In this document: positions 1 to 64,000 of the stretch, one piece after another
Layout: each line of letters begins with the position of its first letter
How positions within the stretch are numbered: position 1 is the stretch's first letter
Position numbers and translations under genes: made by a program
UHGV virus genome: UHGV-0218015
From: a virus
Length of the DNA: 64,000 nucleotides
Strand: one strand, 5' to 3'
Notes under the pieces: generated by a model
Told to the model about the DNA's origin: nothing
Seen by the model: the letters and a program-made list of their open reading frames with translations, nothing else
The model's database searches: none

Positions 1-1470
1 ATGGTCATGTCGTCGTTCCGTATTCCTGGCGACTCAAGGCCGATCTCAAGACCGATTAACTTGCCATTCATTCGTCGTGGTGGGTTGATGAACTATTACG
101 GGACAACGTACCACGTTGCGCCTGTTATTCATCAGCCGGGTATCTGTCGTGAGCATGGTGGGGTGTTTGTTAATTTTGACTTTAAACGTAAAGCGTCACT
201 AAAATTCTGTAAGCACCCGGTACGTATTTTAGTGAATGGGAAGAAAGAAGAGTTGTTCTTGCCCGGAACAAACAATTTGTTTAAAGCCAAAAACGCCACA
301 CATCCTGATACGGACGAGAAACCGTTAATGTACTGGTTATTCGGACGTTATGGATTTAAGGAAGCCATCAAACGTTATACTGGTGTGGATGTAGAGATAT
401 ATCCTGCATTCAAAGTACCTGAAATCGATCTCGATAAAAAAGTAGTAATCGGTTCAGGTGAACCTAAGCATAATCGGGCGATTATGTACGTAGTGACGGT
501 TCCTGCAGAGGCTTTACCGAATCTCGATAAAGCGGGATGGGATCAAAACGAACACTTATTACTCGTAGCGATTTCTGCATTCTTTAAAGCAGCGCACTAT
601 TATTGCGGAAAACAAGCGATTAAAAACGGCAACGTTGTTCCTTTACCGCCGTTGTTTACCGCTATTAATGAACTTGCAATGGAGGACGATGTTGTAAACC
701 TGAATTCCTCCGCAATTTGGCGGGAGATTTTGGGGAGAAGTATTGTTGGACTTAAACCGTCTGATATTGAACTGGCACACAGCATGACGAAACACTATAC
801 GGAGTGTGAACGCTACGTTAACTCAACATTCCGTGGCGAGTTAATGATGTCAGATCCCGATATCCCGGACGATATGGATATGTTTGATTTCTTCTGGTAC
901 GCGACGAAGTTGATGGTGAGAACGCGCCTCACGAAACAAGGCGATATTCCGTCAATGTATGGAAAACGTCTGACCGTAACAGATTACCTGTTATTAGGTG
1001 AGCGTGGTTTTACACCTACCATTGCTGCGATTCGTTTTCACTTGGGACAAACGGAGAATAGAACACCGGAGTCTTGTGCGAACATGATACGCAGTGCGTT
1101 GAATAAAGACATTGTAACCAGCCTGGTATTGCGGAACATTACCGGTAACGGCGGTGTAAGTTATTTCAACGCTTCTACAGAGTCTATGGTGCTGGGGGTT
1201 TCAACCCATGCTATCAGCCAGACAGAAACAGAATCAAAACGTAGCAGCAAGGGCGGTAAGACGGTTAACCTTAACGACCGGACAAAACATGCCTCTGCAT
1301 CTCATCTGGAATGTGGTAACGTGTATTACATTCCGAAATCATCACCGTTCAAATCGGGCATTCTCAATCCGTATATGAAGACGAATACCCAACTGGTGAT
1401 GGTACGTAATCCAAAACTCAACGACTTGATCCAAGCAACCGAAGAAGACATTGCGAAGATTGGCCGTTAA
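1..1470 (+). CDS. hypothetical protein (489 aa); ORF starts at window position 1, upstream extension cannot be excluded
   Basis: Long ORF in + strand gene array, followed after 40 nt by next gene with AGGAG RBS; no recognisable motif. Confidence 0.5.
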   Translation: MVMSSFRIPGDSRPISRPINLPFIRRGGLMNYYGTTYHVAPVIHQPGICREHGGVFVNFDFKRKASLKFCKHPVRILVNGKKEELFLPGTNNLFKAKNATHPDTDEKPLMYWLFGRYGFKEAIKRYTGVDVEIYPAFKVPEIDLDKKVVIGSGEPKHNRAIMYVVTVPAEALPNLDKAGWDQNEHLLLVAISAFFKAAHYYCGKQAIKNGNVVPLPPLFTAINELAMEDDVVNLNSSAIWREILGRSIVGLKPSDIELAHSMTKHYTECERYVNSTFRGELMMSDPDIPDDMDMFDFFWYATKLMVRTRLTKQGDIPSMYGKRLTVTDYLLLGERGFTPTIAAIRFHLGQTENRTPESCANMIRSALNKDIVTSLVLRNITGNGGVSYFNASTESMVLGVSTHAISQTETESKRSSKGGKTVNLNDRTKHASASHLECGNVYYIPKSSPFKSGILNPYMKTNTQLVMVRNPKLNDLIQATEEDIAKIGR

Positions 1471-1509
1471 CGAATTAAATTATAGAAAAGACGTAACAGG
1501 AGTATAATA

Positions 1510-3150
1510 ATGGCAACTGTCAATAAAGACGCAATTCGTAACCACATCTATAGCACAATCTCTAGTGGCCGCGACGAACTTTTATCATACCTTTGTAATC
1601 AAGCACGTGCTGCCGGAATGAATGACGACAAATACATGGATAATGCTGTTACCGTCGCCACGTGGTTTGTATACAACCGTCGTCCAGATAACGAAACTGC
1701 ATCGGCGATTCTGGCAACATTTAAATCGACGCTGTATAGTGACTTACTGGGGCGTGGTATGCAGCCATTGGACCCGCGTATTCACAGCCAGCTGGAACAG
1801 GAATTCCGTACGGCGAATCAGTATGCGGTACAAGCTAAACAGCTTATGGGACATTCGAGCTCTTTCGCTGGCCCAACAATGCCCGCTTCGCCGAGCTTAG
1901 CGATGCCCGCGTCTAGCTTTACAGGCAGTGGCCACGGTAGCCCACGACCAGCAACAGCGGTAGAAGGGGGTTCTATCCCAATGTCAACTTACGATCCGCG
2001 CACAGCGGAACAGAAGCAAACAGCGCAACCGCAAGGTAACTTCGGTCAGCCTGCACAACAACCAGTGCAACAGGCACAGCTACAACCGACTGTTTCGCAC
2101 TCTATGGTGGAAGCTAACAAGCCGCGTGAGCTCGACGAGAAAACCATCGAAGAACTTGTCGAACGTTACAATAAACCTATCATCGATCATTTCCGGGTAG
2201 AAATTGTGGAAGACTATTTAGATCACGAACTTAGAGAACAGATTAAGAAAAACATTCTTACGCCAAAAGAACTCAACGAACGCATCAAAAATTCACCGTA
2301 TTCAAGCCACCGCAATTGGTCTGAAAAGGTTGACGAAATCATCGATAATAAAGACATCGATTATTGCGTCTATGATGAAGCGGACGTGATGGTGAAAACC
2401 GAAAGCGAGTATAAATTGTTCCCGATGGTAAGTACGGACTCGAGCAAAACTTACCTTCAAGAATTTTATACCGCCACCCGTCAGGCAATTGATGGTATTG
2501 AAGACATTCGCGATATTGACGATCCGGAAGAGATGCTGAAGAATACTATCGAAATGGTGTTCCACATCCGTAAAATGTCTGAATGCCTACTGCAATATTT
2601 CAATAGCCAGGCTGAGGAGCCAGAAACGTTGAAACAAAGCTGTGTGGAGTTCTGTCAGCAGTTTAACGCAACACTCACTGTTTTGGTTCACAACGCTATT
2701 TCTGTTGCGACAAACTACGGTAAAGGTATCCCAGGTACGAAATTTGTGCAATTCGATTGCAACTTAAGCGATCTCGAATATTTCCGTGACACTCTGTTCC
2801 CGCGCACCATCGGTGAAAATGGCGTAACCACGGCTGCGGATTTCTTCCGCGAACTGTGCTTGCTGGTCGCACGTTCTGTTCGTAAGCTACATTTCCGTCT
2901 GAAATCTAACGATCATGCTATTGAAATTTGCCGCGTAACGTACACCATTCAGCTGCCTGCGGATTATCCGTCTGCGAAAGGACGCAATATCGTAGAGATT
3001 TCCTCATTCGGTAATGCGTTTGAACCTATCGTCGGTATCTATGAAGCAATTAACCAACGCGCACCTGAAGCTATTGTGAAGCTGGCTACGCCGTCGGCAT
3101 CGTACACGCTGCTTAGCAATGGTGAAATTACCGCGCCGGTGCGTTACTAA
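1510..3150 (+). CDS. hypothetical protein (546 aa) with central Ala/Pro/Ser/Gln-rich low-complexity linker
   Basis: ATG preceded by AGGAG RBS (1497-1501); long ORF; disordered segment MPASPSLAMPASS...QPAQQPVQQAQLQ. Confidence 0.6.
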   Translation: MATVNKDAIRNHIYSTISSGRDELLSYLCNQARAAGMNDDKYMDNAVTVATWFVYNRRPDNETASAILATFKSTLYSDLLGRGMQPLDPRIHSQLEQEFRTANQYAVQAKQLMGHSSSFAGPTMPASPSLAMPASSFTGSGHGSPRPATAVEGGSIPMSTYDPRTAEQKQTAQPQGNFGQPAQQPVQQAQLQPTVSHSMVEANKPRELDEKTIEELVERYNKPIIDHFRVEIVEDYLDHELREQIKKNILTPKELNERIKNSPYSSHRNWSEKVDEIIDNKDIDYCVYDEADVMVKTESEYKLFPMVSTDSSKTYLQEFYTATRQAIDGIEDIRDIDDPEEMLKNTIEMVFHIRKMSECLLQYFNSQAEEPETLKQSCVEFCQQFNATLTVLVHNAISVATNYGKGIPGTKFVQFDCNLSDLEYFRDTLFPRTIGENGVTTAADFFRELCLLVARSVRKLHFRLKSNDHAIEICRVTYTIQLPADYPSAKGRNIVEISSFGNAFEPIVGIYEAINQRAPEAIVKLATPSASYTLLSNGEITAPVRY

Positions 3151-3194
3151 GGGGCTTCGTGCCCCCTAATCTATAGACACCACAGGACAGTATC

Positions 3195-3443
3195 ATGGCA
3201 GCCTATGTTGATTATAGTAAAACAAAAATTGAGTTAAAGGAGATTGATACCGCCGCTCGTTTAAAACAACAACTTAATCTGGAGTTATACCAACTCCAAG
3301 TTCGGATACATGAACGCGAACAGCTCATTGAAAAACGCCCAATTTTCATTGACGAACGCCAAGTGAAACTGATCACTGCGGAACTGGAGGTAATGGCCGC
3401 AGAGAAATTGTTGTTAGAAGAACGCATTGCCGCTATTGTTTAA
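3195..3443 (+). CDS. small coiled-coil-like protein (82 aa)
   Basis: ORF ends just before hairpin terminator at 3455-3487; heptad-like Leu/Glu/Lys-rich sequence. Confidence 0.45.
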   Translation: MAAYVDYSKTKIELKEIDTAARLKQQLNLELYQLQVRIHEREQLIEKRPIFIDERQVKLITAELEVMAAEKLLLEERIAAIV

Positions 3444-3454
3444 TCGCCCCCACA

Positions 3455-3487
3455 GGAGAGCTTCGGCTCTCCTCCTTTATTTTTATT
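3455..3487 (+). terminator. rho-independent terminator
   Basis: Stem GGAGAGC / loop TTCG / GCTCTCC followed by TCCTTTATTTTTATT. Confidence 0.7.
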
Positions 3488-3531
3488 CCCCAATTTATTA
3501 TAGCCGCCCACTATAGTGAGGGAATGAGGAA

Positions 3532-3831
3532 ATGATTAAATATGTTGTTATTAATGTAAACTACGAACGTAGTCCACGTTTTCGCTTCGAATTACCTGAA
3601 ACCGAAGCAACCATGGAGTTTAATCGCTATTTATTAGAACATTCAAACACCAAAATCAATCACGGTAGATACTGGCTTATCTACTACAATGCCCGTAATG
3701 AATTACTGAAAGCAGTTGAGAAATCAGGTCAGTCGGAGCTGTTAGCGAAACTGATGGCGTACGATAACGATCCCTTAGCAATAGGAGTTATGTTAGACCT
3801 TGTTATTAAGAAAGATGAAATAGCGTGGTGA
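3532..3831 (+). CDS. hypothetical protein (99 aa)
   Basis: ATG with GAGGAA RBS; ORF ends before bidirectional terminator. Confidence 0.5.
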   Translation: MIKYVVINVNYERSPRFRFELPETEATMEFNRYLLEHSNTKINHGRYWLIYYNARNELLKAVEKSGQSELLAKLMAYDNDPLAIGVMLDLVIKKDEIAW

Positions 3832-3890
3832 AAAAAGAAAAGCTACTCCGACCCCAGAAGGGTCGGAGTAAGCTCGAATTATTTTTTTTT
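3831..3890. terminator. bidirectional terminator between convergent genes
   Basis: Stem CTCCGACCC / loop CAGAA / GGGTCGGAG flanked by an A-run (3830-3845) and a T-run (3882-3890). Confidence 0.7.
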
Positions 3891-3895
3891 GCTAT

Positions 3896-6613
3896 TTAGA
3901 GAGTTTCGTCGGTGTTGTCGTCTGTACCGGTATCCGTCTCGTCCGTGTCTTCAGCAGAAACGTCTTCTTCCGATGTCGTATCGGTTTCCGTCGTTTCTTC
4001 ATCAGACATGTCCAAGTCTTCATCACCACCCAGATCGTCACCACCTAAGTCCTCATCACCACCTAAGCCGCCGTCGTCTTCAGACCCGCCACCAAAGTCG
4101 CTACCCCCGCCGAAGTTATTGGCGTCCTCAGGATTCAAATCAGCCGCTTTTGCTAAGGTTTCAACTTTACCTGTTGCACGCTTAGCTAACTGAATCAACG
4201 TTTTAGATGCTGATGCGATTTCATCAGAAATCATCTTGACGTTTTCGCCACGTTTATCTTCGTCGTAGATCAAATCAAACAGATCGGTTTCTATGCCCTG
4301 ATTGCGTAGCCAGTTACGCGTATAGAACGATTTAATCATCGTCTTGAGATCATCAGGCTGCATTTCGATACCTTCATTCTGAAGCATATTTGAAATGTCG
4401 TCGGTAACAACCAGATCCGCCAGTTTCTCAATGAACTCATAGCGTTTGTCGAACAGATCCGCTTGTGAAGAAGAAGCTGATGTGTCTGGTGGTGGTAAGG
4501 TGACTTTCATGCCATTGATGAACTTCGCCAGATACTCTGACGTTTGCTTGGTCAAGTCTTCACTTGTTACGTTAGGATTTTGATTGCGAATATATTCAAC
4601 GATAATACGAATCAATTCTGCTTGTAACTTAGGAGAGGCTTGCAAACTGTTTGTCACGTAGCGTGTTAACGGCGTAGACAGGATTTCTTGTTTCTTCACG
4701 ATTTGCTGAGTCACCAGCAGTGACTTGGAATAAATCTGCGAAGCAAATTCCAGGTTTTCTGGTGTCAAAACAAGATCCGGGTCTACACACGCGATGTGGC
4801 AAGTACGACGGAGTAAGTTTTCATCGATTTGCTGATCGGGCACTTTATACTCAGGCGTTGTGTCCGAAACTGACACTTTATGACTGGCGTAGTATTCGTT
4901 ACCCGTCACGTTAAATGCAATCCCGGCATTAGCCCCCATTGACCAGGCATCGTTGATATCGCCCCACATCGGTAAACGACGATTATAGGAGTTGAGGATA
5001 TCCGATTTAACTTGGTCAACTGTTTTCTGACCGTTCATATCGTCCGGCGATAACTCAATGTCATATTGCATGTGACGCGCTGAGTTCAACACTGAAGAGT
5101 TCATTGTTGCGAACAACAGCGCCATCCTGACCGTGGAGATGATAAAGGAACGTTCGGTAATAGACACCCCGATACCATCTTCGTTAAAGTCGGTTGCAAA
5201 GTAGCATAAGTTATTAACCGGGATATAGACAACCTGTGTGTGACGTTTTGCGAGGTGACGTGCCAGTAGAATACGACCGAAGGTTTCGGTAATTTTCATG
5301 CTGATTTCGGCACCACCCAACGCTTGACTTAAAGCGCGGGTAAATTCGTTCTCAGCAATCTCGCTGCAACGTGCACTTAAACGGTTGGCGATTTCAGGCG
5401 TTATACGAGAGGTATTACCCAAGCCTAAATTAGAGCGGTTGATAATACTGTCTGTCATGCCGTCGTTATTAAGGTAGTTCATAAAGTTCGCGTCCCCGTA
5501 AAGTGAGGAACGTGAGTTGATGAAGTTACCCATATCGTCAATAATGGTCAGAAACCCAATAGGGTTACGAACGTCGTCACCAATAACCAACGGGGCGGTA
5601 GACTCAGCAGGGAGTAAACATTCGAAATAGTCGATCTGGTTGTTTTCATCCATCGAAATAATCGGGATGTTACCATAAAGCTGAGTTTTTGGTGTACTTT
5701 TGTACGCTTCGTTCAGATCACCTAAGTTGATGAAGCCTTTTTCAGCTGCATCACGCTGACGATCGTTAAACTGTTGATTAACTTCATACGGCGCAGCACC
5801 TGTCGGTGTGGCAGGCTTTTCATATGCGGCTTGCTCTAATTGGCCGTAGAGACCAGTACGAGCGTTCTCATGCGCGATTCGACGATAAGCATGGGGCAGT
5901 AACGTGATACGTGGGTTGTCGGTAATCGAGATGTCCATTTCGAACTTATCTGAGAACATCTTATCATGGTTACTGAAATTGATTTTCAGTGATTGTGGTC
6001 CTTTAACAGGTCCACGGACACGACTCAGAATAGATTCCACACCTACGCGTTGCCCGTCATCTTGCGAGTTGATTGGGCCGAGAATACCGAGTTGTTCTTC
6101 GAAATACGCGGCTTGAGAACGACGCATGGATTCGGTAGCGATTTTGGTGTCTAAACCGAACAGCTGGTCAAATCCATTGTCCGAGATTATCATCACTGGA
6201 CTTGCGCCTTTTGTTTTTAACGCGTCGTAAATCCACTGATATAATTTCTTAGGTAATTGACGTACGTTATCATGATAATCACGCGTTGGTGTCAGTAAGT
6301 CATTACGTAAGTCAATTGGAATGTCTGCGATGTTGTCGTAAATCAACGTGGTGTTGATTAAGTCTTTTGTCGACAGCAAGCTCGAAGTTGCAATGGTAAC
6401 AATCGTTTCGAGTTCAGGTAACGCATCAAAGATACGTTCCGCATTTTTGATAGTACGAATACGCGAACTTACAATTCCTGCAAGTTCCTGACGTGTTGGC
6501 GTAGAACCACCCTCGCTACGCGTACCGCGTTGTTGCTGGGGTGCTGGGCCCGTAGTTTTACGAAGAATTGCAGCTACGGCGGGGTCGCCCGTTAATTTAC
6601 TAATATCGTCCAT
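3896..6613 (-). CDS. large hypothetical protein (905 aa) with highly acidic Gly/Asp/Glu/Thr-rich C-terminal tail; possible virion or portal-like protein
   Basis: Long - strand ORF with GGAGA RBS 5 nt upstream of ATG; C-terminal GGDEDLGGDDLGGDEDL...TDETDTGTDD low-complexity tail. Confidence 0.6.
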   Translation of the reverse strand: MDDISKLTGDPAVAAILRKTTGPAPQQQRGTRSEGGSTPTRQELAGIVSSRIRTIKNAERIFDALPELETIVTIATSSLLSTKDLINTTLIYDNIADIPIDLRNDLLTPTRDYHDNVRQLPKKLYQWIYDALKTKGASPVMIISDNGFDQLFGLDTKIATESMRRSQAAYFEEQLGILGPINSQDDGQRVGVESILSRVRGPVKGPQSLKINFSNHDKMFSDKFEMDISITDNPRITLLPHAYRRIAHENARTGLYGQLEQAAYEKPATPTGAAPYEVNQQFNDRQRDAAEKGFINLGDLNEAYKSTPKTQLYGNIPIISMDENNQIDYFECLLPAESTAPLVIGDDVRNPIGFLTIIDDMGNFINSRSSLYGDANFMNYLNNDGMTDSIINRSNLGLGNTSRITPEIANRLSARCSEIAENEFTRALSQALGGAEISMKITETFGRILLARHLAKRHTQVVYIPVNNLCYFATDFNEDGIGVSITERSFIISTVRMALLFATMNSSVLNSARHMQYDIELSPDDMNGQKTVDQVKSDILNSYNRRLPMWGDINDAWSMGANAGIAFNVTGNEYYASHKVSVSDTTPEYKVPDQQIDENLLRRTCHIACVDPDLVLTPENLEFASQIYSKSLLVTQQIVKKQEILSTPLTRYVTNSLQASPKLQAELIRIIVEYIRNQNPNVTSEDLTKQTSEYLAKFINGMKVTLPPPDTSASSSQADLFDKRYEFIEKLADLVVTDDISNMLQNEGIEMQPDDLKTMIKSFYTRNWLRNQGIETDLFDLIYDEDKRGENVKMISDEIASASKTLIQLAKRATGKVETLAKAADLNPEDANNFGGGSDFGGGSEDDGGLGGDEDLGGDDLGGDEDLDMSDEETTETDTTSEEDVSAEDTDETDTGTDDNTDETL

Positions 6614-6624
6614 TGGGGTCTCCG

Positions 6625-8808
6625 ATGCAGAGATTTAACATATTTCGTGATCAGAACATCACGTTGGCGAAATCGCTGATTATTAAATCAGAATCAATCG
6701 CACAACAGATGAATCTGGCAATAACCGAGAACGGCGGTTTCGTTTCCGATAACCGTAGTACGTGGCGATACTACCTGCATTTAGCAGGACAACGTCACGA
6801 AATGGATAAACCCATTTACATAACGTCGCTCGACACGCAAGAGCAGATAGAATTAACGACAGCCAACCTGTCCCGTCATAAAAAGACCTCTAACGTTTTT
6901 CGTTCGAATGCTGAGTACATCGAGGCGTTGATCGCAAGTTATCCCGAATACGCGATTTATATTCGCGGCGTCTTTACGCCAATCGATTTAAAATACGCTT
7001 TACGTGTAGACGATTGTTCTATTTTGTATTACGACAGCTCGTTAGTAGAATCGCAAGAGACGTCATTGATTAGCCGACTGGAAGCGAGAATTCGTGCGGC
7101 ACATGTCCGTTACATGGCTGAGGGTTGGAAGGTCCACAACGATGCGTTTGTGTTAGCTTTCTATTGCATGTTGTTTCCTCAGTTACCAGGCATAATTGGT
7201 TATATACGTTCTTCTTTACAGCATACGACAGAAACGCACTCTTTCTTCGTTACCGAATTTTTAGCTTCGCATCAGGAACTGCATGAGTTTATGCCGTATC
7301 TGACTCAGAAACAAAAATTCATTCTTTATCGGAATATCCGATACTGGGAACGCAATTCAGGGAAAGAGGAGATCTTCGATTGGCAAATCGATGCGCTATT
7401 GACAGGTTGGGGAATGCCTGCGGTTGGGTATAATGTTGCACAGCAGATTCACGAACCGAAAGATAACGATGATAATTCCTTAACACCGTTACCTATCGGC
7501 TATCAGCAATCTTTAAACTACACAGAGAAAGACTCTGGACGCGATTTGGATATTGTTGCCACTACGGACATAATCCAAAAAGAGGTGGGGTTAGCGTATA
7601 ATAACCCGGCGTACGAACCGGAGTATCAAGAAGACTTAGACACCCGACTGAGTCTGACACAATACCCCAACTTAACGACGAAACTCGTAGAAGTCACCGC
7701 TGTTGACCCAGAAGCTATTGAGCGTTTTGAATACACACATAACCTCTTTAATGAATGGGTGCATTTGGTCGCGAAGGGAAAATACAGCATCTACCACGAG
7801 ATTCTTAACCCGACCAACGGCGACACGTTAAAAATGAGTTCGAAAGAGCTGTTGGCGTTGTTTTTGTACGCGGCGTATAAAGGCTACTCTGATGTCGCTC
7901 TTGAAGAAATCCCGGTATTTAACGTTTTTGATGTTTTGATTAAACGATGGGTTTCGTTCGATGAAATGGAACAACATCTTATCCCGAGTTGGGAACACCG
8001 TTTCGACGCACTGATTAACTACTACACCGATACCCACACCGAGGTAGTCGGAACCATTCTCAGTGCCGATGAACTTTACGATACGGTTAATGAAATTATT
8101 TTGCAGAAGCGCCGTCGTTGGCGTTACAGCCAAAACCGCCGTAAAATTCCCGACCGTGCAGCGGGCCTAATGTTGTTCGATTACCATTATCGCGATTACC
8201 GATGTGATTTAAAGTTAAAGTATCGTAACTACGATGAGTTCTTTAAGACCTTCGGTTTAGACTACACACTGGTCTCCGCAGAGACGTGGCAAGATATCGC
8301 AACTGATGCATTGAACACCGCAACAAACCTCGAAACGCGTGCAACTATTTCGCAATCTGAAATACAGCGTGCGATGGTTCGATTGATGACCAAGCTTTCG
8401 TCGTATACCGTACATTTTGCTGCGCGGATGGGGTCAGATTCTTACGACGTTATGGACCCGCTTTGTCCAATCTTAGGGGATATCCCTATGAGTGGGGAGG
8501 GTACAGTTACCATCATTGAACCTCTCTTAGGCGTACAGTCAGTTACGCGACATCAACACATGACGACGGACAAAGTGCTTCCCGCAGCGCCGGTGATTAA
8601 AGAGCTGTCCATGCCGCAACACATCAAACTACGGATGAACATTTACATGGGTATCCGTGTGAGAGTGAATCAGCAAGTCGTGGTGAATATTAATGAACCG
8701 ACCACCGGGGTTGTTAAGGTCAAGTCTTCACTTGACGACTGGGCGTTAAGCGAACAGGTGAAAATTAACGATCTCGAAGGGTTTACGTTAGACCAGCTAC
8801 CTAAGTGA
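6625..8808 (+). CDS. hypothetical protein (about 727 aa; ORF track start 6613 is TTG, ATG at 6625 preferred)
   Basis: Long ORF; ATG 6625 preceded by GGGG at 6615-6618; start lies within 12 nt of the divergent 905-aa gene start. Confidence 0.55.
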   Translation: MQRFNIFRDQNITLAKSLIIKSESIAQQMNLAITENGGFVSDNRSTWRYYLHLAGQRHEMDKPIYITSLDTQEQIELTTANLSRHKKTSNVFRSNAEYIEALIASYPEYAIYIRGVFTPIDLKYALRVDDCSILYYDSSLVESQETSLISRLEARIRAAHVRYMAEGWKVHNDAFVLAFYCMLFPQLPGIIGYIRSSLQHTTETHSFFVTEFLASHQELHEFMPYLTQKQKFILYRNIRYWERNSGKEEIFDWQIDALLTGWGMPAVGYNVAQQIHEPKDNDDNSLTPLPIGYQQSLNYTEKDSGRDLDIVATTDIIQKEVGLAYNNPAYEPEYQEDLDTRLSLTQYPNLTTKLVEVTAVDPEAIERFEYTHNLFNEWVHLVAKGKYSIYHEILNPTNGDTLKMSSKELLALFLYAAYKGYSDVALEEIPVFNVFDVLIKRWVSFDEMEQHLIPSWEHRFDALINYYTDTHTEVVGTILSADELYDTVNEIILQKRRRWRYSQNRRKIPDRAAGLMLFDYHYRDYRCDLKLKYRNYDEFFKTFGLDYTLVSAETWQDIATDALNTATNLETRATISQSEIQRAMVRLMTKLSSYTVHFAARMGSDSYDVMDPLCPILGDIPMSGEGTVTIIEPLLGVQSVTRHQHMTTDKVLPAAPVIKELSMPQHIKLRMNIYMGIRVRVNQQVVVNINEPTTGVVKVKSSLDDWALSEQVKINDLEGFTLDQLPK

Positions 8809-8815
8809 GAGAACC

Positions 8816-9343
8816 ATGGCATATCGTGTCGATTTAACGAAAGCACCTAAACAAATTTTAGTAGACCGGATTAACTACGTATTTAGTCTATCCTATACTG
8901 CTGATAACATCGAGTTTAACGCAAACGGCGTTCAACCACTAACTTTAGCAGAACGCCAACGTTACGGACTAGAATCAAAGGTTGCTGCCGTCTTCCGTAA
9001 CGGCGTTGTCGGTAACCAGGAATTCATTTTAACTCGCGTTGATTTGGCAACGTTCTTGGCCGATGAACCGGTGAGTGTACCGAAAGGCGCAGTAACGTCC
9101 AGCGAAGAGTTGGCTGATTATATCGTCGCACAAACAGGGCTCGACCTGCGTGCCGACGACATTATGATTGAGCCGATTTCAGAGGAACTGGATTCTTATG
9201 ATGTTCGTCTCGTCCCGAATCATTTGTCTTTTAAAGGAACGATTCCGGTCGTATTTACTGATTCCACTCCACGCAAATTGGCGTCTCTTGTGACGAAATT
9301 GGCGTTGGATGGGTTCCGCCCAGGAGAATTAATCAATGTCTAA
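8816..9343 (+). CDS. hypothetical protein (175 aa)
   Basis: ORF 8 nt after previous stop, same-strand array. Confidence 0.5.
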   Translation: MAYRVDLTKAPKQILVDRINYVFSLSYTADNIEFNANGVQPLTLAERQRYGLESKVAAVFRNGVVGNQEFILTRVDLATFLADEPVSVPKGAVTSSEELADYIVAQTGLDLRADDIMIEPISEELDSYDVRLVPNHLSFKGTIPVVFTDSTPRKLASLVTKLALDGFRPGELINV

Positions 9344-10223
9344 TGTCAAAGTTTACGACGGTAAACTCTCGACGGTAACGCTTAATGCGATGCGTTTAGC
9401 TACCGCATTAATTACCGGTGCTGACGTGCAATACCCACAAAAATCCACACTGAATGAGTTCTATAAACTCATGCAAACGCCAGTGCCGGATGGTAAAGCG
9501 CGTCCTCATTTGCAGTACATGGCAATTGGCAACCGTGGTCATATGGTCGACACCTCTGATGTGGTGGCTGACGTTGTACCTGTAGGTAAAGAACCTATTG
9601 CTTCCGGGATGTTTTCCCGCGTTCCGTTTGTCCTGCGTACAAAAGACAATGATCTGTCTGACGAACAGCGTAAGAAATACGCCTTCCGTACTCTGGAAAC
9701 CATCAATAAACGTCAGTATTGGGCGTATTACTTAAAACGTATCGACATGCGTGCTGTAAAAACGTCAGACTACGATATCAAGCGTGAGAACGGCGTTGAG
9801 ACGGTCGAAGACTTTGTGTACACAGACACGGAATTAAACCCCGTGCCGAAAGTATTGCCGGATTACGATTACGATGACGATGGTACTGTCGCAATTCCAG
9901 ACGGACGTTATGTCGAATCTGGTGCTGACCTGGTTATTCCGTGGACAGACTTTGATGTTCAGGAATACATGCACGTAACGAGCATTATGCGTGGTAGTCC
10001 GCGTAGTTCAATTATCTCTGAACTGGCACTCTGTTCTGGGTTAGACCAGGTAGCGTCCGGGGATTCTGCAGCTGGGTCTAAATTCAGCTATAACGAGGCG
10101 ATTGGGGTCCAGGCGCTGTACTATATTTCGATGTTTACCAACCTGGCACAGACGAATGACAAACTGTCTTTGACCATTCGCATCGGACAACCTGCGCCGT
10201 TCTTCCTGGGGACAGCTAACTGA
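9336..10223 (+). CDS. hypothetical protein (295 aa)
   Basis: ORF overlaps upstream stop by 8 nt (translational coupling). Confidence 0.5.
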   Translation: MSNVKVYDGKLSTVTLNAMRLATALITGADVQYPQKSTLNEFYKLMQTPVPDGKARPHLQYMAIGNRGHMVDTSDVVADVVPVGKEPIASGMFSRVPFVLRTKDNDLSDEQRKKYAFRTLETINKRQYWAYYLKRIDMRAVKTSDYDIKRENGVETVEDFVYTDTELNPVPKVLPDYDYDDDGTVAIPDGRYVESGADLVIPWTDFDVQEYMHVTSIMRGSPRSSIISELALCSGLDQVASGDSAAGSKFSYNEAIGVQALYYISMFTNLAQTNDKLSLTIRIGQPAPFFLGTAN

Positions 10224-10867
10224 TGTTGATACCCGAGCCGAGACTTCCAGATAAGATGGTAAGAATCGCGGCAATAGACCCCGGTACGAGCCATCTTGGT
10301 ATGGCAGTATTGGATTGGGAATACGGCAGCGATCAAGCCGAAGTGGTTTGGGCTGATACCATGCATGTATTAGACCCAACGCATCCAAATGCGTTCGCAG
10401 AGTGTGTCGGTAAACGTGACGATCGTTTAGTTAAGCTCGAAGCTTGTTACCGTGAATTTCTTCGGATTGCCTGCCCAACTTTCGTTGCAACTGAGACACC
10501 GTTCATGCGGAGAGCAAAACTCTCCGCTTATGAATCTGGCGTCGAACTACAATTAATGTTGCGACGTACTTTGTGGGATATTTACCCGGAGAAAATTTTA
10601 CACGGCTTCAATCCTATCATTGTAAAATCATTCGTTGGGGTGGAGGCGAAGGGGACGGATAAAACCGATATGTTTCGGGCCGTGACCAAGCTCTACCATG
10701 ATCATGCTTTGTTTGATATTACAACGTTAGATGAGCACAGCATTGATGCTGTGGCGGTGGGAAATATTTTCGTCAGGGTAAATCTGTTAAACTTAAACAG
10801 CTTGCTACCGCCTAAACAAAAGTCGACTAAGACCTCCAGGCGGAGAAGGCGTCGGAGAAAACGTTAA
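10223..10867 (+). CDS. putative RuvC-like Holliday junction resolvase (RNase H fold) with poly-Arg C-terminus
   Basis: RIAAIDPGTSHLGMAV matches the RuvC N-terminal catalytic Asp motif (IDPG); internal ATE and C-terminal DEHSIDAVAVG motifs; tail SRRRRRRRKR. Confidence 0.5.
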   Translation: MLIPEPRLPDKMVRIAAIDPGTSHLGMAVLDWEYGSDQAEVVWADTMHVLDPTHPNAFAECVGKRDDRLVKLEACYREFLRIACPTFVATETPFMRRAKLSAYESGVELQLMLRRTLWDIYPEKILHGFNPIIVKSFVGVEAKGTDKTDMFRAVTKLYHDHALFDITTLDEHSIDAVAVGNIFVRVNLLNLNSLLPPKQKSTKTSRRRRRRRKR

Positions 10868-11445
10868 TGGAACCAAGCACACAAGCACTACCCACTGAAA
10901 TACTTGACTTGCTGATTCAAGCTGGAAACAAAAAGTTAAGTAAAGAACAATCTGAACAGTTAACGAAACTCTTGAAAGCGGCGTATGGGGATGAAGTCGA
11001 TGTTGACGTTACCCGTTCGGGAACAAAGATTCTTTCCGACTTACGACCGACGTTAATTGATAATTTAGGCAAACTATCAGAACAATTCCATCAGCAGGCA
11101 ACTGATGCTGTGGAATCTCTCGGGGATGAGGTTAGTAAAGAAACCATGCTAACCTTATGGCCGAAATTAGCCGCTTCCCAGAAGTTCATTATTGCCATTC
11201 TGACGTTGGCGACGGTTATTGTAACGGGGTTCCTGGGTTACGACACACATCAGCATTTTCCAGAAGACAGTCTAGATGTTCTGATTGTGACGTTGGTACC
11301 GTTCTTTGCATTGGTTGTTTTTGCGACTTGGCCGATTAAAACGTTGGCTTATAAGTCTCTTGAGATAGCCACAAAAGTTGTTGAGAAGAAGCTTGAGAAA
11401 TCAGGCCAGCTTAAGTCGAAGACAGAAAGCCCAACAACGAAATAA
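10867..11445 (+). CDS. putative membrane protein (192 aa)
   Basis: Two hydrophobic segments (FIIAILTLATVIVTGFLGY, LIVTLVPFFALVVFATW). Confidence 0.5.
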   Translation: MEPSTQALPTEILDLLIQAGNKKLSKEQSEQLTKLLKAAYGDEVDVDVTRSGTKILSDLRPTLIDNLGKLSEQFHQQATDAVESLGDEVSKETMLTLWPKLAASQKFIIAILTLATVIVTGFLGYDTHQHFPEDSLDVLIVTLVPFFALVVFATWPIKTLAYKSLEIATKVVEKKLEKSGQLKSKTESPTTK

Positions 11446-11450
11446 TATTA

Positions 11451-11489
11451 ACCTCTACCTTCGGGTAGAGGTTACTTCTTTTTATTTTT
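11451..11489 (+). terminator. rho-independent terminator
   Basis: Stem ACCTCTACC / TTCG / GGTAGAGGT followed by TACTTCTTTTTATTTTT. Confidence 0.75.
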
Positions 11490-11526
11490 ACAATTTTTAA
11501 ACATAGTGTGAGACTTAAAAGAAGGA

Positions 11527-12189
11527 GTGTTAATTGTGGAACCGTTACGCTTAATGACCAGAACGTTGCTGATACCTATTCAGGAGCTGAAGGTTGGACC
11601 GTTGGTCGCCTCTAATGGGGAAATTGTTGATTTCGTTAAAGACGAAAAAATTGTTACGACCGCTTTTCAAGAGACGGTCCATCGCTATTATCGTGCAGTG
11701 CCTTTATCCGGCAGTTTAGATTGTCCGGGTGTGGAGGGGAGTACGTCTGCGTTAATAGCGGAGCACTTAGAAAAGAAAGGGTTTGGGGTTGGGAAGGGAC
11801 AGGTTTTTGTAGACGCTGTCGAATTGAACGAGTATCAGAACGACCTAAGACTTCAGATAAGGAGATTACTCACCCGCTATGGTATTTTCTCGATTAATTG
11901 TAAGTTTGACGACGTTCGGATGTTAGACCACGGTTTTACTACCGCCCTTAAAATCTGTCGCGGTAAAAGATTCATTCAGTTTGTTTGGTGGGTGCCGACC
12001 CTACGTGGTGAGAGAAAAACGGTGGAAGGGTTGTACGGTTGGGCTTTATGGAGCGAAGTTCCAGTAACGAAACTCGATGCAATTATTCCACAACATCGAA
12101 ACGTCCCACTTAGCAGTTTATTTACTTCTGGTGGGAACACCACGTGGGATGAATTTGTTAAAAATGTTTTATCGATAGGGGAACAATAA
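11527..12189 (+). CDS. hypothetical protein (about 217-220 aa; likely GTG start at 11536 after AAGGAG)
   Basis: ORF after terminator; AAGGAG at 11517-11522. Confidence 0.45.
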   Translation: MLIVEPLRLMTRTLLIPIQELKVGPLVASNGEIVDFVKDEKIVTTAFQETVHRYYRAVPLSGSLDCPGVEGSTSALIAEHLEKKGFGVGKGQVFVDAVELNEYQNDLRLQIRRLLTRYGIFSINCKFDDVRMLDHGFTTALKICRGKRFIQFVWWVPTLRGERKTVEGLYGWALWSEVPVTKLDAIIPQHRNVPLSSLFTSGGNTTWDEFVKNVLSIGEQ

Positions 12190-12665
12190 TGCAACCGTTA
12201 AATATTACCGAAGACAAAATCTCTGCTAAATTTCCTGAATTGTGCGAATATGTGAAAGACTTAAATTCGATTCGTGAAACGCCGGTTAGAATCACTTTGG
12301 CCGTTGAAGACGATATTACACATGGGGTTGCAATCTGGGAACCGGGGAATCTTATTTATCTGGTGGTGGCCGAGGGTTCTCGTCGCAGTGGTGTAGGTTC
12401 CTTTTTACTGAAATATGTTCAACTCAATTCAGATCGTCAAATGGTGATGTGTCGTGTTCATCCCTCAAACATCGACGGTCTATGTTTCTTTTCCAAAAAA
12501 GGCTTCCAAATAGACCGATGGTTTATTGCCAGTGACTCCCGTCGGTATTTTCGTATGACGAACAGTAACATTGATTCGTCATACACCCCGCCAGAAGAAG
12601 GATATTTGGTGGATTTTATTGAAAACACCCCCATCTTTCTCTCTGTTGCGGATAAGATTTATTAG
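12189..12665 (+). CDS. hypothetical protein, possible GNAT-like acetyltransferase (158 aa)
   Basis: Segment VVAEGSRRSGVGSFLL resembles the GNAT motif A acetyl-CoA loop (R-x-x-G-x-G); weak. Confidence 0.35.
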   Translation: MQPLNITEDKISAKFPELCEYVKDLNSIRETPVRITLAVEDDITHGVAIWEPGNLIYLVVAEGSRRSGVGSFLLKYVQLNSDRQMVMCRVHPSNIDGLCFFSKKGFQIDRWFIASDSRRYFRMTNSNIDSSYTPPEEGYLVDFIENTPIFLSVADKIY

Positions 12666-12684
12666 AAATGGTTGAGAGCCCAAA

Positions 12685-13161
12685 ATGATTCGTGTCGAAT
12701 ATGAGACGCGGTGCTTGGAAGGCAATAAAGCAAAAGTGTTACGTTGCGTTGAAGTTATCCCCGCTCACGAGATTGACTTGCGTACAGGTCGTGTTCGGGG
12801 TGTTCCTGTAACGATAATAGAACATAATCCTTGTTCGCAATTTAAAGAGAAGGCAACTCCAGTAGTACGTTCTCGGCGACGAGAGGACTTTTCTGATCTC
12901 CGCAAATCTTTTACACGGCACTACCGACGTAGTAAATGGAAAGCGCTGGTATTAATTTTAGTGGATGATTTTATTAAAGACTTGGTTTGGGAGGAGGTGC
13001 TAAAAGAGCGCGGTTTTACACCCAAGCCATTCTCGTATCACTGGGAACGTTTCAAAAAGAAATATCGCGAAGCGTTATGGTTTTCGCCGAACACGCGGAA
13101 CATGATTCCGCGCTTAGAGTCGAAACCATGGCTACGCGAACATCTTGATGAGGTATACTGA
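12685..13161 (+). CDS. hypothetical protein (158 aa)
   Basis: ORF in compact array. Confidence 0.45.
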   Translation: MIRVEYETRCLEGNKAKVLRCVEVIPAHEIDLRTGRVRGVPVTIIEHNPCSQFKEKATPVVRSRRREDFSDLRKSFTRHYRRSKWKALVLILVDDFIKDLVWEEVLKERGFTPKPFSYHWERFKKKYREALWFSPNTRNMIPRLESKPWLREHLDEVY

Positions 13162-13553
13162 TGAAAAGATCTGTTATTACCCTTTTTCTAACGTTACTTT
13201 CATTTTCCGCGATAGCGGAATTTAAACCGCACGATATTAGTCGTTTTGAACCTACGGTGCCAGGGGATAAACCTGTCGTATTTAAATCTACCGACCAACC
13301 AGTCGTTGCGGTTCAAAACGATGAGTTTGCCACGGTAAATTATGGCAAAACCGAACTGTGCCCAGCGGGTGGCTACTATTTGGTAAATATCAAACGACGT
13401 ACATATCAGTTTGTTGATCCTGGAAGCTGTTCTGCCGGTGTAAAGGTAATGTTAGAAACTGTACCCTATGTAAATAAAAGTATTAAAATACAACGTTTAA
13501 CTTTTTATGTCGGTGATGAGATCACCGCACGCTACCCGTTATACGGGTATTAG
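13161..13553 (+). CDS. putative secreted protein with N-terminal signal peptide (130 aa)
   Basis: MKRSVITLFLTLLSFSAIAEF: basic N-region, hydrophobic core, AIA-E cleavage-like site. Confidence 0.5.
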   Translation: MKRSVITLFLTLLSFSAIAEFKPHDISRFEPTVPGDKPVVFKSTDQPVVAVQNDEFATVNYGKTELCPAGGYYLVNIKRRTYQFVDPGSCSAGVKVMLETVPYVNKSIKIQRLTFYVGDEITARYPLYGY

Positions 13554-13576
13554 TGATTAACCCCCGCGGAGTTTGT

Positions 13577-14215
13577 ATGTCTTTTGTAATTGATTTTGAA
13601 GTTGGTCATAGACAGAACTTACTCAACCTCGTCAGCTACTGTAATAACGGCAGTGTACGTAAAAAGCTTTCGGCTGAGAAAGTGGATGTTTCTTTAATGG
13701 GTGCACCCACACCGGAAGGTCGGTATCGGGTAAAGTTAACTAACCGCAACGATATTAACGACGCGGTGATGGTATCTTACACAAAACTTCAACTAAACGA
13801 CTTTCTTGAGATTCCCGGTAAGTATCTGGATTGGTTCGATTTCGAAAACGGCCAACCGAAAAATTACGATAAATGGGCAAAGTCCGCGAAAGCGTCAGTA
13901 GAGAAGATGTGTCAAGATCGTGGTATGATTTTGTCACGTGCATGGGACACTGGCTCGCAGTGCCATGTTGAGTATGATGACGATCTTGAGCGCTATGCGG
14001 TAGTTTACGAATGTGATTCGTTTATTTATAGCGCACGAAATCGTTTTATTCTACCGCTTCATATTGGGCAAATTATTACGAATAAAACCCTTGACGGACT
14101 TAACTACAACAACGAACTGGATAAGCGCCCTTTAGCTGACTTAGATGGTGAGTTGGATGTCTGGATGGGTAAAGCGTTACTCGAAACTGCCGTTTTAAGT
14201 AGTTTAGAAGAGTGA
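13577..14215 (+). CDS. hypothetical protein (about 212 aa; ATG 13577 preferred over track start 13553)
   Basis: GCGGAG RBS 6 nt upstream of ATG at 13577; ORF ends before terminator. Confidence 0.45.
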   Translation: MSFVIDFEVGHRQNLLNLVSYCNNGSVRKKLSAEKVDVSLMGAPTPEGRYRVKLTNRNDINDAVMVSYTKLQLNDFLEIPGKYLDWFDFENGQPKNYDKWAKSAKASVEKMCQDRGMILSRAWDTGSQCHVEYDDDLERYAVVYECDSFIYSARNRFILPLHIGQIITNKTLDGLNYNNELDKRPLADLDGELDVWMGKALLETAVLSSLEE

Positions 14216-14228
14216 TATCGTCAACGAT

Positions 14229-14272
14229 AGGAGAGAACCTTTTCGGGGTTCTCTCCTGCTTTCTTTTTTTTT
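14229..14272 (+). terminator. rho-independent terminator
   Basis: Stem AGGAGAGAACC / loop / GGTTCTCTCCT followed by GCTTTCTTTTTTTTT. Confidence 0.75.
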
Positions 14273-14302
14273 CACTTCACAACTTCAGTATGGAGGTGAC
14301 AA

Positions 14303-14851
14303 ATGTATAAAATCGCTATTATTGGTTCTCGAGAAACGCCCGAAGACACGATGCAAGAAATGTTGGACGTGTTGCAACGCGGGTTCAAAATTCTTCGTAA
14401 TAAACAGCACAAAATCGAAACCCGTTCGGGTGGTTGTTATAAAGGGCCAGACCAATTACAGTTTATGTTAGCGCGTACTGAACCAGGTCCACATATTTGC
14501 TATTTGCCCGACGATCGTAAGTTGTGGTTACGTAAGTTACATCCGAATGTTGACTTTCGCGTTATCCCTCAAGACATTCGTTATCGTGGGATTGTGGCAT
14601 CGCTTCACCCTAATCCCGATAAGCTATCGGATATAGCTTGGGCTTTGCATGGACGAAACTTAAATATTGTATCCGGTGACGCTTTAGACAACCCCGTAGA
14701 TGCGGTCTATTATTACGCTGAACACGATAAAAAGGGAAATCCAAAAGGTGGTACAGCAATGGGTGTCCGCTATGCGCAGTCACTGAACATCCCTTGCTAT
14801 TATCATGTTACGGATGCATCTAAGTGGTTAGAAGACCTACGCTTATTATGA
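14303..14851 (+). CDS. hypothetical protein (182 aa), possible Rossmann-like SLOG/DprA-type domain
   Basis: N-terminal KIAIIGSRETP resembles the GSR nucleotide-binding loop of DprA/SLOG folds; weak. Confidence 0.35.
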   Translation: MYKIAIIGSRETPEDTMQEMLDVLQRGFKILRNKQHKIETRSGGCYKGPDQLQFMLARTEPGPHICYLPDDRKLWLRKLHPNVDFRVIPQDIRYRGIVASLHPNPDKLSDIAWALHGRNLNIVSGDALDNPVDAVYYYAEHDKKGNPKGGTAMGVRYAQSLNIPCYYHVTDASKWLEDLRLL

Positions 14852-14901
14852 AGTTAGTCAGGGCGGGCTTCTCCCCGCTTTAGCTTAAAATGGGGTAAAG
14901 G

Positions 14902-16035
14902 ATGTCAACATTAGATTCCGATTTAGAAGTCCTTTGCGATGACTACGATCGATTGGTCGCGTTAGAGTCGCTTAATGTTAAAGACAATTATCCGGCGATT
15001 GTCGCTATCCGAAAACGGTGGGTTTTAGACGATGTGCAGGTTGCGCTAGAGTCTGCAGCGATGATGGAACGCGCGCAATTTGTTGCGGACACTGAGCCTT
15101 ACGCAGGAGTAGGTAAAGCGGTCGCACGCGCGACCGGCAGAGCGGTTAAAGGGGCTAGTCGTGTTGCTGGAAAGGCAGCGGTAGCGGGGGCTAAGGCAAC
15201 TGGAAACTTCGCAGGTAAGCATTCTAAGCAACTTGCGTTACGTTTTGTCGACTTCGCGGAAGCCGCCGGTAAAGAAGTCATAAAGGAATTAAAAGAAGCG
15301 ACGTCTAAAGCGACGACTTTAGAACGCAAACTGCAAAAGTTAACCGCAAAGCTAAGTTTACTCGGCATCAAGGACACGTTAAAGCCTGTCGACTGCGACA
15401 CGGGAAGTTGGACAACCAAAGTTTGTTTAGAAGACAAGCCTAACGTAAAAGCATGTATTGAATTCAGTAAGAACCTGAGCGCAATGGATGCGATGGTCAA
15501 CGAGTATACCGTTAAAACACGCACTATTATCGGTAAGAGCAAGAAAGTTACCGAGAGCGGTTTGGAGAAAGTGGGTCGGTCGACGAACTGGGCGATTAAA
15601 CGAAGCGCAGGACTGTTCGGTATTATTGATCCGTTTAAAACGGTGAAAGCGTATCCGTGGCCTGGTAACGTGGTGGTCGTTGAACACGACAACGGTAAGA
15701 TTGAGTGGGCGATTGCCCGCGATGGTGATTTTGGCCACACAATCAAATCTCTGAACTTGCACGAAATCGGTTCAGCTCTAGACGCTGTTAGAAACATTAT
15801 CCGAGCGTTACGTCAGCGTGGTACGAAACGACGTAGTGTTGGTTATACCGGTATTTACGATGAAGTTCAGCGAATGAAAAAAGAGCTGAAATCGTTAGAT
15901 GGCCGTGAGTTACGCGATGCTACTGTCCGGTATAAAAACGCGCTGCGTTTAGAAGATGCCTTTACTACTTCGTTGGTGCGTGTTGCGGAGGGCTTACTGG
16001 AATGGTGCAGGTTGTCGCTGATTGAGGTTAAATAA
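14902..16035 (+). CDS. hypothetical protein (377 aa) with Ala/Lys/Gly-rich segment
   Basis: Long ORF; GGTAAAGGATG context. Confidence 0.5.
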   Translation: MSTLDSDLEVLCDDYDRLVALESLNVKDNYPAIVAIRKRWVLDDVQVALESAAMMERAQFVADTEPYAGVGKAVARATGRAVKGASRVAGKAAVAGAKATGNFAGKHSKQLALRFVDFAEAAGKEVIKELKEATSKATTLERKLQKLTAKLSLLGIKDTLKPVDCDTGSWTTKVCLEDKPNVKACIEFSKNLSAMDAMVNEYTVKTRTIIGKSKKVTESGLEKVGRSTNWAIKRSAGLFGIIDPFKTVKAYPWPGNVVVVEHDNGKIEWAIARDGDFGHTIKSLNLHEIGSALDAVRNIIRALRQRGTKRRSVGYTGIYDEVQRMKKELKSLDGRELRDATVRYKNALRLEDAFTTSLVRVAEGLLEWCRLSLIEVK

Positions 16036-16502
16036 TGCGTATTACTATTATTCTCAAACCCGACAGTAAATACGGAAAGTTATACGGCGACCAGGTACTC
16101 AAACTGCACAACATGCTGTTCGCAGAAGAGAAAGTGCGTATTAGTCAGTTAACCGGACGTGACACGTTCAACCCCATCGAACGTTTAGAAGAGATTTGGC
16201 CTCAAGATTATCTCTGTGCGTGTGCGGTGGACGACAACGAACAGCTTCTGGGATTTATGACGTTCTCAATGGGTTCTTGCTCAAAGGACACGTTTGTTTA
16301 CATCGGGAATTACTATGTGGTTCCTGAAGCACGCTCTCAAGGGGTAGGCCGTGCGCTTATGGACAAAGTCCGTGAATACGGAAAGTCCAAAGGCTGTGGT
16401 TGGATGAGTCTGGATGTGTTAGACAACAACGTTAAAGCTATCTCCTTGTATGAGAAGATGGGATTCCGTACCGAATGCAGGGAAATGATAAAGGAAATCT
16501 AA
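16035..16502 (+). CDS. GNAT family N-acetyltransferase (155 aa)
   Basis: VVPEARSQGVGRALM (motif A R/Q-x-x-G-x-G/A) and LYEKMGF (motif B) typical of GNAT. Confidence 0.6.
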   Translation: MRITIILKPDSKYGKLYGDQVLKLHNMLFAEEKVRISQLTGRDTFNPIERLEEIWPQDYLCACAVDDNEQLLGFMTFSMGSCSKDTFVYIGNYYVVPEARSQGVGRALMDKVREYGKSKGCGWMSLDVLDNNVKAISLYEKMGFRTECREMIKEI

Positions 16503-16503
16503 A

Positions 16504-17136
16504 ATGGCTGCAAGATTAGTACCGTTTCATGACGGGTCTAGATATACTTTTGGTGTAGAGCGTTACGCTGTGGGTTTTCGTCCTGGTTGGAGAGTGGTAC
16601 GAATCGATAAAGCGTGTTGGTGTTTACCGACCGGCATTTTTGATTACTTTACACCTGAAGCTTTAACGCGGTTTGTTTCTCTGGGTTCACCCACTCAACG
16701 TGCGGCGTGGGAAAAGAATATTCGTTGTCGTTATTTGGGTAAAACACGAAACGCGACAGTCCGTGGCGTTTATCACGTAAGAAGTCGTTGGTTACACGTC
16801 GAGCCGACACACCCACGATGTGCAGTCACACCCTTTAATGGGGAGTATAAAGGTCAGGTATACACAGGATTGCATTTTGCTTTTCCAGACAACCCCGATC
16901 TTAATTACTTTTTAGCCACCCAGAAAAACGTTACGTTGTCTACGTTCTATAAATACCTTTTGTTCTATCCTGCGTATGTCGTTGCAGAATATGAACACAA
17001 AGCATTTCCCCTACCTTACGGTAGAGACAGGAGATTAGCAGGATGTTCTATCGAGAACTTCAGCAATACACCGACGCTCTCCGAAAAGCGACCATCGATG
17101 CAGACAACAACCTCAGAGATGTCGTTAGCGCTATAG
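16504..17136 (+). CDS. hypothetical protein (210 aa); 3' end overlaps next ORF
   Basis: ORF 1 nt after previous stop; the last 94 nt overlap ORF 17043..17414 in another frame. Confidence 0.4.
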   Translation: MAARLVPFHDGSRYTFGVERYAVGFRPGWRVVRIDKACWCLPTGIFDYFTPEALTRFVSLGSPTQRAAWEKNIRCRYLGKTRNATVRGVYHVRSRWLHVEPTHPRCAVTPFNGEYKGQVYTGLHFAFPDNPDLNYFLATQKNVTLSTFYKYLLFYPAYVVAEYEHKAFPLPYGRDRRLAGCSIENFSNTPTLSEKRPSMQTTTSEMSLAL

Positions 17137-17414
17137 AACAGTGTTCGGATGTATTGTATGCGGAAACGATTGAATCGCCAACTCACGACGGTGTGAAATC
17201 GCTCCAGCTACACGTTTGTAGTAAACACGGTAGTCTGTCGTTAAACTTCCGTGTAGGTTTAGATTATTACATGGTTCGTAAGAGCTATTTAAGTTGTGAT
17301 GGCGACCTCTATCCGGTTGTCTGGAACAACGATTATTCTAAGTTTGTTTATCCGCTTGAAGAACACCGACGCACGGTTTACGAATTTGTGAAAGCTGTTC
17401 TTGAGGGGTTCTAA
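17043..17414 (+). CDS. hypothetical protein (123 aa)
   Basis: ATG preceded by GGAGATTAGCAGG; ORF ends 14 nt before next gene. Confidence 0.45.
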   Translation: MFYRELQQYTDALRKATIDADNNLRDVVSAIEQCSDVLYAETIESPTHDGVKSLQLHVCSKHGSLSLNFRVGLDYYMVRKSYLSCDGDLYPVVWNNDYSKFVYPLEEHRRTVYEFVKAVLEGF

Positions 17415-17428
17415 GAGAGGGCCTTGTA

Positions 17429-18034
17429 ATGTCAGAGATGATTCTCGATTCATTACTATTGATTACAGTATCGTATATCAACAAAACAGGCAAGTTGCCT
17501 AAACGTGGCGTTACTATCGAACGTGACGGGTTTAAACACCGCTATCCCTTAACGAAAATTTTGGATTTAGCTGCACGTTTAGCCAAGATGCGTCGACCGA
17601 ATAGCGAAGCGGCTCCGAAATACGTATTGCTGGTTTTACAACGCGCGATTTCTGAGGTGCGACGTAAACGTCGCCGTGCTGCGTTTCGATTTTATCCAAA
17701 CTCGACGCAACAAGTGGTGGGGGAATACAGCAATATGGTCGTTGATCTTCGTGCAGGTCGGAGTAATGTAACTGGGTTGGCGTATAACCGCCTTAAACGC
17801 ATTCTGGACGACAGTGATGCTTTAACCACACCGCAAGAGGGGCAAGCAGCTCTAACGCTTCTACGTGACGCTGAGCTCGTTATTGTGGACACCGCCGTGC
17901 AGGCAGCAAGAATGCAACATTATCTTGCTAAACAAGGGTTAGTCTTGCTGTGCGTAACTTCTGCACAGGCTGCTAACCTCACCTCACCGGAAACGTCAGA
18001 AGTGTGGAGTGGTCCGATTGTTGACCACCAATAA
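17429..18034 (+). CDS. hypothetical protein (201 aa)
   Basis: ORF followed by terminator hairpin 18042-18078. Confidence 0.5.
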   Translation: MSEMILDSLLLITVSYINKTGKLPKRGVTIERDGFKHRYPLTKILDLAARLAKMRRPNSEAAPKYVLLVLQRAISEVRRKRRRAAFRFYPNSTQQVVGEYSNMVVDLRAGRSNVTGLAYNRLKRILDDSDALTTPQEGQAALTLLRDAELVIVDTAVQAARMQHYLAKQGLVLLCVTSAQAANLTSPETSEVWSGPIVDHQ

Positions 18035-18041
18035 AACCTTA

Positions 18042-18078
18042 CCCCTACTTAACGGTAGGGGCGGGTTTCTTTTTTATT
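18042..18078 (+). terminator. rho-independent terminator
   Basis: Stem CCCCTAC / TTAACG / GTAGGGG followed by CGGGTTTCTTTTTTATT. Confidence 0.7.
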
Positions 18079-18083
18079 GTAAA

Positions 18084-18126
18084 TTATTACAACTGTTACC
18101 CTCATTGTGAGAAGTTTCACTTAACG
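18084..18126 (+). promoter_or_regulatory. degenerate copy of the conserved promoter-like motif plus hairpin
   Basis: ATTATTACAACTGTTACCCTCATTGTGAGAAGTTTCACTTAACG shares TTAC...GTGAGA...CACTTAACG with the 42262 copy. Confidence 0.3.
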
Positions 18127-18148
18127 TGCGTAAAAAGGTAAAACTATA

Positions 18149-18772
18149 ATGCTTAAGACAGTGTCTATTGATGGTCCTGACTTTTCTGGGAAATCAACGT
18201 TGTGTAAAATGGTAAAAGCGATGTTGGAATCCGCCGGATTAAAAGTTTGCGTTCGGAACCATCCGACATCTGAAACCGAGGCGGGCATTCGTGCACGCAG
18301 TTTGGTTGTACAGTCTGCTTCGAATACAAAAATTGCTGAAGCGATGTGTGATGATTTCCTTCACACGTTGGACCACGTTGTTGATGAATACGATGTTGTT
18401 ATTTTCGATCGCTTCTGTCCTTCAACGATTGTTTATCAGGGGACAGATGGTAAGGACGTGGTTTTCCAACGTAAGCTAACTCGTCATTTCCACACTCCTG
18501 ACCTTTATGTTTGGACAGATGTTGATTACCCAACAGCGTTAGCGCGATTTAAGAAACGTGTAGAAGAACAAGGTAAGAATTGGGATGATGAGGTACTTAC
18601 AGTTAAGTATCTAAAGGACAACCAATGTTGGGATGGTTTACGTGACCATTATCGATTCGCGCACCACATCCTAACAGAAGGCGGTTGTCTTCACACGTTA
18701 TTACCGGTAACGCAGAATGACGATTACCGTTTGAAAGCCGCAGAGATTGTTACGCACATTTTAGCGAACTAA
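18149..18772 (+). CDS. thymidylate kinase-like dNMP kinase (P-loop)
   Basis: Walker A SIDGPDFSGKST; DRFCPSTIVYQG and PDLYVWTDVD...ARFKKR parallel Tmk DRH..S..AYQG and lid regions (recalled alignment, not computed). Confidence 0.6.
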   Translation: MLKTVSIDGPDFSGKSTLCKMVKAMLESAGLKVCVRNHPTSETEAGIRARSLVVQSASNTKIAEAMCDDFLHTLDHVVDEYDVVIFDRFCPSTIVYQGTDGKDVVFQRKLTRHFHTPDLYVWTDVDYPTALARFKKRVEEQGKNWDDEVLTVKYLKDNQCWDGLRDHYRFAHHILTEGGCLHTLLPVTQNDDYRLKAAEIVTHILAN

Positions 18773-18779
18773 CCGCTTA

Positions 18780-18816
18780 GGTACCACCCAACGGTGGTAC
18801 CTATATTTTATTTTTT
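18780..18816 (+). terminator. rho-independent terminator
   Basis: Stem GGTACCACC / CAAC / GGTGGTACC followed by TATATTTTATTTTTT. Confidence 0.8.
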
Positions 18817-18860
18817 CTCAGATATATATTACTTAGGTGAGAGTTACAATTAACTCTTTA
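18815..18860 (+). promoter_or_regulatory. conserved phage promoter-like motif with downstream hairpin (copy 1)
   Basis: TTTTCTCAGATATATATTACTTAGGTGAGAG followed by hairpin GAGAGTTA-CAAT-TAACTCTT; near-identical motif at 37886 and 42258. Confidence 0.55.
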
Positions 18861-18891
18861 CACCGACTTGTTAACCTAAAGGAGTATTACC

Positions 18892-19251
18892 GTGGCTTAC
18901 AATCACAATTCCATCGTTCTGGCAAAACGTAAATTTGGCCTTCATTTGTCTTACGTAGTTTGTCATTTGACCACGAAAGACATTACCCAGCGTGAGCTTG
19001 CCCAGCTTGCGAAAGTTTCACAACCCGTTATCTCATCTATTAAGAACGAACGCGTAGAACGTTTAAGCTTGCCGATTATGATGAAAGTTGCTGATGCGAT
19101 TCGTCTGAAATATCAGATTAGTTTTAATTCCGTTAAGGGTCGTTGCTCAGTAACCGTTCACGTAGAGTCCGCATTGGACTACGTTGCAAACACGTCCATT
19201 AAACGTACCAAGAAGAATGTGCGTTTTATCACTAACACTGTAACACACTAA
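18892..19251 (+). CDS. helix-turn-helix (XRE/Cro-like) transcriptional regulator (119 aa), GTG start
   Basis: ITQRELAQLAKVSQPVISSIKN matches the HTH_XRE pattern; GGAGTATTACC-GTG RBS context. Confidence 0.5.
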   Translation: MAYNHNSIVLAKRKFGLHLSYVVCHLTTKDITQRELAQLAKVSQPVISSIKNERVERLSLPIMMKVADAIRLKYQISFNSVKGRCSVTVHVESALDYVANTSIKRTKKNVRFITNTVTH

Positions 19252-19272
19252 TCAACCTGAAGGAGTAATATC

Positions 19273-19929
19273 ATGGCACCGAAAACTAAAGAAACTGTAA
19301 AGAACGAGACTAAAGCCAACGAAGTTCAACCGGCTGCGAAGGTTGAACTTTTACCCTGCGTTAATGAAATAATTGGGGTGAAATTCTTAACTTTTAATCC
19401 GTATACTGACCTGGTTTTCGATTTTTATCAAGACCAGCCTTTCAACTTATTCACACTTGTCTGCACTTATAATGGCGACATTTTGGCGGTTGCGCCTGGC
19501 CTTAATAGAGACAAGTTACTTACAGGTACGGTTATTACTGAAATTCTCCTGCGGTTAATGCATAAGTTTGAAGGGCCTGAACTTGACAAAATCGGTGTTA
19601 AGTTAGCTGACCTACTAGTCAATGCTGCCGACTGGTTGAGTTTTAACCCTTCTATCTATTTCCATTTCAATACAAATATTCTTCACGCCGTAACAGACGA
19701 TGGTAAAAAGTATCGCATCTTAATTAAGGGTGGGGTGCAACAACCTTTGTTCTCTAGACAAAACTGCCATATTAAGTTTTCGCCTGACTTGGTAGAAGTT
19801 TACGGCCAGCGAGTAGCGACTGGCCACTACGAGGTCCATCTCAGATTTTTCAATTACCTGTATGAAAAATTAGGGAAAGCTGGCATGACACCCAATCTTG
19901 CTTTCACAAGCTCTGCCCCTTTTGCGTGA
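19273..19929 (+). CDS. hypothetical protein (218 aa)
   Basis: GAAGGAGTAATATC-ATG RBS; ORF followed by terminator. Confidence 0.5.
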   Translation: MAPKTKETVKNETKANEVQPAAKVELLPCVNEIIGVKFLTFNPYTDLVFDFYQDQPFNLFTLVCTYNGDILAVAPGLNRDKLLTGTVITEILLRLMHKFEGPELDKIGVKLADLLVNAADWLSFNPSIYFHFNTNILHAVTDDGKKYRILIKGGVQQPLFSRQNCHIKFSPDLVEVYGQRVATGHYEVHLRFFNYLYEKLGKAGMTPNLAFTSSAPFA

Positions 19930-19941
19930 TGTTTAATAATT

Positions 19942-19975
19942 GGGGAACTTCGGTTCCCCTTTCTTTTTTGTTTTT
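19942..19975 (+). terminator. rho-independent terminator
   Basis: Stem GGGGAAC / TTCG / GTTCCCC followed by TTTCTTTTTTGTTTTT. Confidence 0.8.
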
Positions 19976-20023
19976 ACAGCTTTAGCGTATTGTTTTGAGA
20001 CGACCTTTTAAGGAGTAATTAAC

Positions 20024-21022
20024 ATGGCTTTTAGGAAGACTATAGAACGTACCGCCACGGATTTAACAGTAGGTCGGTTAGCACGTAGAGATATTCGCAA
20101 CCCTCAACTTCAGGCTTGTTTATCTGGCCCTAACGGTGCGGTGATTCGTGAGGCGTTGTGCAATAGTGAACTGAATACGTTCTCTTTACAAAAAGGAAAA
20201 ACAATTCAAGGGTTTATCATCACAAAACACATTTACGGCGATCCAACGTTACACTGCTTGTATATGCATGAAATTGTACCAGGTTGTTTGAACAAACTGA
20301 ACCTACTACTGGTACTCGACTACACCGGTTTTACGTATCTTAATCGAATCGCCAGTGGTGTAGAAGAAATCTCTGAGCTTAATGACTTAGGATTTAGACA
20401 CACCCACACCACATACCGTTTAGGTACACGCTCGTTATTGGATATCGCTCTACCAACGAACGTGAAGAACATCTCTGGTGATTTTTATAAAGAGTTAACC
20501 GCTGCACAACGAGAACAGCTTATGTTGCTTTTAGGCGCGAGCGTAGTTGAAAACATCAACGCTGACCCTGTGGGCCGCTCACGACAAATCATGCCACAAG
20601 TCGAAACGTTGGTGGAGTTAGTACGTCACGTCAACCACCACACCTATGTTTGGATGGACGGCAACGATGTTGTGGGCGTGGTGCAAGTTAAATTGCGTAA
20701 TCTTAACGAGTGTGAATTAAAAGCCATTGCGGTAAGTGAAACACATCGGGGGCGTGGTATCGGACGGACTTTGTTATACCGTGCTCTGCAGATTGCATCG
20801 ACAACAGCGGCACCATTGGAGATAGGGTGTTTCAATAACAACCCTGCATTTAGACACCTGGTCGTCGAATTATTTAAATTTCGGTCCTACGAGTACGAAT
20901 TTGTTTTAGTGCGCGACGATGACGTCGTCAGTTGGGAGCGTCGGAAAAATCGTGTCGAGCTGGTGTTAGGCGACGAAGTATCATCGTTACAAGGCGGATA
21001 TAATGCGGAAACCAATTATTAA
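20024..21022 (+). CDS. protein with C-terminal GNAT acetyltransferase domain (332 aa)
   Basis: C-terminal IAVSETHRGRGIGRTLLYRAL (GNAT motif A); AAGGAGTAATTAAC-ATG RBS. Confidence 0.5.
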   Translation: MAFRKTIERTATDLTVGRLARRDIRNPQLQACLSGPNGAVIREALCNSELNTFSLQKGKTIQGFIITKHIYGDPTLHCLYMHEIVPGCLNKLNLLLVLDYTGFTYLNRIASGVEEISELNDLGFRHTHTTYRLGTRSLLDIALPTNVKNISGDFYKELTAAQREQLMLLLGASVVENINADPVGRSRQIMPQVETLVELVRHVNHHTYVWMDGNDVVGVVQVKLRNLNECELKAIAVSETHRGRGIGRTLLYRALQIASTTAAPLEIGCFNNNPAFRHLVVELFKFRSYEYEFVLVRDDDVVSWERRKNRVELVLGDEVSSLQGGYNAETNY

Positions 21023-21818
21023 GTGGATGGGTGGGAAAACACGTGTTTTAGGGGAATTACAAAAGGTCTTGCCTAAACGTACAACCTTTGTAGAACCGTT
21101 TGTGGGTGCAGGGTCTGTTTTCCTAAATACGAATTACAGCCGGTATATTTTATCGGATTCTAACCCTGATTTGATACGCTTACTTTGTGTTGCGCGTGAA
21201 CAGCCTGAAGAACTGATCGCTGCGTCGCAGCCGTTGTTCTTAGACGGTAATACTACTGTAAAGTATATGGAGCGTCGTGAGCTGTTTAATAGCGGTAAAT
21301 CGATGTCAGAAGTTGAGCGTGCTGCGATGTTTTTATACTTAATGCGTCACGGTTATAACGGTATGTGTCGCTATAACAGTAGCGGTGGGTTCAATGTTCC
21401 GTTTGGACGTTACCCGAATGGGGTTTATTATCCATTAGAAGAAATTCGTGACTGGGCTAAACGTTGTGCGGAAGTTGATTATCTGGAAATTGTTTGTGAG
21501 GACTTTCGTTCTGTATTAGCACGGACACCTGAGGATGCTGTGATTTATGCTGATCCTCCGTATATTCCGTTATCGGATACTGCGAAACATGCGCAATACC
21601 ACCGTAAAGAATTCTCACAAACGGATCATCGTGAATTGGCCAAGTTACTACAGCAGCAGGTGGAACGTGGCAACAGTGTCGTGTTGTCAAATGCAGACAC
21701 CCTACTCACCCGAGAAATTTATTACGGTTTTGAGTGGCGCAGTATTGAGGTTGGTCGCTATATGGGTGCGTCTGGCGCTACTCGGAAAACGGTGACTGAA
21801 TTACTGGGAGTGCTCTAA
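21003..21818 (+). CDS. dam: DNA adenine methyltransferase (Dam family, GATC N6-adenine MTase)
   Basis: KWMGGK, EPFVGAGSVFLNT (SAM-binding FxGxG), YNGMCRYN, NVPFGRY and DPPY catalytic motif, collinear with E. coli/T4 Dam. Confidence 0.9.
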   Translation: MRKPIIKWMGGKTRVLGELQKVLPKRTTFVEPFVGAGSVFLNTNYSRYILSDSNPDLIRLLCVAREQPEELIAASQPLFLDGNTTVKYMERRELFNSGKSMSEVERAAMFLYLMRHGYNGMCRYNSSGGFNVPFGRYPNGVYYPLEEIRDWAKRCAEVDYLEIVCEDFRSVLARTPEDAVIYADPPYIPLSDTAKHAQYHRKEFSQTDHRELAKLLQQQVERGNSVVLSNADTLLTREIYYGFEWRSIEVGRYMGASGATRKTVTELLGVL

Positions 21819-22591
21819 TGCGTATAGTGGATATTGACGATTATCGTAATGACCATTTAGCAATTGGTGTGGGTGGTAGAATAGTTTCGCTAACCCGTCT
21901 ACGAAAAGGGTTGATAGAAAAAGACATCATTCGCGAATCTGAAGATCCGACCTTTATCATTCTTTCGAACACGAATCAGCTGCAATGTGTCTTCTCCGGT
22001 CGCGCCGATGGTAAGATTTTCTACATGTCGGCAATCGTTGTGTTTGCGAAGAAGAAAATTAATTTCGCACAACTCAAACGTTTGTTAAATGTAGAGGTGT
22101 TTGATGTCACATACCCTGCCAATGACCTAAAACGTCGCGATCAGTTAATGGCGTTCTTGCGTATGCAGCCGTCGTTCATCGATTATGAGCTGACGTTTAC
22201 TGAAAAACCTGAAGTTCGCACCGATTTGCCTGATGTAGATGATATTGAATCTCTAACGTTAGAAGAAACGTTTACGATCACTAAGGTGGTTAATGTCAGC
22301 TTGGATACGCGCTGCCTGGAATTGTTAGCGATTGGTGCAGCAGAAGGTTTGTGCTGCCGTAAAGATGGTAAAGTTGAAGGTATCTTAGTCTATTCGAAAA
22401 TCAACGAAAAGACGTTTGCCACCGAAGGTTTCTTCTATAACGATTGTACTTACGGGAATGCGCTCTTGACCACGTACTACCGTATTGCGTATTTAAAGGG
22501 CGCAACCGTGCGTCTTACTTTTCCATATTCAGCACCTCCATCGATGCCTGGTGTTGAGGCAGAAGCATTAACTGGTCATTTTATCTTTTAA
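21818..22591 (+). CDS. hypothetical protein (257 aa)
   Basis: ATG overlaps dam stop (ATGA coupling). Confidence 0.5.
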   Translation: MRIVDIDDYRNDHLAIGVGGRIVSLTRLRKGLIEKDIIRESEDPTFIILSNTNQLQCVFSGRADGKIFYMSAIVVFAKKKINFAQLKRLLNVEVFDVTYPANDLKRRDQLMAFLRMQPSFIDYELTFTEKPEVRTDLPDVDDIESLTLEETFTITKVVNVSLDTRCLELLAIGAAEGLCCRKDGKVEGILVYSKINEKTFATEGFFYNDCTYGNALLTTYYRIAYLKGATVRLTFPYSAPPSMPGVEAEALTGHFIF

Positions 22592-22600
22592 GGACATTGA

Positions 22601-22828
22601 ATGGAAATCAAACGTATTGTAACCAAAGACAAAAAGATTGCTTATGTTGCAGGTGATAACGAGTTCTCGGCGGTTATTAATGCTGAGAACGTGCTGATTA
22701 TCGGTTATCCAGGTAAAGATATTACTCGCAGTCATCAACGTGTGATTGACAAACTTATCGCCAAAGCAAAAGCGCGTGATGGTGTTGGTTCAGCACAAAC
22801 CCATACCGGGTTAACGTTGGTACTCTAG
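22601..22828 (+). CDS. hypothetical protein (75 aa)
   Basis: Short ORF in array. Confidence 0.4.
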   Translation: MEIKRIVTKDKKIAYVAGDNEFSAVINAENVLIIGYPGKDITRSHQRVIDKLIAKAKARDGVGSAQTHTGLTLVL

Positions 22829-22866
22829 CCAGCAGGTAATATGACCTCTTAACTGGAGACTTAGAG

Positions 22867-23373
22867 ATGAAAGAGACTCTGGATTTTAATCAGCTGGAGC
22901 AGCACGATTTTGATCTCGGTGTTCGCGACTTAGAAGCTGACTACGAAACACGTTGTAAAGAATTCTTTAATCGCTACGGGCAATTGATTACCGGGGCATC
23001 TGAAGACACAGAATTCTCGTTAGACGATTTCGAAAAGATTCTGTCTTGCTTTATCACAGACAGCTTAGCGAAACAGGCATTGCTGGTAGAACAGAACCTG
23101 CAAATGGTGGAGCCTACAGATGCTCACGCTGTGCTAAAAGAATCCATTATTCCGAACGACGAAATTATGGATGCGGTAGCAGGTATTCGTGGTACGTTCG
23201 ACGCAGCCGTGGAAGACTATGCCGAACAGCTTCGTGAGTCTGGGCTAACGTTGTGTGCGCCTGCGGGCGAACAGTTACCTTCTGAAGAAGAAACGGAAGA
23301 AGCACGTAATCGCTTAGCGCGTTATGTGATTACTTCTGTGTTAGTAGACGATCGCGAAGAAAACGTACTGTAA
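22867..23373 (+). CDS. hypothetical acidic protein (168 aa)
   Basis: ORF followed by terminator 23379-23416. Confidence 0.5.
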   Translation: MKETLDFNQLEQHDFDLGVRDLEADYETRCKEFFNRYGQLITGASEDTEFSLDDFEKILSCFITDSLAKQALLVEQNLQMVEPTDAHAVLKESIIPNDEIMDAVAGIRGTFDAAVEDYAEQLRESGLTLCAPAGEQLPSEEETEEARNRLARYVITSVLVDDREENVL

Positions 23374-23378
23374 ACCTT

Positions 23379-23416
23379 CCCTCTCTCCGTTTGGAGAGAG
23401 GGAGTATTTATTTTTA
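23379..23416 (+). terminator. rho-independent terminator
   Basis: Stem CCCTCTCTCC / GTTT / GGAGAGAGGG followed by AGTATTTATTTTT. Confidence 0.8.
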
Positions 23417-23471
23417 CGCTTTCGTGTCTAATTATGCACACGTAAACAAAATTAATTGAGGAACAGCTTAA

Positions 23472-23789
23472 ATGTGGTTAAGTGCGATTCACCGTGATTT
23501 ACCAAAACAAGAAATGGTATTTACCGTTGGGGAACCAGCAACTGTAGTAGGTGTTGCTAAGTTCGAAAGGGTGGAAGAAGGTCAATTCGTCGTAGTAGAC
23601 GACAACGAGAACGAATTCATGTTGTTCCACCCTGAGGTCGATACCTCTGAAATCTGTGAGGGTTCTCTTTTGTTATCCTGGCAAATCCCTGAAACTAAAG
23701 AATGGAAATGGTGTGTTGCTAAACCGACAAATGAAGCCGGAACCGCATACGTGTTTGGGGAAATCTATGTCGAACCAAAACCACACTAA
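23472..23789 (+). CDS. hypothetical protein (105 aa)
   Basis: ORF with GAGGAACAGCTTAA-ATG context. Confidence 0.45.
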   Translation: MWLSAIHRDLPKQEMVFTVGEPATVVGVAKFERVEEGQFVVVDDNENEFMLFHPEVDTSEICEGSLLLSWQIPETKEWKWCVAKPTNEAGTAYVFGEIYVEPKPH

Positions 23790-24075
23790 TACCGACGAAA
23801 CGAATTTACAGCGCTTGCAACGGACACTAACTGCACCGCTAGGTGGTGAGGTTCACGAACGTTGGGTAATTGGGAGGGTGGTAGAAATTGACTATCCTCA
23901 GGATCAGTTACTGTTAAAAAACTGCTCAACGAACGTGCCTTTCACGTTACCGCGCACTGTGTTCCGCCTTACACCCAACGTTGATGAAATACTGACTATT
24001 GACAGGAAACTTCTATCGATAGAACTTCAGCATTTCCCGCTGCCTGGTAAGTCGGTTAATATTGCGCTATGTTAA
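23767..24075 (+). CDS. hypothetical protein (about 102 aa; ATG 23767 preferred over track start 23656)
   Basis: ATG at 23767 overlaps the end of the previous gene; the track ORF from 23656 lies inside the previous gene in another frame. Confidence 0.4.
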   Translation: MSNQNHTNTDETNLQRLQRTLTAPLGGEVHERWVIGRVVEIDYPQDQLLLKNCSTNVPFTLPRTVFRLTPNVDEILTIDRKLLSIELQHFPLPGKSVNIALC

Positions 24076-24089
24076 TGGCTGTCTAAAAA

Positions 24090-24130
24090 ATTTAAGATAT
24101 ATTTCATCTATGTGAGAATTCTCACTTAAC
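24090..24130 (+). promoter_or_regulatory. variant copy of the conserved promoter-like motif plus hairpin
   Basis: AAGATATATTTCATCTATGTGAGAATTCTCACTTAAC: perfect palindrome GTGAGAA/TTCTCAC, 20 nt upstream of gene 24149. Confidence 0.45.
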
Positions 24131-24148
24131 TAAATGGAGTAATCTAAA

Positions 24149-24418
24149 ATGGCTAAGATCTATATTGTTGAAAAACGTGCAGGTAATGTACTTTCTTATT
24201 ACGAAGAAGGTAAACCTGAGAAAATCAAAACACTCAAACTCGACGGTTTCAATGTGAAGAGTTTACGTAAGGGCGTGAAGATTACCTTTAAAGGTCTGGT
24301 TCGCGCAGGTAACTTACAGATTGTTAAGGACGATGGTACGATGGTTGCATTAGCACCTGTCAGTGCTGCGAAAACGACAGCAGGTCGTGGCTGCTACGGT
24401 AGCAGTCGTAAGATTTAA
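24149..24418 (+). CDS. hypothetical basic protein (89 aa)
   Basis: TAAATGGAGTAATCTAAA-ATG; ORF followed by terminator. Confidence 0.5.
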   Translation: MAKIYIVEKRAGNVLSYYEEGKPEKIKTLKLDGFNVKSLRKGVKITFKGLVRAGNLQIVKDDGTMVALAPVSAAKTTAGRGCYGSSRKI

Positions 24419-24426
24419 GCAGTGCC

Positions 24427-24466
24427 CCTCTCTCCTAACGGAGAGAGGGTACTTTTATTTTTCTTC
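24427..24466 (+). terminator. rho-independent terminator (same stem sequence as 23379)
   Basis: Stem CCCTCTCTCC / TAAC / GGAGAGAGGG followed by TACTTTTATTTTTCTT. Confidence 0.8.
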
Positions 24467-24475
24467 GAGGTGTAT

Positions 24476-24965
24476 GATGACAACAGTTTTAGTAACAAAC
24501 GATTACATTTTAGCTGACCGACTTGTGGATTATGGTGGCACGGTTAAAGAATTGCCCAAACTGCACAAACACAAAAACAAGTTTGTTTTCTACACGGGAG
24601 AACTTGTACTGGACACCGAATTTTGGAAAATATCGATTACCGCTGCTATAGAAGAATATTTAGACGAGGATAAACGTCAGAAAGTTGAGCCCTTGCTTGC
24701 AGATCTTTTCGAAAAAGAGCGAATATTCGATCAAATAGTCATTTTTACGGTTAGAGAAACACATTGGCTGACATTAGTGGCAGATAAGTTTAAAACGTTT
24801 GTGATAAATAAAAATGCGGTTTGGGCAACGGGTTCTGGTGGAGGATTTGCGCGGGCTGCTTGGGCAACTGGAATATCAGAAAAGAAAATTATGCCATTGG
24901 TAGGTTCTATTGATCCGTCTAGCTCGACCACTTACGACTTGTTTTACAGGAAGGGTTTACGATGA
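24476..24965 (+). CDS. hypothetical protein (about 163 aa; ATG 24476 preferred because the track ORF from 24363 spans the terminator)
   Basis: ATGATG at 24476 after CGAGGTGT; upstream part of the track ORF overlaps gene 24149..24418 and the terminator. Confidence 0.45.
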
Positions 24966-25483
24966 AGATAAATGCGGTTTTAATCGGCGATGAAATATTC
25001 GTGAATACAAAAACACAATATTTGTATTACGAAGGTATTACCGTAATAGACGATTATTACGGTAAGTACGGTTGGTGGATTCCGTCCCCTAACTCTTTAC
25101 GATTAGAAGATGCATTAACCGCCGAAAAGAACAAATTGGATACCGATTGGACTTATATCAGTTCCGTAATTGACGCCAGTGGCCGAATTAAAGATGTCTA
25201 CTGGACTAAGGAGTCAGGTTGGCGCGTTACGCTACATCATCCCGCACCGGTAAGACTGCTGTACGACCACTCGGACAGTTCTGAATTAGCGTTTACCATT
25301 GAGACGCTCTCGCTACGTAAAGATTTAGATAACGTGGGTAAAGGGAAGTGGTCGATTGAACGTGTAGAGGAAATTCTTAGTCACTTTAAAGCCAACAACA
25401 AATTTAAACGTTGGTGTACATTACCTGAGCTAGTAGAGGAGTTGAAAAAGCGGGACTGCAAGCCGTTACCTTTTAACCCGTAG
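24962..25483 (+). CDS. hypothetical protein (173 aa)
   Basis: ATGA start/stop overlap with upstream gene. Confidence 0.5.
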   Translation: MKINAVLIGDEIFVNTKTQYLYYEGITVIDDYYGKYGWWIPSPNSLRLEDALTAEKNKLDTDWTYISSVIDASGRIKDVYWTKESGWRVTLHHPAPVRLLYDHSDSSELAFTIETLSLRKDLDNVGKGKWSIERVEEILSHFKANNKFKRWCTLPELVEELKKRDCKPLPFNP

Positions 25484-25528
25484 TCTTTTTTACAACTGTG
25501 GCTATTTTAATGATTAGGAGAAAAGAAA

Positions 25529-25993
25529 ATGAAATGTTTTGAATCTAAAGAAATTGTTGAGTTGTTTAAGCAGCGTGAGAAAACCGCTTTCCGTGACCTG
25601 TACGATTCTGACTATCGTCCTCTGTTTGCGGTATTAATGCGACTGGATAAAGAACCCGAAGTCGCGTTAGCAGAAGTCCAACACCACCACGTCAGTTTCG
25701 TATTAACCGAAAACATGAGCCGGTGGGTAGATGCTATGCTGATCCGTATTGGGCTCTTGGAAACGCCACACCGTTGGGAAGTGGTTATTCAGAAATCATT
25801 ATTCCCACGGGAAGACATTTTCAACAAATATCGTCCGAAACAGTATTACAACCACGACGGGTCGCCGAAACGTGCTTTCCTGGCACCGCAACACTTCGTA
25901 ACCTATGTAACGTTGCGTTACAAAGACACCGTGGTGCCGTTTGACACCTACCTGGAGATGCGTGAGATAATTTTAGGGAAGAATCCGATATGA
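25529..25993 (+). CDS. hypothetical protein (154 aa)
   Basis: TAGGAGAAAAGAAA-ATG RBS. Confidence 0.5.
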   Translation: MKCFESKEIVELFKQREKTAFRDLYDSDYRPLFAVLMRLDKEPEVALAEVQHHHVSFVLTENMSRWVDAMLIRIGLLETPHRWEVVIQKSLFPREDIFNKYRPKQYYNHDGSPKRAFLAPQHFVTYVTLRYKDTVVPFDTYLEMREIILGKNPI

Positions 25994-26472
25994 TTCAATT
26001 TTCTGTTGACGCAGAAAGATTGGCGTCATTTAAAGACCGTGCTCAGTTTGCAGTTAAAAACGGCTATATTGAAAAAGGTGTTCGTGATACCTGTAAACTA
26101 ATCAACGACCATCCGCATCTGGCGACAATGTGGAGTTGTGAAGGCCACGGTATGTATTCTAAATCGCCAGGAAACTTGCATATTGTTTTTGCAACAGATG
26201 GTATCGGAAGCCAGCTTCCAATGCAGGTTATGTCCGAACTTGCAAAGTCGGATTTACCTAATTTTTGGAATCTTAGTTTGTGTCGTCTTTATATACCGGA
26301 CGCATACACGGATTTGGTATATCTTGAACCTGATTACGGGCTAAACACCGACGACACGTCTTACTGGTCTTGGAAAATCGGATACATGTGCTTGATTAAT
26401 CGTCCAGTATTAATTGAGGCACGACAGGCTCTTTATAAAGCATTTCACACAGTATTAGTTGAGAATAAATAA
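25990..26472 (+). CDS. hypothetical protein (160 aa)
   Basis: 4-nt start/stop overlap with upstream gene. Confidence 0.5.
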   Translation: MIQFSVDAERLASFKDRAQFAVKNGYIEKGVRDTCKLINDHPHLATMWSCEGHGMYSKSPGNLHIVFATDGIGSQLPMQVMSELAKSDLPNFWNLSLCRLYIPDAYTDLVYLEPDYGLNTDDTSYWSWKIGYMCLINRPVLIEARQALYKAFHTVLVENK

Positions 26473-27164
26473 TGGCTACCAAACAAAAGAAACCTCGTAA
26501 CAAAAAGTATAACCCGAAAGCGGCTGCTAACCGTACCGCGCACACCATTGCTGAAAATGCGTTAAACCGCATTACTTTCGTCGGTAGCTCTATTCGTCCT
26601 ATCGGCCCGTACGCGGGCCGTGGTTTCCAGTTTACAACGTCACCGCGTATGCGCATGGCAGCGACTGATATGTTAATCGGTGGTTTGTTTGACGAACCGC
26701 GTAACTGGAAACTTTGGGTTGCGCATCTGTACGAAACAGATAACGGTGTACAAGCAGAAACCATCGTTGCAACGCTTGACGACTACACGTTAAGTGATTT
26801 CTGCCAACATGGTGACAAAATCATTAAATCGCTACGTGAGACAGAAGAAAACTACTTCGGTTATGCTTTTGTTGCTGCACCTAACGAACGTTATGATTTC
26901 GACCAGGGAGAAGAACGCTTACTGGAAAACTTCATGCATTCTGGGCTGTTAGACAAATCCCTACACCTACCTGAAGAAGAACTGATGGTTACGCGTAAGG
27001 ATATGGTAACGTTGCTGTTAGCCGATCGTGGTCGTTTTGATGTTACCGAATCCCATGTACGTAAAGTGCAGAAACTTGTGGATAAGGTAGACGAAACTGA
27101 TCTGGACACTAACGAAGTCGCAACCCGTATTCAATCGGTGGTCAATCAGGAAGAGGATTACTAA
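26472..27164 (+). CDS. hypothetical protein (230 aa), basic N-terminus
   Basis: ORF coupled to upstream stop. Confidence 0.5.
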   Translation: MATKQKKPRNKKYNPKAAANRTAHTIAENALNRITFVGSSIRPIGPYAGRGFQFTTSPRMRMAATDMLIGGLFDEPRNWKLWVAHLYETDNGVQAETIVATLDDYTLSDFCQHGDKIIKSLRETEENYFGYAFVAAPNERYDFDQGEERLLENFMHSGLLDKSLHLPEEELMVTRKDMVTLLLADRGRFDVTESHVRKVQKLVDKVDETDLDTNEVATRIQSVVNQEEDY

Positions 27165-27166
27165 AC

Positions 27167-27697
27167 GTGATAGCGCGACTTGTGAGTTGGTTTAAGCAAC
27201 GTCGTGCAAAGGCGGTCGAATGGCCGCCTATTACGCATGACGAGAAAGTGGCTCTTTTTTTGGGATATAACAAAGACTTGGGGAGATTAGGCGAGTTAAT
27301 GCACTTAACGGAACGCCAGGTTTTTGCTAAGATTTCGAGCACCGAGTTGCGTAAAGAAGTAATTCCCCACCTATCCTTTTTAGGGCAGGTTTATGCAAAG
27401 ACGACAGAGGAATTTTTATCAACCCAAGGTAGCGAACGGCCACATATTCGGTTTTCCGTCGTAGGTGAACCTGATACGGTAGGTGAAATCGATTTTAAGA
27501 TGCTGTATCGCAGAATAAAAGATGATGGGTTTATACATGTTAAACGATTATCAAAAACTTCTGTGGTGATTTATCATCGCGCTGATCAGGATTTGTTAGG
27601 GTGTGTTATAAGGCTAACAAATTTACATAGTTTTTACGTTGACTTACTTACAGAGTTTTATCCAGAACCTTGGTGTTTTATAGATGAAAATAAATGA
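27167..27697 (+). CDS. hypothetical protein (176 aa), GTG start
   Basis: GTG 2 nt after previous stop. Confidence 0.45.
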   Translation: MIARLVSWFKQRRAKAVEWPPITHDEKVALFLGYNKDLGRLGELMHLTERQVFAKISSTELRKEVIPHLSFLGQVYAKTTEEFLSTQGSERPHIRFSVVGEPDTVGEIDFKMLYRRIKDDGFIHVKRLSKTSVVIYHRADQDLLGCVIRLTNLHSFYVDLLTEFYPEPWCFIDENK

Positions 27698-27896
27698 CGG
27701 ATATATCATATCAGCAATTGTTTCGACTACACTGATTGTAGCGATGTTGATGTTCTACGTTAAGACGTCTGACGAATCACGTAGAGACTCCCTTTATCGT
27801 GAATGTATGTCAGACACTACTGTAGATAATCCACGTTACGCTGAATTAGTAATGGCGTGTACGGAATACGCTAATCGAATGGGAGGAGGGAAATGA
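27684..27896 (+). CDS. small single-pass membrane protein (70 aa), paralog of next gene
   Basis: TM segment IISAIVSTTLIVAMLMFYV; shares Y-x-x-C...A-C pattern with 27893..28090. Confidence 0.45.
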   Translation: MKINDGYIISAIVSTTLIVAMLMFYVKTSDESRRDSLYRECMSDTTVDNPRYAELVMACTEYANRMGGGK

Positions 27897-28090
27897 AAAT
27901 TTGGTTACCGATTCTAGTATTTATCCTTATCGCAGGGGCACTCGCAAGTGCTGAGTTAGACAACCGTACTTTAGAAACGAAACGTGAGTTGTATCAGGAC
28001 TGTATAAAGGATTATACTCCAGGTACAGAGCTTCATGCACAGGCTGTAAGAAGCTGTGCGTTGATGGCTGAAACGCAGACTCGTTCCTAA
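27893..28090 (+). CDS. small single-pass membrane protein (65 aa), paralog of previous gene
   Basis: TM segment IWLPILVFILIAGALASA; YQDCIKD...SCALMAE parallels YRECMSD...ACTEYA. Confidence 0.45.
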   Translation: MKIWLPILVFILIAGALASAELDNRTLETKRELYQDCIKDYTPGTELHAQAVRSCALMAETQTRS

Positions 28091-28464
28091 TGCGTATCTG
28101 GACGCTACAACTCGCTAAGTGGCGGTTAGCTAAGCAGAAAGGATTTCACGCGGTGGATATCACCGTGAAGTCAGGGCGAAAGGAACTCGCCCCCGACTGG
28201 GATTTCCTAATGGCGTATAAAAATTCTGCCCAAGACGCTGCCGCTGAGCGTGAATACACGATAAAGTATTTGTACAAACTCGAACGACTGTTAGATGCCG
28301 ATGCCGAAGTTTTAGTGTCGTTACTCAGACACGAAGACCTGGTTTTGATGTGTTATTGTCCTGCAGGTAAGTTTTGTCATCGTCACCTACTGGCGAACAA
28401 ACTTCAAGAAGTGGGAATGACGTTCGGTATCGATGTTGAGTTATGTGGAGAACTAACGGTCTGA
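28090..28464 (+). CDS. hypothetical protein (124 aa) with C-Y-C...C-H-R motif
   Basis: ORF coupled to upstream stop; MCYCPAGKFCHRHLL Cys/His cluster. Confidence 0.45.
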   Translation: MRIWTLQLAKWRLAKQKGFHAVDITVKSGRKELAPDWDFLMAYKNSAQDAAAEREYTIKYLYKLERLLDADAEVLVSLLRHEDLVLMCYCPAGKFCHRHLLANKLQEVGMTFGIDVELCGELTV

Positions 28465-28490
28465 TTTGATATTTAGCTGTAAAATGACTG

Positions 28491-28538
28491 TCTACCGCCC
28501 GATTCTATGGGCGGTAGATGTTTTTTATTTTTTTTTGA
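28491..28538 (+). terminator. rho-independent terminator
   Basis: Stem TCTACCGCCC / GATTCTAT / GGGCGGTAGA followed by TGTTTTTTATTTTTTTTT. Confidence 0.8.
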
Positions 28539-28552
28539 TCTGGGAGGCTATA

Positions 28553-29113
28553 GTGGCCACATACGTACCTGATTTAAGTCTGTCCTCAGCCGAATTGGTG
28601 GTCGCTTTAATCAACCACGATAACGGTTCACGGTTGTCTCTAAGCGAAATTCGTATTAGCAACACTATGGCAAACCTGTCCCCGACTACGTCGCGTCGTA
28701 ACACACTGACAGAGATTACAAAAATCAGGAAACCTGATGGTGCTTCTGTAGTTGTTTATTACGACCGCTTGGATGCGGACAAAGTGTTAGCGTCCGAACC
28801 TATTTTGATTTCGTTAGATGGTACCGAAGACAACCTTCGTGACATTTTAGGTGTTGTAAATGAATTCTGCGGAACGAACTTACAACCCGAGGATTTACAT
28901 GCTTCAGATATCACTTTAGGTAACGATCCTATTGCTGTCAACGTTGCTGACGATTCTCCAGCGTGGGTGAATGCGTTTATGGTGACGTTATTTGATAAAA
29001 CTGAACGGGCATTAGCAAACGAAGAAGATGCAATCTTCTGTATTGGTGACGATGCTGTTCTTACATTTGAGGTTCCAGATGGAGACTCCGCTGAAGAAAA
29101 CCCGGCTACATGA
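28553..29113 (+). CDS. tail-fibre-associated accessory protein (about 186 aa; GTG start after GGGAGG), paralog of 35204..35716
   Basis: VATYVPDLSLSSAELVVALINHDNG...VVYYDRL parallels MEKFTPDLSLTSLNMVISLVNHD...QIYYNRL; sits directly upstream of the fibre gene. Confidence 0.5.
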   Translation: MATYVPDLSLSSAELVVALINHDNGSRLSLSEIRISNTMANLSPTTSRRNTLTEITKIRKPDGASVVVYYDRLDADKVLASEPILISLDGTEDNLRDILGVVNEFCGTNLQPEDLHASDITLGNDPIAVNVADDSPAWVNAFMVTLFDKTERALANEEDAIFCIGDDAVLTFEVPDGDSAEENPAT

Positions 29114-29318
29114 ACTTGACGGTTTTTCTGGTAATGGAGGCCAAAGCAAACGTTTATCAAGACTTAGTAAACCCAGATCATGAGAACGCGGAGTTGGGCA
29201 TCACTTTCACGTTAGAAGATGATGGATTAAAACCAGTATAATAATCCGCTTATAAAAATGTTGGGGGAGGTGTTTTACCTTCCCAGATCTTTTAGCTCCA
29301 GATAGAGAATTAAATATC

Positions 29319-32300
29319 ATGGCTAAAGCGGTAAAGAAAATACGTTTACACGACTTACATCCGTACACCGGGGATATCGGTGAAGGCGTTTTACTTTTTT
29401 CGAAAGACGAAAAAGATTATAAGTTACCAGTCCGCGAGATCGTTGCGGACATTGACACCGTCAGAAGTGCGGTTGCTGATGCACAAACGGCTGCGGCCAA
29501 ATCACAACAGTCCGCAACAGAAGCTACGAAAGCTAAAGATTTAGCAGAAACAGCGAAGCAACAGACCACCACTTTAGCTTCCACAGTTAATGAGCAAGCG
29601 GGAACCGTCGCCACTAAAACTGCGGAGGTTAACAAAAAACACGCTGAAGTTTTAGCAGCGAAAACTGCCGTAGATACTGTTTCACAATCAGTAAATGAGA
29701 AGGCTCAAGCTGTCGCCGCAAGCGAACAATCTGTGACAGCTGTAGCGGCTGATGTAACTAAGAAAGCAGAAACGGTTACGCAACGGGCCGGACAGGTTCA
29801 ACAGACCGCTACCAGTATCGCAAATACTGCGGCTTCAATTGAGGCCAGTAAGGGCGCGGTGGAGAAGGTTGCTGCGCAGGTTACGAAAGATAAAGAAAGC
29901 TCAGAAGGCGCAGCTACACGCTCGGAGTCAGCCGCTCTGCGTGCGGAGAAAATCGCTGCACAGGGTTTAGTTGACGCTAGTACGACCGGTAAAGGTATCG
30001 TTAAACTTAACAATACCCTGACTAGCGAATCCGTGACGGAGGCTGCCACACCGTCCACGGTTAAACAGCTGAACGACGAATTACAGTTAAAAGCCGATAA
30101 ACATTCGCCGAATTTTACGGGTAACCCGACATCACCAACGCCTCCAAAGGACTCGAATGACACGAGCATCTCCACAACGGCCTGGGTGCGTGCTGCTATC
30201 GCGGAATTGGTTGGTTCTTCACCTGAGACGTTAGATACCTTAGCGGAATTAGCTACGGCGTTAGGTAATGACCCTAACTTCGCAACAACGATTACTGAGA
30301 AACTTGCACAGAAGCAACCTATCAGTCCACTACTTACTGCTATTGCCGCAGTCACAACCGCAGCAAACAAGCTCCCTTATTTCACTGGCACTAATAAAGT
30401 CGGGTTAACTGACTTTACAGAAACCGCCAGAACCTTGTTAGCAAAAGGGACAACTGCGGATATCATCAATTTCTTGGGATTAAAAGCCACTGTAGATAAA
30501 GCGAACTCTGCGTTACAGAAAAACTCTAACGGTGCTGATATCCCCAATAAAGAAACCTTTGCTCGCAATATTGGTCTATCTCCTGATACCTATCTGCGTT
30601 TCCGTGGTGAAATGCCCGCAGATGCTGATATTAACACATTTGCTCCAGATGCCAATTACACAGGAACATGGTCCAAGTCGACATCAACAAACGCATCGAT
30701 AGCAAAACACTTCCCGGAAGACGGTGCGGTAGGTTATCTAGAAGTGTATAAAGCGGGCAACTACAGTGGAGCGCAACGTTTTACCTGCCGTAATGGTAAC
30801 GTGTACAACCGCATGTTGTCAGCCGCGTGGAACGGAACTAATGGCCCGTGGTCACCGTGGAGAATGGTAACTACAGGTGTACGCCCGTTATCTACATCGA
30901 TCGATCTGAACTCCTTAGGCGGCGCTGAGCACATGGGTAACTGGCGTAACTCGTCCAGTTCGTTAGCGGTGTTCGACAGACATTATCCTGAAGAGGGCGG
31001 TAATGCGCAAGGCGTATTAGAAGTCATGGAAGGCGGTCTTTATGGACGTTTACAACGTTACACCACTCGTCGTGGTACGATGTATGTCCGTGGTTTGACT
31101 GCGACTTGGGATTCGTCTAATCCGCAGTGGGAAGATTGGATTCAGGTTGGGTATCAGGTAGACGGTGCCTACTATAAGGGTAGCTTTAACGACTTAACTA
31201 AACCGGGTCGCTTTAGTGTTACCGGCGAGGCTACAGACGGTCCGTTAACAGACTCTGCTGGCGCAACCTTGCTAGGCGTTTGCGAAGTTACCTTACGCTT
31301 AGACGGTTCAGGTGTTGAACAAAATTATACCACATACGGTACAGGCGCAACTTCGAAAGGTCGCAAGTTCCAACGAATTCGTACAGGAAATGCCTGGAGC
31401 GAATGGCGAGAGATTTTCACATCCTATTCACTCCCGTTGGCTTTAGGGATCGGTGGGGTTGCTGCTAAGGTAGATCCGTTAGACTGGCAAACCTTCGACT
31501 TCGTTCCTGGCCAGATGATAAGTACACCATTGAATACCATGAAAAACATTCCTGCGGGAATGGATTGGGGTGTTATCGACGGTAACTTGGTTACTATTCT
31601 TGTAGGGGCGTCGGAGGACACCGGTACTGGCCGGAGTATGTTGGTCTGGCGTGGTACAGTGTCTACTGCTAACTATCGCTTCTTTGCTGTTCGCGTCGCT
31701 GGTGAAAAGGGTAAACGTACTATTACTAGCCGCCAGATGCCCGTATTGAATGCAGCGCATACGTGGGCAGAAAAACAGACCTTTGCAAAAGGGTTATCAG
31801 GTGAGTTAACAGGCAATGCTGCTACGGCAACGAAACTGAAAACAGCCCGTTTAATCGGCGGTGTAAGTTTCGACGGTAGCGGAGACATTAGCCTCCCTGG
31901 TGTAAACCAACAGGGTAATCAAAACACCTCTGGGAACGCGGGAACCGCAACCAAATTACAAACGGCTCGAAACATCAACGGTGTGAAATTTGATGGGTCT
32001 AGAGACATCAATATCAACACGTTGGTAGGACGTGGACGTGTTACTGCACTGACTGGATCAAACAAAGGTACACCCGGTATTCAGATGTACGAAGTTTACA
32101 ATAACGGTTATCCAACCGCTTATGGTAACTTACTGCATTTGGGCGGTTCTGCTGCGCTAGGCGAAGGGGAACTGTTAATCGGATGGTCGGGGACGAGCGG
32201 TGCGCACGCACCCGTTTATATTCGTAGTCGACGTGATACTGCTGATGCGCCGTGGTCAGATTGGGCACAAGTTTATACTGCCCGTGATAGCATTCCTGGT

Positions 32301-33758
32301 GTAAATGCCACAGGTAATCAGGATACTACCGGCAACGCCGCTACCGCGACGAAACTGAAAACCGCTCGCAGGATCGGAGGCGTTAGCTTTGACGGTACAG
32401 GTGATATCAATTTACCGGGCGTTAACCAGCAAGGCAACCAGAATACGACAGGTAATGCAGCGACCGCTACTAAGTTACAAACCGCACGTAAGATCGGCGG
32501 TGTGGTGTTCGATGGGACAAAAGACGTTAATCTTCCTGGTGTAAACCAAACCGGTAACCAATCGACTACGGGGAATGCGGCGACAGCGACTAAGCTACAG
32601 ACTGCTCGAAATATAGGTGGCGTAGCTTTTGATGGTACTAAAGACATCAGTTTACCTGGAGTAAACCAAACAGGGAATCAGTCGACCACCGGAAACGCAG
32701 CCACGGCAACAAAGTTGCAAACCGCAAGAACCATCAATGGTATTGCGTTTGATGGCACTAGAAATATATCGTTAGGGCCAGCCGAAATAGGTTGTCCGGC
32801 ATCACCTAGTGGTTGGTTAGAAACTGGCGCTAATGGCGGTGCAATAACTACAGCACAGCTAGTGACGTTATTGAAAAATAACGGCGCATTTACCACAAGA
32901 TCGTGGGTTGCTCGCTGTGCGTGGGCTTATGCCGCCAGTGCGTCCATACCTCACAGCGAGACGGGTTGTGGTGTCATTCCGTTAGCTGGGGCCGTTATAG
33001 AAGTCATTAGTAACGGCAACAGCACAAACAACTACACGATCCGTATAACGACCGCCACAACGACGAGCGTCGGCGGAGCACTCACTAATGCGGAGTTTAT
33101 CTACGTATTTAACGGCGATGGATACTCACCAGGCTGGCGTCGTGCTTACAATACGAGAAACAAGCCAACTGCTGCGGAAGTGGGCGCGTTACCGTCAGGG
33201 GGCGGTACTGTAGGCGGTGATTTAACCGTTAATGGTAAATTGGCCACTAAATACCCTGATTTTCGAATCGCTTACGGTACCTACGGTTTTATTTTACGTA
33301 ACGACGGTGCCAATACCTATTTCTTAGTAACCGACGCCGGACAAGCCGCAGCGGGTTCCTGGAACGGATTACGCCCGTTGTCTTTTAATAATTCTAACGG
33401 CCAAGTAAACTTTGGACATAACGTTACTGGCAACGGTAACGGTTCGTTTAACGACGTACAGATTCGTTCTGACCGTCGTAACAAACGTAATCTGGTGAAG
33501 CTGGATAAAGCTTTGGATCGGTTAGAGTTACTAACCGGTTATTTGTACGAAATTCAGCATCCTGATGACGGTTGGCAGACTTCTGTAGGTCTAATTGCTC
33601 AGGACGCATTAGAAGCGTTACCTGAACTTGTGTCAGAGGACGACGATGCCATTTCAGGCGAAAAACGTTTACGTCTAAATTACAATGGCGTTATTGCGCT
33701 GTTAGTAGAGGGTATGAAGTCTCTTCGCCGAGAGCTTAAAGAACTCAAGGGGAATTAA
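29319..33758 (+). CDS. long tail fibre protein (1479 aa) with tandem fibre repeats and C-terminal intramolecular chaperone (peptidase S74) domain
   Basis: About six 38-aa repeats GNAATATKLxTAR-IGGV-FDG--DI-LPGVNQ-GNQ; C-terminal SDRRNKRNL...GLIAQDALEALPELV...LNYNGVIALLVEGMKSLRRELKELK matches the S74 autoproteolytic chaperone of endosialidase-type fibres. Confidence 0.85.
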   Translation: MAKAVKKIRLHDLHPYTGDIGEGVLLFSKDEKDYKLPVREIVADIDTVRSAVADAQTAAAKSQQSATEATKAKDLAETAKQQTTTLASTVNEQAGTVATKTAEVNKKHAEVLAAKTAVDTVSQSVNEKAQAVAASEQSVTAVAADVTKKAETVTQRAGQVQQTATSIANTAASIEASKGAVEKVAAQVTKDKESSEGAATRSESAALRAEKIAAQGLVDASTTGKGIVKLNNTLTSESVTEAATPSTVKQLNDELQLKADKHSPNFTGNPTSPTPPKDSNDTSISTTAWVRAAIAELVGSSPETLDTLAELATALGNDPNFATTITEKLAQKQPISPLLTAIAAVTTAANKLPYFTGTNKVGLTDFTETARTLLAKGTTADIINFLGLKATVDKANSALQKNSNGADIPNKETFARNIGLSPDTYLRFRGEMPADADINTFAPDANYTGTWSKSTSTNASIAKHFPEDGAVGYLEVYKAGNYSGAQRFTCRNGNVYNRMLSAAWNGTNGPWSPWRMVTTGVRPLSTSIDLNSLGGAEHMGNWRNSSSSLAVFDRHYPEEGGNAQGVLEVMEGGLYGRLQRYTTRRGTMYVRGLTATWDSSNPQWEDWIQVGYQVDGAYYKGSFNDLTKPGRFSVTGEATDGPLTDSAGATLLGVCEVTLRLDGSGVEQNYTTYGTGATSKGRKFQRIRTGNAWSEWREIFTSYSLPLALGIGGVAAKVDPLDWQTFDFVPGQMISTPLNTMKNIPAGMDWGVIDGNLVTILVGASEDTGTGRSMLVWRGTVSTANYRFFAVRVAGEKGKRTITSRQMPVLNAAHTWAEKQTFAKGLSGELTGNAATATKLKTARLIGGVSFDGSGDISLPGVNQQGNQNTSGNAGTATKLQTARNINGVKFDGSRDININTLVGRGRVTALTGSNKGTPGIQMYEVYNNGYPTAYGNLLHLGGSAALGEGELLIGWSGTSGAHAPVYIRSRRDTADAPWSDWAQVYTARDSIPGVNATGNQDTTGNAATATKLKTARRIGGVSFDGTGDINLPGVNQQGNQNTTGNAATATKLQTARKIGGVVFDGTKDVNLPGVNQTGNQSTTGNAATATKLQTARNIGGVAFDGTKDISLPGVNQTGNQSTTGNAATATKLQTARTINGIAFDGTRNISLGPAEIGCPASPSGWLETGANGGAITTAQLVTLLKNNGAFTTRSWVARCAWAYAASASIPHSETGCGVIPLAGAVIEVISNGNSTNNYTIRITTATTTSVGGALTNAEFIYVFNGDGYSPGWRRAYNTRNKPTAAEVGALPSGGGTVGGDLTVNGKLATKYPDFRIAYGTYGFILRNDGANTYFLVTDAGQAAAGSWNGLRPLSFNNSNGQVNFGHNVTGNGNGSFNDVQIRSDRRNKRNLVKLDKALDRLELLTGYLYEIQHPDDGWQTSVGLIAQDALEALPELVSEDDDAISGEKRLRLNYNGVIALLVEGMKSLRRELKELKGN
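31790..32770 (+). repeat. in-frame tandem coding repeats (about 114 nt units, about 6 copies) inside the tail fibre gene
   Basis: Repeated ACGAAACTGAAAAC/ACTAAGTTACAAACCGC... units encoding NAATATKLQTAR-GGV-FDG. Confidence 0.8.
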
Positions 33759-33762
33759 AGAT

Positions 33763-33790
33763 AGGGGGAGTAATCCCCCTAATTTAGTTT
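33763..33790 (+). terminator. putative terminator hairpin (weak T-run)
   Basis: Stem AGGGGGA / GTAA / TCCCCCT followed by AATTTAGTTT. Confidence 0.4.
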
Positions 33791-33799
33791 GGAGGATTT

Positions 33800-34345
33800 A
33801 TGGGGGTAGCATCCGGCTGGGTTGGAAGCTCAGCAAAGGCAGTAACCGGTCAGGAGTGGATGAGTGTGGCAGGTAATAAGCTTAAACTGAGCACGCCATT
33901 TAACATGTCGCAGATGGTCGGGCGTAGCGTAGAGGATCTTAAACTCGTTGTAGGCCGATCAACCTATGTTGTTTTGGTGCAGGCTACGAACACGCAGTGG
34001 GTTCCTATTACAAATACGTATGGGGGGTATTCGAACAACTCTACAACAACGGGTGCTGGTTCTACAGTATCGAATCGTGTGCAAACACAAAATGCGGCCG
34101 GTTCGGTGTCAGGTTCGATCTTGGGTTGTAGCGTCACACATCTTAGCCAAGTACAAAATACTGGTATTATCTACATGGCCCTAACCAATGGACCAAATCA
34201 GAATATTACGCTTTCGTTTAACGGAACGAAGATTACTTTTCTACCGTACTCCTACAGTAACGGCGTCCGGCGCTATGAGGCTAAGACGGCAACCAACTGG
34301 TTATTTAATCAGAACGGTGCAACAATTTCAATAAGTGTAGTCTAA
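33800..34345 (+). CDS. tail-fibre-module protein (181 aa), paralog of 34599..35105; possible distal adhesin
   Basis: N-terminus MGVASGWVGSSAKAVTGQEWMSVAGNKLKLSTPFNMSQMVGRS shared with the downstream paralog. Confidence 0.5.
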   Translation: MGVASGWVGSSAKAVTGQEWMSVAGNKLKLSTPFNMSQMVGRSVEDLKLVVGRSTYVVLVQATNTQWVPITNTYGGYSNNSTTTGAGSTVSNRVQTQNAAGSVSGSILGCSVTHLSQVQNTGIIYMALTNGPNQNITLSFNGTKITFLPYSYSNGVRRYEAKTATNWLFNQNGATISISVV

Positions 34346-34355
34346 GGACAGAAAG

Positions 34356-34586
34356 ATGTTAAGAAAAGTTTTACTGGGTTTCGCATTGCTTACAGTAAGT
34401 GGATGTCAACAACTACCCGAACCTGTATGTTACGGCACAGCTAAGCTGGGTAATGAAGAGACTACGATCAATATTTTCGACGTAAAAAAGCAGGGCAGAT
34501 ACACACTTTATAAAGCTGATCATCATTATAATTGGCGTTGGGTTGGGCGTGGTGCTTTCGATTCAATAACATGTAGAAAATCTTAA
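34356..34586 (+). CDS. small lipoprotein (76 aa), candidate Llp-like superinfection-exclusion or receptor-blocking lipoprotein
   Basis: Signal peptide with lipobox LTVSGC (MLRKVLLGFALLTVSG-C); located inside the fibre module. Confidence 0.55.
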   Translation: MLRKVLLGFALLTVSGCQQLPEPVCYGTAKLGNEETTINIFDVKKQGRYTLYKADHHYNWRWVGRGAFDSITCRKS

Positions 34587-34598
34587 CAGGAGATCGCG

Positions 34599-35105
34599 AT
34601 GGGGGGGGTAACCGGTTCGTGGGTCGGTTCTTCGGCCAAGAACGAAACGGGCGAACAATGGATGAGCGCTGCTGGTAGTAAATTAGGATTGGGTAGACCT
34701 TTTATGATGAGTCAAATGGTGGGACGATCTATGGGCTGTAAAATTGCAACCGCTGCATATAGCGATTCTTTAGGTAAGAAATGGGGCGCAGTAGGACCAA
34801 GCTGGCCGTTAAACCAGAAAAATCAGGGAACCATTCAAAACGCGGGTAACTGCGGGGTGGGAACTTTAGTAGGTATTGAGTTACAGTTAACGACGATAGT
34901 TGCCAACGCAAAGCCTACTTTAGCGGTTTACTTACAAGGAGGCAGAGCCTCTAACATTACCGTAAATTTAGGTGGTAACACCTGCGCGCTGGCCTATCAG
35001 CAGGTTATTAACGGACAGCATTATTACTGGACTAATAACATCAGCGCTGCGTTCCAAAACGTGATGAAATCGACAGGCGCACTGCGTGATTTGAGAATTA
35101 GCTAA
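34599..35105 (+). CDS. tail-fibre-module protein (168 aa), paralog of 33800..34345; start codon fused to a G8 tract
   Basis: MGGVTGSWVGSSAKNETGEQWMSAAGSKL...MSQMVGRS; ATG followed by GGGGGGG (34601-34608). Confidence 0.5.
   Translation: MGGVTGSWVGSSAKNETGEQWMSAAGSKLGLGRPFMMSQMVGRSMGCKIATAAYSDSLGKKWGAVGPSWPLNQKNQGTIQNAGNCGVGTLVGIELQLTTIVANAKPTLAVYLQGGRASNITVNLGGNTCALAYQQVINGQHYYWTNNISAAFQNVMKSTGALRDLRIS
34601..34608. repeat. G8 homopolymer inside the start of gene 34599
   Basis: ATGGGGGGGGTAACC read directly. Confidence 0.9.
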
Positions 35106-35139
35106 TTATTTTCAACTGAAAGCGGTTGAAAATAATCGT

Positions 35140-35149
35140 GGGGGGGGGG
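35140..35149. repeat. G10 homopolymer in the intergenic region upstream of gene 35204
   Basis: AATCGTGGGGGGGGGGTGAATG read directly. Confidence 0.9.
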
Positions 35150-35203
35150 TGAATGTTTTTTAGTCAATATTTTATGACCCCCAACCGTAGGAGGTAAACA
35201 TAC

Positions 35204-35716
35204 GTGGAAAAATTCACACCAGATTTATCACTAACTTCACTTAACATGGTTATTTCACTGGTTAACCATGACCTCCAACTTGACTTGCAAGAGAACGAGG
35301 TTGAAGTCAGTGACGTAAAAACCAGTGATGAAATGGATCGTGACTCCACTGCCATTGTAAAGATTAAACGTCCTGGAAACAGAACGTTGCAAATCTACTA
35401 CAACCGTTTAACCGCAGAGCGGTGGTTAAACCAACAACCTATTCTGGTAAAAGTAAGAGGTGAAGGGTTTAATGCACACGATCTTATCGAATCCGTCAAT
35501 GCCGTTTGTGGTGCTAACTTACAAACCGACGATTTAACCGACCAGTCGTTCACGGTAGGTAAAGACGCGGTAACGCTTAGCATCGCTCCGAATTCCATCG
35601 CTTATAAAGGACAGTTCTCCGTGGTGGTTTTCGGCCCAGATGAAACACCGTGTGGCATCGGTGATGATTCTGTCGTGTTGACGTTTGACAATAAAATCTT
35701 AACTTTTGGAGAGTAG
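35204..35716 (+). CDS. tail-fibre-associated accessory protein (170 aa, GTG start), paralog of 28553..29113
   Basis: TAGGAGGTAAACATAC-GTG RBS; sequence parallels the 28553 gene; directly upstream of the tailspike gene. Confidence 0.5.
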   Translation: MEKFTPDLSLTSLNMVISLVNHDLQLDLQENEVEVSDVKTSDEMDRDSTAIVKIKRPGNRTLQIYYNRLTAERWLNQQPILVKVRGEGFNAHDLIESVNAVCGANLQTDDLTDQSFTVGKDAVTLSIAPNSIAYKGQFSVVVFGPDETPCGIGDDSVVLTFDNKILTFGE

Positions 35717-35719
35717 TAG

Positions 35720-37840
35720 ATGAGTCAGCCAATTGGAAAGAAACGTATCCATGAACTCGACAATTTCTCTGGCGATCTCAAAGGTGCGTTAGTTCTTCTT
35801 TCTAAGGAAGAAAAAGAATATAAAATTGATATTGCAAAACTTCAGGGCACGACGGAGCCGGAGTATTACTTCGTGATTCCTATAGCCGGGCAATCTAATG
35901 CGATGAGTTATGGTGAAGGGTTGCCTCTACCGGCGACGTTGGACGCTCCCGATCCGCGAATTAAACAGATGGCGCGCCGTGCGAAGGTAACGCCTAATGG
36001 GGCTGATTGTAAATATAACGACGTCATTCCAGCGGATCACTGTCTGCACGACGTGCAAGATATGTCCAAATACTCGCATCCCAATGCCAATTTGAGCAAA
36101 GGTGAATACGGATGTGTGGGTCAAGGTCTACATATCGCGAAGCGTCTTCTCCCGTATATTCCTAAGAACGCCGGTATCTTACTAGTACCCTGCGCACGCG
36201 GCGGTTCTGCTTTCACGGGTGGTGCAGAAGGTACCTTCGATGAAGCCACAGGAGCCACTGAGTCGTCAATGCTATGGGGGGTGGAGAAACCGCTTTATAA
36301 AGATTTAGTTAGCCGGACCAAAAAAGCTCTAGAAGTTAATCCTAAAAATAAACTCTTGGCTGTAGTGTGGATGCAGGGAGAGTATGATCTGACTAAAGTA
36401 CAATACGCACAACAACCAGCGTTATTTAACGCAATGGTAGAGCGTTTCCGAACTGATCTCTCTGACCATCTCTCTCAGATGCCCGAGTACGACACCGCCG
36501 AAGTACCATGGATCTGCGGGGACACTACCTATTATTGGAAGGAAAAATATCCTGCCCAATATGAAACCGTATACGGTAATTATCGTAACAATGAACAAAA
36601 AAATATCTTTTTTGTTCCATTCATGTACGACGATAATGGCCAACGTGTACCGACTAATGATCCCACTGACGATCCTGATATCACTGGTGCGGCCTATTAC
36701 GGTGCTGCCTCCCGTACTGTTAAAAACTGGACGTCTGAAACAAGGAATAGCCATTTCAGTTCTTGGGCACGACGCGGTATTATCTCAGAGAGAATAGCTG
36801 CCGAGATATTATCAAGAACAGCGATTGGTGCAATGTTCCTGACGAAGAACGACACTAAGAGCTCCAAAGACAATAAGAATGTGGTAAGAAGCTATACCCC
36901 ATTAGTAGAGTCTGTGGGTTATAACGGACGTCGTGGGGATGGTTCCCTGAAAGGGCAAGGTTGGAACAATATCGTTGATTGTAACGTAACCGTGCAAGAT
37001 TCTGAGGATGGAAACGGGCATTTCGTCGAATTAAGAAAGGCTGTAAAGATGAAACCTTGGAATGTAACTAAGTCAATGACATCTGCTGCGGACATGATAC
37101 GTTACGGTGGACGTCTGACCGTTACTTTTAGACTAAAAGGTGATTTAGCAGCAGATCGTTTCGGATTAGGACTTTATTGGCGTATTTCCGCGTCCGACCT
37201 ACCTTCTGGTACTACATTTGCTGACGCTGGTGTGGCTGAGACGAACCCGTACCTAATGTCTTTTTTCTTACAGACCGACGCTACGAATCTTAATCTGATG
37301 CATCATAAAAAGCAAAATGCGAAATTAGGAACTTTTGGTGCGTACGATAATAACTGGCATACGCTTGAAATCATTTATCCTGGTGCCAATAAAACCACAG
37401 TCACACCTGTGCTGGACGGTACGAATGGTACTCCATTTGATCTGGCGAACAGTCCAGCTAAGACCGATTTGAACGAATTGGTTCTGACGGATATTACGAA
37501 AGTTACTGCCTATGATATCGATATTTCTAAGTTTGAGATCTCGGTCAATCGTGATTCTGGTAGCATAGTGTTATCTGAGGAAGATGTGTCGTCTTATGTG
37601 TATTTCCCACCCACCAACCGTGGCGGCCAACTTACTATTCCTGATCTAGAATATAGTGTGGGCAGAAATATTCAGATCGTGGCAAATAAGGCTGGTAAGA
37701 TCACCGTTAAACCGGAAAATTCAAACGTTCTCATCACTCCAAAGAGTGGGACAGAAGGTCTTGCCAAACCCATTGATACCAATGAAAGTATTACGCTAAT
37801 GCAGATTGGTTCCGATGGTAAAAGCTGGGTAGTTATTTAA
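35720..37840 (+). CDS. tailspike/tail fibre (706 aa) with putative SASA/SGNH-type carbohydrate esterase domain
   Basis: N-terminus MSQPIGKKRIHELDNFSGDLKGALVLLSKEEKEYK parallels the 1479-aa fibre N-terminus; FVIPIAGQSNAMSYGEG resembles the GQSN(M) active-site motif of sialate O-acetylesterase-like esterases. Confidence 0.6.
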   Translation: MSQPIGKKRIHELDNFSGDLKGALVLLSKEEKEYKIDIAKLQGTTEPEYYFVIPIAGQSNAMSYGEGLPLPATLDAPDPRIKQMARRAKVTPNGADCKYNDVIPADHCLHDVQDMSKYSHPNANLSKGEYGCVGQGLHIAKRLLPYIPKNAGILLVPCARGGSAFTGGAEGTFDEATGATESSMLWGVEKPLYKDLVSRTKKALEVNPKNKLLAVVWMQGEYDLTKVQYAQQPALFNAMVERFRTDLSDHLSQMPEYDTAEVPWICGDTTYYWKEKYPAQYETVYGNYRNNEQKNIFFVPFMYDDNGQRVPTNDPTDDPDITGAAYYGAASRTVKNWTSETRNSHFSSWARRGIISERIAAEILSRTAIGAMFLTKNDTKSSKDNKNVVRSYTPLVESVGYNGRRGDGSLKGQGWNNIVDCNVTVQDSEDGNGHFVELRKAVKMKPWNVTKSMTSAADMIRYGGRLTVTFRLKGDLAADRFGLGLYWRISASDLPSGTTFADAGVAETNPYLMSFFLQTDATNLNLMHHKKQNAKLGTFGAYDNNWHTLEIIYPGANKTTVTPVLDGTNGTPFDLANSPAKTDLNELVLTDITKVTAYDIDISKFEISVNRDSGSIVLSEEDVSSYVYFPPTNRGGQLTIPDLEYSVGRNIQIVANKAGKITVKPENSNVLITPKSGTEGLAKPIDTNESITLMQIGSDGKSWVVI

Positions 37841-37845
37841 TTTAA

Positions 37846-37889
37846 ACCGTAGGATGGACTTAGTCCATCCTACGGTTTTTATATTTTTT
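37846..37889 (+). terminator. rho-independent terminator
   Basis: Long palindromic stem CCGTAGGATGGAC...GTCCATCCTACGG followed by TTTTTATATTTTTT. Confidence 0.85.
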
Positions 37890-37936
37890 CTCAGATATAT
37901 ATTACCTAGGAGAGAGTGAAATTTACGTTCACTCCA
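37886..37936 (+). promoter_or_regulatory. conserved phage promoter-like motif with downstream hairpin (copy 2)
   Basis: TTTTCTCAGATATATATTACCTAGGAGAGAG followed by hairpin GAGTGAA-ATTTACG-TTCACTC (stem differs from copy 1 but pairing is preserved). Confidence 0.55.
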
Positions 37937-37963
37937 TTAGTTATAGCCGAAAAGGAGGATTAG

Positions 37964-38815
37964 ATGTCACACCCGTATTATCTCCCGCGCATTCTAGCAA
38001 ATAGGGACCCCAGTTATTACTACGAACAAACAAAGGGATTTGTTGAACGACTTTATATTCGTGAATTTAATACCGATGAAATGACAGATGGCCAGTATCT
38101 AGAGTATCTAAAAGACCTTTACGCTTTTTCAAAATCGAATAAAGGTAGGTTTGGACGTTACTCAGTCATTAGAGATGATGAATATCGTCATTTAGCTAAG
38201 CCTGTTACTTACCCTATTGTTACACGCGCCTATACATCGGATAGGCAATATATCGCTGAGCTAAAATTTCCATTGCGGATAGACGGGCCCCAAATTAGCG
38301 CTATAGAAGTAGAGATTCAACCAATTGCTGAAGACTATATTGAAGACTACTTCAAGAAAGCTAAAGACGTACTCGAGGAGGGTTTAAGCTACTCTGAAGA
38401 AGGAACGATCTGTCTTCTCTCGTTACTCACGAAGACTTATATCACAGCAAATTTCCGTATCTCCGATTCCAGTAACTACAATACACTTACCCCCTCTAAA
38501 ACAAAACCTGTTTATTGGGACGATCGGCTAGTCGACAGACAACGCTGGCTTACTATCTTAGATAGAGTAAAATTCGAGCCACCTAAACACACCGAAGACG
38601 ATTTTATTTTATTGCACAACTTCGAACCAATTTATATTCCAACGCATTTTGATCAAGCCTTACGTCATCGGTTGAAGTATGTGTTGGAATTACGGTACGG
38701 GAAGATAAATGGGCTGACCTGTTCTGGTGAATTGGGTGAAGAAGAACGCGAGAAGATAAAAATCGTGTATGATAAGTTGGTTGAAGATTACATTAAGAAG
38801 GAAGGGCAATTATGA
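37964..38815 (+). CDS. hypothetical protein (283 aa)
   Basis: AAAAGGAGGATTAG-ATG RBS downstream of promoter motif. Confidence 0.55.
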   Translation: MSHPYYLPRILANRDPSYYYEQTKGFVERLYIREFNTDEMTDGQYLEYLKDLYAFSKSNKGRFGRYSVIRDDEYRHLAKPVTYPIVTRAYTSDRQYIAELKFPLRIDGPQISAIEVEIQPIAEDYIEDYFKKAKDVLEEGLSYSEEGTICLLSLLTKTYITANFRISDSSNYNTLTPSKTKPVYWDDRLVDRQRWLTILDRVKFEPPKHTEDDFILLHNFEPIYIPTHFDQALRHRLKYVLELRYGKINGLTCSGELGEEEREKIKIVYDKLVEDYIKKEGQL

Positions 38816-39255
38816 AACCAAATACTACTAATGGCATTATGTTGCTTTGTGATTCTGAAACGTTAGCAAACCGTATTCGTGGTTTGATGCAAGTACGTTG
38901 GCAGCAGAAAGTTCTCGTGGATTACGATGCACCGTTTGTTCACATTACCTGGTTGCCAGAAGCTAGTGATTTCAAAGAACGTATAACCACGAGAAGAATT
39001 AAAGAATGGTTATCGGCAATCATTAATAAACAGATTACCGTTATCAATTTCCAACTTTTCGGTACCGCTGAAGAACATGAAATCTTGAAACAGTGTTTAA
39101 GAGACTTGGGTCTTTCCTCTTCTGTTCGTGGTAGCTGCTATACGGCTTACTTTATCGGTTCACTTGAACTGTTTAAGAATACACTAATGCTTCAACTAAA
39201 AGACGACTACAAACTTTTAGATAAAATCGATTTCGAATTCCCAGGCATGATTTAA
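38812..39255 (+). CDS. hypothetical protein (147 aa)
   Basis: ATGA overlap coupling. Confidence 0.5.
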   Translation: MKPNTTNGIMLLCDSETLANRIRGLMQVRWQQKVLVDYDAPFVHITWLPEASDFKERITTRRIKEWLSAIINKQITVINFQLFGTAEEHEILKQCLRDLGLSSSVRGSCYTAYFIGSLELFKNTLMLQLKDDYKLLDKIDFEFPGMI

Positions 39256-39266
39256 GGAACTATAAC

Positions 39267-40109
39267 ATGTTACGGTTCGAACTCACCGAAGAAGAAAAAG
39301 TCATCAGCAGGTTTAAGATCTCCCCTATCCCCACTGAAGAACAAATTAAGGAAATCGCTGAGTTACAAAAAACGTACACCTTTTACTATAAAGTTAAATC
39401 GGAATCGTTTAACATTTTCTGGGTAGAAGGTGATGTCGATTTTCCTAACAAACTCATTAGTGCGATTACGGATATTTTAGTACGATCTGTTGAGGTGTCT
39501 AAAGATCCAGAATTACACGATCAAATGACTTGTGGGCTAAAGGACAAGCCAACTACGAAAGGCAACGCTTACTACACAAAGGAGTTCCCACTTACCCCCA
39601 AACAAGCAGATAAAATTGGACCAATACTATACCATTTTTTCAGCGATAAATTCACGTATGTGATTGAAGACAACATGCTTAAAGTGAGCTATGAATATAC
39701 TGCTTATCGATCTCCTATAAATCAACTATTGAAAGATATAGAGGGCGAAAATATTCTGCTATTTACCGTTGAAAACATTACAGAAGCCGGTGCTGATGAG
39801 CTTATCAGTGTTGTGAAAGGTGAATACAAGCTCGCCGAAATAATGATTTATCAAAGCAGATATCTTAAAGGTGACTTGCATCTCCTGATCAAAAACGAAC
39901 CACGACTTCTTAAAACTTTGGAAACCCATGCGAAGAAAATTAAGAGAGACAGTGAATCTTTTAAACACGTTCTCGAGAAATACGAGAAAGAAGTCAGCGA
40001 ACGCCTTTCACGCCACCTTTTTGGGGAGTTCGAAAATCACATTGACAAATACGCCCAGTTGTTTGATAAGTTTTGTAACGAGATGAGAGAAATTCGAAAT
40101 CTCAAATAA
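39267..40109 (+). CDS. hypothetical protein (280 aa)
   Basis: AAGGAACTATAAC-ATG. Confidence 0.5.
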   Translation: MLRFELTEEEKVISRFKISPIPTEEQIKEIAELQKTYTFYYKVKSESFNIFWVEGDVDFPNKLISAITDILVRSVEVSKDPELHDQMTCGLKDKPTTKGNAYYTKEFPLTPKQADKIGPILYHFFSDKFTYVIEDNMLKVSYEYTAYRSPINQLLKDIEGENILLFTVENITEAGADELISVVKGEYKLAEIMIYQSRYLKGDLHLLIKNEPRLLKTLETHAKKIKRDSESFKHVLEKYEKEVSERLSRHLFGEFENHIDKYAQLFDKFCNEMREIRNLK

Positions 40110-40151
40110 CGAAGGCTTAATCACACCACCATTTACCTAAAGGAGCATTAA

Positions 40152-40667
40152 ATGTCAGTAAATATTAACATGAATCTTTATACTAAACGTGAACGTCAGA
40201 TTCTGGCGAATCAACCTGGTGTTACGACTATCGACGGTAAACCTATTGACCGTTTAAAAGTTATCGTTGCGCGAAATTGTCATGAACACGATTGGGACAT
40301 CACTTACTTCCGTTGTTGTTCGGTCGCAAACGCGCTTACTCAACTCTCTAACTACCACTCAGGACCGCTATTAAAAGACTGGGTTTGGTTAGTGCCTAGA
40401 ACACCCTCAGCAATTGAGTATCCCGCTGGACTAGTTTATATTCGACCTGTCGCTTATCCAGAGCGTCTGAAAGAATATCTTGAAGTTATCTGGAACCGTC
40501 CTCGTAAAGAGCTGGTGACGATTATTAATTTACTGCAGCAGATCGAAATCCCTGGCGTTTCGAATTTGAAACTCACGTCTCGCGATATTAACCAGGCTTA
40601 CTGGGAACTGGAGTGGACAGAACCGAAATTCGAAAACACTAACCGTATTTTCTTGCACCGGGGGTAA
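40152..40667 (+). CDS. hypothetical protein (171 aa)
   Basis: CCTAAAGGAGCATTAA-ATG conserved RBS context. Confidence 0.5.
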   Translation: MSVNINMNLYTKRERQILANQPGVTTIDGKPIDRLKVIVARNCHEHDWDITYFRCCSVANALTQLSNYHSGPLLKDWVWLVPRTPSAIEYPAGLVYIRPVAYPERLKEYLEVIWNRPRKELVTIINLLQQIEIPGVSNLKLTSRDINQAYWELEWTEPKFENTNRIFLHRG

Positions 40668-40669
40668 AA

Positions 40670-40951
40670 ATGTTAGATTGGTTGTTGGGTTTAATTAACT
40701 CACGTCAACAGGAGCTTTATAAAGAAAACACGCGATTACGGCAGGAGCTTAGTAACAATCGTCAAACCAAACGACAATTAATTCGGGTGGTAAAACAACA
40801 GGCGCGTTGTATACGTGATATCGATTATCAGTATCACCGTCTGAATACCTTAGACCCAACAACAAAAGCCCTCGGTGGAACAATCGGACACGCACGGAAA
40901 GTCAGTCACGATGCGTTAGTTCGATTAGATACAATAGAAGAGAAACTGTGA
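40670..40951 (+). CDS. hypothetical protein (93 aa)
   Basis: ORF coupled 2 nt after upstream stop. Confidence 0.45.
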   Translation: MLDWLLGLINSRQQELYKENTRLRQELSNNRQTKRQLIRVVKQQARCIRDIDYQYHRLNTLDPTTKALGGTIGHARKVSHDALVRLDTIEEKL

Positions 40952-40957
40952 TTAGCT

Positions 40958-40980
40958 CTCCCTCGGGAACACCGAGGGAG
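40958..40980 (+). promoter_or_regulatory. GC-rich stem-loop without T-run at intergenic junction (possible RNA processing or translational control element)
   Basis: Stem CTCCCTCGG / GAACA / CCGAGGGAG, 5 nt upstream of the GTG start of the next gene. Confidence 0.3.
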
Positions 40981-40985
40981 ATAAG

Positions 40986-41384
40986 GTGATTTACATGATA
41001 CGTTTATTTTACTTAAAAAGGCGTTTGTCATTAAAAGCCCAACTGTTTGTTAACGAGAAAGTTAAAAACTGGCTGTGCGGTAAAAGGGTACAATATGTCG
41101 TTAAAGAAGGCGACTGGTATACGGAGGTTGTGACTTCCCCTAACGGTGAACTTATAAACGTTACTATTCGTGACGTTATGGTTAAGGTTGGTAGGGGTGG
41201 CGGTCGGTTGTTTGAATCGGAAACTATAAGAGTCGCTGCTAAACAATTGAAAGATGGTCGAGTTTTATTCAATGTTACCGCCCAGAAATACTACGACAAT
41301 TTATTCGAGTGTCAACGAGCAATGGACAGAATGACCCGTGAGATGCGAAGAATGCACATTACGGAGATCACAATAGGAGTTTAA
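40986..41384 (+). CDS. hypothetical protein (132 aa)
   Basis: GTG start after AAGG; ATG at 40995 is an alternative. Confidence 0.45.
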   Translation: MIYMIRLFYLKRRLSLKAQLFVNEKVKNWLCGKRVQYVVKEGDWYTEVVTSPNGELINVTIRDVMVKVGRGGGRLFESETIRVAAKQLKDGRVLFNVTAQKYYDNLFECQRAMDRMTREMRRMHITEITIGV

Positions 41385-41695
41385 TGATGGAAAATAAAAT
41401 CGCGAACACATCGGCACCTGAGAACATTGTCAATTATATTCTCAGTGGCGGGTTATTAGAAGACAACAAAGAAACGTGCGATAAACTCGTTTCTCAACTA
41501 CTGCCTATTCGTTCAGAATACTGCGAAATCGTTATCTTAGGTTCCGAGTATTGTGTACGCTCTTACTGCCGACGTTTCGAAGCTTTACGCGTTCCACGTA
41601 CGTTAGGCGGCGTAATACTTTTAGTCTCTAACTTCCACAGTGCACACGTTCGTGTTGCAACCTGGATTGCAAACGGTGGCGATAATGGTTTTTAA
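41384..41695 (+). CDS. hypothetical protein (103 aa)
   Basis: ORF in array. Confidence 0.45.
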   Translation: MMENKIANTSAPENIVNYILSGGLLEDNKETCDKLVSQLLPIRSEYCEIVILGSEYCVRSYCRRFEALRVPRTLGGVILLVSNFHSAHVRVATWIANGGDNGF

Positions 41696-41981
41696 ACTAA
41701 TTCGACTATTTAAACGTAAGAAATGTCCTGTCTGCGAAATTAATGAAAAGATTATTGCTAAGCAAGACGAGCTAATCAAGCAACAAGATAAGTTGCTCAC
41801 TGAAATGGGCGAACGCTATTTTAAACTTTGTGCTATTACCGAACTGATTAGTGAAGGTGTGTTAACGAAAGACGGTGGGTTAGAGTTGGTCAAGAAGGCA
41901 ACGATTCACTGTCGCCCTGAAGTAGAAAAATATAAACTTGAAGTGAAACGTGAAATGTGGGAGATCATTAATGAAGCGTGA
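41685..41981 (+). CDS. hypothetical protein (about 98 aa; ATG 41685 preferred), C-P-V-C motif
   Basis: ATG at 41685 overlaps upstream stop; the track ORF from 41640 overlaps the previous gene by 56 nt. Confidence 0.4.
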   Translation: MVFKLIRLFKRKKCPVCEINEKIIAKQDELIKQQDKLLTEMGERYFKLCAITELISEGVLTKDGGLELVKKATIHCRPEVEKYKLEVKREMWEIINEA

Positions 41982-42252
41982 AACGGTTGTATTTCGTAGT
42001 AATGGTGATGTGGTTTTGTATCGTGGTAAGAAACGTATTCGTACGTTAGAATACCGAGAAGCAAAACGTTTCGTTGAAGAGTGTGCGTGGTTAATGCATT
42101 ACGAAGGGAACTATCGCGCCATCTTAGAAGCACCGCGTTTAGAACGTGCAGTTGCGCAGATGGCAATAGGTAATCCTAAGAACTGTTACCTGGCCCGTAA
42201 GCCCAAATACCTACAGCGTGTCTCGCTAGGCAGTTTTATTGCGGGTTTTTAA
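41950..42252 (+). CDS. hypothetical protein (100 aa)
   Basis: ORF overlapping upstream gene end. Confidence 0.4.
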   Translation: MKCGRSLMKRETVVFRSNGDVVLYRGKKRIRTLEYREAKRFVEECAWLMHYEGNYRAILEAPRLERAVAQMAIGNPKNCYLARKPKYLQRVSLGSFIAGF

Positions 42253-42257
42253 TAAAA

Positions 42258-42310
42258 ATATTTTCAGATATATATTACCTAGGTGAGAGTTCAGTTACTC
42301 TCACTTAACG
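42258..42310 (+). promoter_or_regulatory. conserved phage promoter-like motif with downstream hairpin (copy 3)
   Basis: ATTTTCAGATATATATTACCTAGGTGAGAG followed by hairpin GTGAGAG-TTCAGTTA-CTCTCAC, then CTTAACG. Confidence 0.55.
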
Positions 42311-42333
42311 AAACCATTTTAGGAGAATATACC

Positions 42334-42828
42334 ATGAACTTCACTAGACTTGATTACACTAACGAATTAGTCGACAAAGAAAAATACAAATTCACGATTG
42401 ACTTGGGTTACGGGCTGTGGGACGTAGAAAAAGATATTCTACACAAAGAATTCCGTGAGCAATTCGGTGCATTATTCTGCGCAGGATTCCGTAGAAATTC
42501 TATTGATATCGGTTATGGTGCAACACCGTATAGCGACGAAGAAATGTTTAAGCTGATAACACAGATTATCGGAACTCGTGTGGCTAAACGTTTTAATTAT
42601 TCTAACGAACTTGTTTCGAAAGAACATTACAAGTTCACTGTTAGACTACCTGTTCCTCTCTTTAAAGAAGATAAGAATAGACTCTATAAAGCCCTACAAA
42701 CCGAATTCGGTAAAACGCTCAAAGTAGGGTTCCGCAGTCGTAGTATCGATATCGGAATTAGCGTAGACGTGTGCAGTGACGATGACCTTTACGAATTAGT
42801 TTCGGAAGTTATCGGAAAACACCTCTAA
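42334..42828 (+). CDS. hypothetical protein (about 164 aa) built from an internal tandem duplication of an 80-aa module
   Basis: AGGAGAATATACC-ATG; halves NFTRLDYTNELVDKEKYKFTIDLG...GFRRNSIDIGYG and RFNYSNELVSKEHYKFTVRLP...GFRSRSIDIGIS align; the track start 42283 lies inside the promoter motif. Confidence 0.55.
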   Translation: MNFTRLDYTNELVDKEKYKFTIDLGYGLWDVEKDILHKEFREQFGALFCAGFRRNSIDIGYGATPYSDEEMFKLITQIIGTRVAKRFNYSNELVSKEHYKFTVRLPVPLFKEDKNRLYKALQTEFGKTLKVGFRSRSIDIGISVDVCSDDDLYELVSEVIGKHL

Positions 42829-42872
42829 GCGTAAATTAACGCTTCAGCTTGTAAAACCAAAAGGAAAATAAA

Positions 42873-43649
42873 ATGAAAACTATCGAGTTTAAGAATAGTA
42901 GTCTTTGGGCATACACGCACATCATTACGAGTTTCCTGAAAAACGTTACTCCACATCTTGCTTATCAGATTTATGGGAATGAGCTCACTATCGGTGGTTT
43001 TAACGAGGATGAATTAAAACGAGCAAAAGAGTTCATTGACGATGTTCTTCGTGGTGAAGCAACGTGTTTAGTTGCATGTTACGTTGCTAAAGACAAAGGA
43101 AGATTAAACGTCATGGCAATTTTCAGATCGTTCTCCGAAAAAGTATACGAAGTTGAGAAGATTAGTCATACCGTTTATATTGTTTACTTTAAACGTTCGG
43201 CGGAGAAAAACGCTGATAAAATTCTGGAGTATTTCGACTGTAACCCGGGGGAAGGTATGGATGTCTATACGCTCGGTTACGATGGGGTACCTCACCGGAA
43301 TAACCTTATTCGCATTGACGAACCTTTTTCAGTCAATGACGATTCCTCGCCTATAGAGATGGTTCTGGTACACAAAGATCGATTCGCGCATTACGATTCT
43401 GATACTATTCAACGTGTCCTGAACAACGTTAATATTCAGTTTTCACAAACCGAGCACTTAGTACGTGCATGTCTTAGGTCTAATGGCACAACATCATTTT
43501 TCTTCGAACGTCAAACTGTTTGGCATACTTATCTGGCTCTGATGGAAGAACTTGATAGGATCGAGCCAGTTCAGGTTGGTGCAAATTGCTTATATTGGAT
43601 AAAAACAAAAGGGTTCATGAATGAAAACGCTCAATTCAGATTTGCGTGA
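42873..43649 (+). CDS. hypothetical protein (258 aa)
   Basis: CCAAAAGGAAAATAAA-ATG RBS. Confidence 0.5.
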   Translation: MKTIEFKNSSLWAYTHIITSFLKNVTPHLAYQIYGNELTIGGFNEDELKRAKEFIDDVLRGEATCLVACYVAKDKGRLNVMAIFRSFSEKVYEVEKISHTVYIVYFKRSAEKNADKILEYFDCNPGEGMDVYTLGYDGVPHRNNLIRIDEPFSVNDDSSPIEMVLVHKDRFAHYDSDTIQRVLNNVNIQFSQTEHLVRACLRSNGTTSFFFERQTVWHTYLALMEELDRIEPVQVGANCLYWIKTKGFMNENAQFRFA

Positions 43650-44049
43650 TTACATCCGTCAGTACCCAGCCAGTATTCCTGTACTGGCGTCGCTTACGCT
43701 TTCAGGTACTGACGTTAACATCTTAACGGTGGAACAGTTCCACGAGATAATAAAAACCGCTTATAACTCCATTACCGCAACGTCAGTACGTAAACGTTGC
43801 GATTATCCCGACGGGGATTTCGGCACCGAGATGTTTACAGATTATGCGGTTGCGTTTCTGTTAGGGCGACACTGCCTCGATAAACTTAACACTGCTGTAG
43901 AAGGGGAAACAGTGACGGAAATAGTCAACGCTTGGCAGCAACGTATTCTGAGCGACGCTTACTGCCGACAGGCGTTAAAACGAATGTCCACAACGGCGAT
44001 TACAAACGACCAGCGTGCTTTAGAGTTCTTTAAGCACAATTACAGCTAA
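43621..44049 (+). CDS. hypothetical protein (142 aa), paralog of 44910..45341
   Basis: MKTLNSDLRDYIRQYPASIPVLASL parallels MFFVLNDEIRNYIRNNPIALGVLAGF. Confidence 0.5.
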   Translation: MKTLNSDLRDYIRQYPASIPVLASLTLSGTDVNILTVEQFHEIIKTAYNSITATSVRKRCDYPDGDFGTEMFTDYAVAFLLGRHCLDKLNTAVEGETVTEIVNAWQQRILSDAYCRQALKRMSTTAITNDQRALEFFKHNYS

Positions 44050-44071
44050 TTTACCAAAAGGAAAAAATGAC

Positions 44072-44833
44072 ATGTTTAATATCGAAATTACCCCGCTCGT
44101 TAAAACTGAAATCCGTCCGGTTCCTGAAGCACAGTTACTCGATCAACTTTATCGCATATTCCTGGATAAAGGTGTACATTTCCGTGTAGAGCAGGTCAAC
44201 GATGAAAGCATCGTATTCTACTGGACTCACTGCAACGATTATCTTTGCGACACTATTGCGAAAGAAATCGGTGAGTTACTCAACTCAGCAGAAGGTACCA
44301 CGAACACTCGGGTGGAAACGACCGAGACTGAACAACCGAAAGTAGAAGAACAGCAGAAAGACGAACCACACGTCCTCTGGTACGAAGGTAAGAAGATTAA
44401 GGAAATTAAAGAAGCGTTAGAGACCCTCTATCCCGACGATTTAGGCATTTATTCGGATAACGATAAGATCGTCGTTCGATTGAAGAAAGACGATCGTAAT
44501 CTCATGGAAGAAATTAGTTCTATCGCTGAGCTGATCGATAACGATGCCGTTCGACTTATTTCGATTCACGGTATCGGAAAAGATACCGCTGATGAACTCA
44601 TGCGTGTGGCTGTGCACGAACACAAGGAGAAAATTCGTCAATCCGTTTACAAAGGTGAAACACTCACCGTTTTGATCGACAACGATGTTGAGGTTTTCAA
44701 ATCATTAACGAACTTTTTGCGAATTGTTTCAACGGATTCTTATATCGAAAAAGCACGTGCCTTGGTTCTCGAAAAGCTTTTTAATATTTACAACAAAGAT
44801 TGCGATTGTCCTAATTGTCAAAAACGTCGTTAA
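44072..44833 (+). CDS. hypothetical protein (253 aa) with C-terminal CDCPNC zinc-ribbon-like motif
   Basis: ACCAAAAGGAAAAA-ATG; C-terminus NKDCDCPNCQKRR. Confidence 0.5.
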   Translation: MFNIEITPLVKTEIRPVPEAQLLDQLYRIFLDKGVHFRVEQVNDESIVFYWTHCNDYLCDTIAKEIGELLNSAEGTTNTRVETTETEQPKVEEQQKDEPHVLWYEGKKIKEIKEALETLYPDDLGIYSDNDKIVVRLKKDDRNLMEEISSIAELIDNDAVRLISIHGIGKDTADELMRVAVHEHKEKIRQSVYKGETLTVLIDNDVEVFKSLTNFLRIVSTDSYIEKARALVLEKLFNIYNKDCDCPNCQKRR

Positions 44834-44858
44834 TTAACGATATTCTAAATTCAACCAA

Positions 44859-44891
44859 GGGGTGGATTACCACCCCTCTATTATTGTATTT
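44859..44891 (+). terminator. rho-independent terminator
   Basis: Stem GGGGTGG / ATTA / CCACCCC followed by TCTATTATTGTATTT. Confidence 0.6.
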
Positions 44892-44909
44892 ACCTAAAGG
44901 AGTATTAAA

Positions 44910-45341
44910 ATGTTTTTCGTATTAAATGATGAAATCCGTAACTACATTCGTAACAATCCGATTGCTTTGGGCGTTCTAGCAGGTTTCTGTCGTCCAAATA
45001 CTGACTTCGATTTAGTTAAGTTAGAAGAATATCAGGAAATTGTGAATACTAACTACATGCACATCTGTAGCTGGGGTAAACGTCCTCGCGAAGAGTACCC
45101 TGTAGGTGAGTTAGGTGACACTATGCATCGTGACCAGAATCTGATGCACGAATTCGTTGAATACACACTGGAAAATCTTAACTATCCGCTTCTTGTCGAC
45201 ACTGTACCAGAAATGGTTGACGAATGGTTAAGTCGTGTTTACAATGACCCTACTGCCAACAAGTTACTGAGTCAGATGTCACAAACTTCTCGTGACATCG
45301 ACACTCGTACGCTGATGTACTTAGCACACAACGTTCGCTAA
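44910..45341 (+). CDS. hypothetical protein (143 aa), paralog of 43621..44049
   Basis: CCTAAAGGAGTATTAAA-ATG; paralogous N-terminus. Confidence 0.5.
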   Translation: MFFVLNDEIRNYIRNNPIALGVLAGFCRPNTDFDLVKLEEYQEIVNTNYMHICSWGKRPREEYPVGELGDTMHRDQNLMHEFVEYTLENLNYPLLVDTVPEMVDEWLSRVYNDPTANKLLSQMSQTSRDIDTRTLMYLAHNVR

Positions 45342-45348
45342 CCTTACT

Positions 45349-45402
45349 CCGCTATAGGCTTCGGTCTATAGCGGAATTAATTTTCTTTCCCTTTTCTTTT
45401 TT
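45349..45402 (+). terminator. rho-independent terminator
   Basis: Stem CCGCTATAG / GCTTCGGT / CTATAGCGG followed by a T-rich tract. Confidence 0.75.
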
Positions 45403-45508
45403 GTTATTTTGACGCTGCTTTACTTACCTTCTACTCGACTATTCCTATGCTGGCTGAGGGATGTAAAACGACCTCTTAAACCTTTTTTACTTATTGTGAG
45501 TTAACGCG

Positions 45509-46357
45509 ATGTCTCTTACGTCAAAACAGAAACTGCTAAAACTCATCAACACTGAAAACAATATTGTTCCGCCATTGACCTTCAGTGATGTTGATATCGG
45601 CGAACCTACTGGTACTGGGGTTGATACCCAGGTGGTTCTGACTTCTAAACTCAAAGGCGATGAGTCTACTACTTTAACGGTGACTTACCATCGTCGTAAT
45701 TTGCCCGAATACCTAACAGGTGAGTTGGTATTCGGTAACGACGGTGTTGTAACCGCCTCAGATTTGCTTAACGCAATCAACGCAAAATACGATTTAAATA
45801 TTCTGCCATCGGATATCGTTGATGCGAAAGTTGAAGGTAAAACCCACCAACTTACCGCTAACGAGAAATCTTACGAGTGGTGTGGCGAAGTGACGCTTAC
45901 GCTACGCGATCCTATTGATCTGGCTAAATTGCTACCTGTTACTCAATTAGAAAACCTGGTAGAGTATCCGTCCACTAAGAAAGGTAACGCTGCGGTTTAT
46001 TCTTACCCAATTGACTTCACCGCAGAAAAAGATTACCTTGATCCAATTACCATCAACGGCACCGTAGACTTAGTAGAGTTAGCTACTAAACTGACTAACG
46101 TTGTTGATGAGAAATGGGTAAGCGTACCTAAGAACGCTGCTAATAACTTGTTCGGTGCTAAGGTTATCTACGATGGCCCTACCGCAGGTTTCGAAGGCGC
46201 AAATGCGAAGTACACGCGTGTGCTGGTACTCGCCCTAAGCGGTATGTGTTCTAACCTGACCGGTAAACTGTTAATTCACTTTAACGGAACCGATCGTCCG
46301 AAGTCGAAGATTGAATTAGCCAAGACTAATTCGGTCTTACCGGGATTCTTAGATTAA
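45509..46357 (+). CDS. member 1 of a four-gene paralog family (282 aa), unknown function, possibly virion-associated
   Basis: N-terminus SKQKLLKLINTEN...LTFSDVDIGEPTG parallels 46371, 49515 and 50113 products. Confidence 0.55.
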   Translation: MSLTSKQKLLKLINTENNIVPPLTFSDVDIGEPTGTGVDTQVVLTSKLKGDESTTLTVTYHRRNLPEYLTGELVFGNDGVVTASDLLNAINAKYDLNILPSDIVDAKVEGKTHQLTANEKSYEWCGEVTLTLRDPIDLAKLLPVTQLENLVEYPSTKKGNAAVYSYPIDFTAEKDYLDPITINGTVDLVELATKLTNVVDEKWVSVPKNAANNLFGAKVIYDGPTAGFEGANAKYTRVLVLALSGMCSNLTGKLLIHFNGTDRPKSKIELAKTNSVLPGFLD

Positions 46358-46370
46358 GAGGATTACAGTA

Positions 46371-46847
46371 ATGACCAGTCAAGAAACTATTTTCGACCTT
46401 ATTAAAAAGGCTAACCCAGACGCCGAGCTCGACACCGCCAAAGTCACATTGGGTGAGCCCGTCGTAAGTACCGGTACGTACAACACCGAAATTACGGTTG
46501 TGCCGGTTAAAAATCTCGGTTATGTTAATAAGCAAACGTTCCAGTATAACCGCATTGATGCAGGTTTGTATTTCCTCAACGTATTGCCGAAACTGTTAGT
46601 TGAGACAGCAACCACGACTGCGGACCTGCTGCCTGTAATTAACGAGCAGTATGGCTTAACCCTTACCGAAGACGATGTGTGGGTAGAGCAGGTTGGTGCG
46701 TTGCCGCTAGACGGCAGTGCAATCGAGCACGGTATTTTCTTCCGCCCCGAGTGTCTAACCTGGGTCGGTGGTTTTACAGTGCGTGTTGCGCGTAAACCGT
46801 CTGTCGAGACACCGCCAGCTAAGCCATCGCGCGCTAAGAAGAAATAA
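46371..46847 (+). CDS. member 2 of paralog family (158 aa)
   Basis: TIFDLIKKANPDAELDTAKVTLGEPVV parallels family N-termini; GAGGATTACAGTA-ATG. Confidence 0.55.
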   Translation: MTSQETIFDLIKKANPDAELDTAKVTLGEPVVSTGTYNTEITVVPVKNLGYVNKQTFQYNRIDAGLYFLNVLPKLLVETATTTADLLPVINEQYGLTLTEDDVWVEQVGALPLDGSAIEHGIFFRPECLTWVGGFTVRVARKPSVETPPAKPSRAKKK

Positions 46848-46852
46848 CTACA

Positions 46853-46886
46853 GGGTGGGGTAATCCCACCCTCTTTTCTTTTTTTG
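46853..46886 (+). terminator. rho-independent terminator
   Basis: Stem GGGTGGG / GTAA / TCCCACCC followed by TCTTTTCTTTTTTT. Confidence 0.8.
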
Positions 46887-46909
46887 TGTAAAAAGAGGAG
46901 TTAAAGAAA

Positions 46910-47500
46910 ATGGCCGAACGTTGGACTAAAGAAGGTATTATTGAATCAAAAACAGATTTAGAGGGTGGGTACGTCAATGACCCTGACGATAAAGGTGGGG
47001 AAACCTGTCACGGGGTAACACTGACAACTGCACGCGAATACGGGTACAAAGGAAGAATGAAAGATCTGACCCGTGCGCAAGCGTTTGATATTTACGATCG
47101 TGGTTGGTGGAAGAAACTTAAACTCGATGAGATTTTCGCTATCTCGCCGATACTCGCCGACAGGATGTTTGATTTTGGTATTAACTCTGGTCGTGTTAAC
47201 TGTGTGAAATCGTTACAACGTATTCTCAACGTTTTAAATAACGAAGGGAAACTTTACGCAGATATTGACACCGATGGTGGTATGGGACCTAAAACACTAG
47301 GTGCTCTGAATGCTTATCTGAATTACCGTAAAGGCGAGGGATTAGGCATCTTAATCTTTGCGTTAATCTCACATCAGGTAACCTACTACACGGAAATCTC
47401 CGAAAAGCGTAAGAAGAATGAAAAATTCGCTTACGGCTGGTACGGACGCGTGTACAGGGAAATGCCGGATTATGTAGTGAAGGCGGGGTTAGTAAAATGA
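46910..47500 (+). CDS. endolysin, glycoside hydrolase family 108 (lysozyme-like) with C-terminal peptidoglycan-binding domain
   Basis: LEGGYVNDPDDKGGETCHGVT matches the GH108 catalytic-site signature; AGAGGAGTTAAAGAAA-ATG RBS. Confidence 0.8.
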   Translation: MAERWTKEGIIESKTDLEGGYVNDPDDKGGETCHGVTLTTAREYGYKGRMKDLTRAQAFDIYDRGWWKKLKLDEIFAISPILADRMFDFGINSGRVNCVKSLQRILNVLNNEGKLYADIDTDGGMGPKTLGALNAYLNYRKGEGLGILIFALISHQVTYYTEISEKRKKNEKFAYGWYGRVYREMPDYVVKAGLVK

Positions 47501-47601
47501 ATTGGTTTGCTAAACTCTTAGCACTATTGTGGAAAGCGTTAACGTCTGGACGGAAACGTAAAGACGAAAAGCGTGGGTACGAATTTTTCTGGTTTCTATA
47601 A
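47497..47601 (+). CDS. small hydrophobic peptide (34 aa), candidate lysis accessory (holin-like or spanin-like) protein; not in ORF track
   Basis: ATG overlaps endolysin stop (ATGA); MNWFAKLLALLWKALTSGRKRKDEKRGYEFFWFL, amphipathic N-terminus and basic C-terminus. Confidence 0.3.
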   Translation: MNWFAKLLALLWKALTSGRKRKDEKRGYEFFWFL

Positions 47602-47616
47602 GGGAAGGTGTGGGTA

Positions 47617-48282
47617 ATGGAGAAGCTTCAATATAAACGTTTAGACAATAAGTGGTTTGTATTAACGGAGGATTACCATTATCCGTTTACGTTACGCGAG
47701 ATTTATCACGACCACGTACACTTAGACCGTGCGGTTTATTTAACGGGTGTATTGCCTGACACGCAACTGTGGTTAACAGCACCGAAAGGGTTCGTTACCG
47801 ATTTAGCGTCAATTCCTGATCACCTCCAGGGAATTTTCCATCCTGACGGACCGTGGGCACCTGCGGCCTGTATTCACGACTTACTCTATCAAAAATGCAA
47901 CACGGAGCGTAGCTATCCCATGACACCGGGTGGTAACGTTTCGCGTTTCATCGATAAAGAGTTCTCTGACTTAACTTTCCTGCGTATTATGCAGTCGTTG
48001 GAAATCTCGCCTTATATCTGCCAAACATTTTATAAGGCCGTTGTTGAATTCGGCTGGGATGCCTACGTAGATCCTAATGCAAAGCCATCCTACAGCACTA
48101 ACGCGTTTCGTACGTTAGATTACAATCGAAACTATTTATTCGTTCGCGAGTTTAAGGAACCTGCAATCCCTGACCACGAACGTATTGATATCACCACAGA
48201 TTGTCCCGTTAATGTCAAATACCTGAACATCAAACGGGCTTTTCTGTCTGGGAGGGAAGATGTTTCATCCAAATCCGAGTAA
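47617..48282 (+). CDS. hypothetical protein (about 221 aa; ATG 47617 preferred over track start 47608)
   Basis: AGGGAAGG RBS before ATG 47617. Confidence 0.5.
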   Translation: MEKLQYKRLDNKWFVLTEDYHYPFTLREIYHDHVHLDRAVYLTGVLPDTQLWLTAPKGFVTDLASIPDHLQGIFHPDGPWAPAACIHDLLYQKCNTERSYPMTPGGNVSRFIDKEFSDLTFLRIMQSLEISPYICQTFYKAVVEFGWDAYVDPNAKPSYSTNAFRTLDYNRNYLFVREFKEPAIPDHERIDITTDCPVNVKYLNIKRAFLSGREDVSSKSE

Positions 48283-48775
48283 CTTTAAACTCAGAGAGTT
48301 AGTACCACAGTCCTATATTGCCAAATACGGCGATTCCGCAATTCGGTTTATGAATCCGTTGTTAATGATCTCCCTACAACAGATTCGTAATCGTTTCGGC
48401 AGAATGGTGATTAACTCAACTGCCGCACAACAGCGCGGACTAAGAACCTTAGATTTCTTTATTAATCAAGAAAAGCCTAAGGGTGGTAGTTATAAACAAC
48501 GTGCGTTGCAGCTTTACGCCGATTCAGGAAGTCAACACAAATTCGGTAACGCCATTGATGCAACGTTGTTGGATAGCACCGTAAAACAGGTTCACGACTA
48601 TATCGCTGCTAACCCTGACGAGTTTCCGTTCATTCACTTTATTGAATGTGACATCAGTTGGTTGCACATTGACGTTCGTAACCAGCCTAACATTACTTTC
48701 TGGTCACCAAATCGTGGTACTGTGAAAGTTGTTAAGCAAAAACCAATCGATTGGAGCGCCTTAGTCGAGATTTAA
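48260..48775 (+). CDS. putative peptidase M15-family cell-wall hydrolase (171 aa)
   Basis: SQHKFGNAIDA (H-x-x-G-x-A-x-D zinc-binding motif) and downstream WLHID histidine typical of M15 peptidases. Confidence 0.5.
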   Translation: MFHPNPSNFKLRELVPQSYIAKYGDSAIRFMNPLLMISLQQIRNRFGRMVINSTAAQQRGLRTLDFFINQEKPKGGSYKQRALQLYADSGSQHKFGNAIDATLLDSTVKQVHDYIAANPDEFPFIHFIECDISWLHIDVRNQPNITFWSPNRGTVKVVKQKPIDWSALVEI

Positions 48776-48860
48776 CTATTTCTAAGGTGTTTATACCTTA
48801 TTTTGTATAAAGACGCTCAGAATGCGTTTTACGCACGATTTGGCGGTTAAAATGAATATA

Positions 48861-48895
48861 CCCTACTCCCGATAAGGAGTAGGGTAGTTTTTATT
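48861..48895. terminator. terminator hairpin between convergent genes
   Basis: Stem CCCTACTCC / CGATAA / GGAGTAGGG followed by TAGTTTTTATT. Confidence 0.7.
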
Positions 48896-49382
48896 GTTCC
48901 GCAGGATGGAGCATTGTTCCAGTGTCAGACGCTACACCTTCTTTACAGTGGAAGAAAGTAATGCCTTTACCATCACCCGTTTTATATTCTAAAGTAGAAT
49001 ACGCAAACGTTGGCGTTTTTGAAAGTAAGCCATTTACACGATAGTAACGTTGTCCTGTGATAGGATCAATATTCCCATTAACTTTACCTAATAAATCTTT
49101 ATAAAGTTGCGGCGACTCAATCTTGCCGTTTGGCCAAGTGGCTACCCAGTTAGCACCAGTATCGAGTACAGTTACTGACCCTAGCATTATATTAGTCGAG
49201 CTGACGACAGGTTTGTAATTTGCAAAATCTTGCTCTGCACCCATACAGGTGTAAATAACCATATCATGTGGCTCCACCGGCACAGTCGAGAATTGGCCGT
49301 TACCATTCGGTTGTAAGGCACATCCTGCCAATGAAAAAACACCAACCATAACGATAAGAAAACGTTTTATCATACTCTTCAC
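48891..49382 (-). CDS. lipoprotein (163 aa), isolated - strand gene in a + strand region (moron-like)
   Basis: Signal peptide plus lipobox: MKSMIKRFLIVMVGVFSLAG-C; own upstream intergenic region (49383-49514) and downstream terminator. Confidence 0.7.
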   Translation of the reverse strand: MKSMIKRFLIVMVGVFSLAGCALQPNGNGQFSTVPVEPHDMVIYTCMGAEQDFANYKPVVSSTNIMLGSVTVLDTGANWVATWPNGKIESPQLYKDLLGKVNGNIDPITGQRYYRVNGLLSKTPTFAYSTLEYKTGDGKGITFFHCKEGVASDTGTMLHPAEQ

Positions 49383-49514
49383 CTTTTATAAAAAAGTTAA
49401 AGTTAATTAATTTTACAAGCAACCCTTCTGCCGCCTGTCATAACTATTAACACCGCTTCTATAATCCGAACAATACTATGCAAACCACCCATACTACTTA
49501 CGAGGTAAAAAACA

Positions 49515-50045
49515 ATGGCTAAAACTTTTCAACAGCAGCTTATCGAACTTATTAACACTAAAAACAGCTCTCTGAGCTCCGCTCTCACCGTAGCTGATGT
49601 TGACTTTAGTGCTGTCGCTGACTTCACCGGAGAAGCTGGCCGCAACACTAAAATTACTCTGACCGCCAAGGCAGAAAGCCAGAACTTCAAAGGCGAGAAA
49701 GAATTCCACTATACTCGTCTTTCCTGCGACATCGTTGGTGAAGTTGAAGTAACTGCACCTACTACCGATTTCGATTCACCAACGAAAATCCTGGCAAAAG
49801 TTAACGCAGCCATGGCTGAGAAAGGGTACACCGATGACGAGTTCGGTGAAAACGACCTGCAAACTATTTCCCGTGAAGAAGAAGGCAAAACCATTTACGT
49901 AGTAACTGTTGTGGCTGGACACCTGAAGTTCCTGCCAGGTACTGTTGCAACGTATAAAGTTACTCCTCCGGCTATTGAGAAAGTAGTATTGAACGGTTTG
50001 GAAGGTGAACTGGATGGCTTCACCGCACCAGCGCCTAAAGAGTAA
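49515..50045 (+). CDS. member 3 of paralog family (176 aa)
   Basis: FQQQLIELINTKNSSLSSALTVADVDF...NTKITLTAKAESQNFKGEKEFHYTRL parallels 50113 product. Confidence 0.55.
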   Translation: MAKTFQQQLIELINTKNSSLSSALTVADVDFSAVADFTGEAGRNTKITLTAKAESQNFKGEKEFHYTRLSCDIVGEVEVTAPTTDFDSPTKILAKVNAAMAEKGYTDDEFGENDLQTISREEEGKTIYVVTVVAGHLKFLPGTVATYKVTPPAIEKVVLNGLEGELDGFTAPAPKE

Positions 50046-50052
50046 TTGATTC

Positions 50053-50090
50053 GGGGGGGGGTGGTAACCTCCCCCGATATTTCTTTAACT
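50053..50090 (+). terminator. terminator-like hairpin containing a G9 tract
   Basis: GGGGGGGGGTGGTAACCTCCCCC hairpin followed by GATATTTCTTTAACTTTCATTTT. Confidence 0.5.
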
Positions 50091-50112
50091 TTCATTTTAA
50101 GGATTTAAGATA

Positions 50113-50643
50113 ATGGCAGCTACTAACCAGATGATGTTAGTTGCGCTTTATAATGCTGCTAACACAGAGCTACCGCATCAGGTCACTGATAAAGAGGTAA
50201 CTTTTGGTCAACCTGTCGCTCTTGAAAAGGGCGATAAAAATACCAAAGTTACCATGACCGCACGTACAGAGTCTGAAAATTTTAAAGGCGCAATCGAACT
50301 GCATTACGATCGTCTGGAACCTGGCGTTATCGGACGCATTGAGGTAACGGACGATTTGGCTCTCTGGACTGGAGAAAACGAACTACGCGACCGATTACAG
50401 TTCTACATCAATAAAGTAAAACCTGACGACTCTATCGCGCCTGGTGACGTTGAGTACACCACCGAAGACCAGAAAGACGAACACGATAGCGTCACTCTGC
50501 GTACGGTAACTTGTACCGTTACTGAAAAGAACCTCCGTTATAAACCGGGTGTAATGGCAACTTTCGTAATTACGCCGAAAGTTGTTGATAATCGTATTGA
50601 CCTGGCCACCACCGACGGTGAACTTGACGGCTTTACTGCTTAA
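50113..50643 (+). CDS. member 4 of paralog family (176 aa)
   Basis: NQMMLVALYNAANTELPHQVTDKEVTF...NTKVTMTARTESENFKGAIELHYDRL. Confidence 0.55.
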   Translation: MAATNQMMLVALYNAANTELPHQVTDKEVTFGQPVALEKGDKNTKVTMTARTESENFKGAIELHYDRLEPGVIGRIEVTDDLALWTGENELRDRLQFYINKVKPDDSIAPGDVEYTTEDQKDEHDSVTLRTVTCTVTEKNLRYKPGVMATFVITPKVVDNRIDLATTDGELDGFTA

Positions 50644-50667
50644 TCGCTAAGTCAACTACTACAACAA

Positions 50668-50720
50668 AAAATAATAAGTTTACCTACCTCCTTTACGGAG
50701 GTAGGTACTTTTTTATTTTA
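50668..50720. terminator. bidirectional terminator between convergent + and - gene blocks
   Basis: Stem TACCTACCTCC / TTTAC / GGAGGTAGGTA flanked by an A-run upstream and TTTTTTATTTTA downstream. Confidence 0.8.
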
Positions 50721-51387
50721 TCCCCATTTCCAAAGCGTACGCTCGGATGGTATCATAATCACGCCGCTCGGCTAAAAGCCGAAGCTCTTTTTTCTGCTCG
50801 GTTTTCTGCCCATGCAATTTCTGATCACGTTTCACAATCGCTGCCATCAGTTCTTTGCATTGTTCCAACGTGAACGGTTCTATTCGTGCATTCGACGTAT
50901 CCAACCAATATTCCGGGGCGGTTTCAGACTGAATATACTGACTTAACATCTGTCGCGATGCGTCGTCTGTTTGGAAATAACACCCATTTAACTTAATGGG
51001 TGCATAACGCTGTTCCTCATAAAGACGTTCCATCTCTATCATGATTTTCTGAACATCTTGATAGATATAACGTGCAGTTGATCGAACGTTGTTTCGTATT
51101 TCTTCTAAATCAATCTCAAGAACATCAGCGATAAATTCTTTCGCTTTCTGTAGAGTGAAATTAGCCTCAATCTCCGACATATCGTAACTACGCATCTGTT
51201 CGATTGCGGCCTTATCTTCCAACCCATCGATTAATTTGTAGTGTAGAAGCGCACAAAAACCCGCACGACCACGATCCTCGTTGCCAATTCGTTCCATGTA
51301 ATTACCGTGGCGATCGATTGGAAGCCCTCGTGAGAAATAACGTTGACGTATTTCCTCTTTCGTTAAGCCTTCGTCAATAACAGACAT
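50713..51387 (-). CDS. hypothetical protein (224 aa), last gene of the rSAM/Cys-rich operon
   Basis: - strand ORF overlapping upstream gene by 25 nt; ends at bidirectional terminator. Confidence 0.5.
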   Translation of the reverse strand: MSVIDEGLTKEEIRQRYFSRGLPIDRHGNYMERIGNEDRGRAGFCALLHYKLIDGLEDKAAIEQMRSYDMSEIEANFTLQKAKEFIADVLEIDLEEIRNNVRSTARYIYQDVQKIMIEMERLYEEQRYAPIKLNGCYFQTDDASRQMLSQYIQSETAPEYWLDTSNARIEPFTLEQCKELMAAIVKRDQKLHGQKTEQKKELRLLAERRDYDTIRAYALEMGIK

Positions 51388-51935
51388 TCATCTTCTCCTT
51401 TAACTAAACCTAGCTCAATTAACAATTCAAAATCGATTTGGCGAAATTTGTTATCAAAACCAGAATCCCAATCGATGTGTAATCCTTGTCGTTCTTCATC
51501 GGTAAGTTCAGGATAAATTAAATCATGGAACGCTTCACGTTCCTCGTAAAATCCATCGATAGTAGAATCTGGATTCCGCATTGCGTAAATCGTGATGCCC
51601 GGAAAGGATAATCCTAATGCTGTTATAGATTCGACGCTTGGTTCTTGCAAGGCCCTGCGTAATAGCACGATTTTATGTCGTGGAAAATCTAGTACACGTT
51701 GTTCAAACCCAGGATTCCGTTTCTCAATTTCTGTAACTGAAAGATCGGTGAGTTCTGTGCAATACATTGGGATAACTACAGTTACTCCGTGGCGAATTAA
51801 TAATCGTTTAACATCGTCAGTGAAGTCTTCACCATTAATTTGCACATAACAACCAAACAATTTTGTAGTTTCTAAAAATTTTTCCAGAAAACGGAATTTA
51901 CGCTTCGTAATATTGTGGATCAGAATTGGCTTCAT
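51363..51935 (-). CDS. hypothetical protein (190 aa) in rSAM/Cys-rich operon
   Basis: - strand ORF overlapping the SPASM rSAM gene end by 38 nt. Confidence 0.5.
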   Translation of the reverse strand: MKPILIHNITKRKFRFLEKFLETTKLFGCYVQINGEDFTDDVKRLLIRHGVTVVIPMYCTELTDLSVTEIEKRNPGFEQRVLDFPRHKIVLLRRALQEPSVESITALGLSFPGITIYAMRNPDSTIDGFYEEREAFHDLIYPELTDEERQGLHIDWDSGFDNKFRQIDFELLIELGLVKGEDECLLLTKA

Positions 51936-53220
51936 CTTTGGTTTCTCTCAATTGTTTTTCTTTCTGGGTACGTTCACGTACGCAACGAGGGCAATAACAC
52001 ATGCTATTGTCATGAAAATCTTTCACTGACGTCGTGCCCATTTTCTGTTTCCAATATTCCGCAACCATCAACTTTGCAGTTGTCCAGCCGCATTGACGGC
52101 GTTCAGCGTGATAAGCTTTGCGATCTTCTAGCGTCCCTTCTCCATTCTCGTAAGATGCAGCCGCACAACTACCACAAGCGTGCTTCATTGGACAACCTAA
52201 ACAGGTTTCAGGATAGTTGGTGTATTGCGTCTGAATCTCTTCCAGCAATTTCCCGTCATCTAAGCTAACGAATTCCCGGCCAACTAATTCAAATACGGCA
52301 GAACGTGATGTTACGGTTGACATGAAACGGTTACAACCGAAGATCTTACGATCAAATCCTAAGCAGGTCATGTGTGTTAACGTACCGCAGAACGGGCGTA
52401 AACGTTCTGGATTCAAACGTACAGTATCGTTATACAATAACTGATCACGCCAGTTTGGTTCCCAGATAGTATCAAAATCTAACCCGTCTGGAATGATGTG
52501 CGACAAAGTGTTACGTGGGTTGGTGTGTAAGCCCTTCTCAACCCAATAATCAACCACGTCCATCATCTGCAATGCGATTGAAGTAGCCATGCTCCGTGGC
52601 ATAATGTCTTCGAAGGTTACGTTGCCAGAAATAGTTCCGCCGCCAGTAATATCAATTAATGATTTCATTCCAGCAGCATAGAACGGTAACGTTTCCAACG
52701 TAAAGGTCGCTTTTACACCAAGTTCTGCAATACCGACTTCTTTTAAGTAGTTATAGCCCCGCACAGCGGCCTCGTAAGATCCTTCACGAGTTGTTGTAAA
52801 AATCCGGTACTTATCGTGCGATTCGGGCAATCCATCAATAGACACGCCGATAGAAAGCCTGTCTTTCCAACGTTCAATAATTTCTCTATTCAAAGGTCTA
52901 TCTAACAACGTTCCGTTAGTAGAGATGCTAAACATAAACGGCCGATTATGTTTTTCGCATAACTCTTCTGCGGTTTCAAATGCCGCCTTTAATAGTTTAG
53001 GCTGCATAAACGGCTCACCACCGATGATATCGATAACGACCTCGATGTTTGTCAGATCTTTATCTCGTTCAAAACAAGCGTGTAGAAAATCAACAATATC
53101 CGCCGCTTTGTTATTACGGGGATACTTACGTTCGTAACAATACTCACAGTCCAAGTTACACGATAAATTTGTAACAATTTGATAAGTCAGTTGTTTTGGA
53201 TAACTATTTTCTTGACTCAT
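51898..53220 (-). CDS. radical SAM enzyme with C-terminal SPASM-like auxiliary Cys cluster domain (440 aa), putative peptide-modifying maturase
   Basis: N-terminal CNLDCEYC (C-x3-C-x2-C), GGEP SAM-binding motif, C-terminal CGTLTHMTC...GC and CLGCPMKHACGSC (C-x2-C-x5-C-x2-C) clusters. Confidence 0.8.
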   Translation of the reverse strand: MSQENSYPKQLTYQIVTNLSCNLDCEYCYERKYPRNNKAADIVDFLHACFERDKDLTNIEVVIDIIGGEPFMQPKLLKAAFETAEELCEKHNRPFMFSISTNGTLLDRPLNREIIERWKDRLSIGVSIDGLPESHDKYRIFTTTREGSYEAAVRGYNYLKEVGIAELGVKATFTLETLPFYAAGMKSLIDITGGGTISGNVTFEDIMPRSMATSIALQMMDVVDYWVEKGLHTNPRNTLSHIIPDGLDFDTIWEPNWRDQLLYNDTVRLNPERLRPFCGTLTHMTCLGFDRKIFGCNRFMSTVTSRSAVFELVGREFVSLDDGKLLEEIQTQYTNYPETCLGCPMKHACGSCAAASYENGEGTLEDRKAYHAERRQCGWTTAKLMVAEYWKQKMGTTSVKDFHDNSMCYCPRCVRERTQKEKQLRETKDEANSDPQYYEA

Positions 53221-54142
53221 TTTCCGCCCCTCTATTACGCTCTGCCATCACTACACGACGAATGTACTCGTAAGCTTCTACACCTATTGAGGAGGCTAGT
53301 TGGTTACACCCTGCTTTTGTAGTTATTGGTACATTTTTAAGTTGGTTTTCTTCCCCGTCCGCGTCTATCCTGAGACTTTCGCTACAGACATTACAAGCAT
53401 GATCGAAGAATCTGTTTACAATAAAACCGCAGTCTCTAGAATTTAGAACGTTTAATCTTTCTATATTCTCCTGAATTCTAAAATACCCGTAAATAAAGTT
53501 CATAACGTGATCGGGAGATAACGGTTTTGGCATGTTTTTATCTAGTAATAAGGACATGGAACGAAAACCGTAATGATAGATAGCAGTATGTAATTGAATG
53601 ATATCTTCATGCCATCTTTTGTTGGATAAATTCTCCCTCGTAACAACAGCCCAAGTGTTAACATTATTCAAGCTGTAAATTACTTCTAACGCTTCATGAC
53701 AATTATCATCAATAAAGCGCTTAAAAGGCCGTTCGGAAAGATTAAACCCATCGATGCTAACATATATAGCATCGAATTGTTTTAACAACGGTAGATGCGA
53801 TTTACGCATTTTTAAACCGTTCGTGAACATCTGGTGTTTGAGTTCAGGACGGATCGTTTTTAATTCGTCGACAAACGCCTCAATCTTTCGAGTTGCCAGT
53901 AGCGGTTCACCGCCAGTCCACTGAATTTCAGTAATGGTTGGGTTAGACGCCAACGCTTTCAAAATTCGTTCACGTTGAAACTCTCGCGGAGAATCTTCAC
54001 GATGCATGTAATAGGCTCCGCCGCAGAAGCTACAGTCCAGATTACATTTGGATGTAGCAACTACGGACAATACGGTGGGTTTATTGTATAAACGATTCGA
54101 TAACCTTGGCTCTACGTCGGTTGTCATTGCAGGTGAGTCCAT
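53204..54142 (-). CDS. radical SAM enzyme (312 aa), paralog of 56177..57091
   Basis: SKCNLDCSFCGG (C-x3-C-x2-C), QWTGGEPLL; C-terminal C-x12-C-x2-C; three nucleotide-identical patches with the paralog. Confidence 0.8.
   Translation of the reverse strand: MDSPAMTTDVEPRLSNRLYNKPTVLSVVATSKCNLDCSFCGGAYYMHREDSPREFQRERILKALASNPTITEIQWTGGEPLLATRKIEAFVDELKTIRPELKHQMFTNGLKMRKSHLPLLKQFDAIYVSIDGFNLSERPFKRFIDDNCHEALEVIYSLNNVNTWAVVTRENLSNKRWHEDIIQLHTAIYHYGFRSMSLLLDKNMPKPLSPDHVMNFIYGYFRIQENIERLNVLNSRDCGFIVNRFFDHACNVCSESLRIDADGEENQLKNVPITTKAGCNQLASSIGVEAYEYIRRVVMAERNRGAENESRK
53457..53539. repeat. 83-nt patch 100% identical to 56421..56503 (between radical SAM paralogs)
   Basis: CTTTCTATATTCTCCTGAATTCTAAAATACCCGTAAATAAAGTTCATAACGTGATCGGGAGATAACGGTTTTGGCATGTTTTT present in both genes; further identical patches 53782..53818 = 56747..56783 and 54002..54055 = 56966..57019. 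Confidence 0.85.
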
Positions 54143-54149
54143 CTATTTT

Positions 54150-55037
54150 TTAAATATAGCCAATGGATAACAAAGGATCGTCGTAAGCGTTAACTCCAGG
54201 TTTTAATACAAACGGTGAATTGTAAGCCTCAATAATACGATTAAGGTCTTTATAACGCACGTTTAAACGTTCTAGATCCGCTAACGTTACGTTACGTTCC
54301 AATACCGCCGACACTGCCGCTTTTTCTTCATCAGTTAACGTGACTTTCGTCATTAAGAAACTAACAAGTTTCGCTAAATCTGCTTCCGATGACGGATGTT
54401 CACCAATACGTGTTTGAATTAAATGCTGCATCCATGGTTTACGAATACGTTTTGTGATTTCATGTTCATCTGTAAGGGCAACCCATACTGAACGTTCACG
54501 ATCCCACATAAATTTGTAACTGTACGCCATCAGATCTGCTAAACAGTTGATGCCAAGTTCCTCGTAACCTTCTATTTCAATATACGGTTCAGTATCAACA
54601 TAGTTTTTTGTTTCTACAGGAACCAGGGCATAAAAGTACGGGAATGAACCAAGATAGTCTGGAGACCACCAACGTCGTGCTACAGGCTTCGCATTCAACT
54701 CTTTAAATGGCGTAAAGAACAATTCCAAATCTACAGAATTATTCAGAATACCGTCACTAAAGAAATATTTACCGTCAACCAATTTACCGCGTAAATCTGA
54801 ATCACCGGTAAACACCACTACGCTTTCTGCTGTCAGATCGCGTATTTTAAAAGTGTTTTCTACTGAATAGTTATTGCGATCGGTAAAAAAACGACCACGC
54901 ACTTTGGGCCATTCGCCAGGTAACTGGGTTAACAAACGAACTTTATCTTCCAAATGAGCGCGTATTGAATCGGGGGAAGAAATATGAAGTGGGTGGTTGA
55001 AAATTGTTTTATAGGCTAAATGCAAATCGTTTTTCAT
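54150..55037 (-). CDS. hypothetical protein (295 aa) in rSAM/Cys-rich operon
   Basis: - strand ORF, 7 nt downstream gap to rSAM gene. Confidence 0.5.
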   Translation of the reverse strand: MKNDLHLAYKTIFNHPLHISSPDSIRAHLEDKVRLLTQLPGEWPKVRGRFFTDRNNYSVENTFKIRDLTAESVVVFTGDSDLRGKLVDGKYFFSDGILNNSVDLELFFTPFKELNAKPVARRWWSPDYLGSFPYFYALVPVETKNYVDTEPYIEIEGYEELGINCLADLMAYSYKFMWDRERSVWVALTDEHEITKRIRKPWMQHLIQTRIGEHPSSEADLAKLVSFLMTKVTLTDEEKAAVSAVLERNVTLADLERLNVRYKDLNRIIEAYNSPFVLKPGVNAYDDPLLSIGYI

Positions 55038-55049
55038 TGATTACTCCAA

Positions 55050-55568
55050 TTATTTTACGGTCAATCTGACGTTCAAGGTATAGAACCCGCCACGCCATTG
55101 CCTGCCGGTAACTTCAAATTCTGCAGTAAAGCCGTTTGATTTACTCGGTTGCTGCTTAATCGCCATGCTTCCGCCGGAATTACTTAATACTTCTAATGAG
55201 ATAGAAGCAGAAGATGCATTACCGATAGAGTCTATCTTAAAACTAGCCGCGTCTGTAAAATTAACAGTGATACCATTACCCATTGCAACTTGAGGGTAGG
55301 CGTAGGACTTTCCAGACAGTAACGATTTAAAGACCCTTATCGGTTTCTCTCTACCGGTTGACGTTACGCATTGAATAAAGACAGCCCCAGTAGAGAAATT
55401 GATACGAACAGTATCTTTAGCGTGTAGCTTAGACTCAACATAAACAACGGCTTTGTTGTCGTAGGTTGGTCTTGAAGGGGTTGGCGTAGAACCACCGCTA
55501 GAGGGCTTACTTACCCCCCCCCGCCCCCTTACTACAGCTACCGCTGCACGACCAACTACATCCGCCAT
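55050..55568 (-). CDS. hypothetical protein (172 aa) with Gly/Ser/Pro-rich N-terminal linker; 5' end overlaps Cys-rich peptide gene C across a G-homopolymer
   Basis: Only in-frame ATG is at 55568, 62 nt inside gene C; N-terminal codons span GGGGGCGGGGGGGGG (C9-G-C5 on + strand, 55514-55528). Confidence 0.4.
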   Translation of the reverse strand: MADVVGRAAVAVVRGRGGVSKPSSGGSTPTPSRPTYDNKAVVYVESKLHAKDTVRINFSTGAVFIQCVTSTGREKPIRVFKSLLSGKSYAYPQVAMGNGITVNFTDAASFKIDSIGNASSASISLEVLSNSGGSMAIKQQPSKSNGFTAEFEVTGRQWRGGFYTLNVRLTVK

Positions 55569-55716
55569 TACAATTATAATGACTTAAAGGTAATCCTGCG
55601 AGATTGTTGGTTGAGGAAACCGTTCCTTGGTTTGCAATATAGTTGTTTGCATTAGCGGTGGTGATATATCCCTCCGCCGTTACTAATCTGTCGCGTATGT
55701 TTTTAAGACTTATCAT
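55507..55716 (-). CDS. Cys-rich peptide C (69 aa): conserved leader plus short C-x-x-x repeat core; putative RiPP precursor
   Basis: MISLKNIRDRL leader; core HYNCNGGCSWSCSGSCSK parallels peptides A and B; starts 3 nt after the stop of peptide B. Confidence 0.55.
   Translation of the reverse strand: MISLKNIRDRLVTAEGYITTANANNYIANQGTVSSTNNLAGLPLSHYNCNGGCSWSCSGSCSKGAGGGK
55514..55528. repeat. homopolymeric tract C9-G-C5 (+ strand) at the junction of peptide C and the 172-aa ORF
   Basis: TTACCCCCCCCCGCCCCCTT read directly from sequence. Confidence 0.9.
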
Positions 55717-55719
55717 TTC

Positions 55720-56118
55720 TTATCTTCCAGTACACGATTGCTGACATCCGCCTCGACATGAACCTGAACATGTTCCGGTGCAACTACTTGAACAACCGCC
55801 CGAGCAATTACCTGTGCACCCTCCTGAGCAGGTACTGCTACAACCTGTGCAACCTGTACTACATCCTGAAACACAGTTCGCTGAACAGGAAGAACCGCAG
55901 CCGCCGGAGGCGTTGCCGGTACAGCCGCCCGAACAACTTGAGCACGTCCAGCTACAGCTACCTCCACAGTCATAGTGATTTCTCGGCTGTCCTCCAAACA
56001 GATCGCTATTATTAGTGGCTTTACCACGAATATAGTTCTGCACCGCACCTGTATTTTTTAATGCAGTAGAGTCTATGTTATCTAGCCGGGCCTTTAAAGA
56101 AGATAAACCAATCGCCAT
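55720..56118 (-). CDS. Cys-rich peptide B (132 aa): about 50-aa leader plus (C-x-x-x)n core with about 21 Cys; putative RiPP precursor
   Basis: Leader LSSLKARLDNID...; core DCGGSCSWTCSSCSGGCTGN...CSGGCSSSCTGTCSGSCRGGCQQSCTGR with Cys at nearly every fourth position. Confidence 0.65.
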   Translation of the reverse strand: MAIGLSSLKARLDNIDSTALKNTGAVQNYIRGKATNNSDLFGGQPRNHYDCGGSCSWTCSSCSGGCTGNASGGCGSSCSANCVSGCSTGCTGCSSTCSGGCTGNCSGGCSSSCTGTCSGSCRGGCQQSCTGR

Positions 56119-56176
56119 TTTAATACCTACTGGTTTAGTGCCCCCTAGGACACATTATAATTCACTTTCTGTAAAA

Positions 56177-57091
56177 TTATCGTAGTTTTTCTGAGACTCT
56201 ATTCTTAGCCCCTACCACACGACGTATATAGTCGTAAGCATCTAATCCAACCTTTCTGGCCAAGTCACTACAGCCGTGTTGCGTTACGATTTCAACGTTC
56301 TTTACTTGGTTCTGGGCACCGTCAGACTCAATGCGAAAACAACGACTACATGTGTTACAGGGTTCATCAAATAACGCATTTAGCGTAAACGCACATTCAC
56401 TTCGATTGGACGAATTCAGTCTTTCTATATTCTCCTGAATTCTAAAATACCCGTAAATAAAGTTCATAACGTGATCGGGAGATAACGGTTTTGGCATGTT
56501 TTTGTCCAAAACCAGCGACATCTCACAAAAACCATAATGGTAAATGTGGTTATGTAACGCAATTATATCTTCGTACCAACGTTTATCCCCAATACGCTCG
56601 CGTGTCAAAACCGCCCAAGTACGAATATTTTTCAATTCGTAAATTGTCTCCAAAACCTCGTATTGTTTTTCTTCGATAATCCGCATGAACGGACGCTCTG
56701 ATTCTTTGAATCCATCCATGCTAAAAAAGATACTATCAAAACCCTTTAACAACGGTAGATGCGATTTACGCATTTTTAAACCATTGGTATACAGGTAATG
56801 TTCGCAACGAGGATACTTCTCCCTTATCTCTTCTATAAGGGTATCAATTTTACGCGTGGCAAGTAATGGTTCGCCCCCTGACCATTGGATATTTGTGATA
56901 GTCGGGTTATTTTCCAGCGCCTCGATAATACTTTCCTTTTGTACTTCTGCGGTTGTATCCTCTCTATGCATGTAATAGGCTCCGCCGCAGAAGCTACAGT
57001 CCAGATTACATTTGGATGTTGTAATCACGTTTAACGTTCTCGGATTACTGTAAAGCTTATCGGATACCGTCGGTCTAGTAAGTTCTTCCAT
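56177..57091 (-). CDS. radical SAM enzyme (304 aa), paralog of 53204..54142
   Basis: SKCNLDCSFCGG, QWSGGEPLL; shares identical nucleotide patches and PKPLSPDHVMNFIYGYFRIQENIERLN with the paralog. Confidence 0.8.
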   Translation of the reverse strand: MEELTRPTVSDKLYSNPRTLNVITTSKCNLDCSFCGGAYYMHREDTTAEVQKESIIEALENNPTITNIQWSGGEPLLATRKIDTLIEEIREKYPRCEHYLYTNGLKMRKSHLPLLKGFDSIFFSMDGFKESERPFMRIIEEKQYEVLETIYELKNIRTWAVLTRERIGDKRWYEDIIALHNHIYHYGFCEMSLVLDKNMPKPLSPDHVMNFIYGYFRIQENIERLNSSNRSECAFTLNALFDEPCNTCSRCFRIESDGAQNQVKNVEIVTQHGCSDLARKVGLDAYDYIRRVVGAKNRVSEKLR

Positions 57092-57110
57092 TCGAATTGA
57101 TCCTTATTTT

Positions 57111-57506
57111 TTATGGGTTAGAACAACCACCTGCACAAGAACCACTACACCCCGAGGAACAACGTCCAGCACATCCCCCACTACAAGTCCCACTACATCC
57201 TGAACAACCACCCGAACACGTTCCGCTACAACCACTGCATTGATTACCACACGCAGAGGAACAGCTTCCTACGCACACCGATGTACATGTACCTGAACAA
57301 CTCGTACAACCATGCGTACAACCGTTTGAGCATGTCCAGCTACAGCTACCTCCACAATCTAATCGACCGGGTGTCCAACCTGAAAATGAATCAGCAGCGT
57401 TATGTGCTTTCGACGCAACTTGCGGATCAACACGTGGGCCAGTTGCCATTTGGTTCTCTACGTTGGTGATTCGGTCACGCACATTTTTAACACTGATCGC
57501 CATCAC
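57111..57506 (-). CDS. Cys-rich peptide A (131 aa; ATG at 57503 likely start): leader plus (C-x-x-x)n core with about 23 Cys; putative RiPP precursor
   Basis: Leader MAISVKNVRDRITNVENQ; core DCGGSCSWTCSNGCTHGCTSCSGTC...CSGGCAGRCSSGCSGSCAGGCSNP; AAGGA RBS. Confidence 0.65.
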   Translation of the reverse strand: MMAISVKNVRDRITNVENQMATGPRVDPQVASKAHNAADSFSGWTPGRLDCGGSCSWTCSNGCTHGCTSCSGTCTSVCVGSCSSACGNQCSGCSGTCSGGCSGCSGTCSGGCAGRCSSGCSGSCAGGCSNP

Positions 57507-57515
57507 GTATCCTTA

Positions 57516-57560
57516 AAATAAAAAAGAATGGAGGACTACGTCCATAAACATAGTTCCTCC
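57516..57560 (-). terminator. putative rho-independent terminator or attenuator (- strand) between fibre genes and the Cys-rich/rSAM cluster
   Basis: On - strand: GGAGGAACT...AGTCCTCC hairpin followed by ATTCTTTTTTATTTT. Confidence 0.5.
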
Positions 57561-57570
57561 TGTAATTAAA

Positions 57571-58770
57571 TTATTTCGTACCTGCTTCTGCCTGAACGTC
57601 ATCACGGGACGTCAGGTTAGCGTTAACGTGTACTGAAGCCTGAACCACACCACCGTATTTCTTGTGGAGATAACCTGTGTGTGGGTTATCTGCCGCAATA
57701 TGGTTTTGTAGGTTCTGATTCGCCTGACTGATTGCGTTCGTGTTATTCGCAACCTGTTGTTTAAGCGCATCCAAGTTTTGTTGCAGATTATCAATTTTCT
57801 GATCGGTCTCATTACCCCGCTGTTCTAACGCAGCAATGCGCTGAATCGCTTGGTTGAGTTTGGTGTTCAGATCGTTGATATTTTTCTGTAACTGTAACAC
57901 TAACGAGTTTAGGTTCGCCAGCGCCAGTGCCATTTTCTGATAGTTTTGTGCAACGACGTTAAGTTGGTCGTTCCACGCTTCCAGAGATTTGACAACAGCA
58001 TCAATACGTTTTCCTAACGCTTCGTCCGCTTTCTTCAATGCATTGATATCGGCAATCGTTGCATCAATGGCTGTCTGAACACTGCGAATTAAAGCGCGGA
58101 TCTCCGTTTCCGTTAACCCGTTAACCTGATGAATATCCAGATGGTGGACATTACCAGTAGAGTTAATGTGCGCGTTCAGCGCGTCCAGGAAATCGTTTTT
58201 CAGGCTATCGAGAATCGCTTTGATGTTCTCAAGCTGTACAGCATCACCCGCAGTTATCGCATCTTTAATGCCAGCGAGCACTGTAATGATATATTCGAAG
58301 CCGTAAATATCACCGACGTCTTTATACGTTGGTGCTGAAGGAAACGTGTCCGGCACATTTCGCAAGTCTTTAAAGCCAACAGTTCGATTATCGAGTTTCA
58401 ACTCGGCAATCGCTTGCTCAATCGCGGTCACATTTGCAGACTGAGGACCACCAACTACTTGCGCCGATACCGTGATATCGGTCGGAATCGCGGTGTTCGT
58501 TACAACAACCGCCATTACCACTTCCCGGTTCTTCGTCAATTTCTCATAAGCCGGGTGTGCAAAAATCAGTTCATAGTCCGTTCCACGCTCATATGTCGCT
58601 CCAGGTCGATTGGCAACCCGCAAGCGGAACGTATCGGCATAAAACGGACCATCAGGGAAAGCAAACGCACGGTTAACTTTGCCTGTACCTAACGTAATCT
58701 GACGCTCCACGGCGTTAGAGGTTAGGGTTCCCGTTAAATCTAAAGGGTATTGGTATACAATGGAGGCCAT
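57571..58770 (-). CDS. fibre-like structural protein with long C-terminal coiled coil (about 399 aa from ATG 58770; track ORF extends to 58896)
   Basis: AAGGAGAG RBS 6 nt upstream of ATG 58770; N-terminal FPDGPFY motif shared with the 1728-aa protein; heptad-rich region (LEQRGNETDQKIDNLQQNLDALKQQV). Confidence 0.6.
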   Translation of the reverse strand: MASIVYQYPLDLTGTLTSNAVERQITLGTGKVNRAFAFPDGPFYADTFRLRVANRPGATYERGTDYELIFAHPAYEKLTKNREVVMAVVVTNTAIPTDITVSAQVVGGPQSANVTAIEQAIAELKLDNRTVGFKDLRNVPDTFPSAPTYKDVGDIYGFEYIITVLAGIKDAITAGDAVQLENIKAILDSLKNDFLDALNAHINSTGNVHHLDIHQVNGLTETEIRALIRSVQTAIDATIADINALKKADEALGKRIDAVVKSLEAWNDQLNVVAQNYQKMALALANLNSLVLQLQKNINDLNTKLNQAIQRIAALEQRGNETDQKIDNLQQNLDALKQQVANNTNAISQANQNLQNHIAADNPHTGYLHKKYGGVVQASVHVNANLTSRDDVQAEAGTK

Positions 58771-58810
58771 GGCCACTCTCCTTAATCCGAGACGTCCTTG
58801 TCTCGTGGCG

Positions 58811-61800
58811 TTAAGATGTAAACATAAGATTGAACTGGAGTTTATCGATATCGCGAGTTTGTGCTGGGTTAACCGCATCGTACGTGGTTGCCACATAGAC
58901 CGTTAACGTGCCGTCAGAATACGCGGTTTTCACCGGTGGTGTAGTCCCTGTCTGTCCATCAGTTACAATGACGACAGGTTGAGCCGGGAGTTGACGAAAC
59001 TGACTCTTAACCGCTTTATAGACCAAACCAGATTGTGCCGCTTGCTCTGTGGCGGTGTACACGATAAACGGTGTGTCGATATCTGTCTGTTTAATGACAG
59101 TGTTCGTCTCAACGTCAATCAGCTGAACAGCACCAAATTTGGTCCGGTAACTATCGTATTCATTTTTTGGAATGACAAACGTAGCATGAAGGCGGACTTC
59201 GGCGGCTGGCTTAAATCCCGCGTGTTCTTTTTCCAGGTAACTGTTAGCAGTTAGCGTTACTGTCTGTTCAGTCATCGTACCGCCAGACTGATTTAGCCCG
59301 TAACGAACTTGAGTTATACCTGTCGGGGCCGCAAGCCTGATTTTCAGTCTACGATTAGCAGTACCAGGATCGCCAGGTACTTTAACACGCAGACTCAATG
59401 CCAGATATGCATACTCGCCAGTAGTCGGTTTCGTATACGCGCCCAACCACTTCATGTTCGCGGTTGCTGCTTGTTTGTTCTCAGAAGCAGTAGCCGCTGC
59501 AACGTTCGCAGCAACCGCTTTCTGCCAGAACTGGTCAGCGCAGTTCTCATACGCCACCCTGCTGATACTTTTATAACCTGAATAGGTTTCCTGTACCGGC
59601 AACCTGGAACGTGTTGTAATCCCGGACAACGTATTCCATTTCTGACCATCGACATACCCAGCACCCTTGCTCGCAGATGCTGTAACGACTTTAACGGGTT
59701 TATTAACCAGCGTTAATAGTGGGCCAGTTTTCCTGTCGAATGCCTGCGCCACATCGTGTTGATCAACAATCGATGCATGATTTTCCAGCTCTTTTACGCG
59801 ACCTAACCGTTTTACTTTATCGATACTGATATCCGTAATACGGTTCGAATCAGTGGTTACAGTCCCAACAAACAGTCTCGACGAGGTATCAGCTAACTGC
59901 TCTAAACCGATGCGGTATTGGGCAGTAGAACCGACCACTTCAGCATAAACGTAGAACGTCTGGTTAGCATGATTAGTCGGGAATTCATCGCTTAAATCAA
60001 CGGACCATCTTGGAACGGTATATCTTTTATTTCCAAAACTTAACTCGGTTTCCTCCGTCAGATAGAAATTCCAACCGCTCTGTGTTTGTACGCCGCCAAT
60101 AATAATCTTATCGATAACAGTATATTTTTTGTTAAACAAATCAGAGATTCTATACTGTTCGCCACCGAGATACAACTCGTTTAAATCTTCCGAGTTACAA
60201 GTCAATAGCGCGATGCCCGAGAGATCGGGTATATAGACTTCAGATGTATTATTCAGCTTATACGTATAGCCCCACGCCCGATGAATTTCGCCGGTAAACC
60301 ATTCGCCTTTTTTAGTCAAGTTTATCCCAAAAGCAAAAGAAATCTCTGATCCTACAAGATTCCCACCAACCAGGTTATGTATTGAGAATCTGAACTTTTG
60401 TCCGTCTTGCGAATAAAGGAAAACTTGACCGGAGCGTTGTTTAAGTTCACCATTAAAAGCTGTGGGTGAGAGATTAATGGCGTTACTGGCCACTTTTTCC
60501 CTGAACGTCATCATTCTCGCTTCCGAACTAACGAACCTTATGACCCCGTTGGTTATAGTCGGTTTTACCTGAAAGAAGTAAAAAGCAAACTTATTTACCC
60601 CGTCAGTGTCTTTATAGATAAGACTCACTATCGCGATACAAAGCGGACCACCAGACATCGTTTGACCAAGCACCCAAAAGGACAAACTGTAGTTGTTCTT
60701 TTTGGTCTTAGCTACGCTAATCCGCTCATAGGCGTTGCCGTTAGATGCCCCGGAGAACTGGCTGGACTGAACAATATTAGTCAGCTTCGCCCATTCTGCC
60801 GCATCGATAGACAACCGATCACTACCCACCGTAGTGGTACCGTAAACAACTGTACACGGTTTACTTTCGGCACCGATAAAATAAGCCCCTTCTAGTAGGC
60901 CGTTCGGTATTTCTGGCGTAACAACCAGCGGTATATTTGTCAATATGCCGTATTCGTTCGCTGTTTTTTCAACACGGCGGGATGTTGGTCCAAAACCACC
61001 GTATCCAGGATAACCATAGGTCGTATTTTTATCATATTCGGCTTCAATGAAATAAGCCGATTTTTGATGTTTAAGCCATACTTTGTTTGTTCCTGGGAAG
61101 AACAATGGGAAGGTCATAGACGGTTTCCACACCGAACCCACCACAGGGTTTATCCGATTTTCAAACGTAGATTGCCCCTCATACCCCACACTCAACTTAA
61201 CATAGTCCAGATAACTAACTCCTTCTGGGAGTTTCTGGTAATGGAGAGATGGTGCGAGTTGTTTTTCTGTCGAACAGCAGCAAGAATAAACCATATCACC
61301 GACACAGATTCTATTGTCGGCCATATAGCCAGAACTTCGAGTAGCCCATTTCCATTTCAGCTCTATTTTTGTTCCGTCTTTTAAGTAACAACCTGTAGTA
61401 TCGATTTTGATTGGGAAGACGTTAGTTGTCTCTAACCCAACCTCCCCGGTTAATAGGTCAAGACGATAAGCACCATTCCATGGCCCGAATGTGGTACCTT
61501 TCGTTGAAGAAAAACCAAGACAAACACCAGACACGCCGACGGTTAACAAGTGACCGTCCTTAACAACGGGCGTTATCCATCTTGACGACCCTCTAGTTAA
61601 TTGTAAGTTCACTGTCCACAACGCTTTGCCTTCCGCAGTGAAGTAGGCAAGACGCTTCGTATTCGGATTATCTACATCGAACGCGCCAGGTTCAACCAAA
61701 TCGGCACACTTACCGATTTTTCGTGTAGACCTTAAATCAACCTGTTCAAACCGATCGGTTTTATTAAGCCGCAATAAGCCAACACGGAACATGGGTTGTG

Positions 61801-63997
61801 GGGTATCCTTAATGTAGTCCACCAGAGTATTGTTTTTCAGATCGGCCATTAGCATCGTACGCAAAACATAGACGCCGTTATCGGCTATGACCACACGATC
61901 CATGAACATATTCGGCACAAATTCCCATGTTGTTTCTGAAACAAATTCTGAGAAAGTTACCAACCTGACATCGGTATGTTTGGTGTAATCCATTGAACCG
62001 TTCAGTTTAACTAAATAATAATTATTGTCGCTGCCCTTCGCTATAAATGCTTCGGTACCAGTAACGGTAATTTCTTTTAGTTCCACCCCCGGATAATTCG
62101 TCTCTAACCCTTTCGGCTTATAACGGAAAGTTGTTTTGTAAATTTCACCGAGACTTTTGTCGTTTTTTAACCCAGCAACAGCGTAATAAATACCCTCAGT
62201 TCCCGGAAGGGCGGATTTAGAGCTAATTAAAGCATAAAGCTTACCTTGTTGTACCCCTATAACCATCTGGAGCGCATCCATGTTTTTACCATAACCTTCG
62301 TAATTACCCATCGACAAGATCGGCAATATCGAATTGTTGGTATATTTGCTCCCGGCCGTTGTCCATGAGGGCAAGAGGGTATTCAGTTTATCAGAGACCT
62401 TCTTAATCTCTTTTGCGAACAGCCACCCTTGGCGTGATGTGACGGCTTTATCATTCGTGGTATCAATCGCATCCCACAGCTGTAAGATACCGTCCACTGT
62501 TGCGCTACCAATCGGGACATTATCCAAATCAGCGGTAGTGTGCGTGTGTACCTTCAAACTTTTATTTTTCAGCACGTTCGCTAATGCTTTTGTTACCGGT
62601 TTAGCGATGGGTGTGGTGTTATTCATCTTATCGATACCGAAATCGGCCTTCGTTAAGGTTAACACCATGTTGTCGCCTGTCTTAACAAACCCTTTACCGT
62701 TAACCGTGTAGTCGTCGTCAACGTACAAGTCCAACCGGTTTTTTAACTCGGTCACAGCCTTTTGGGAAATAGCAGTGCCTAGCGCTACAGAGGTTGCGAT
62801 ATTCGTAATCGAAAACACCCCATAAACCGACTCGGTTGCTGTGGGAATATTCGCGTTCAACGTTAGTGGGTTAGACTGCTTCGCTGTACCGTACGGTTTT
62901 ACGGTATCTGACGATTTGAAATAGGCATTCGCTTCAAGTAACGTTACAGACGTCAGGTACATGTTCACCATTTCTGGTGTAACGAGATACACAGAGTTAT
63001 AGACCGGTGCTAATACATCCTGTTCTGACCCAGAGTGTACCCAAAGCGTATTCAGACCCGCACTGAACTCAACCGCTAAACCGGATTCGTTGTTGTCCTG
63101 GTCTGCTTTAATCACTAACGGCTGCGGTGAGGTAATTAACCACTTATCACCACGGATGCTGATGATGTGTCCGCCCGGCGTTTTAAACGTTAATTCATTA
63201 CCGTTCGTGGTGCCCCAACGACCGTAAACGGTACCGAGGGCTTCACCCATTAGCTGTTCAACGTCTGATTGCTCAATGCCCGCCGAACCCATCAGCGTAG
63301 CCAGTTGGTCAATTGTCAACCCAAACGCTTTTGTAGCGTCAACAGCACGTCCTAAAACCGGAAGGGCCCCAACGTCATTGGTCGTATACTGGTGAGCGTT
63401 AGGATTAAGGTGGTGTTGGTATAGTTCTTCATCGAAAATCTTTTTACCGTTCTCGTAAATCAGGTTAGTGACTTCGGTGAAGGCCGCATCTAACTCTGTT
63501 GAACGCTGAACGATTTTCTTACGGATATCGTTCAACGCTTTAACGACCTCGTCCCTCAGAATAGCTTCTTCTAAGTTAGCAGGGGGGTCGATTGGTTGAA
63601 TAACCGGCGCGTACGCCATTAACTCCGACCAGTCCACGTTACGCGGGTCTTTCAGGTCAGTACGAACTAAGAACTTCCCGATTTCAGATTGCGGTACACG
63701 ATACTGCCGTGCTACCCCTAAAATCTCATATTCGATTTCTGTTGCAGTAAGCAACATAAACCCGCCATAAATCTGATCTTGTTCAGCTTCTGCGAGTTCT
63801 TTAAAGTAATAGCCTAAATAGTAGTCCAACCCCTCAATCAGAGTACGACGTCCGTTAGGCGCGGTATCGTCGGCTACTGTGAGTTTTAATCCGATACGAT
63901 AAAAAGGTCCTTCAGGCGGAATGACCACGTTAAATCGGTTAGGGTACGTCGTTGTGCTTAGCGTACCGTTAAACTGCGCCGCGTCTTCTCTCGGCAT
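58811..63997 (-). CDS. very large tail fibre or baseplate-like structural protein (1728 aa); start is 3 nt from window edge so N-terminus may be incomplete
   Basis: 5.2-kb ORF, Gly/Thr/Tyr/Asn-rich; N-terminal PPEGPFY...GLDYYLGYYFKEL parallels the N-terminus of the 57571 protein. Confidence 0.6.
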   Translation of the reverse strand: MPREDAAQFNGTLSTTTYPNRFNVVIPPEGPFYRIGLKLTVADDTAPNGRRTLIEGLDYYLGYYFKELAEAEQDQIYGGFMLLTATEIEYEILGVARQYRVPQSEIGKFLVRTDLKDPRNVDWSELMAYAPVIQPIDPPANLEEAILRDEVVKALNDIRKKIVQRSTELDAAFTEVTNLIYENGKKIFDEELYQHHLNPNAHQYTTNDVGALPVLGRAVDATKAFGLTIDQLATLMGSAGIEQSDVEQLMGEALGTVYGRWGTTNGNELTFKTPGGHIISIRGDKWLITSPQPLVIKADQDNNESGLAVEFSAGLNTLWVHSGSEQDVLAPVYNSVYLVTPEMVNMYLTSVTLLEANAYFKSSDTVKPYGTAKQSNPLTLNANIPTATESVYGVFSITNIATSVALGTAISQKAVTELKNRLDLYVDDDYTVNGKGFVKTGDNMVLTLTKADFGIDKMNNTTPIAKPVTKALANVLKNKSLKVHTHTTADLDNVPIGSATVDGILQLWDAIDTTNDKAVTSRQGWLFAKEIKKVSDKLNTLLPSWTTAGSKYTNNSILPILSMGNYEGYGKNMDALQMVIGVQQGKLYALISSKSALPGTEGIYYAVAGLKNDKSLGEIYKTTFRYKPKGLETNYPGVELKEITVTGTEAFIAKGSDNNYYLVKLNGSMDYTKHTDVRLVTFSEFVSETTWEFVPNMFMDRVVIADNGVYVLRTMLMADLKNNTLVDYIKDTPQPMFRVGLLRLNKTDRFEQVDLRSTRKIGKCADLVEPGAFDVDNPNTKRLAYFTAEGKALWTVNLQLTRGSSRWITPVVKDGHLLTVGVSGVCLGFSSTKGTTFGPWNGAYRLDLLTGEVGLETTNVFPIKIDTTGCYLKDGTKIELKWKWATRSSGYMADNRICVGDMVYSCCCSTEKQLAPSLHYQKLPEGVSYLDYVKLSVGYEGQSTFENRINPVVGSVWKPSMTFPLFFPGTNKVWLKHQKSAYFIEAEYDKNTTYGYPGYGGFGPTSRRVEKTANEYGILTNIPLVVTPEIPNGLLEGAYFIGAESKPCTVVYGTTTVGSDRLSIDAAEWAKLTNIVQSSQFSGASNGNAYERISVAKTKKNNYSLSFWVLGQTMSGGPLCIAIVSLIYKDTDGVNKFAFYFFQVKPTITNGVIRFVSSEARMMTFREKVASNAINLSPTAFNGELKQRSGQVFLYSQDGQKFRFSIHNLVGGNLVGSEISFAFGINLTKKGEWFTGEIHRAWGYTYKLNNTSEVYIPDLSGIALLTCNSEDLNELYLGGEQYRISDLFNKKYTVIDKIIIGGVQTQSGWNFYLTEETELSFGNKRYTVPRWSVDLSDEFPTNHANQTFYVYAEVVGSTAQYRIGLEQLADTSSRLFVGTVTTDSNRITDISIDKVKRLGRVKELENHASIVDQHDVAQAFDRKTGPLLTLVNKPVKVVTASASKGAGYVDGQKWNTLSGITTRSRLPVQETYSGYKSISRVAYENCADQFWQKAVAANVAAATASENKQAATANMKWLGAYTKPTTGEYAYLALSLRVKVPGDPGTANRRLKIRLAAPTGITQVRYGLNQSGGTMTEQTVTLTANSYLEKEHAGFKPAAEVRLHATFVIPKNEYDSYRTKFGAVQLIDVETNTVIKQTDIDTPFIVYTATEQAAQSGLVYKAVKSQFRQLPAQPVVIVTDGQTGTTPPVKTAYSDGTLTVYVATTYDAVNPAQTRDIDKLQFNLMFTS

Positions 63998-64000
63998 CGT

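What the first reader, a model, noticed from the sequence alone, without database searches (positions are those of the whole stretch)
50713..57506. Phage-encoded radical SAM / Cys-rich peptide cluster (RiPP-like) embedded downstream of tail fibre genes
Within a single - strand operon there are three radical SAM enzymes and three paralogous Cys-rich peptide genes with leader-plus-core architecture, plus four proteins of unknown function. The enzymes are 56177..57091 and 53204..54142 (paralogs, C-x3-C-x2-C and GGE motifs) and 51898..53220 (with a SPASM-like C-terminal Cys cluster); the peptides are A 57111..57506, B 55720..56118 and C 55507..55716. Peptide substrates next to radical SAM/SPASM maturases are the hallmark of sactipeptide/ranthipeptide-type RiPP pathways, which I do not recall being described in a phage structural operon. 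The product could be a toxin or antimicrobial, a virion-associated cross-linked peptide, or a metal-binding factor.
Basis: partly seen in the sequence, partly recalled or inferred. Interest (0 to 1): 0.92.

Follow-up and report, generated by a model that had tools for sequence, protein, structure and literature searches.

The report
Radical-SAM maturation module for tail-fibre tips
A giant phage related to Salmonella phage SPN3US carries, behind its tail-fibre genes, three cysteine-ladder proteins plus radical SAM enzymes, and relatives in other phages have the same cysteine ladder at the far end of true tail fibres, so this is most likely an unrecognised enzymatic system that cross-links part of the fibre, not a free antibiotic peptide.

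Summary
All ten minus-strand ORFs exist. Three are radical SAM enzymes: one SPASM type and two paralogous small ones. Three are paralogous Cys-repeat proteins under strong purifying selection.

The window is a relative of SPN3US-like jumbo phages. The core module (A-B-C, p295, small rSAM, SPASM rSAM, p190, DUF4376) is conserved in about 60 deposited genomes. There the Cys proteins are unannotated or called in the wrong frame.

The SPASM enzyme is a divergent relative of the in-silico CXXX-repeat maturase family TIGR04115, and A and B just reach the TIGR04114 cutoff.

A profile of the supposed leader also finds 185-475 aa tail-fibre proteins that end in the same junction motif plus Cys ladder. 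Their genes sit after lambda-J-like or baseplate genes and beside homologous rSAM and p295 genes. Of 78 viral loci encoding a SPASM homologue, 65 carry a Cys-repeat ORF upstream.

Protein C is followed by a poly-G tract. In a sister phage, 11 G fuse C in frame to a variable beta domain.

Best reading (0.55): rSAM-cross-linked tail-fibre tip proteins. The chemistry and virion location are untested.

The parts
57571..58770 (-). Coiled-coil virion protein, orthologue of SPN3US gp167. It lies directly upstream and is the probable fibre partner. Included as context.
   Evidence: 77% identical to SPN3US gp167. gp167 was detected in virions, not flagged as a head protein, SC/M 1.90. phrog_2163 alignment starts at residue 42 of the long ORF.
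57111..57503 (-). Cys-repeat protein A: 130 aa, 49-aa N-terminal junction domain plus an 81-aa ladder with 21 Cys.
   Evidence: TIGR04114 20.1 bits, cutoff 20; phrog_6085 3e-40; codon-position differences 7/6/63
56177..57091 (-). Extra small radical SAM enzyme (304 aa), paralogue of 53204..54142. Found only in this window and two IMG/VR contigs.
   Evidence: one copy per deposited phage; 63% identity; L008 and L009, 95% identity
55720..56118 (-). Cys-repeat protein B: 132 aa, 20 Cys.
   Evidence: (TIGR04114 22.3 bits). The overlapping alternative-frame ORF 55713..56048 corresponds to the mis-called SPN3US gp166.
55507..55716 (-). Cys-repeat protein C: 69 aa, junction domain plus only the first CxxxCSWxC motif. 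It is the most conserved of the three.
   Evidence: phrog_6085 8e-25; 84-97% identity across genera; 3/0/30
55514..55522 (-). Poly-G tract (9 G on the coding strand) at the 3' end of pepC. Its length sets whether C reads through into the downstream domain.
   Evidence: 9-10 G in sister assemblies; 11 G gives an in-frame 210-aa fusion in L099
55050..55506 (-). Start-less +1-frame ORF: a Pro/Ser/Thr/Gly linker plus a ~130-aa beta-rich domain. Probable conditional C-terminal extension of protein C. The domain is replaced by different alleles in sister phages.
   Evidence: no homologue in phages; P0049 fusion
54150..55037 (-). p295 (phrog_8030): conserved accessory protein with an orphan fold. Also present, diverged, in prophage fibre modules.
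   Evidence: pLDDT 86; no fold relative; E 5e-9 and 8e-8 to L018 and L017 proteins
53204..54142 (-). Small radical SAM enzyme (312 aa), orthologue of SPN3US gp164. CX3CX2C plus three invariant C-terminal Cys, twitch-like.
   Evidence: (64% identity to SPN3US)
51898..53220 (-). Radical SAM/SPASM enzyme (440 aa), orthologue of SPN3US gp163. Divergent relative of the CXXX-repeat maturase family. It has no N-terminal RRE.
   Evidence: TIGR04115 118.9 bits, E 3e-34; CteB, aligned from its residue 105
51363..51935 (-). p190 (phrog_7988): predicted partial beta/alpha barrel most like radical SAM cores but lacking the cluster cysteines. Probable pseudo-enzyme. Found only in the jumbo-phage version.
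50713..51387 (-). DUF4376 protein (224 aa), last gene of the operon, with weak tail-fibre PHROG matches.
   Evidence: PF14301 2.8e-9; phrog_8169; phrog_1141 tail fibre 5e-4
50681..50707 (.). 11-bp-stem hairpin, terminator-like on both strands, closing the minus-strand operon and the convergent plus-strand genes.

Best explanation
This is a tail-fibre (or other virion-appendage) maturation module. Proteins A, B and C are stand-alone versions of a distal tail-fibre domain. Each has a short N-terminal helix, a junction motif (N-N-x-D-L-x-G-x5-Y-x-C) and a C-x3-C ladder made of Gly, Ser and Thr.

Inferred mechanism. The proteins are made in the cytoplasm late in infection, together with the fibre genes. 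The SPASM radical SAM enzyme uses the ladder cysteines to install covalent cross-links. By family resemblance these are most likely thioethers from Cys sulfur to a carbon of a neighbouring residue or chain. This would turn a flexible low-complexity tail into a rigid rod that disulfide reduction cannot undo, which disulfides cannot provide in the reducing cytoplasm. The small twitch-like rSAM(s), p295 and the pseudo-rSAM p190 would act as a second modifying activity and as substrate-presenting or chaperone subunits. These accessory proteins are not part of the particle. The finished A/B/C assembly, possibly a heterotrimer, would then join the virion, plausibly on the gp167-like coiled-coil fibre encoded just upstream. 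In this phage, protein C can in addition acquire a variable beta-domain through length changes in a poly-G tract.

Shown here: gene content, homologies, conservation, purifying selection, the occurrence of the same domain at the C-terminus of tail-fibre proteins, and its genomic coupling to the same enzyme families in several kinds of phage.

Inferred: that the enzymes modify the ladder, the thioether chemistry, the virion location, the A:B:C stoichiometry, and the roles of the small rSAM, p295 and p190.
For: 1. The enzyme-substrate link comes from curated profiles. The SPASM enzyme's best hits are TIGR04115 and PapB, and A and B hit TIGR04114 at its cutoff. The closest solved relative is the thioether-forming CteB.

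2. A profile of the N-terminal domain plus first motif finds 47 proteins. Among them are 185-475 aa proteins in which the match is C-terminal and is followed by a 40-90 aa Cys ladder. P0089 has tail-fibre PHROGs at residues 1-125 (phrog_1640, 3.7e-31) and phrog_6085, the A/B/C family, at residues 308-398 (4.8e-11). P0069 carries a tail-collar-fibre match plus phrog_6085. With the Cys part removed, the pre-Cys profile still ranks 18 of 23 long proteins above all 97 decoys, although the scores are weak at 6-17 bits.

3. Context in lambda-like elements.
   - L018 reads: tape measure, gpM-like, NlpC, gpJ-like, then Cys-tailed fibre, small rSAM, two p295-like proteins, SPASM, then lysis genes.
   - L017 reads: fibre, p295-like, small rSAM, SPASM, endolysin.
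   - In L039, central tail fibre J (4e-167) lies directly upstream.

4. Gut-phage type L058. Baseplate wedge genes are followed by two Cys-repeat proteins, a SPASM enzyme and a 760-aa protein with weak tail-fibre PHROG matches. This SPASM enzyme is a true TIGR04115 member (654 bits, cutoff 350).

5. Of 78 viral loci with a SPASM homologue, 65 have a same-strand Cys-repeat ORF just upstream. In a bacterial scan dominated by generic SPASM enzymes the figure was 7 of 80.

6. The module order after gp167/gp168 homologues is fixed in every SPN3US-, Erwinia- and IMG/VR-type jumbo locus analysed here, drawn from about 60 records that carry it. It also persists as a seven-gene unit in a distant contig.

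7. In SPN3US virion mass spectrometry, gp167-173 are present and gp161-166 (enzymes and accessory proteins) are absent, as expected for assembly factors.

8. Protein C is fused in frame to a beta domain in L099 (11 G). The downstream domain exists in three barely related alleles at the same site, which is how host-contact domains tend to behave.

9. The Cys proteins are under strong purifying selection and keep fixed lengths and Cys counts.
Against: - No direct evidence places A, B or C in any virion. The published SPN3US searches listed only annotated proteins, and the true A/B/C ORFs are unannotated in the records, so they may not have been in the search databases. Those searches also treated Cys as carbamidomethylated.
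- No modification has been shown, and sequence cannot fix the chemistry.
- The window enzyme scores only 119 bits on TIGR04115 (cutoff 350).
- TIGR04115 itself is defined only in silico.
- In the distant contig L012 the module is not next to tail genes.
- In bacterial MAGs the related system looks like a classical RiPP, with short multi-copy peptides.
- Pre-Cys homology to fibre shafts is weak.
Confidence: 0.55

Rival explanations
1. Classical RiPP. A, B and C are leader-core precursors. The rSAM enzymes make thioether-bridged peptides that are released at lysis and act as a toxin, a signal or an antimicrobial against competitors.
For: - The N-terminal domain plus Cys-rich core layout resembles a precursor.
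- The SPASM enzyme's best profile hits are RiPP maturases.
- Related bacterial loci carry short multi-copy precursors of 55-99 aa beside a SPASM enzyme.
- The module in L012 is not in a tail region.
Against: - No leader peptidase, exporter or immunity gene lies in the module.
- No RRE was found. The SPASM enzyme starts at the rSAM core and p295 has no PqqD-like fold.
- The 'leader' and core occur as the C-terminal end of 185-475 aa tail-fibre proteins.
- Phage Cys-repeat proteins reach 806 aa.
- Protein C can carry a folded C-terminal domain.
- Lengths and Cys counts are fixed across genera.
Confidence: 0.17
2. The Cys ladders are metal-binding, iron-sulfur-binding or redox proteins (metallothionein-like) and are not cross-linked. 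The rSAM enzymes act on another substrate, for example the large fibre proteins or a host molecule.
For: The Cys/Gly/Ser-rich composition resembles metal-binding proteins. No chemistry has been demonstrated. The small rSAMs cannot be assigned to any family.
Against: Cys-repeat ORFs and this SPASM clade are tightly coupled in 65 of 78 viral loci. The profile pair TIGR04114/TIGR04115 was built on that same coupling, and the gut-phage enzyme is a full member. The closest solved and curated relatives are Cys-thioether-forming maturases.
Confidence: 0.1
3. The proteins are rSAM-modified but act inside the infected cell and are not packaged, for example as an anti-defence, host-takeover or assembly scaffold or chaperone factor for the giant fibres.
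For: Enzymes and accessory proteins are absent from virions. The L012 module sits among non-structural genes, including an Acb2-like gene. p295's top but weak structural hit is a fibre chaperone.
Against: In prophages the Cys ladder is covalently part of the fibre protein itself, which argues that it ends up wherever the fibre goes.
Confidence: 0.1

Closest known systems
CXXX-repeat radical SAM maturase/target pair (NCBIfam TIGR04115 with TIGR04114; related target models TIGR04117 and TIGR04118). This family was defined by comparative genomics. No biochemical characterisation of it was found in the ten literature searches run here.
   Same: A SPASM radical SAM enzyme is encoded beside proteins with Cys at every fourth residue. 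The window enzyme's best profile is TIGR04115 over nearly its full length. A and B reach the TIGR04114 cutoff. A gut-phage relative is a full member at 654 bits.
   Different: - The window enzyme scores 119 bits against a cutoff of 350, so it is not a member by the curated threshold.
- The module adds one or two small rSAMs, p295 and a pseudo-rSAM.
- The targets carry a fibre-junction domain.
- The genes lie in a tail-fibre operon.
- The family name implies a peptide product, whereas in phages the targets are proteins of up to 806 aa.
Ranthipeptide maturases PapB (freyrasin) and CteB (SCIFF, PDB 5WGG)
   Same: The rSAM/SPASM architecture. PapB is the second-best profile (E 2e-33) and CteB is the only solved structure found by sequence. 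These enzymes link Cys sulfur to side-chain carbons, in tandem small rings in freyrasin (established knowledge of those families).
   Different: - The A and B cores contain no Asp or Glu acceptors.
- There is no N-terminal RRE, since the alignment starts at CteB residue 105.
- The substrates are 130 aa with about 20 Cys, or whole fibres.
- Scores are far below the family cutoffs.
Sactipeptide synthases (SkfB, AlbA) and the epimerase YydG
   Same: The small rSAMs' best solved relatives by sequence are SkfB (E 2.6e-5) and YydG. One SPFM2 record's automatic annotation names the SPASM gene AlbA.
   Different: The matches cover only the rSAM core. The C-terminal part has three invariant Cys and no recognisable SPASM domain.
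Phage tail-fibre assembly factors and covalent virion reinforcement (T4 gp57A/gp38, lambda Tfa, intramolecular chaperone domains; HK97 capsid isopeptide chainmail)
   Same: Non-virion helper genes are encoded next to the fibre gene and needed for its maturation, and covalent bonds harden a particle. This is a functional analogy from established knowledge.
   Different: None of those systems uses radical SAM chemistry or Cys ladders. No homology was detected.
Homopolymer (poly-G) length variation switching phage structural genes, as reported for Campylobacter phages (recalled from memory, not checked here)
   Same: The poly-G run at the end of pepC varies from 9 to 11 between sister genomes, and 11 G gives an in-frame fusion.
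   Different: It is not shown to vary within a population. Homopolymer sequencing error is not excluded.

Membership tests
Radical SAM superfamily (PF04055) | CX3CX2C cluster motif and a profile score above the gathering cutoff | tested here: met
   All three enzymes score 50-57 bits against a cutoff of 29.5 and carry CNLDCxxC plus GGEP.
SPASM subfamily | C-terminal 7-8 Cys motif for auxiliary clusters, aligned to SPASM-family profiles | tested here: met
   For the 440-aa enzyme, Cys 278, 286, 296, 340, 343, 349, 352 and 377 are invariant in 6 diverse homologues, and the TIGR04115 alignment reaches position 345 of 359. The two small enzymes do not meet this feature.
SPASM subfamily | Auxiliary [4Fe-4S] clusters actually bound | not testable with these tools
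   Needs reconstitution with EPR or Moessbauer spectroscopy.
TIGR04115 CXXX-repeat-target maturase | Score at or above the curated cutoff (350 bits) | tested here: not met
   The window enzyme scores 118.9 bits. Relatives score L012 135, L018 186, L017 215 and L058 654 bits. The window enzyme is a divergent relative, not a member.
TIGR04115 CXXX-repeat-target maturase | Encoded next to a CXXX-repeat target | tested here: met
   A, B and C lie in the same operon. 65 of 78 viral homologue loci have a Cys-repeat ORF upstream.
TIGR04114 Cys-rich repeat target | Repeat profile at or above 20 bits | tested here: met
   A scores 20.1 and B 22.3 bits, both marginal. C scores 13.7 and does not meet the cutoff.
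RiPP (leader-core natural product) | Leader-recognition element (RRE, PqqD-like) in an enzyme or partner protein | tested here: not met
   No Pfam or NCBIfam RRE hit. The SPASM enzyme starts at the rSAM core. The p295 and p190 models show no winged-helix RRE match.
RiPP (leader-core natural product) | Leader removal and export functions (protease, transporter) in the cluster | tested here: not met
   None was found among the ten ORFs with Pfam, NCBIfam or PHROGs. A host protease cannot be excluded.
RiPP (leader-core natural product) | Post-translational modification of the core shown | not testable with these tools
   Needs co-expression and mass spectrometry.
Sactipeptide / ranthipeptide | Cys-S to C-alpha, or to C-beta/C-gamma, thioether bonds | not testable with these tools
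   There is only family resemblance to PapB and CteB.
Phage tail-fibre protein (distal domain) | Homology to a domain found in proteins with recognised tail-fibre N-terminal or shaft domains | tested here: met
   phrog_6085 occurs at the C-terminus of P0089, P0069, P0072, P0075 and P0080, which have tail or tail-fibre PHROG matches (weak for P0072 and P0080), and of P0077, whose gene follows a gpJ-like gene in L018.
Phage tail-fibre protein (distal domain) | Presence in the virion tail | not tested
   The A/B/C ORFs are unannotated in the SPN3US records and may not have been in the published proteomic search databases, whose result tables list only annotated proteins.
Twitch-domain rSAM (small enzymes) | C-terminal partial SPASM domain with one auxiliary cluster, and family profile above cutoff | tested here: inconclusive
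   Three invariant C-terminal Cys, C250, C253 and C279. NF033640 scores 37-39 bits against a cutoff of 170.

The most novel reading that the evidence does not exclude
Radical SAM enzymes covalently cross-link the distal Cys-ladder of phage tail fibres. This would be the first radical-enzyme post-translational modification of a virion structural protein. The 'CXXX-repeat RiPP' family predicted in silico would then be largely a widespread phage tail-fibre maturation system. It would be shared by SPN3US-like jumbo myoviruses, lambda-like prophages and gut phages. In some jumbo phages a poly-G switch would add a swappable host-contact domain to protein C.
Probability: 0.4. Interest if true: 0.92.

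Novelty: new variant of a known kind. Interest (0 to 1): 0.8.

Why it matters
If correct, phages use radical chemistry to harden or shape the part of the particle that meets the host. That would be a new principle in virion assembly and a new biological role for SPASM maturases, which are so far linked to small natural products and enzyme cofactors.

It would rename a family that databases present as a peptide-maturation system. It would assign a function to four or five conserved genes and three unannotated genes in about 60 sequenced jumbo phages, several of them phage-therapy or biocontrol candidates against Salmonella and Erwinia.

It is directly testable in SPN3US, which has amber genetics and deep virion proteomics. 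The Cys-ladder rods could also interest protein engineers as stable cross-linked scaffolds.

Tried and rejected
- **Housekeeping rSAM identities** (QueE, NrdG, MoaA, anSME, viperin). All score far below their cutoffs and below the peptide-maturase profiles. Rejected.
- **The alternative-frame 111-aa ORF over B** (55713..56048), the frame annotated as SPN3US gp166 / RefSeq gp100. Rejected, because third-position substitutions follow the Cys-protein frame.
- **ORF172 as an independent gene.** Rejected. It has no in-frame start or RBS after the pepC stop, and an in-frame fusion exists in L099.
- **Idea that the small rSAM targets the C-x3-C-S-W motif, tested by co-occurrence.** It failed. The counts were rSAM2+/motif+ 22, +/- 0, -/+ 30 and -/- 17, and the motif also occurs in gut-phage proteins that lack the small rSAM.
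- **Genome-contig scan for prophage hosts.** The back-translated patterns were too generic and mostly returned unrelated SPASM enzymes. It served only as a rough negative control.
- **Direct word-based search with a peptide.** It found only one protein, probably because gene callers seldom predict these ORFs.
- **Ten literature searches.** None found a paper linking radical SAM enzymes to phage tail fibres, SPN3US gp163/164 function or CXXX repeats. A 2026 jumbo-phage review mentions neither radical SAM nor RiPPs. The library is incomplete, so absence is not proof.
- **Sequence searches of p190 and the ORF172 domain against PDB.** Nothing was found.

Full report
**What is there**

The region 50713..57506 is the tail end of a long minus-strand operon. 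The operon continues from two fibre-type genes: 58811..63997 (1728 aa) and 57571..58770. It ends at a hairpin that is terminator-like on both strands, at 50681..50707.

Three of them pass Pfam Radical_SAM and carry CX3CX2C and GGEP motifs. The two small enzymes (304 and 312 aa) are 63% identical paralogues. The 440-aa enzyme has eight invariant C-terminal cysteines in a SPASM-type pattern plus a CxCxxC tail.

Proteins A (130 aa from the ATG at 57503), B (132 aa) and C (69 aa) share two things. One is a 49-50 aa N-terminal domain. The other is a motif, C-(G/N)-G-(S/G)-C-S-W-(S/T)-C. In A and B the motif continues as a ladder of 21 and 20 Cys, mostly spaced CxxxC and built from Gly, Ser and Thr. 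Cys makes up about 26% of the core, against 1.1% in other long ORFs.

Comparison with relatives shows that substitutions concentrate at third codon positions: A gives 7/6/63, B 14/11/68 and C 3/0/30 by codon position. These are therefore translated genes under strong purifying selection. The overlapping alternative-frame ORFs are artefacts of the repeat.

**Where the window comes from and how conserved the cluster is**

The window is not in the phage collection at the DNA level. The best match is 75% identity over 19% of the region. It is nevertheless a relative of the SPN3US-like jumbo phages. The SPASM enzyme is 82% identical to that of SPN3US and has full-length homologues in 64 records from Salmonella, Erwinia, Cronobacter, Escherichia and Proteus phages. 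The N-terminal domain of A is found in 60 of them.

Gene order is fixed in every locus examined: gp168-like fibre, gp167-like virion protein, A, B, C, p295, small rSAM, SPASM rSAM, p190, DUF4376. In SPN3US itself A, B and C are present but unannotated. The annotated 'gp166' (RefSeq gp100) is the wrong frame over B.

Two things are particular to this window:
- It has a second small rSAM between A and B. This is shared only with two IMG/VR contigs at 95% identity, and every deposited phage has a single copy.
- It has a roughly 450-nt insert after C (see the poly-G section).

A distant phage contig (L012) keeps the seven-gene unit A, B, C, p295, small rSAM, SPASM, p190, but in a non-tail neighbourhood.

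**Enzyme families**

Against NCBIfam, the SPASM enzyme's best hits are TIGR04115, 'radical SAM peptide maturase, CXXX-repeat target family' (E 3e-34, 119 bits, nearly full length), and PapB (E 2e-33). Both scores are far below the family cutoffs. A and B just reach the cutoff of the matching target repeat TIGR04114.

The only solved structure found by sequence is the thioether-forming CteB. The alignment starts at CteB residue 105, so the phage enzyme lacks CteB's N-terminal region, which is where its peptide-recognition domain lies.

The small rSAMs cannot be assigned to a family. Their best solved relatives are SkfB and YydG, and only over the core. They have three invariant C-terminal Cys, which suggests a twitch-like auxiliary site. 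Housekeeping identities (QueE, NrdG, MoaA, anSME) are not supported.

**Accessory proteins**

- **The DUF4376 protein** has weak tail-fibre PHROG matches.

In published SPN3US virion proteomics, gp167-173 are in the particle and gp161-166 are not. This fits assembly factors. The true A, B and C ORFs are unannotated, so they may not have been in the search databases.

**The key result: the 'peptides' are a tail-fibre domain**

I built a profile from the N-terminal domain plus the first Cys motif of 16 A/B/C sequences and searched it against 1.84 billion representative proteins. It returned 47 hits. Besides short A/B/C-like proteins, there were proteins of 185-475 aa in which the match lies at the C-terminal end and is followed by a 40-90 aa Cys ladder. 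These are fibre proteins:
- P0089 matches tail and tail-fibre PHROGs over residues 1-125 (phrog_1640, 3.7e-31) and phrog_6085, the A/B/C family, over residues 308-398 (4.8e-11).
- P0069 combines a tail-collar-fibre match with phrog_6085.
- P0075 has a collagen-like minor-tail segment.

With the Cys part cut away, the pre-Cys profile still ranks 18 of 23 long proteins above all 97 decoys. The scores are low (6-17 bits), so most of the signal lies in the junction motif and the ladder.

The genomic contexts agree.
- **L018**, from a bacterial genome, reads: tape measure, gpM-like, NlpC/P60, gpJ-like, then the 475-aa Cys-tailed fibre, small rSAM, two p295-like proteins, SPASM, then lysis genes.
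- **L017** reads: fibre, p295-like, small rSAM, SPASM, endolysin, integrase.
- **Homology to the window proteins** is clear for SPASM (E 1e-63 and 7e-56). It is detectable for p295 (5e-9 and 8e-8) and for the small rSAM (4e-7 and 5e-6).

**Generality**

A viral-contig scan with a SPASM alignment gave 78 loci. Of these, 65 have a same-strand Cys-repeat ORF just upstream, from 64 to 806 aa long and with up to 71 ladder Cys.

In the common gut-phage type (L058) the order is: baseplate wedge genes, two Cys-repeat proteins, a 109-aa ORF, SPASM, a 240-aa ORF, then a 760-aa protein with weak tail-fibre PHROG matches. Its SPASM enzyme is a full TIGR04115 member (654 bits, cutoff 350).

Further loci show the same neighbourhood:
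- L039 has central tail fibre J (4e-167) directly upstream.
- L042 has a 1076-aa tail fibre directly upstream.
- L079 has a tail-fibre protein directly upstream.
- L067 has an endolysin downstream.

The accessory genes are layered:
- SPASM alone in gut phages.
- SPASM plus small rSAM plus p295 in the enterobacterial and lambda-like type.
- p190 in addition only in jumbo phages.

In bacterial genomes the scan was dominated by unrelated SPASM enzymes. Only 7 of 80 loci had Cys-repeat ORFs. Those ORFs are short multi-copy peptides beside a SPASM gene, the classical RiPP look.

**The poly-G tract and protein C**

pepC ends in nine G (window 55514..55522). The following 172-aa ORF is in the +1 frame and has no start of its own after the pepC stop. 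It opens with a Pro/Ser/Thr/Gly linker followed by a beta-rich domain.

Independent assemblies of phages whose flanking p295 protein is 99-100% identical to the window's have 9 or 10 G. They carry either the same downstream domain or a different one at the same place. A 222-kb sister phage (L099) has 11 G, the length predicted to restore the frame. It encodes a 210-aa in-frame fusion of C to a third version of the domain. The three versions are barely related, at 34% identity over 58 residues.

This looks like a conditional, swappable C-terminal extension of C, which is how host-contact domains tend to behave. Homopolymer sequencing error remains possible.

**Interpretation**

What the evidence favours is not a free sactipeptide-like product. 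It is a structural one: a Cys-ladder distal fibre module that dedicated radical SAM enzymes modify in the cytoplasm, probably by Cys-derived thioether cross-links, before or during fibre assembly.

The modification, its chemistry, the virion location of A, B and C, a possible A:B:C heterotrimer, and the jobs of the small rSAM, p295 and p190 are all inferences. I put 0.55 on this reading. The rivals are:
- a classical released RiPP: 0.17
- a metal-binding protein that is not cross-linked: 0.10
- a modified but non-packaged intracellular factor: 0.10

**Novelty**

The rSAM genes have long been annotated in these phages, and the enzyme-target pairing was predicted in silico as TIGR04114/TIGR04115. 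This is therefore a new variant of a known kind, not a new kind.

I found no paper connecting radical SAM enzymes with phage tail fibres, with SPN3US gp163/164 function or with CXXX repeats in ten full-text searches. A 2026 jumbo-phage review does not mention them either. The library is incomplete, so prior description cannot be excluded.

Noticed in passing
window 55514..55522 and 55050..55568 (minus strand); L013-L016, L099: A poly-G tract (9 G) ends pepC and is followed by a start-less +1-frame ORF made of a linker and a beta domain. Sister assemblies have 9, 10 or 11 G, and 11 G gives an in-frame 210-aa fusion. The downstream domain occurs in three barely related alleles at the same site.
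   Followed up: yes
L002 (NC_027402.1) 9192..10221, which is record 143191..144220; also JN641803.1: In the SPN3US reference records the three Cys-repeat genes are unannotated. The annotated 111-aa 'hypothetical protein' (SPN3US_0166 / RefSeq gp100) is an alternative frame across protein B. Many related records show 'none' or a wrong-strand ORF there.
   Followed up: yes
window 49515..50045 and 50113..50643 (plus strand): Two tandem 176-aa paralogues, 34% identical to each other. They are 48% and 38% identical to SPN3US gp160, one of the most abundant head proteins (paralogue family B). The SPN3US stretch examined (NC_027402.1 134000..152000) has a single annotated gene at the corresponding position.
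   Followed up: partly
window 57571..58896: The mechanical ORF starts at 58896, overlapping the end of the 1728-aa fibre gene. Homology with SPN3US gp167 and the PHROG alignment begin at residue 42-43, so the real start is probably the ATG at 58770 (399 aa).
   Followed up: partly
Cys-repeat proteins of window, L012, L017, L018, L039-L041 and the gut-phage type (e.g. L058 5781..6578): A short motif, C-x(1-3)-C-[ST]-W-[STN]-C, is shared by otherwise very different Cys-repeat proteins, including those from phages without the small rSAM. Its role is unexplained. It could be a maturase recognition site or a cross-link involving Trp.
   Followed up: partly
L012 9220..9441 and 16515..18131: The distant phage contig that carries the seven-gene module outside a tail region also encodes an Acb2/Tad1-hairpin-like protein just upstream and a GroEL-like chaperonin a few kb downstream.
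   Followed up: no
L101 9402..10721 and L103 9412..9994 (one Bacillota MAG contig): Two separate loci on one bacterial contig each have a SPASM enzyme followed by two or three tandem 55-75 aa peptides with a shared leader (NLFGFKKIH...NGY) and an 8-12 Cys ladder. This is the classical RiPP-style counterpart of the phage system.
   Followed up: partly
L013 759..1004: In one metagenome assembly, pepC carries an odd internal duplication near the poly-G tract (KGAGRAAVAVENARGGGK). This is either assembly noise or further instability at this site.
   Followed up: no
window 50681..50707: A perfect 11-bp-stem hairpin with T-runs on both sides lies between the convergent minus-strand module and the plus-strand head-protein genes. 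It looks like a bidirectional terminator.
   Followed up: no

What the first reader, a model, noticed from the sequence alone, without database searches (positions are those of the whole stretch)
53204..57091. Patches of 100% nucleotide identity between the two radical SAM paralogs suggest recent gene conversion and a recombination-prone cassette
The paralogs 53204..54142 and 56177..57091 are diverged over most of their length but contain three perfectly identical nucleotide blocks: 53457..53539 = 56421..56503 (83 nt), 53782..53818 = 56747..56783 (37 nt) and 54002..54055 = 56966..57019 (54 nt). A mosaic pattern like this indicates gene conversion or homologous exchange rather than simple divergence. 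The direct repeats about 3 kb apart could also mediate deletion or duplication of the intervening peptide B/C and accessory genes, generating cluster variants.
Basis: seen in the sequence. Interest (0 to 1): 0.6.

Follow-up and report, generated by a model that had tools for sequence, protein, structure and literature searches.

The report
Gene-conversion islands between phage rSAM paralogs
Two old, diverged copies of a radical SAM enzyme gene in a gut jumbo phage keep three short stretches exactly identical by repeatedly copying them from one copy to the other; this is a clean but ordinary case of gene conversion.

Summary
The two minus-strand radical SAM genes are rSAM2a (53204-54142) and rSAM2b (56177-57091). 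They are 66% identical in nucleotides (58% outside the blocks). They share three exact blocks at one constant offset of 2964 nt: 84, 54 and 38 nt.

Shuffles never give runs this long. Synonymous differences are 1/55 codons inside the blocks and 79/124 outside.

The other two-copy relatives (metagenome and IMG/VR contigs) show the same three islands. Their edges differ slightly, and at least 8 substitutions are shared by a and b of one genome but differ between genomes. That is concerted evolution. Single-copy relatives, including all 62 SPN3US-like phages, diverge normally in the islands.

With the islands masked, b branches outside (a + SPN3US rSAM2). It is therefore an old or acquired paralog, not a recent duplicate. 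Conversion ran mostly from b to a.

The islands are the three most conserved protein motifs of the family.

The predicted deletion, reciprocal and double-crossover chimeras do exist, but only as three short, singleton metagenome contigs. No variant seen on a long contig is chimeric, and assemblers demonstrably break at these repeats. Cassette rearrangement is therefore unproven.

The parts
53204..54142 (-). rSAM2a: radical SAM gene, 312 aa (307 aa from the ATG at 54127). It overlaps the start of rSAM1 by 17 nt. It is the positional ortholog of the single 'radical SAM superfamily protein 2' of SPN3US-like phages.
   Evidence: ORF. Pfam Radical_SAM and Fer4_12. Synteny. Masked tree.
56177..57091 (-). 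rSAM2b: second radical SAM gene, 304 aa, inserted between pep131 and pep132. It is absent from SPN3US-like phages and from the L002 lineage.
   Evidence: All 62 phage records have one copy. The masked NJ tree places b outside a + SPN3US with 97% bootstrap.
53456..53539 (-). Island 3, copy in a (84 nt). Encodes KNMPKPLSPDHVMNFIYGYFRIQENIER: the loop after a predicted core strand plus the first half of the following helix.
   Evidence: Exact match to 56420-56503. The b state replaces the ancestral a state at 9 island-3 sites. Structure.
56420..56503 (-). Island 3, copy in b (84 nt).
   Evidence: Two roughly 225 kb contigs start exactly at 56503, and other contigs end inside this island or its twin.
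53781..53818 (-). Island 2, copy in a (38 nt). Encodes NGLKMRKSHLPLL, including the conserved TNG motif.
   Evidence: Exact match to 56745-56782. L003 and L004 differ at 4 sites here, yet a = b in each genome.
56745..56782 (-). Island 2, copy in b (38 nt).
54002..54055 (-). Island 1, copy in a (54 nt). Encodes TSKCNLDCSFCGGAYYMH, the CX3CX2C [4Fe-4S]/SAM cluster loop.
   Evidence: Exact match to 56966-57019. Family conservation.
56966..57019 (-). Island 1, copy in b (54 nt).
   Evidence: Contig L033 starts inside it.
54150..55037 (-). hyp295 (phrog_8030, unknown function). Lies between the paralogs. Co-varies with rSAM2a: 69-89% aa identity between lineages.
55050..55568 (-). hyp172: variable ORF that overlaps the end of pep69. 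It is present only in the window clade, and its reading frame depends on a poly-G tract.
55507..55716 (-). pep69: short Cys-rich peptide, paralog of pep131 and pep132 (phrog_6085).
55720..56118 (-). pep132: CxxxC-repeat peptide. Hits TIGR04114 (Cys-rich repeat radical SAM target) above its cutoff.
57111..57506 (-). pep131: CxxxC-repeat peptide immediately upstream of rSAM2b. Hits TIGR04114.
51898..53220 (-). rSAM1: 440-aa radical SAM/SPASM-type peptide maturase. Its best NCBIfam matches are the CXXX-repeat-target maturase and PapB, both below cutoff.

Best explanation
Recurrent short-patch interlocus gene conversion (non-reciprocal homologous recombination) between two old, directly repeated radical SAM paralogs of an SPN3US-related jumbo phage.

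Shown:
- rSAM2b is an extra gene inserted between two peptide genes. It is phylogenetically older than the split between rSAM2a and the SPN3US gene.
- Three 38-95 nt islands are kept identical within each genome while they differ between genomes.
- The islands coincide with the three most conserved protein motifs. These are also where an unconverted a gene and b are most alike: 91%, 89% and 77% identity against 61% elsewhere, and they hold the three longest exact a-b matches (17-20 nt).
- In the islands the a copy mostly carries b-lineage states, so the direction was mainly b to a.

Inferred mechanism:
- During phage replication and recombination, a strand end from one paralog invades the other where amino-acid constraint has preserved near-identity.
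- The heteroduplex cannot extend into flanks that are about 42% divergent, so tracts stay short.
- Once identical, an island is the best substrate for the next event, so the process sustains itself. New mutations are either erased or copied to the partner.
- Homogenisation is tolerated only in the shared catalytic core (cluster loop, TNG motif, post-strand loop and helix). The diverged remainder presumably carries paralog-specific function, such as which Cys-rich peptide is modified.
- Crossovers in the islands would delete or duplicate the 2964-nt unit. Candidates exist but are unverified, and none is seen in complete genomes.
For: Identity blocks and statistics.

Same three islands in the two-copy lineages: window 84/54/38 nt; L008 95/51/38; L003 83/60/47; L004 (= L009) 84/60/47.

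Concerted substitutions: alignment columns 113, 317, 323, 326, 332, 342, 350 and 674 differ between genomes, but a = b within each. L003 and L004 (a 98%, b 96% identical in nucleotides) differ at four of these columns.

Micro-variation among near-identical strains: L026_a has a private SNP that splits island 1; L027 island 2 is 41 nt; L014 and L008 island 3 is 95 nt.

Single-copy a genes and JN03 diverge inside the islands at 4-22 sites per island.

Direction: at 13 in-island sites (2 in island 1, 2 in island 2, 9 in island 3) the single-copy a equals the SPN3US state, while the window a carries the b state.

Masked tree: A + SPN3US monophyly in 97/100 bootstraps, A + B in 3/100. Masked aa identity is a-b 51%, a-JN03 58%, b-JN03 46%.

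Pre-existing similarity is highest in the islands.
Against: No direct observation of a conversion event; everything is comparative.

All two-copy genomes other than the window (whose source is not known to me) are metagenome-assembled or IMG/VR contigs, so no isolate genome was examined at nucleotide level.

Why all lineages share the same three islands could also reflect one ancestral set of events plus a few later touch-ups, rather than a high ongoing rate.

The NJ placement of b could be affected by rate differences, although b is the slower-evolving gene among strains.

The recombinase responsible is unknown.
Confidence: 0.88

Rival explanations
1. Adaptive 'linker' islands. The identical stretches are maintained by selection as recombination sites, so that the N-terminal, central and C-terminal segments of the two maturases (and the genes between them) can be shuffled, deleted or duplicated. 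That would generate cluster variants, as proposed for conserved motifs in T-even tail-fibre and adhesin genes.
For: Three chimeric contigs have crossovers exactly in the islands. L017 is pep131 - [b 5'|a 3'] - rSAM1, the 2964-nt deletion product. L019 is hyp295 - [a 5'|b 3'] - pep132, the reciprocal junction. L018 is b|a|b between islands 1 and 3. The cluster sits next to tail-fibre genes, where shuffling is common (PMC3157838).
Against: Each chimera is a singleton on a 1.4-2.7 kb contig. The 36 other full-length or near-full-length protein variants in the three 90% clusters are pure a or pure b, and most of them are seen on contigs of 110-230 kb. Assemblers break at exactly these repeats, so low-coverage mis-joins are expected in a phage found in more than 100 blocks of the sequence collection. 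Neutral, homology-seeded conversion already explains the islands without invoking selection for recombination.
Confidence: 0.08
2. Recent tandem duplication followed by fast divergence everywhere except three strongly constrained segments. On this view the islands are remnants of the original identity and there was no exchange.
For: The islands coincide with the most conserved protein motifs.
Against: Synonymous sites outside the islands are near saturation (79/124). b branches outside a + SPN3US. The a genes of single-copy relatives carry different, SPN3US-like states inside the islands. Substitutions are shared by a and b within genomes but differ between genomes, and island edges differ between lineages. 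Another conserved aa stretch is not identical in nucleotides.
Confidence: 0.03
3. Nucleotide-level functional constraint, such as an RNA structure, an embedded regulatory site or extreme codon selection, keeps the same sequence in both genes.
For: None specific. The islands are exact.
Against: The islands differ between lineages while staying identical within genomes. Single-copy orthologs are free to vary there. The folded islands are no more stable than shuffles, with z = +1.4, -0.8 and -1.5.
Confidence: 0.01

Closest known systems
Interlocus (ectopic) gene conversion with partial-gene concerted evolution in prokaryotes, for example mtrA-1/mtrA-2 in methanogens (PMC4632066) and the survey of long-lasting concerted evolution (PMC6053082, abstract as listed only)
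   Same: Two paralogs lie in one operon or cluster. Only part of each gene is homogenised, the rest stays diverged, and paralogs are more alike within a genome than orthologs are between genomes.
   Different: Here the converted tracts are tiny (38-95 nt) and split into three islands. The genome is a lytic jumbo phage. The partner gene looks like an inserted old or foreign paralog rather than a local duplicate.
Recombination at conserved motifs in T-even phage tail-fibre and adhesin genes (Tetart et al. 1996, 1998, as summarised in PMC3157838)
   Same: Short conserved stretches inside otherwise diverged phage genes are the places where homologous exchange happens, and the locus is in the tail-fibre region.
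   Different: Those exchanges are mainly between different phages and swap host-range domains, and they have been shown experimentally. Here the exchange is between two paralogs in one genome, in enzyme genes, and only non-crossover patches are firmly documented.
CXXX-repeat peptide / radical SAM maturase systems (NCBIfam TIGR04114 and TIGR04115) and PapB-type ranthipeptide maturases
   Same: CxxxC-repeat peptides lie next to SPASM-type radical SAM enzymes. pep131 and pep132 pass the TIGR04114 cutoff, and the best matches of rSAM1 are TIGR04115 and PapB. The rSAM2 model resembles SuiB, CteB and anSME.
   Different: The system is phage-encoded, sits beside tail-fibre genes, and has two or three maturase-like genes and three peptides. 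Maturase scores are far below the family cutoffs. The chemistry is untested.

Membership tests
Interlocus gene conversion / concerted evolution | In the affected segment, paralogs within a genome are more similar than orthologs between genomes. | tested here: met
   In all two-copy lineages a = b in the islands, while orthologs differ at columns 113, 317, 323, 326, 332, 342, 350 and 674.
Interlocus gene conversion / concerted evolution | Synonymous sites are homogenised inside tracts but diverged outside, so protein constraint alone does not explain the pattern. | tested here: met
   1/55 against 79/124 synonymous differences, p = 6e-17. The control motif GGEPLLATRKI is 24/33 identical.
Interlocus gene conversion / concerted evolution | Runs of identity are longer than expected from overall divergence (GENECONV-type test). 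| tested here: met
   Observed runs 84/54/38. The longest run in 20,000 shuffles was 32 (sites) or 41 (codons).
Interlocus gene conversion / concerted evolution | Phylogenetic incongruence between tracts and the rest of the gene. | tested here: met
   With the islands masked, b lies outside a + SPN3US at 97% bootstrap. Within the islands, a and b of one genome are identical.
Interlocus gene conversion / concerted evolution | Relatives that lack the donor copy do not show the converted sequence. | tested here: met
   L002, L010, L011, L012 and JN03 (a only) differ from b at 4-22 sites per island.
Direct-repeat-mediated deletion or duplication of the cassette | A chimeric junction gene with the crossover inside a repeat, and loss or gain of exactly the intervening unit, in a verified molecule. 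| tested here: inconclusive
   L017 (deletion junction), L019 (reciprocal junction) and L018 (double crossover) fit exactly. All are short singleton metagenome contigs. No variant seen on a long contig is chimeric, and assemblers break at these repeats.
CXXX-repeat radical SAM target / maturase system (TIGR04114 and TIGR04115) | Target peptide passes the TIGR04114 cutoff. | tested here: met
   pep132 scores 22.3 bits and pep131 20.1 bits; the cutoff is 20.
CXXX-repeat radical SAM target / maturase system (TIGR04114 and TIGR04115) | Maturase passes the TIGR04115 cutoff. | tested here: not met
   rSAM1 scores 118.9 bits against a cutoff of 350, although the alignment is nearly full length. rSAM2a and rSAM2b do not list this family among their best hits.
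CXXX-repeat radical SAM target / maturase system (TIGR04114 and TIGR04115) | The enzyme modifies the Cys-rich peptide, for example by thioether cross-links. | not testable with these tools
   Needs biochemistry or mass spectrometry.

The most novel reading that the evidence does not exclude
The three identity islands work as built-in recombination linkers. In natural populations they shuffle the segments of the two maturases (b|a, a|b and b|a|b chimeras) and delete or duplicate the 2964-nt unit that carries two of the three Cys-rich peptide genes. This would give the phage a standing pool of maturase and peptide cluster variants next to its tail fibres. The three chimeric contigs would then be real minority genomes.
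Probability: 0.1. Interest if true: 0.65.

Novelty: new member of a known kind. Interest (0 to 1): 0.4.

Why it matters
This is an unusually clean, multi-genome example of short-patch gene conversion inside a virulent jumbo phage. Conversion acts between old or acquired paralogs and is confined to the catalytic-core motifs of an enzyme.

Practical consequences:
- Trees or identity values for these radical SAM genes are misleading unless the islands are masked.
- Assemblies of this common gut phage break or mis-join at the islands.

It also marks which parts of the two maturases are interchangeable (cluster loop, TNG motif, the PKPLSPDHVMNF segment) and which are paralog-specific. That is a useful starting point for working out how the phage's CxxxC-repeat peptides are matched to their enzymes. 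It does not reveal a new kind of mechanism.

Tried and rejected
- **Assembly collapse.** Rejected, because the pattern recurs in many independent assemblies.
- **RNA-structure constraint.** Rejected, because fold z-scores are unremarkable and the island sequences differ between lineages.
- **Recent duplication.** Rejected on the masked phylogeny and on synonymous saturation.
- **L002-type single-copy genomes as a x b deletion products.** Rejected. They keep pep131, pep132, pep69, hyp295 and a pure a gene. Their pep131/pep132 junction is as tight as in SPN3US-type JN03, so absence of b is ancestral and b is an insertion.
- **Chimeric contigs L017-L019 as proof of rearrangement.** Rejected as proof: singletons, short, no chimeric variant seen on a long contig, and contig ends at the islands.
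- **Megablast against phages.** Found only distant SPN3US-like and Erwinia phages, with no close isolate.
- **Literature searches.** Searches for SPN3US radical SAM genes and for CXXX-repeat maturases found nothing on this cluster.
Full report
**1. The observation**

The region holds two minus-strand radical SAM genes: rSAM2a (53204-54142, 312 aa) and rSAM2b (56177-57091, 304 aa). Both match Pfam Radical_SAM and Fer4_12.

A protein-guided codon alignment gives 62% amino-acid and 66% nucleotide identity. Exact + strand matches, all at offset 2964:

| Island | Copy in a | Copy in b | Length |
|---|---|---|---|
| 3 | 53456-53539 | 56420-56503 | 84 nt |
| 1 | 54002-54055 | 56966-57019 | 54 nt |
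| 2 | 53781-53818 | 56745-56782 | 38 nt |

- There is no third copy of any block in the window.

**2. Is it more than chance or protein constraint?**

- Outside the islands the genes are 57.7% identical.
- In 20,000 shuffles the longest run reached 32 nt (sites) or 41 nt (codons), and the third-longest never exceeded 23. The observed runs are 84/54/38.
- Among codons that encode the same residue in both genes and have synonyms, 79/124 differ outside the islands and 1/55 inside (Fisher p = 6e-17).
- The conserved stretch GGEPLLATRKI outside the islands is only 24/33 identical in nucleotides. Amino-acid conservation alone therefore does not give nucleotide identity.

**3. Context**

The window is the tail-fibre region of an SPN3US-related (Seoulvirus-like) jumbo phage.

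Gene order on the minus strand:
- a 1728-aa fibre protein
- a 441-aa virion protein
- pep131
- rSAM2b
- pep132
- pep69
- hyp172
- hyp295
- rSAM2a
- rSAM1

- pep131 and pep132 are CxxxC-repeat peptides that pass the NCBIfam TIGR04114 cutoff.
- The best matches of rSAM1 are the CXXX-repeat-target maturase TIGR04115 and PapB, both below cutoff.
- An AlphaFold model of rSAM2b (pLDDT 80.5) resembles the peptide-modifying enzymes SuiB, CteB and anSME.

All 62 related phage records in GenBank have a single rSAM2.

**4. Relatives**

Scans of IMG/VR, JGI/NCBI and ENA assemblies gave the following.

| Group | Loci | Content |
|---|---|---|
| a | L008/L013, L014-L016, L022-L035 | Many contigs of about 225 kb from the window's own clade |
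| b | L003; L004 = L009 | A second two-copy lineage; b 95% and a only 75% aa identical to the window |
| c | L002, L010-L012 | A single-copy lineage with pep131, pep132 and pep69 adjacent and no rSAM2b |

- The pep131/pep132 junction in the single-copy lineage is as tight as in SPN3US-type JN03. rSAM2b is therefore an insertion in the two-copy lineages.
- Protein clusters place this phage in Shigella flexneri isolate assemblies, which hints at the host.

**5. Concerted evolution**

In every two-copy lineage, a and b are identical in the same three places, but the edges differ:

| Genome | Island 3 | Island 1 | Island 2 |
|---|---|---|---|
| window | 84 | 54 | 38 |
| L008 | 95 | 51 | 38 |
| L003 | 83 | 60 | 47 |
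| L004 | 84 | 60 | 47 |

- At alignment columns 113, 317, 323, 326, 332, 342, 350 and 674 the genomes differ from each other, while a = b within each genome.
- L003 and L004 are 98% (a) and 96% (b) identical in nucleotides. They differ at four of these columns and still have a = b.
- Among strains 98-99.8% identical to the window:
  - a private SNP in L026_a splits island 1;
  - island 2 is 41 nt in L027;
  - island 3 is 95 nt in L014 and L008.
- Single-copy a genes and JN03 differ from b at 4-22 sites per island.

This is the signature of repeated exchange. It is not the signature of nucleotide-level constraint or of a remnant of a recent duplication.

**6. Age and direction**

- With the islands masked, an NJ tree of 30 family members puts a together with the SPN3US-type genes (97/100 bootstraps) and b outside them. 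A + B monophyly appears in 3/100.
- Masked identities are a-b 51%, a-JN03 58% and b-JN03 46%.
- rSAM2b is therefore an old paralog lost elsewhere or, more simply, a gene acquired from an unsampled relative.
- At 13 in-island sites (2 in island 1, 2 in island 2, 9 in island 3) the single-copy a shares the SPN3US state while the window a carries the b state. Conversion was therefore mostly b to a.
- This changed the a protein: YYQVQD became YFRIQE.

**7. Why these three places**

- The islands encode the three most conserved stretches of the family:
  - the CX3CX2C cluster loop;
  - the TNGLKMR..HLPLLK segment;
  - the MPKPLSPDHVMNF.YGY segment.
- All three lie on core loops and the starts of helices in the model.
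- Between an unconverted a (L002) and b, these are already the most similar segments: 49/54, 34/38 and 65/84 identical against 61% elsewhere. They hold the three longest exact matches, 17-20 nt.
- That fits homology-seeded strand invasion, with heteroduplex extension blocked by divergent flanks.
- It also fits islands that sustain themselves once they are identical.
- These mechanistic steps are inference from general knowledge of homologous recombination.
- RNA folding of the islands is unremarkable.

**8. Rearrangement of the cassette**

A protein search with b found three chimeric proteins.

| Contig | Length | Structure | Interpretation |
|---|---|---|---|
| L017 | 2733 nt | pep131 - [b up to island 3 \| a from island 3] - rSAM1 | The 2964-nt deletion |
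| L019 | 1366 nt (MEGAHIT k141) | hyp295 - [a \| b, crossover in island 3] - pep132 | The reciprocal junction |
| L018 | 1482 nt | b with an a-type segment between islands 1 and 3 | Double crossover |

I do not count them as proof, for three reasons.
- Each is a singleton on a short contig.
- The 36 other full-length or near-full-length protein variants in the three 90% clusters are pure a or pure b. Most of them occur on contigs of 110-230 kb.
- At least six contigs end at or inside the islands:
  - L031 and L034 start exactly at 56503;
  - L015 and L016 end inside island 3 of a;
  - L035 starts inside island 3 of b;
  - L033 starts inside island 1 of b.

Assembly graphs therefore branch at these repeats. 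In a phage seen in more than 100 blocks of the collection, a few low-coverage mis-joins are expected. That last point is my own reasoning about de Bruijn assemblers. Read-level checks are needed.

**9. Comparison and verdict**

The phenomenon is interlocus gene conversion with partial-gene concerted evolution. This is known in prokaryotes, for example mtrA-1/mtrA-2 (PMC4632066). It is also akin to exchange at conserved motifs in T-even tail-fibre and adhesin genes (PMC3157838).

What is particular here:
- very short, tripartite islands;
- a lytic jumbo phage;
- partners that are not recent duplicates;
- a location in a phage CxxxC-peptide / radical SAM cluster.

It is a new, well-documented instance of a known process. 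It has practical consequences for phylogeny and assembly, and it gives a testable hint about which enzyme parts are interchangeable.

Noticed in passing
window about 55510-55518 (minus-strand G9 at the 3' end of pep69): A poly-G tract varies among near-identical genomes of about 225 kb: G9, G10 or G11. The gene calls change with it. G9 gives pep69 (69 aa) plus overlapping hyp172. G10 gives 68 aa plus a 77- or 96-aa ORF. G11 (L030) gives a single 222-aa pep69-hyp172 fusion. The tract is absent (G6 or none) in the L002, L003/L004 and SPN3US lineages. It could be a phase-variable or frameshift-prone tract, or homopolymer sequencing error.
   Followed up: partly
window 51898-57506: A phage-encoded cluster lies directly beside the tail-fibre genes. 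It holds three CxxxC-repeat peptides with a shared N-terminal region and a CGGSCSW(T/S)CS motif, plus a SPASM-type maturase-like rSAM1 and one or two smaller rSAM2 enzymes. The peptides pass the TIGR04114 cutoff, and the best hits of rSAM1 are TIGR04115 and PapB. The function in the virion or in infection is unknown.
   Followed up: partly
window 53204-55037 (rSAM2a + hyp295) compared with 51898-53220 and 56177-57091: The rSAM2a-hyp295 pair is far more diverged between lineages (75-80% and 69-89% aa) than the flanking rSAM1 (93-96%), rSAM2b (95%) and the 441-aa virion protein (91-96%). This suggests a co-varying, swapped or fast-evolving two-gene module.
   Followed up: no
window 55938-55971 and 57326-57359: pep132 and pep131 share a 34-nt stretch with 2 mismatches, including a 23-nt exact run. 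It covers the CGGSCSWTCS motif in otherwise diverged genes, and may be a small conversion patch of the same kind.
   Followed up: no
window 53468, 53490, 56474, 56503, 57004 (contig ends of L015, L016, L035, L031/L034, L033): Several near-complete public assemblies of this phage end at or inside the identity islands, so the islands fragment or circular-break the assemblies.
   Followed up: yes
window 56119-56176 (between rSAM2b and pep132): The 58-nt spacer that came in with rSAM2b carries a motif, TTTTACAGA(A/G)A(G/A)TGAATTATAATGTG, conserved between the window and L003. It could be a phage promoter for pep132. The b-less lineages have only a 12-nt spacer there.
   Followed up: no
window 49515-50045 and 50113-50643: Two tandem 176-aa paralogs (DUF7941 in the gene calls of related contigs) lie on the + strand just upstream of the cluster.
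   Followed up: no
protein clusters of rSAM2a and rSAM2b: Cluster members P0030 (rSAM2b-type, EFY2245190.1) and P0044 (rSAM2a-type, EFY2245766.1, locus tag DQB62_03960) come from Shigella flexneri records. Many samples look like human-gut metagenome sets. This suggests a Shigella or E. coli host for this uncultured jumbo phage.
   Followed up: no

What the first reader, a model, noticed from the sequence alone, without database searches (positions are those of the whole stretch)
55507..55568. G/C homopolymer at the overlap of Cys-rich peptide C and the downstream 172-aa ORF: possible frameshift fusion or phase-variable switch
Peptide C ends ...CSGSCSKGAGGGK-stop within a G5-C-G9 tract (- strand; C9-G-C5 at 55514..55528 on +). 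The next ORF (55050..55568) has its only ATG 62 nt inside gene C, and its first codons run through the same tract in another frame. A 1-nt change in tract length (slipped-strand mispairing, ribosomal frameshift, or a homopolymer sequencing error) would fuse the leader-plus-Cys core of C to a Gly/Ser/Pro linker and the about 150-aa body of the downstream protein. That would give a Cys-rich module tethered to a folded domain.
Basis: partly seen in the sequence, partly recalled or inferred. Interest (0 to 1): 0.65.

Follow-up and report, generated by a model that had tools for sequence, protein, structure and literature searches.

The report
Variable poly-G switch fusing two phage proteins
In an uncultivated Salmonella/E. 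coli jumbo phage, a run of nine G's that changes length between near-identical genomes decides whether a small cysteine-rich peptide is made alone or joined to a 150-residue swappable domain, which looks like a switch for varying a probable host-recognition protein.

Summary
A G5-C-G9 tract (sense strand) ends peptide C, and the downstream 172-aa ORF reads through it in the +1 frame.

The ATG at 55568 is not a real start:
- It is made by the Asn-Gly codons of peptide C.
- It is lost in relatives by a change that is synonymous in C.
- It has no ribosome-binding site.
- Every substitution in the overlap is synonymous in C and non-synonymous in the ORF.

The 150-aa body is under purifying selection (dN/dS 0.07-0.2), so it must be translated.

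Among near-identical assemblies the tract is G9, G10, G11 or G4AG5. G11 gives a natural 222-aa in-frame fusion. Relatives carry the same N-terminus fused in frame to two other, highly divergent C-terminal domains. One has an interrupted, locked-on Gly tract. Two lineages have interrupted, out-of-frame tracts and a decayed body.

TAAGTAA after the tract stops both non-fusion frames cleanly.

Three more variable poly-G tracts lie in the window, one of them at the start of a Gp38-like adhesin gene.

Best reading: a hypermutable poly-G tract that switches between the short peptide and the fusion. RNA-level or ribosomal slippage may contribute. Within-sample switching remains unproven.

The parts
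55514..55522 (-). G9 homopolymer, the switch. Lengths of 3n+2 (G8, G11) fuse peptide C to the body. G9 and G10 give the short peptide only.
   Evidence: Length is G9/G10/G11/G4AG5 among near-identical loci.
55523..55530 (-). AAG GGG GC, a Shine-Dalgarno-like purine stretch just 5' of the tract (AAGGGGG here, AAGGGAG or AAAGGAG in relatives). The 'G5' is not conserved as a homopolymer.
   Evidence: Any role as a frameshift stimulator is inference only.
55507..55513 (-). TAAGTAA: TAA at 55513..55511 stops the -1 frame (G10 state, ...GAGGG*). TAA at 55509..55507 stops frame 0 (G9 state, ...GAGGGK*). The +1 frame reads GTA AGT AAG = Val-Ser-Lys into the linker.
   Evidence: Both short products are seen in databases: P0003 69 aa in 37 contigs, P0008 68 aa in 38 contigs. 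An equivalent TAAATAA follows the tract in L044.
55507..55716 (-). Peptide C: a 48-aa leader-like N-terminus, a CNGGCSWSCSGSC core and a Gly tail. It is a paralogue of peptides A and B (phrog_6085).
   Evidence: Seven DNA haplotypes encode the identical peptide, with 12 of 12 variable sites at third codon positions.
55050..55514 (-). C-terminal extension in the +1 frame: a Gly/Ser/Pro/Thr linker (VSKPSSGGSTPTPSRPTYDNK) plus an all-beta body of about 130 aa. It has no start codon of its own.
   Evidence: dN/dS is 0.07-0.2 against relatives. The body is fused in frame in L020, P0029 and P0030. The AF2 model is all-beta but low confidence.
55515..55568 (-). Spurious 5' part of the called 172-aa ORF (MADVVGRAAVAVVRGRGG), the +1 frame of the Cys/Ser/Gly codons of C.
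   Evidence: The ATG comes from the AAT-GGN (Asn-Gly) codons of C and is lost in L005, L008 and L013 (AAC). All substitutions in the overlap fall at second codon positions of this frame. No SD is seen upstream. Peptide B carries a similar 111-aa wrong-frame ORF.
55720..56118 (-). Peptide B, a Cxxx-repeat Cys-rich peptide (132 aa).
   Evidence: TIGR04114 22.3 bits against a cutoff of 20; phrog_6085.
57111..57506 (-). Peptide A, a Cxxx-repeat Cys-rich peptide (about 130 aa).
   Evidence: TIGR04114 20.1 bits against a cutoff of 20; phrog_6085.
56177..57091 (-). Radical SAM enzyme (304 aa), an extra copy lying between A and B in this lineage.
   Evidence: PF04055 8e-14; phrog_1802; weak PapB-like hit.
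54150..55037 (-). Conserved 295-aa partner protein of unknown function (phrog_8030).
   Evidence: AF2 pLDDT 86 but no PDB neighbour.
53204..54142 (-). Radical SAM enzyme (312 aa).
51898..53220 (-). Radical SAM enzyme (440 aa).
34601..34608 (+). Second coding poly-G tract: G8 directly after the ATG of a Gp38_N adhesin paralogue (34599..35105).
   Evidence: PF21721 1.3e-18. G8 to G11 among 11 loci, with gene calls of 168/169 aa (on) or 124 aa (off).
35140..35149 (+). Intergenic G10 tract, 55 nt upstream of the DUF7941 gene at 35204.
   Evidence: G9 to G11 among loci.
50053..50061 (+). Intergenic G9 tract, 52 nt upstream of the DUF7941 gene at 50113. It can pair with a downstream C5.
   Evidence: G9/G10 among loci.

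Best explanation
The G9 run is a hypermutable homopolymer at a domain junction. The functional long gene is a fusion of four parts: the peptide-C leader, a Cxxx Cys core, a Gly/Ser/Pro linker and a C-terminal beta domain of about 130 aa.

Slipped-strand changes in tract length move the downstream domain in and out of frame.
- Lengths of 3n+2 (G8, G11) give the fusion of about 220 aa.
- G9 and G10 end in the TAAGTAA dual stop. They give a clean 69- or 68-aa peptide C, equivalent to the stand-alone peptide C of SPN3US-type phages.

So the phage population can carry two forms of one module: with or without a swappable, probably ligand-binding domain.

Shown: the anatomy; the length differences between near-identical genomes; the natural fusions; the locked-on and locked-off alleles; the lack of an independent start; and purifying selection on the body.

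Inferred: that switching is rapid and reversible within a population; that RNA polymerase or ribosome slippage on the same tract adds some fusion product in off genotypes; and that the body is a receptor-binding or adhesin domain displayed on a radical-SAM-modified Cys-rich stalk.
For: (1) Tract length. In loci anchored on the identical 295-aa neighbour gene (so unbiased for the tract), the counts are G9 in about 10, G10 in about 7, G4AG5 in about 3 and G11 in 1 of 21 contigs. L014 (G10) and L016 (G9) differ by one substitution in about 5 kb. The only other indels are short intergenic A runs.

(2) Natural in-frame fusions: L020, P0029 and P0030.

(3) The same N-terminus is fused in frame to two other, highly divergent C-terminal domains, P0035 and P0036. 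L043 encodes the Gly run as GGC GGA GGG GGA GGG, which is locked on. L044 has G11 in frame.

(4) Locked-off lineages have a decayed body. L045 has tract G6-C-GG, a deletion of about 210 nt and a 1-nt frameshift. L047 has tract G6-AAGG, a deletion of about 330 nt and an in-frame stop.

(5) Body dN/dS is 0.07-0.2.

(6) There is no independent start. The ATG derives from Asn-Gly codons and is lost in three loci. All 12 variable sites in C are third-position, and hence second-position in the ORF frame. No SD is present.

(7) Both short products are abundant in databases.

(8) The window holds four sense-strand poly-G tracts against about 0.12 runs of 9 or more expected. One sits at the start of a Gp38_N adhesin gene, and all four vary in length.

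(9) A Shigella flexneri assembly breaks its contig exactly at the tract: P0006 and P0007 are partial proteins on either side.
Against: - No read-level data were available, so heterogeneity within a sample and reversibility are not shown.
- The two intergenic poly-G tracts vary as much as the coding ones. Variation alone is therefore a property of the tracts (mutational or technical), not proof of selection for switching.
- In the window's allele the fusion state is rare among consensus assemblies (about 1 in 21), well below the one-third expected for free drift. Yet the body is strongly conserved. This could mean the fusion is mainly made by RNA-level or ribosomal slippage rather than by DNA switching.
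- The function of the body is unknown. The model is low confidence (pLDDT 53) and no family matches.
- Many contigs come from a few metagenome projects and are not independent.
Confidence: 0.62

Rival explanations
1. Programmed recoding. The DNA length matters little. Ribosomal frameshifting (+1 on GGG_G in the G9 state, -1 at GGG-TAA in the G10 state) or RNA-polymerase slippage on the G run makes a fixed minority of fusion product from any genotype, as with the phage tail chaperones G/GT or prfB.
For: - Off-state consensus predominates for the window allele (about 20 of 21) while the body has dN/dS 0.07-0.2, so some expression from off genotypes is plausible.
- An SD-like AGGGGG / AAGGAG lies just 5' of the run in all lineages. 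From my own knowledge, this resembles the stimulator of the prfB +1 shift.
- Stop codons follow the run immediately in both off frames.
Against: - The frame relation is not fixed. G9, G10 and G11 all occur, as do locked in-frame alleles. G9 and G10 would need shifts in opposite directions.
- The downstream RNA structure is unremarkable (z = -2.2).
- The SD-like motif is largely dictated by the Lys-Gly-Ala codons and is also present in JN03, which has no body.
- Locked-off lineages lose the body.
Confidence: 0.22
2. Sequencing or assembly artefact. The true genome has one tract length (perhaps always in frame), and the G9/G10/G11 calls are homopolymer errors of short-read assemblies.
For: - Intergenic G tracts vary in the same way.
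- All sources are short-read assemblies.
- One assembly breaks at the tract.
Against: - Lengths span 8 to 11 at one site across independent assemblies.
- The off arrangement recurs in lineages about 10% divergent with different tract contexts (G5CG9 against G11).
- Interrupted tracts are locked on with an intact body or locked off with a decayed body. Sequencing error cannot create this evolutionary pattern.
- The dual-stop TAAGTAA design is conserved.
Confidence: 0.1
3. Two ordinary overlapping genes. The 172-aa protein starts at the ATG at 55568, inside gene C, and is made independently.
For: - Gene callers and PGAP annotate it this way (P0002, 'hypothetical protein ZK97_13510').
- The ORF is open from the ATG in G9 genotypes.
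Against: - The ATG is lost in L005, L008 and L013 by a change that is synonymous in C.
- In G10 genotypes the ATG is out of frame with the body, and callers fall back to internal Mets, giving 96- or 77-aa products.
- The overlap evolves as non-coding in this frame.
- No SD is present.
- Cys/Ser/Gly codons keep the +1 frame open by composition, as with the 111-aa ghost ORF over peptide B.
Confidence: 0.04

Closest known systems
Hypermutable polyG tracts in Campylobacter Fletchervirus phages (Sorensen et al. 2021, Cell Rep 35:109214; cited in PMC10579305 and PMC10877375)
   Same: Poly-G runs lie inside phage host-recognition genes, and length changes shift the reading frame. PMC10579305 describes this as giving 'phase variable RBP expression'. 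There are several tracts per genome.
   Different: - The host is enterobacterial and the phage is an SPN3US-related jumbo phage lineage.
- The tract sits at a domain junction followed by a dual stop, so the choice is between a short peptide and a fusion rather than simple on/off.
- The N-terminal module is a Cxxx-repeat, radical-SAM-associated peptide.
- No experimental switching or phenotype data exist here.
Phage contingency loci in T2/T4 and other phages (Gomez, Barrick, Waters, bioRxiv 10.1101/2025.10.21.683753)
   Same: Simple-sequence repeats in phage genes undergo polymerase-slippage frameshifts that generate heterogeneity in the population.
   Different: That preprint reports on/off inactivation of genes in every functional class. 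Here the tracts are long G runs, strongly over-represented and concentrated at fibre and adhesin-type genes, and one of them toggles a C-terminal domain.
Programmed frameshifts: prfB +1, and the phage tail chaperone G/GT -1 (own knowledge)
   Same: Two products share an N-terminus. The longer one is made by a frame change at a slippery run near a stop codon, and an SD-like element lies upstream.
   Different: The frame relation is not conserved: G9, G10, G11 and locked in-frame alleles all occur. That is the signature of DNA-level variation rather than a fixed recoding site.
TIGR04114 Cys-rich Cxxx-repeat radical-SAM target proteins, and PapB-type ranthipeptide systems (NCBIfam)
   Same: The peptides have Cxxx repeats and lie next to radical SAM enzymes. 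A and B reach the TIGR04114 cutoff. The rSAMs give weak PapB-like hits.
   Different: - The locus is phage-encoded and sits in a fibre-type gene neighbourhood.
- Peptide C has only three Cxxx units and scores below the cutoff.
- One member is fused to a folded domain.
- No chemistry has been demonstrated.
Modular receptor-binding proteins with a conserved N-terminus and a swappable C-terminus (T-even gp37/gp38, the Mu G segment, Bordetella phage DGR; own knowledge and PMC10579305)
   Same: A conserved N-terminal module carries at least three highly divergent C-terminal cassettes among close relatives. A Gp38_N adhesin gene with its own poly-G tract lies nearby.
   Different: Diversification is by cassette replacement plus homopolymer phase variation, not by inversion or reverse transcription. 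Receptor binding is not shown.

Membership tests
Homopolymeric contingency locus / phase-variable phage gene | A long homopolymer inside or abutting a coding region, over-represented relative to composition | tested here: met
   A G9 run lies at the 3' end of C. The window holds three G/C runs of 9 or more plus one G8, against about 0.12 runs of 9 or more expected.
Homopolymeric contingency locus / phase-variable phage gene | Tract length differs among otherwise near-identical genomes | tested here: met
   G9, G10, G11 and G4AG5 are seen. L014 and L016 differ by 1 substitution in about 5 kb.
Homopolymeric contingency locus / phase-variable phage gene | Length change alters the protein product | tested here: met
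   The products are 69 aa, 68 aa or a 222-aa fusion.
Homopolymeric contingency locus / phase-variable phage gene | High-rate, reversible switching within a population | not testable with these tools
   No reads were available. A contig break at the tract in one assembly is only a hint.
Homopolymeric contingency locus / phase-variable phage gene | A phenotypic consequence (host range or adsorption) | not testable with these tools
   This needs the phage and locked mutants.
Programmed ribosomal frameshift site | A fixed, conserved frame relation between the two ORFs across relatives | tested here: not met
   +1, -1 and in-frame arrangements all occur.
Programmed ribosomal frameshift site | A slippery sequence plus a stimulator (upstream SD or downstream structure) | tested here: inconclusive
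   A GGG run and an SD-like AAGGGGG are present. The downstream fold gives z = -2.2. The motif is also dictated by the coding sequence.
Independent overlapping gene (172-aa ORF) | A conserved start codon with a ribosome-binding site | tested here: not met
   The ATG is lost in L005, L008 and L013 and is out of frame in G10 genotypes. No SD is present.
Independent overlapping gene (172-aa ORF) | Protein-coding constraint in the overlap | tested here: not met
   All variable sites are at position 3 in the C frame, which is position 2 in the ORF frame.
TIGR04114 Cxxx-repeat radical-SAM target (RiPP-like precursor) | HMM score at or above the curated cutoff | tested here: not met
   Peptide C scores 13.7 against a cutoff of 20. 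Paralogues A (20.1) and B (22.3) just pass.
TIGR04114 Cxxx-repeat radical-SAM target (RiPP-like precursor) | An adjacent radical SAM maturase | tested here: met
   Three PF04055 proteins lie in the cluster. The cognate family was not identified; only weak PapB-like hits and similar were found.
TIGR04114 Cxxx-repeat radical-SAM target (RiPP-like precursor) | Post-translational modification of the Cys core | not testable with these tools
   This needs co-expression and mass spectrometry.
Modular phage receptor-binding protein | A conserved N-terminal module with divergent C-terminal cassettes among relatives | tested here: met
   Three cassettes are seen: the window type, P0035 and P0036. Between cassettes, BLASTP gives at most a 56-aa stretch at 32% identity.
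Modular phage receptor-binding protein | A fold or family of a known receptor-binding domain, and presence in the virion | tested here: inconclusive
   [not shown]

The most novel reading that the evidence does not exclude
Peptides A, B and C are not secreted RiPPs. They are radical-SAM-cross-linked, Cys-rich stalks of a phage fibre, and the C stalk displays a swappable lectin-like receptor-binding domain. Whether that domain is present is set stochastically by a poly-G tract. That tract is one of a genome-wide set of poly-G contingency tracts (Gp38-like adhesin, DUF7941 genes) that give this jumbo phage lineage a combinatorial, bet-hedging host-recognition repertoire.
Probability: 0.2. Interest if true: 0.85.

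Novelty: new variant of a known kind. Interest (0 to 1): 0.6.

Why it matters
If the switch is real, three things follow.

- Phase variation by poly-G tracts, so far demonstrated for Campylobacter phages, would also operate in enterobacterial jumbo phages. These phages are widespread in gut metagenomes and contaminate many Salmonella, E. coli and Shigella assemblies.
- The design is distinctive. A junction tract with a dual stop yields either a small Cys-rich peptide or that peptide carrying a domain, rather than simply turning a gene on or off.
- It links radical-SAM/Cxxx-repeat peptide chemistry to a modular protein that probably recognises the host.

On the practical side, annotation pipelines systematically mis-call this locus. 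They produce ghost ORFs, truncated bodies and missed peptides. Host-range predictions for such phages would also depend on tract state.

Tried and rejected
Searches for the body outside its own clade found nothing useful:
- tblastn against INPHARED phages: no match.
- IMG/VR peptide-pattern scan: no confirmed locus.
- PLSDB plasmids and complete E. coli genomes: no match.
- Exact junction pattern in GTDB representative genomes: no match.
- Pfam, NCBIfam and PHROGs: no family for the body.
- HMMER against 1.8 billion representatives: only its own family, plus weak hits (E about 2e-4) to a repeated domain in two unannotated bacterial proteins with no Pfam match.

Structure:

Other checks:
- RNA folding downstream of the tract gave z = -2.2, which is not convincing as a frameshift stimulator.
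- The promoter/terminator scan found no signal between C and the body.
I worked around this by anchoring on the window's 295-aa neighbour.
- Literature searches for SPN3US radical SAM and Cys-rich peptides found nothing relevant.

I rejected the idea that the G5-C part is functionally required, because it is GGG/GGA-variable.

Full report
**1. The observation**

On the - strand the sequence reads ...TGT AGT AAG GGG GCG GGG GGG GGT AAG TAA GCC CTC TAG....
- The G9 run occupies 55522..55514, the C is at 55523 and the G5 at 55528..55524.
- Peptide C (69 aa, 55507..55716) ends ...CSGSCSKGAGGGK*.
- The 172-aa ORF (55050..55568) lies in the +1 frame and overlaps C by 62 nt.
- Its next in-frame canonical start after 55568 is Met96.

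The window is 44% G+C, so about 0.12 G or C runs of 9 or more are expected. It holds three such runs plus a G8, and all four are poly-G on the sense strand of the adjacent genes.

**2. Context**

The window comes from a jumbo phage only distantly related at the DNA level to SPN3US-type phages (Seoulvirus). Matches are about 73-82% identical and patchy.

The gene order on the - strand is:
- a 1728-aa protein;
- a 441-aa coiled-coil virion structural protein (phrog_2163);
- Cys-rich peptide A;
- a radical SAM enzyme;
- peptide B;
- peptide C;
- the 172-aa ORF;
- a conserved 295-aa protein (phrog_8030);
- two more radical SAM enzymes;
- a 190-aa protein;
- a DUF4376 protein.

A, B and C are paralogues (phrog_6085). 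A and B just reach the NCBIfam model TIGR04114, 'Cys-rich repeat' radical-SAM target, and C falls below it.

In Salmonella phage JN03 the same cluster has a stand-alone peptide C ending ...CSRGAGNR*. The 295-aa gene follows 18 nt later. There is no body and no G/C run of 7 or more. In SPN3US the homologous stretch likewise has no G/C run of 7 or more. A more distant lineage, whose 295-aa homologue is 44% identical, also has only a stand-alone peptide.

**3. The 172-aa ORF does not start at its ATG**

- The ATG is formed by the Asn-Gly codons (tgt AAT GGc) of the conserved CNGGCSW motif of C.
- In L005, L008 and L013 the Asn codon is AAC, so the ATG is gone. This change is synonymous in C.
- No Shine-Dalgarno sequence precedes the ATG.
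- Seven DNA haplotypes encode an identical peptide C. All 12 variable sites are third positions in the C frame, which are second positions in the ORF frame.
- Cys/Ser/Gly codons leave the +1 frame open by composition. Peptide B carries a comparable 111-aa ghost ORF, which is the ORF annotated in SPN3US in place of the real peptide.

Downstream of the tract, in contrast, the +1 frame is clearly coding. dN/dS against relatives is 0.07-0.2, with dS up to 0.7.

**4. Natural variants**

The body has only two 90%-identity clusters in 5.8 billion proteins. Their members include:
- peptide C of 69 aa (...GAGGGK*, 37 contigs);
- peptide C of 68 aa (...GAGGG*, 38 contigs);
- bodies called as 172 aa, or as 96 or 77 aa from internal Mets;
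- two 222-aa in-frame fusions, P0029 and P0030.

I anchored on the window's 295-aa neighbour, which does not bias for tract state. This returned 10 loci, plus 11 'similar' ones that were not shown. The tract was G9 in about 10, G10 in about 7, G4AG5 in about 3 and G11 in 1 (L020, where a 222-aa fusion was called). L014 (G10) and L016 (G9) differ by one substitution in about 5 kb. The only other indels in a 15-sequence alignment are short intergenic A runs. A Shigella flexneri assembly breaks its contig exactly at the tract.

**5. The fusion is the genuine long product**

A search with the predicted fusion found P0035 (226 aa) and P0036 (210 aa). Both have the same peptide-C N-terminus joined in frame to two other C-terminal domains. 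Those domains share at most a short C-terminal motif with the window's body.
- In L043 the Gly run is encoded GGC GGA GGG GGA GGG. It is not a homopolymer and is locked in frame.
- In L044 the run is G11, in frame.
- Both alleles also have split variants.

Conversely, two lineages have interrupted, out-of-frame tracts.
- L045 (GCA G6 C GG) keeps only a remnant of the body, with a deletion of about 210 nt and a 1-nt frameshift.
- L047 (G6 AAGG) has a deletion of about 330 nt and an in-frame stop.

So the body survives where it can be fused and decays where it cannot.

**6. Design of the junction**

TAAGTAA follows the run.
- In the G9 state, frame 0 ends GGT AAG TAA.
- In the G10 state it ends GGG TAA.
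- Only 3n+2 lengths read GTA AGT AAG (Val-Ser-Lys) into a Gly/Ser/Pro/Thr linker.

Both off states therefore give a tidy peptide C that resembles the stand-alone form in SPN3US-type phages. The body-3 allele has an equivalent TAAATAA.

To reach the body frame without a DNA change, a G9 genotype needs a +1 shift and a G10 genotype needs a -1 shift. This follows directly from the sequence.

**7. Other tracts**

- A G8 follows the ATG of a Gp38_N adhesin paralogue at 34599 (PF21721, 1.3e-18). It ranges from G8 to G11 in 11 loci, switching the gene call between 168/169 aa and 124 aa.
- A G10 (35140) lies 55 nt upstream of a DUF7941 gene, and a G9 (50053) lies 52 nt upstream of another. Both also vary.

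The variation of the intergenic tracts is an important control. It shows that length instability, or miscalling, is a property of every long G run here. Variation alone therefore does not prove selection for switching.

**8. Interpretation**

The best-supported model is a hypermutable poly-G tract at a domain junction that toggles a conserved Cys-rich module between a stand-alone form and a form carrying a swappable domain.

The closest known precedent is the polyG-controlled receptor-binding genes of Campylobacter phages (Sorensen 2021, as cited in PMC10579305 and PMC10877375). The more general phage contingency loci reported for T-even phages are also relevant (bioRxiv 10.1101/2025.10.21.683753).

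A fixed programmed frameshift is disfavoured because the frame relation is not conserved. However, the rarity of the fusion state in consensus assemblies of the window allele, combined with strong conservation of the body, leaves room for transcriptional or ribosomal slippage as a contributor.

A pure sequencing artefact cannot explain the locked-on alleles with an intact body and the locked-off alleles with a decayed body.

**9. What remains unknown**

- The chemistry of the radical SAM enzymes. Only weak PapB-like hits were found.
- The role of the 295-aa protein. Its model is confident but has no PDB neighbour.
- Switching within a population and the phenotype. These need reads, the phage and proteomics.

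Noticed in passing
window 34599-35105 (+), tract 34601-34608: A Gp38_N adhesin paralogue (168 aa) has a G8 run directly after its ATG (ATG GGG GGG GTA). Related assemblies have G8, G9, G10 or G11, which switches the gene call between 168/169 aa and a 124-aa truncation. The upstream paralogue (33800-34345) has no tract.
   Followed up: partly
window 35140-35149 and 50053-50061 (+): Two intergenic poly-G tracts (G10, G9) lie 55 and 52 nt upstream of DUF7941 paralogues (35204, 50113). Both vary in length (G9-G11, G9-G10) among near-identical assemblies. The second can pair with a downstream C5 as a terminator-like hairpin. A promoter or UTR role was not tested.
   Followed up: partly
L042 (SPN3US) 4654-4989; L001 (JN03) 11284-11619; window 55713-56048: Public annotations and gene callers place a wrong-frame 111-aa ORF over Cys-rich peptide B. 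They mostly miss peptides A, B and C, because Cys/Ser/Gly codons keep the alternative frames open.
   Followed up: partly
L045 985-1272; L047 2330-2490: Two lineages with interrupted, out-of-frame tracts (peptide C ends ...KGAGGR*) carry decayed remnants of the body. One has a deletion of about 210 nt plus a 1-nt frameshift. The other has a deletion of about 330 nt plus a TAT-to-TAA stop.
   Followed up: yes
window 56177-57091 (-): This lineage has an extra 304-aa radical SAM gene inserted between peptides A and B. JN03, L002, L043, L044 and L047 have A directly followed by B. It is a paralogue of the 312-aa enzyme at 53204-54142.
   Followed up: no
L024 (Shigella flexneri GCA_013957665.1, contig end); proteins P0006 and P0007: An isolate assembly breaks its contig exactly at the poly-G tract, leaving a partial 61-aa peptide C on one contig and a partial 149-aa body on another. 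This is consistent with ambiguous reads at the tract. The phage appears as contigs of about 220-230 kb in many Salmonella, E. coli and Shigella isolate assemblies and in gut-type metagenomes.
   Followed up: no
[not shown]
   Followed up: partly
window 3882-3890, 14264-14272, 28528-28536 (+): Three T9 runs are also above expectation for the composition. They may be terminator tails. I did not examine them.
   Followed up: no
proteins P0033, P0034 (bacterial proteins of about 550 aa; N-termini look like signal peptides, not tested): The C-terminal half of the body (…QQPSKSNGFTAEFEV…) weakly matches a repeat unit of roughly 95-110 aa that is matched four times in two unannotated bacterial proteins with no Pfam family.
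   Followed up: partly
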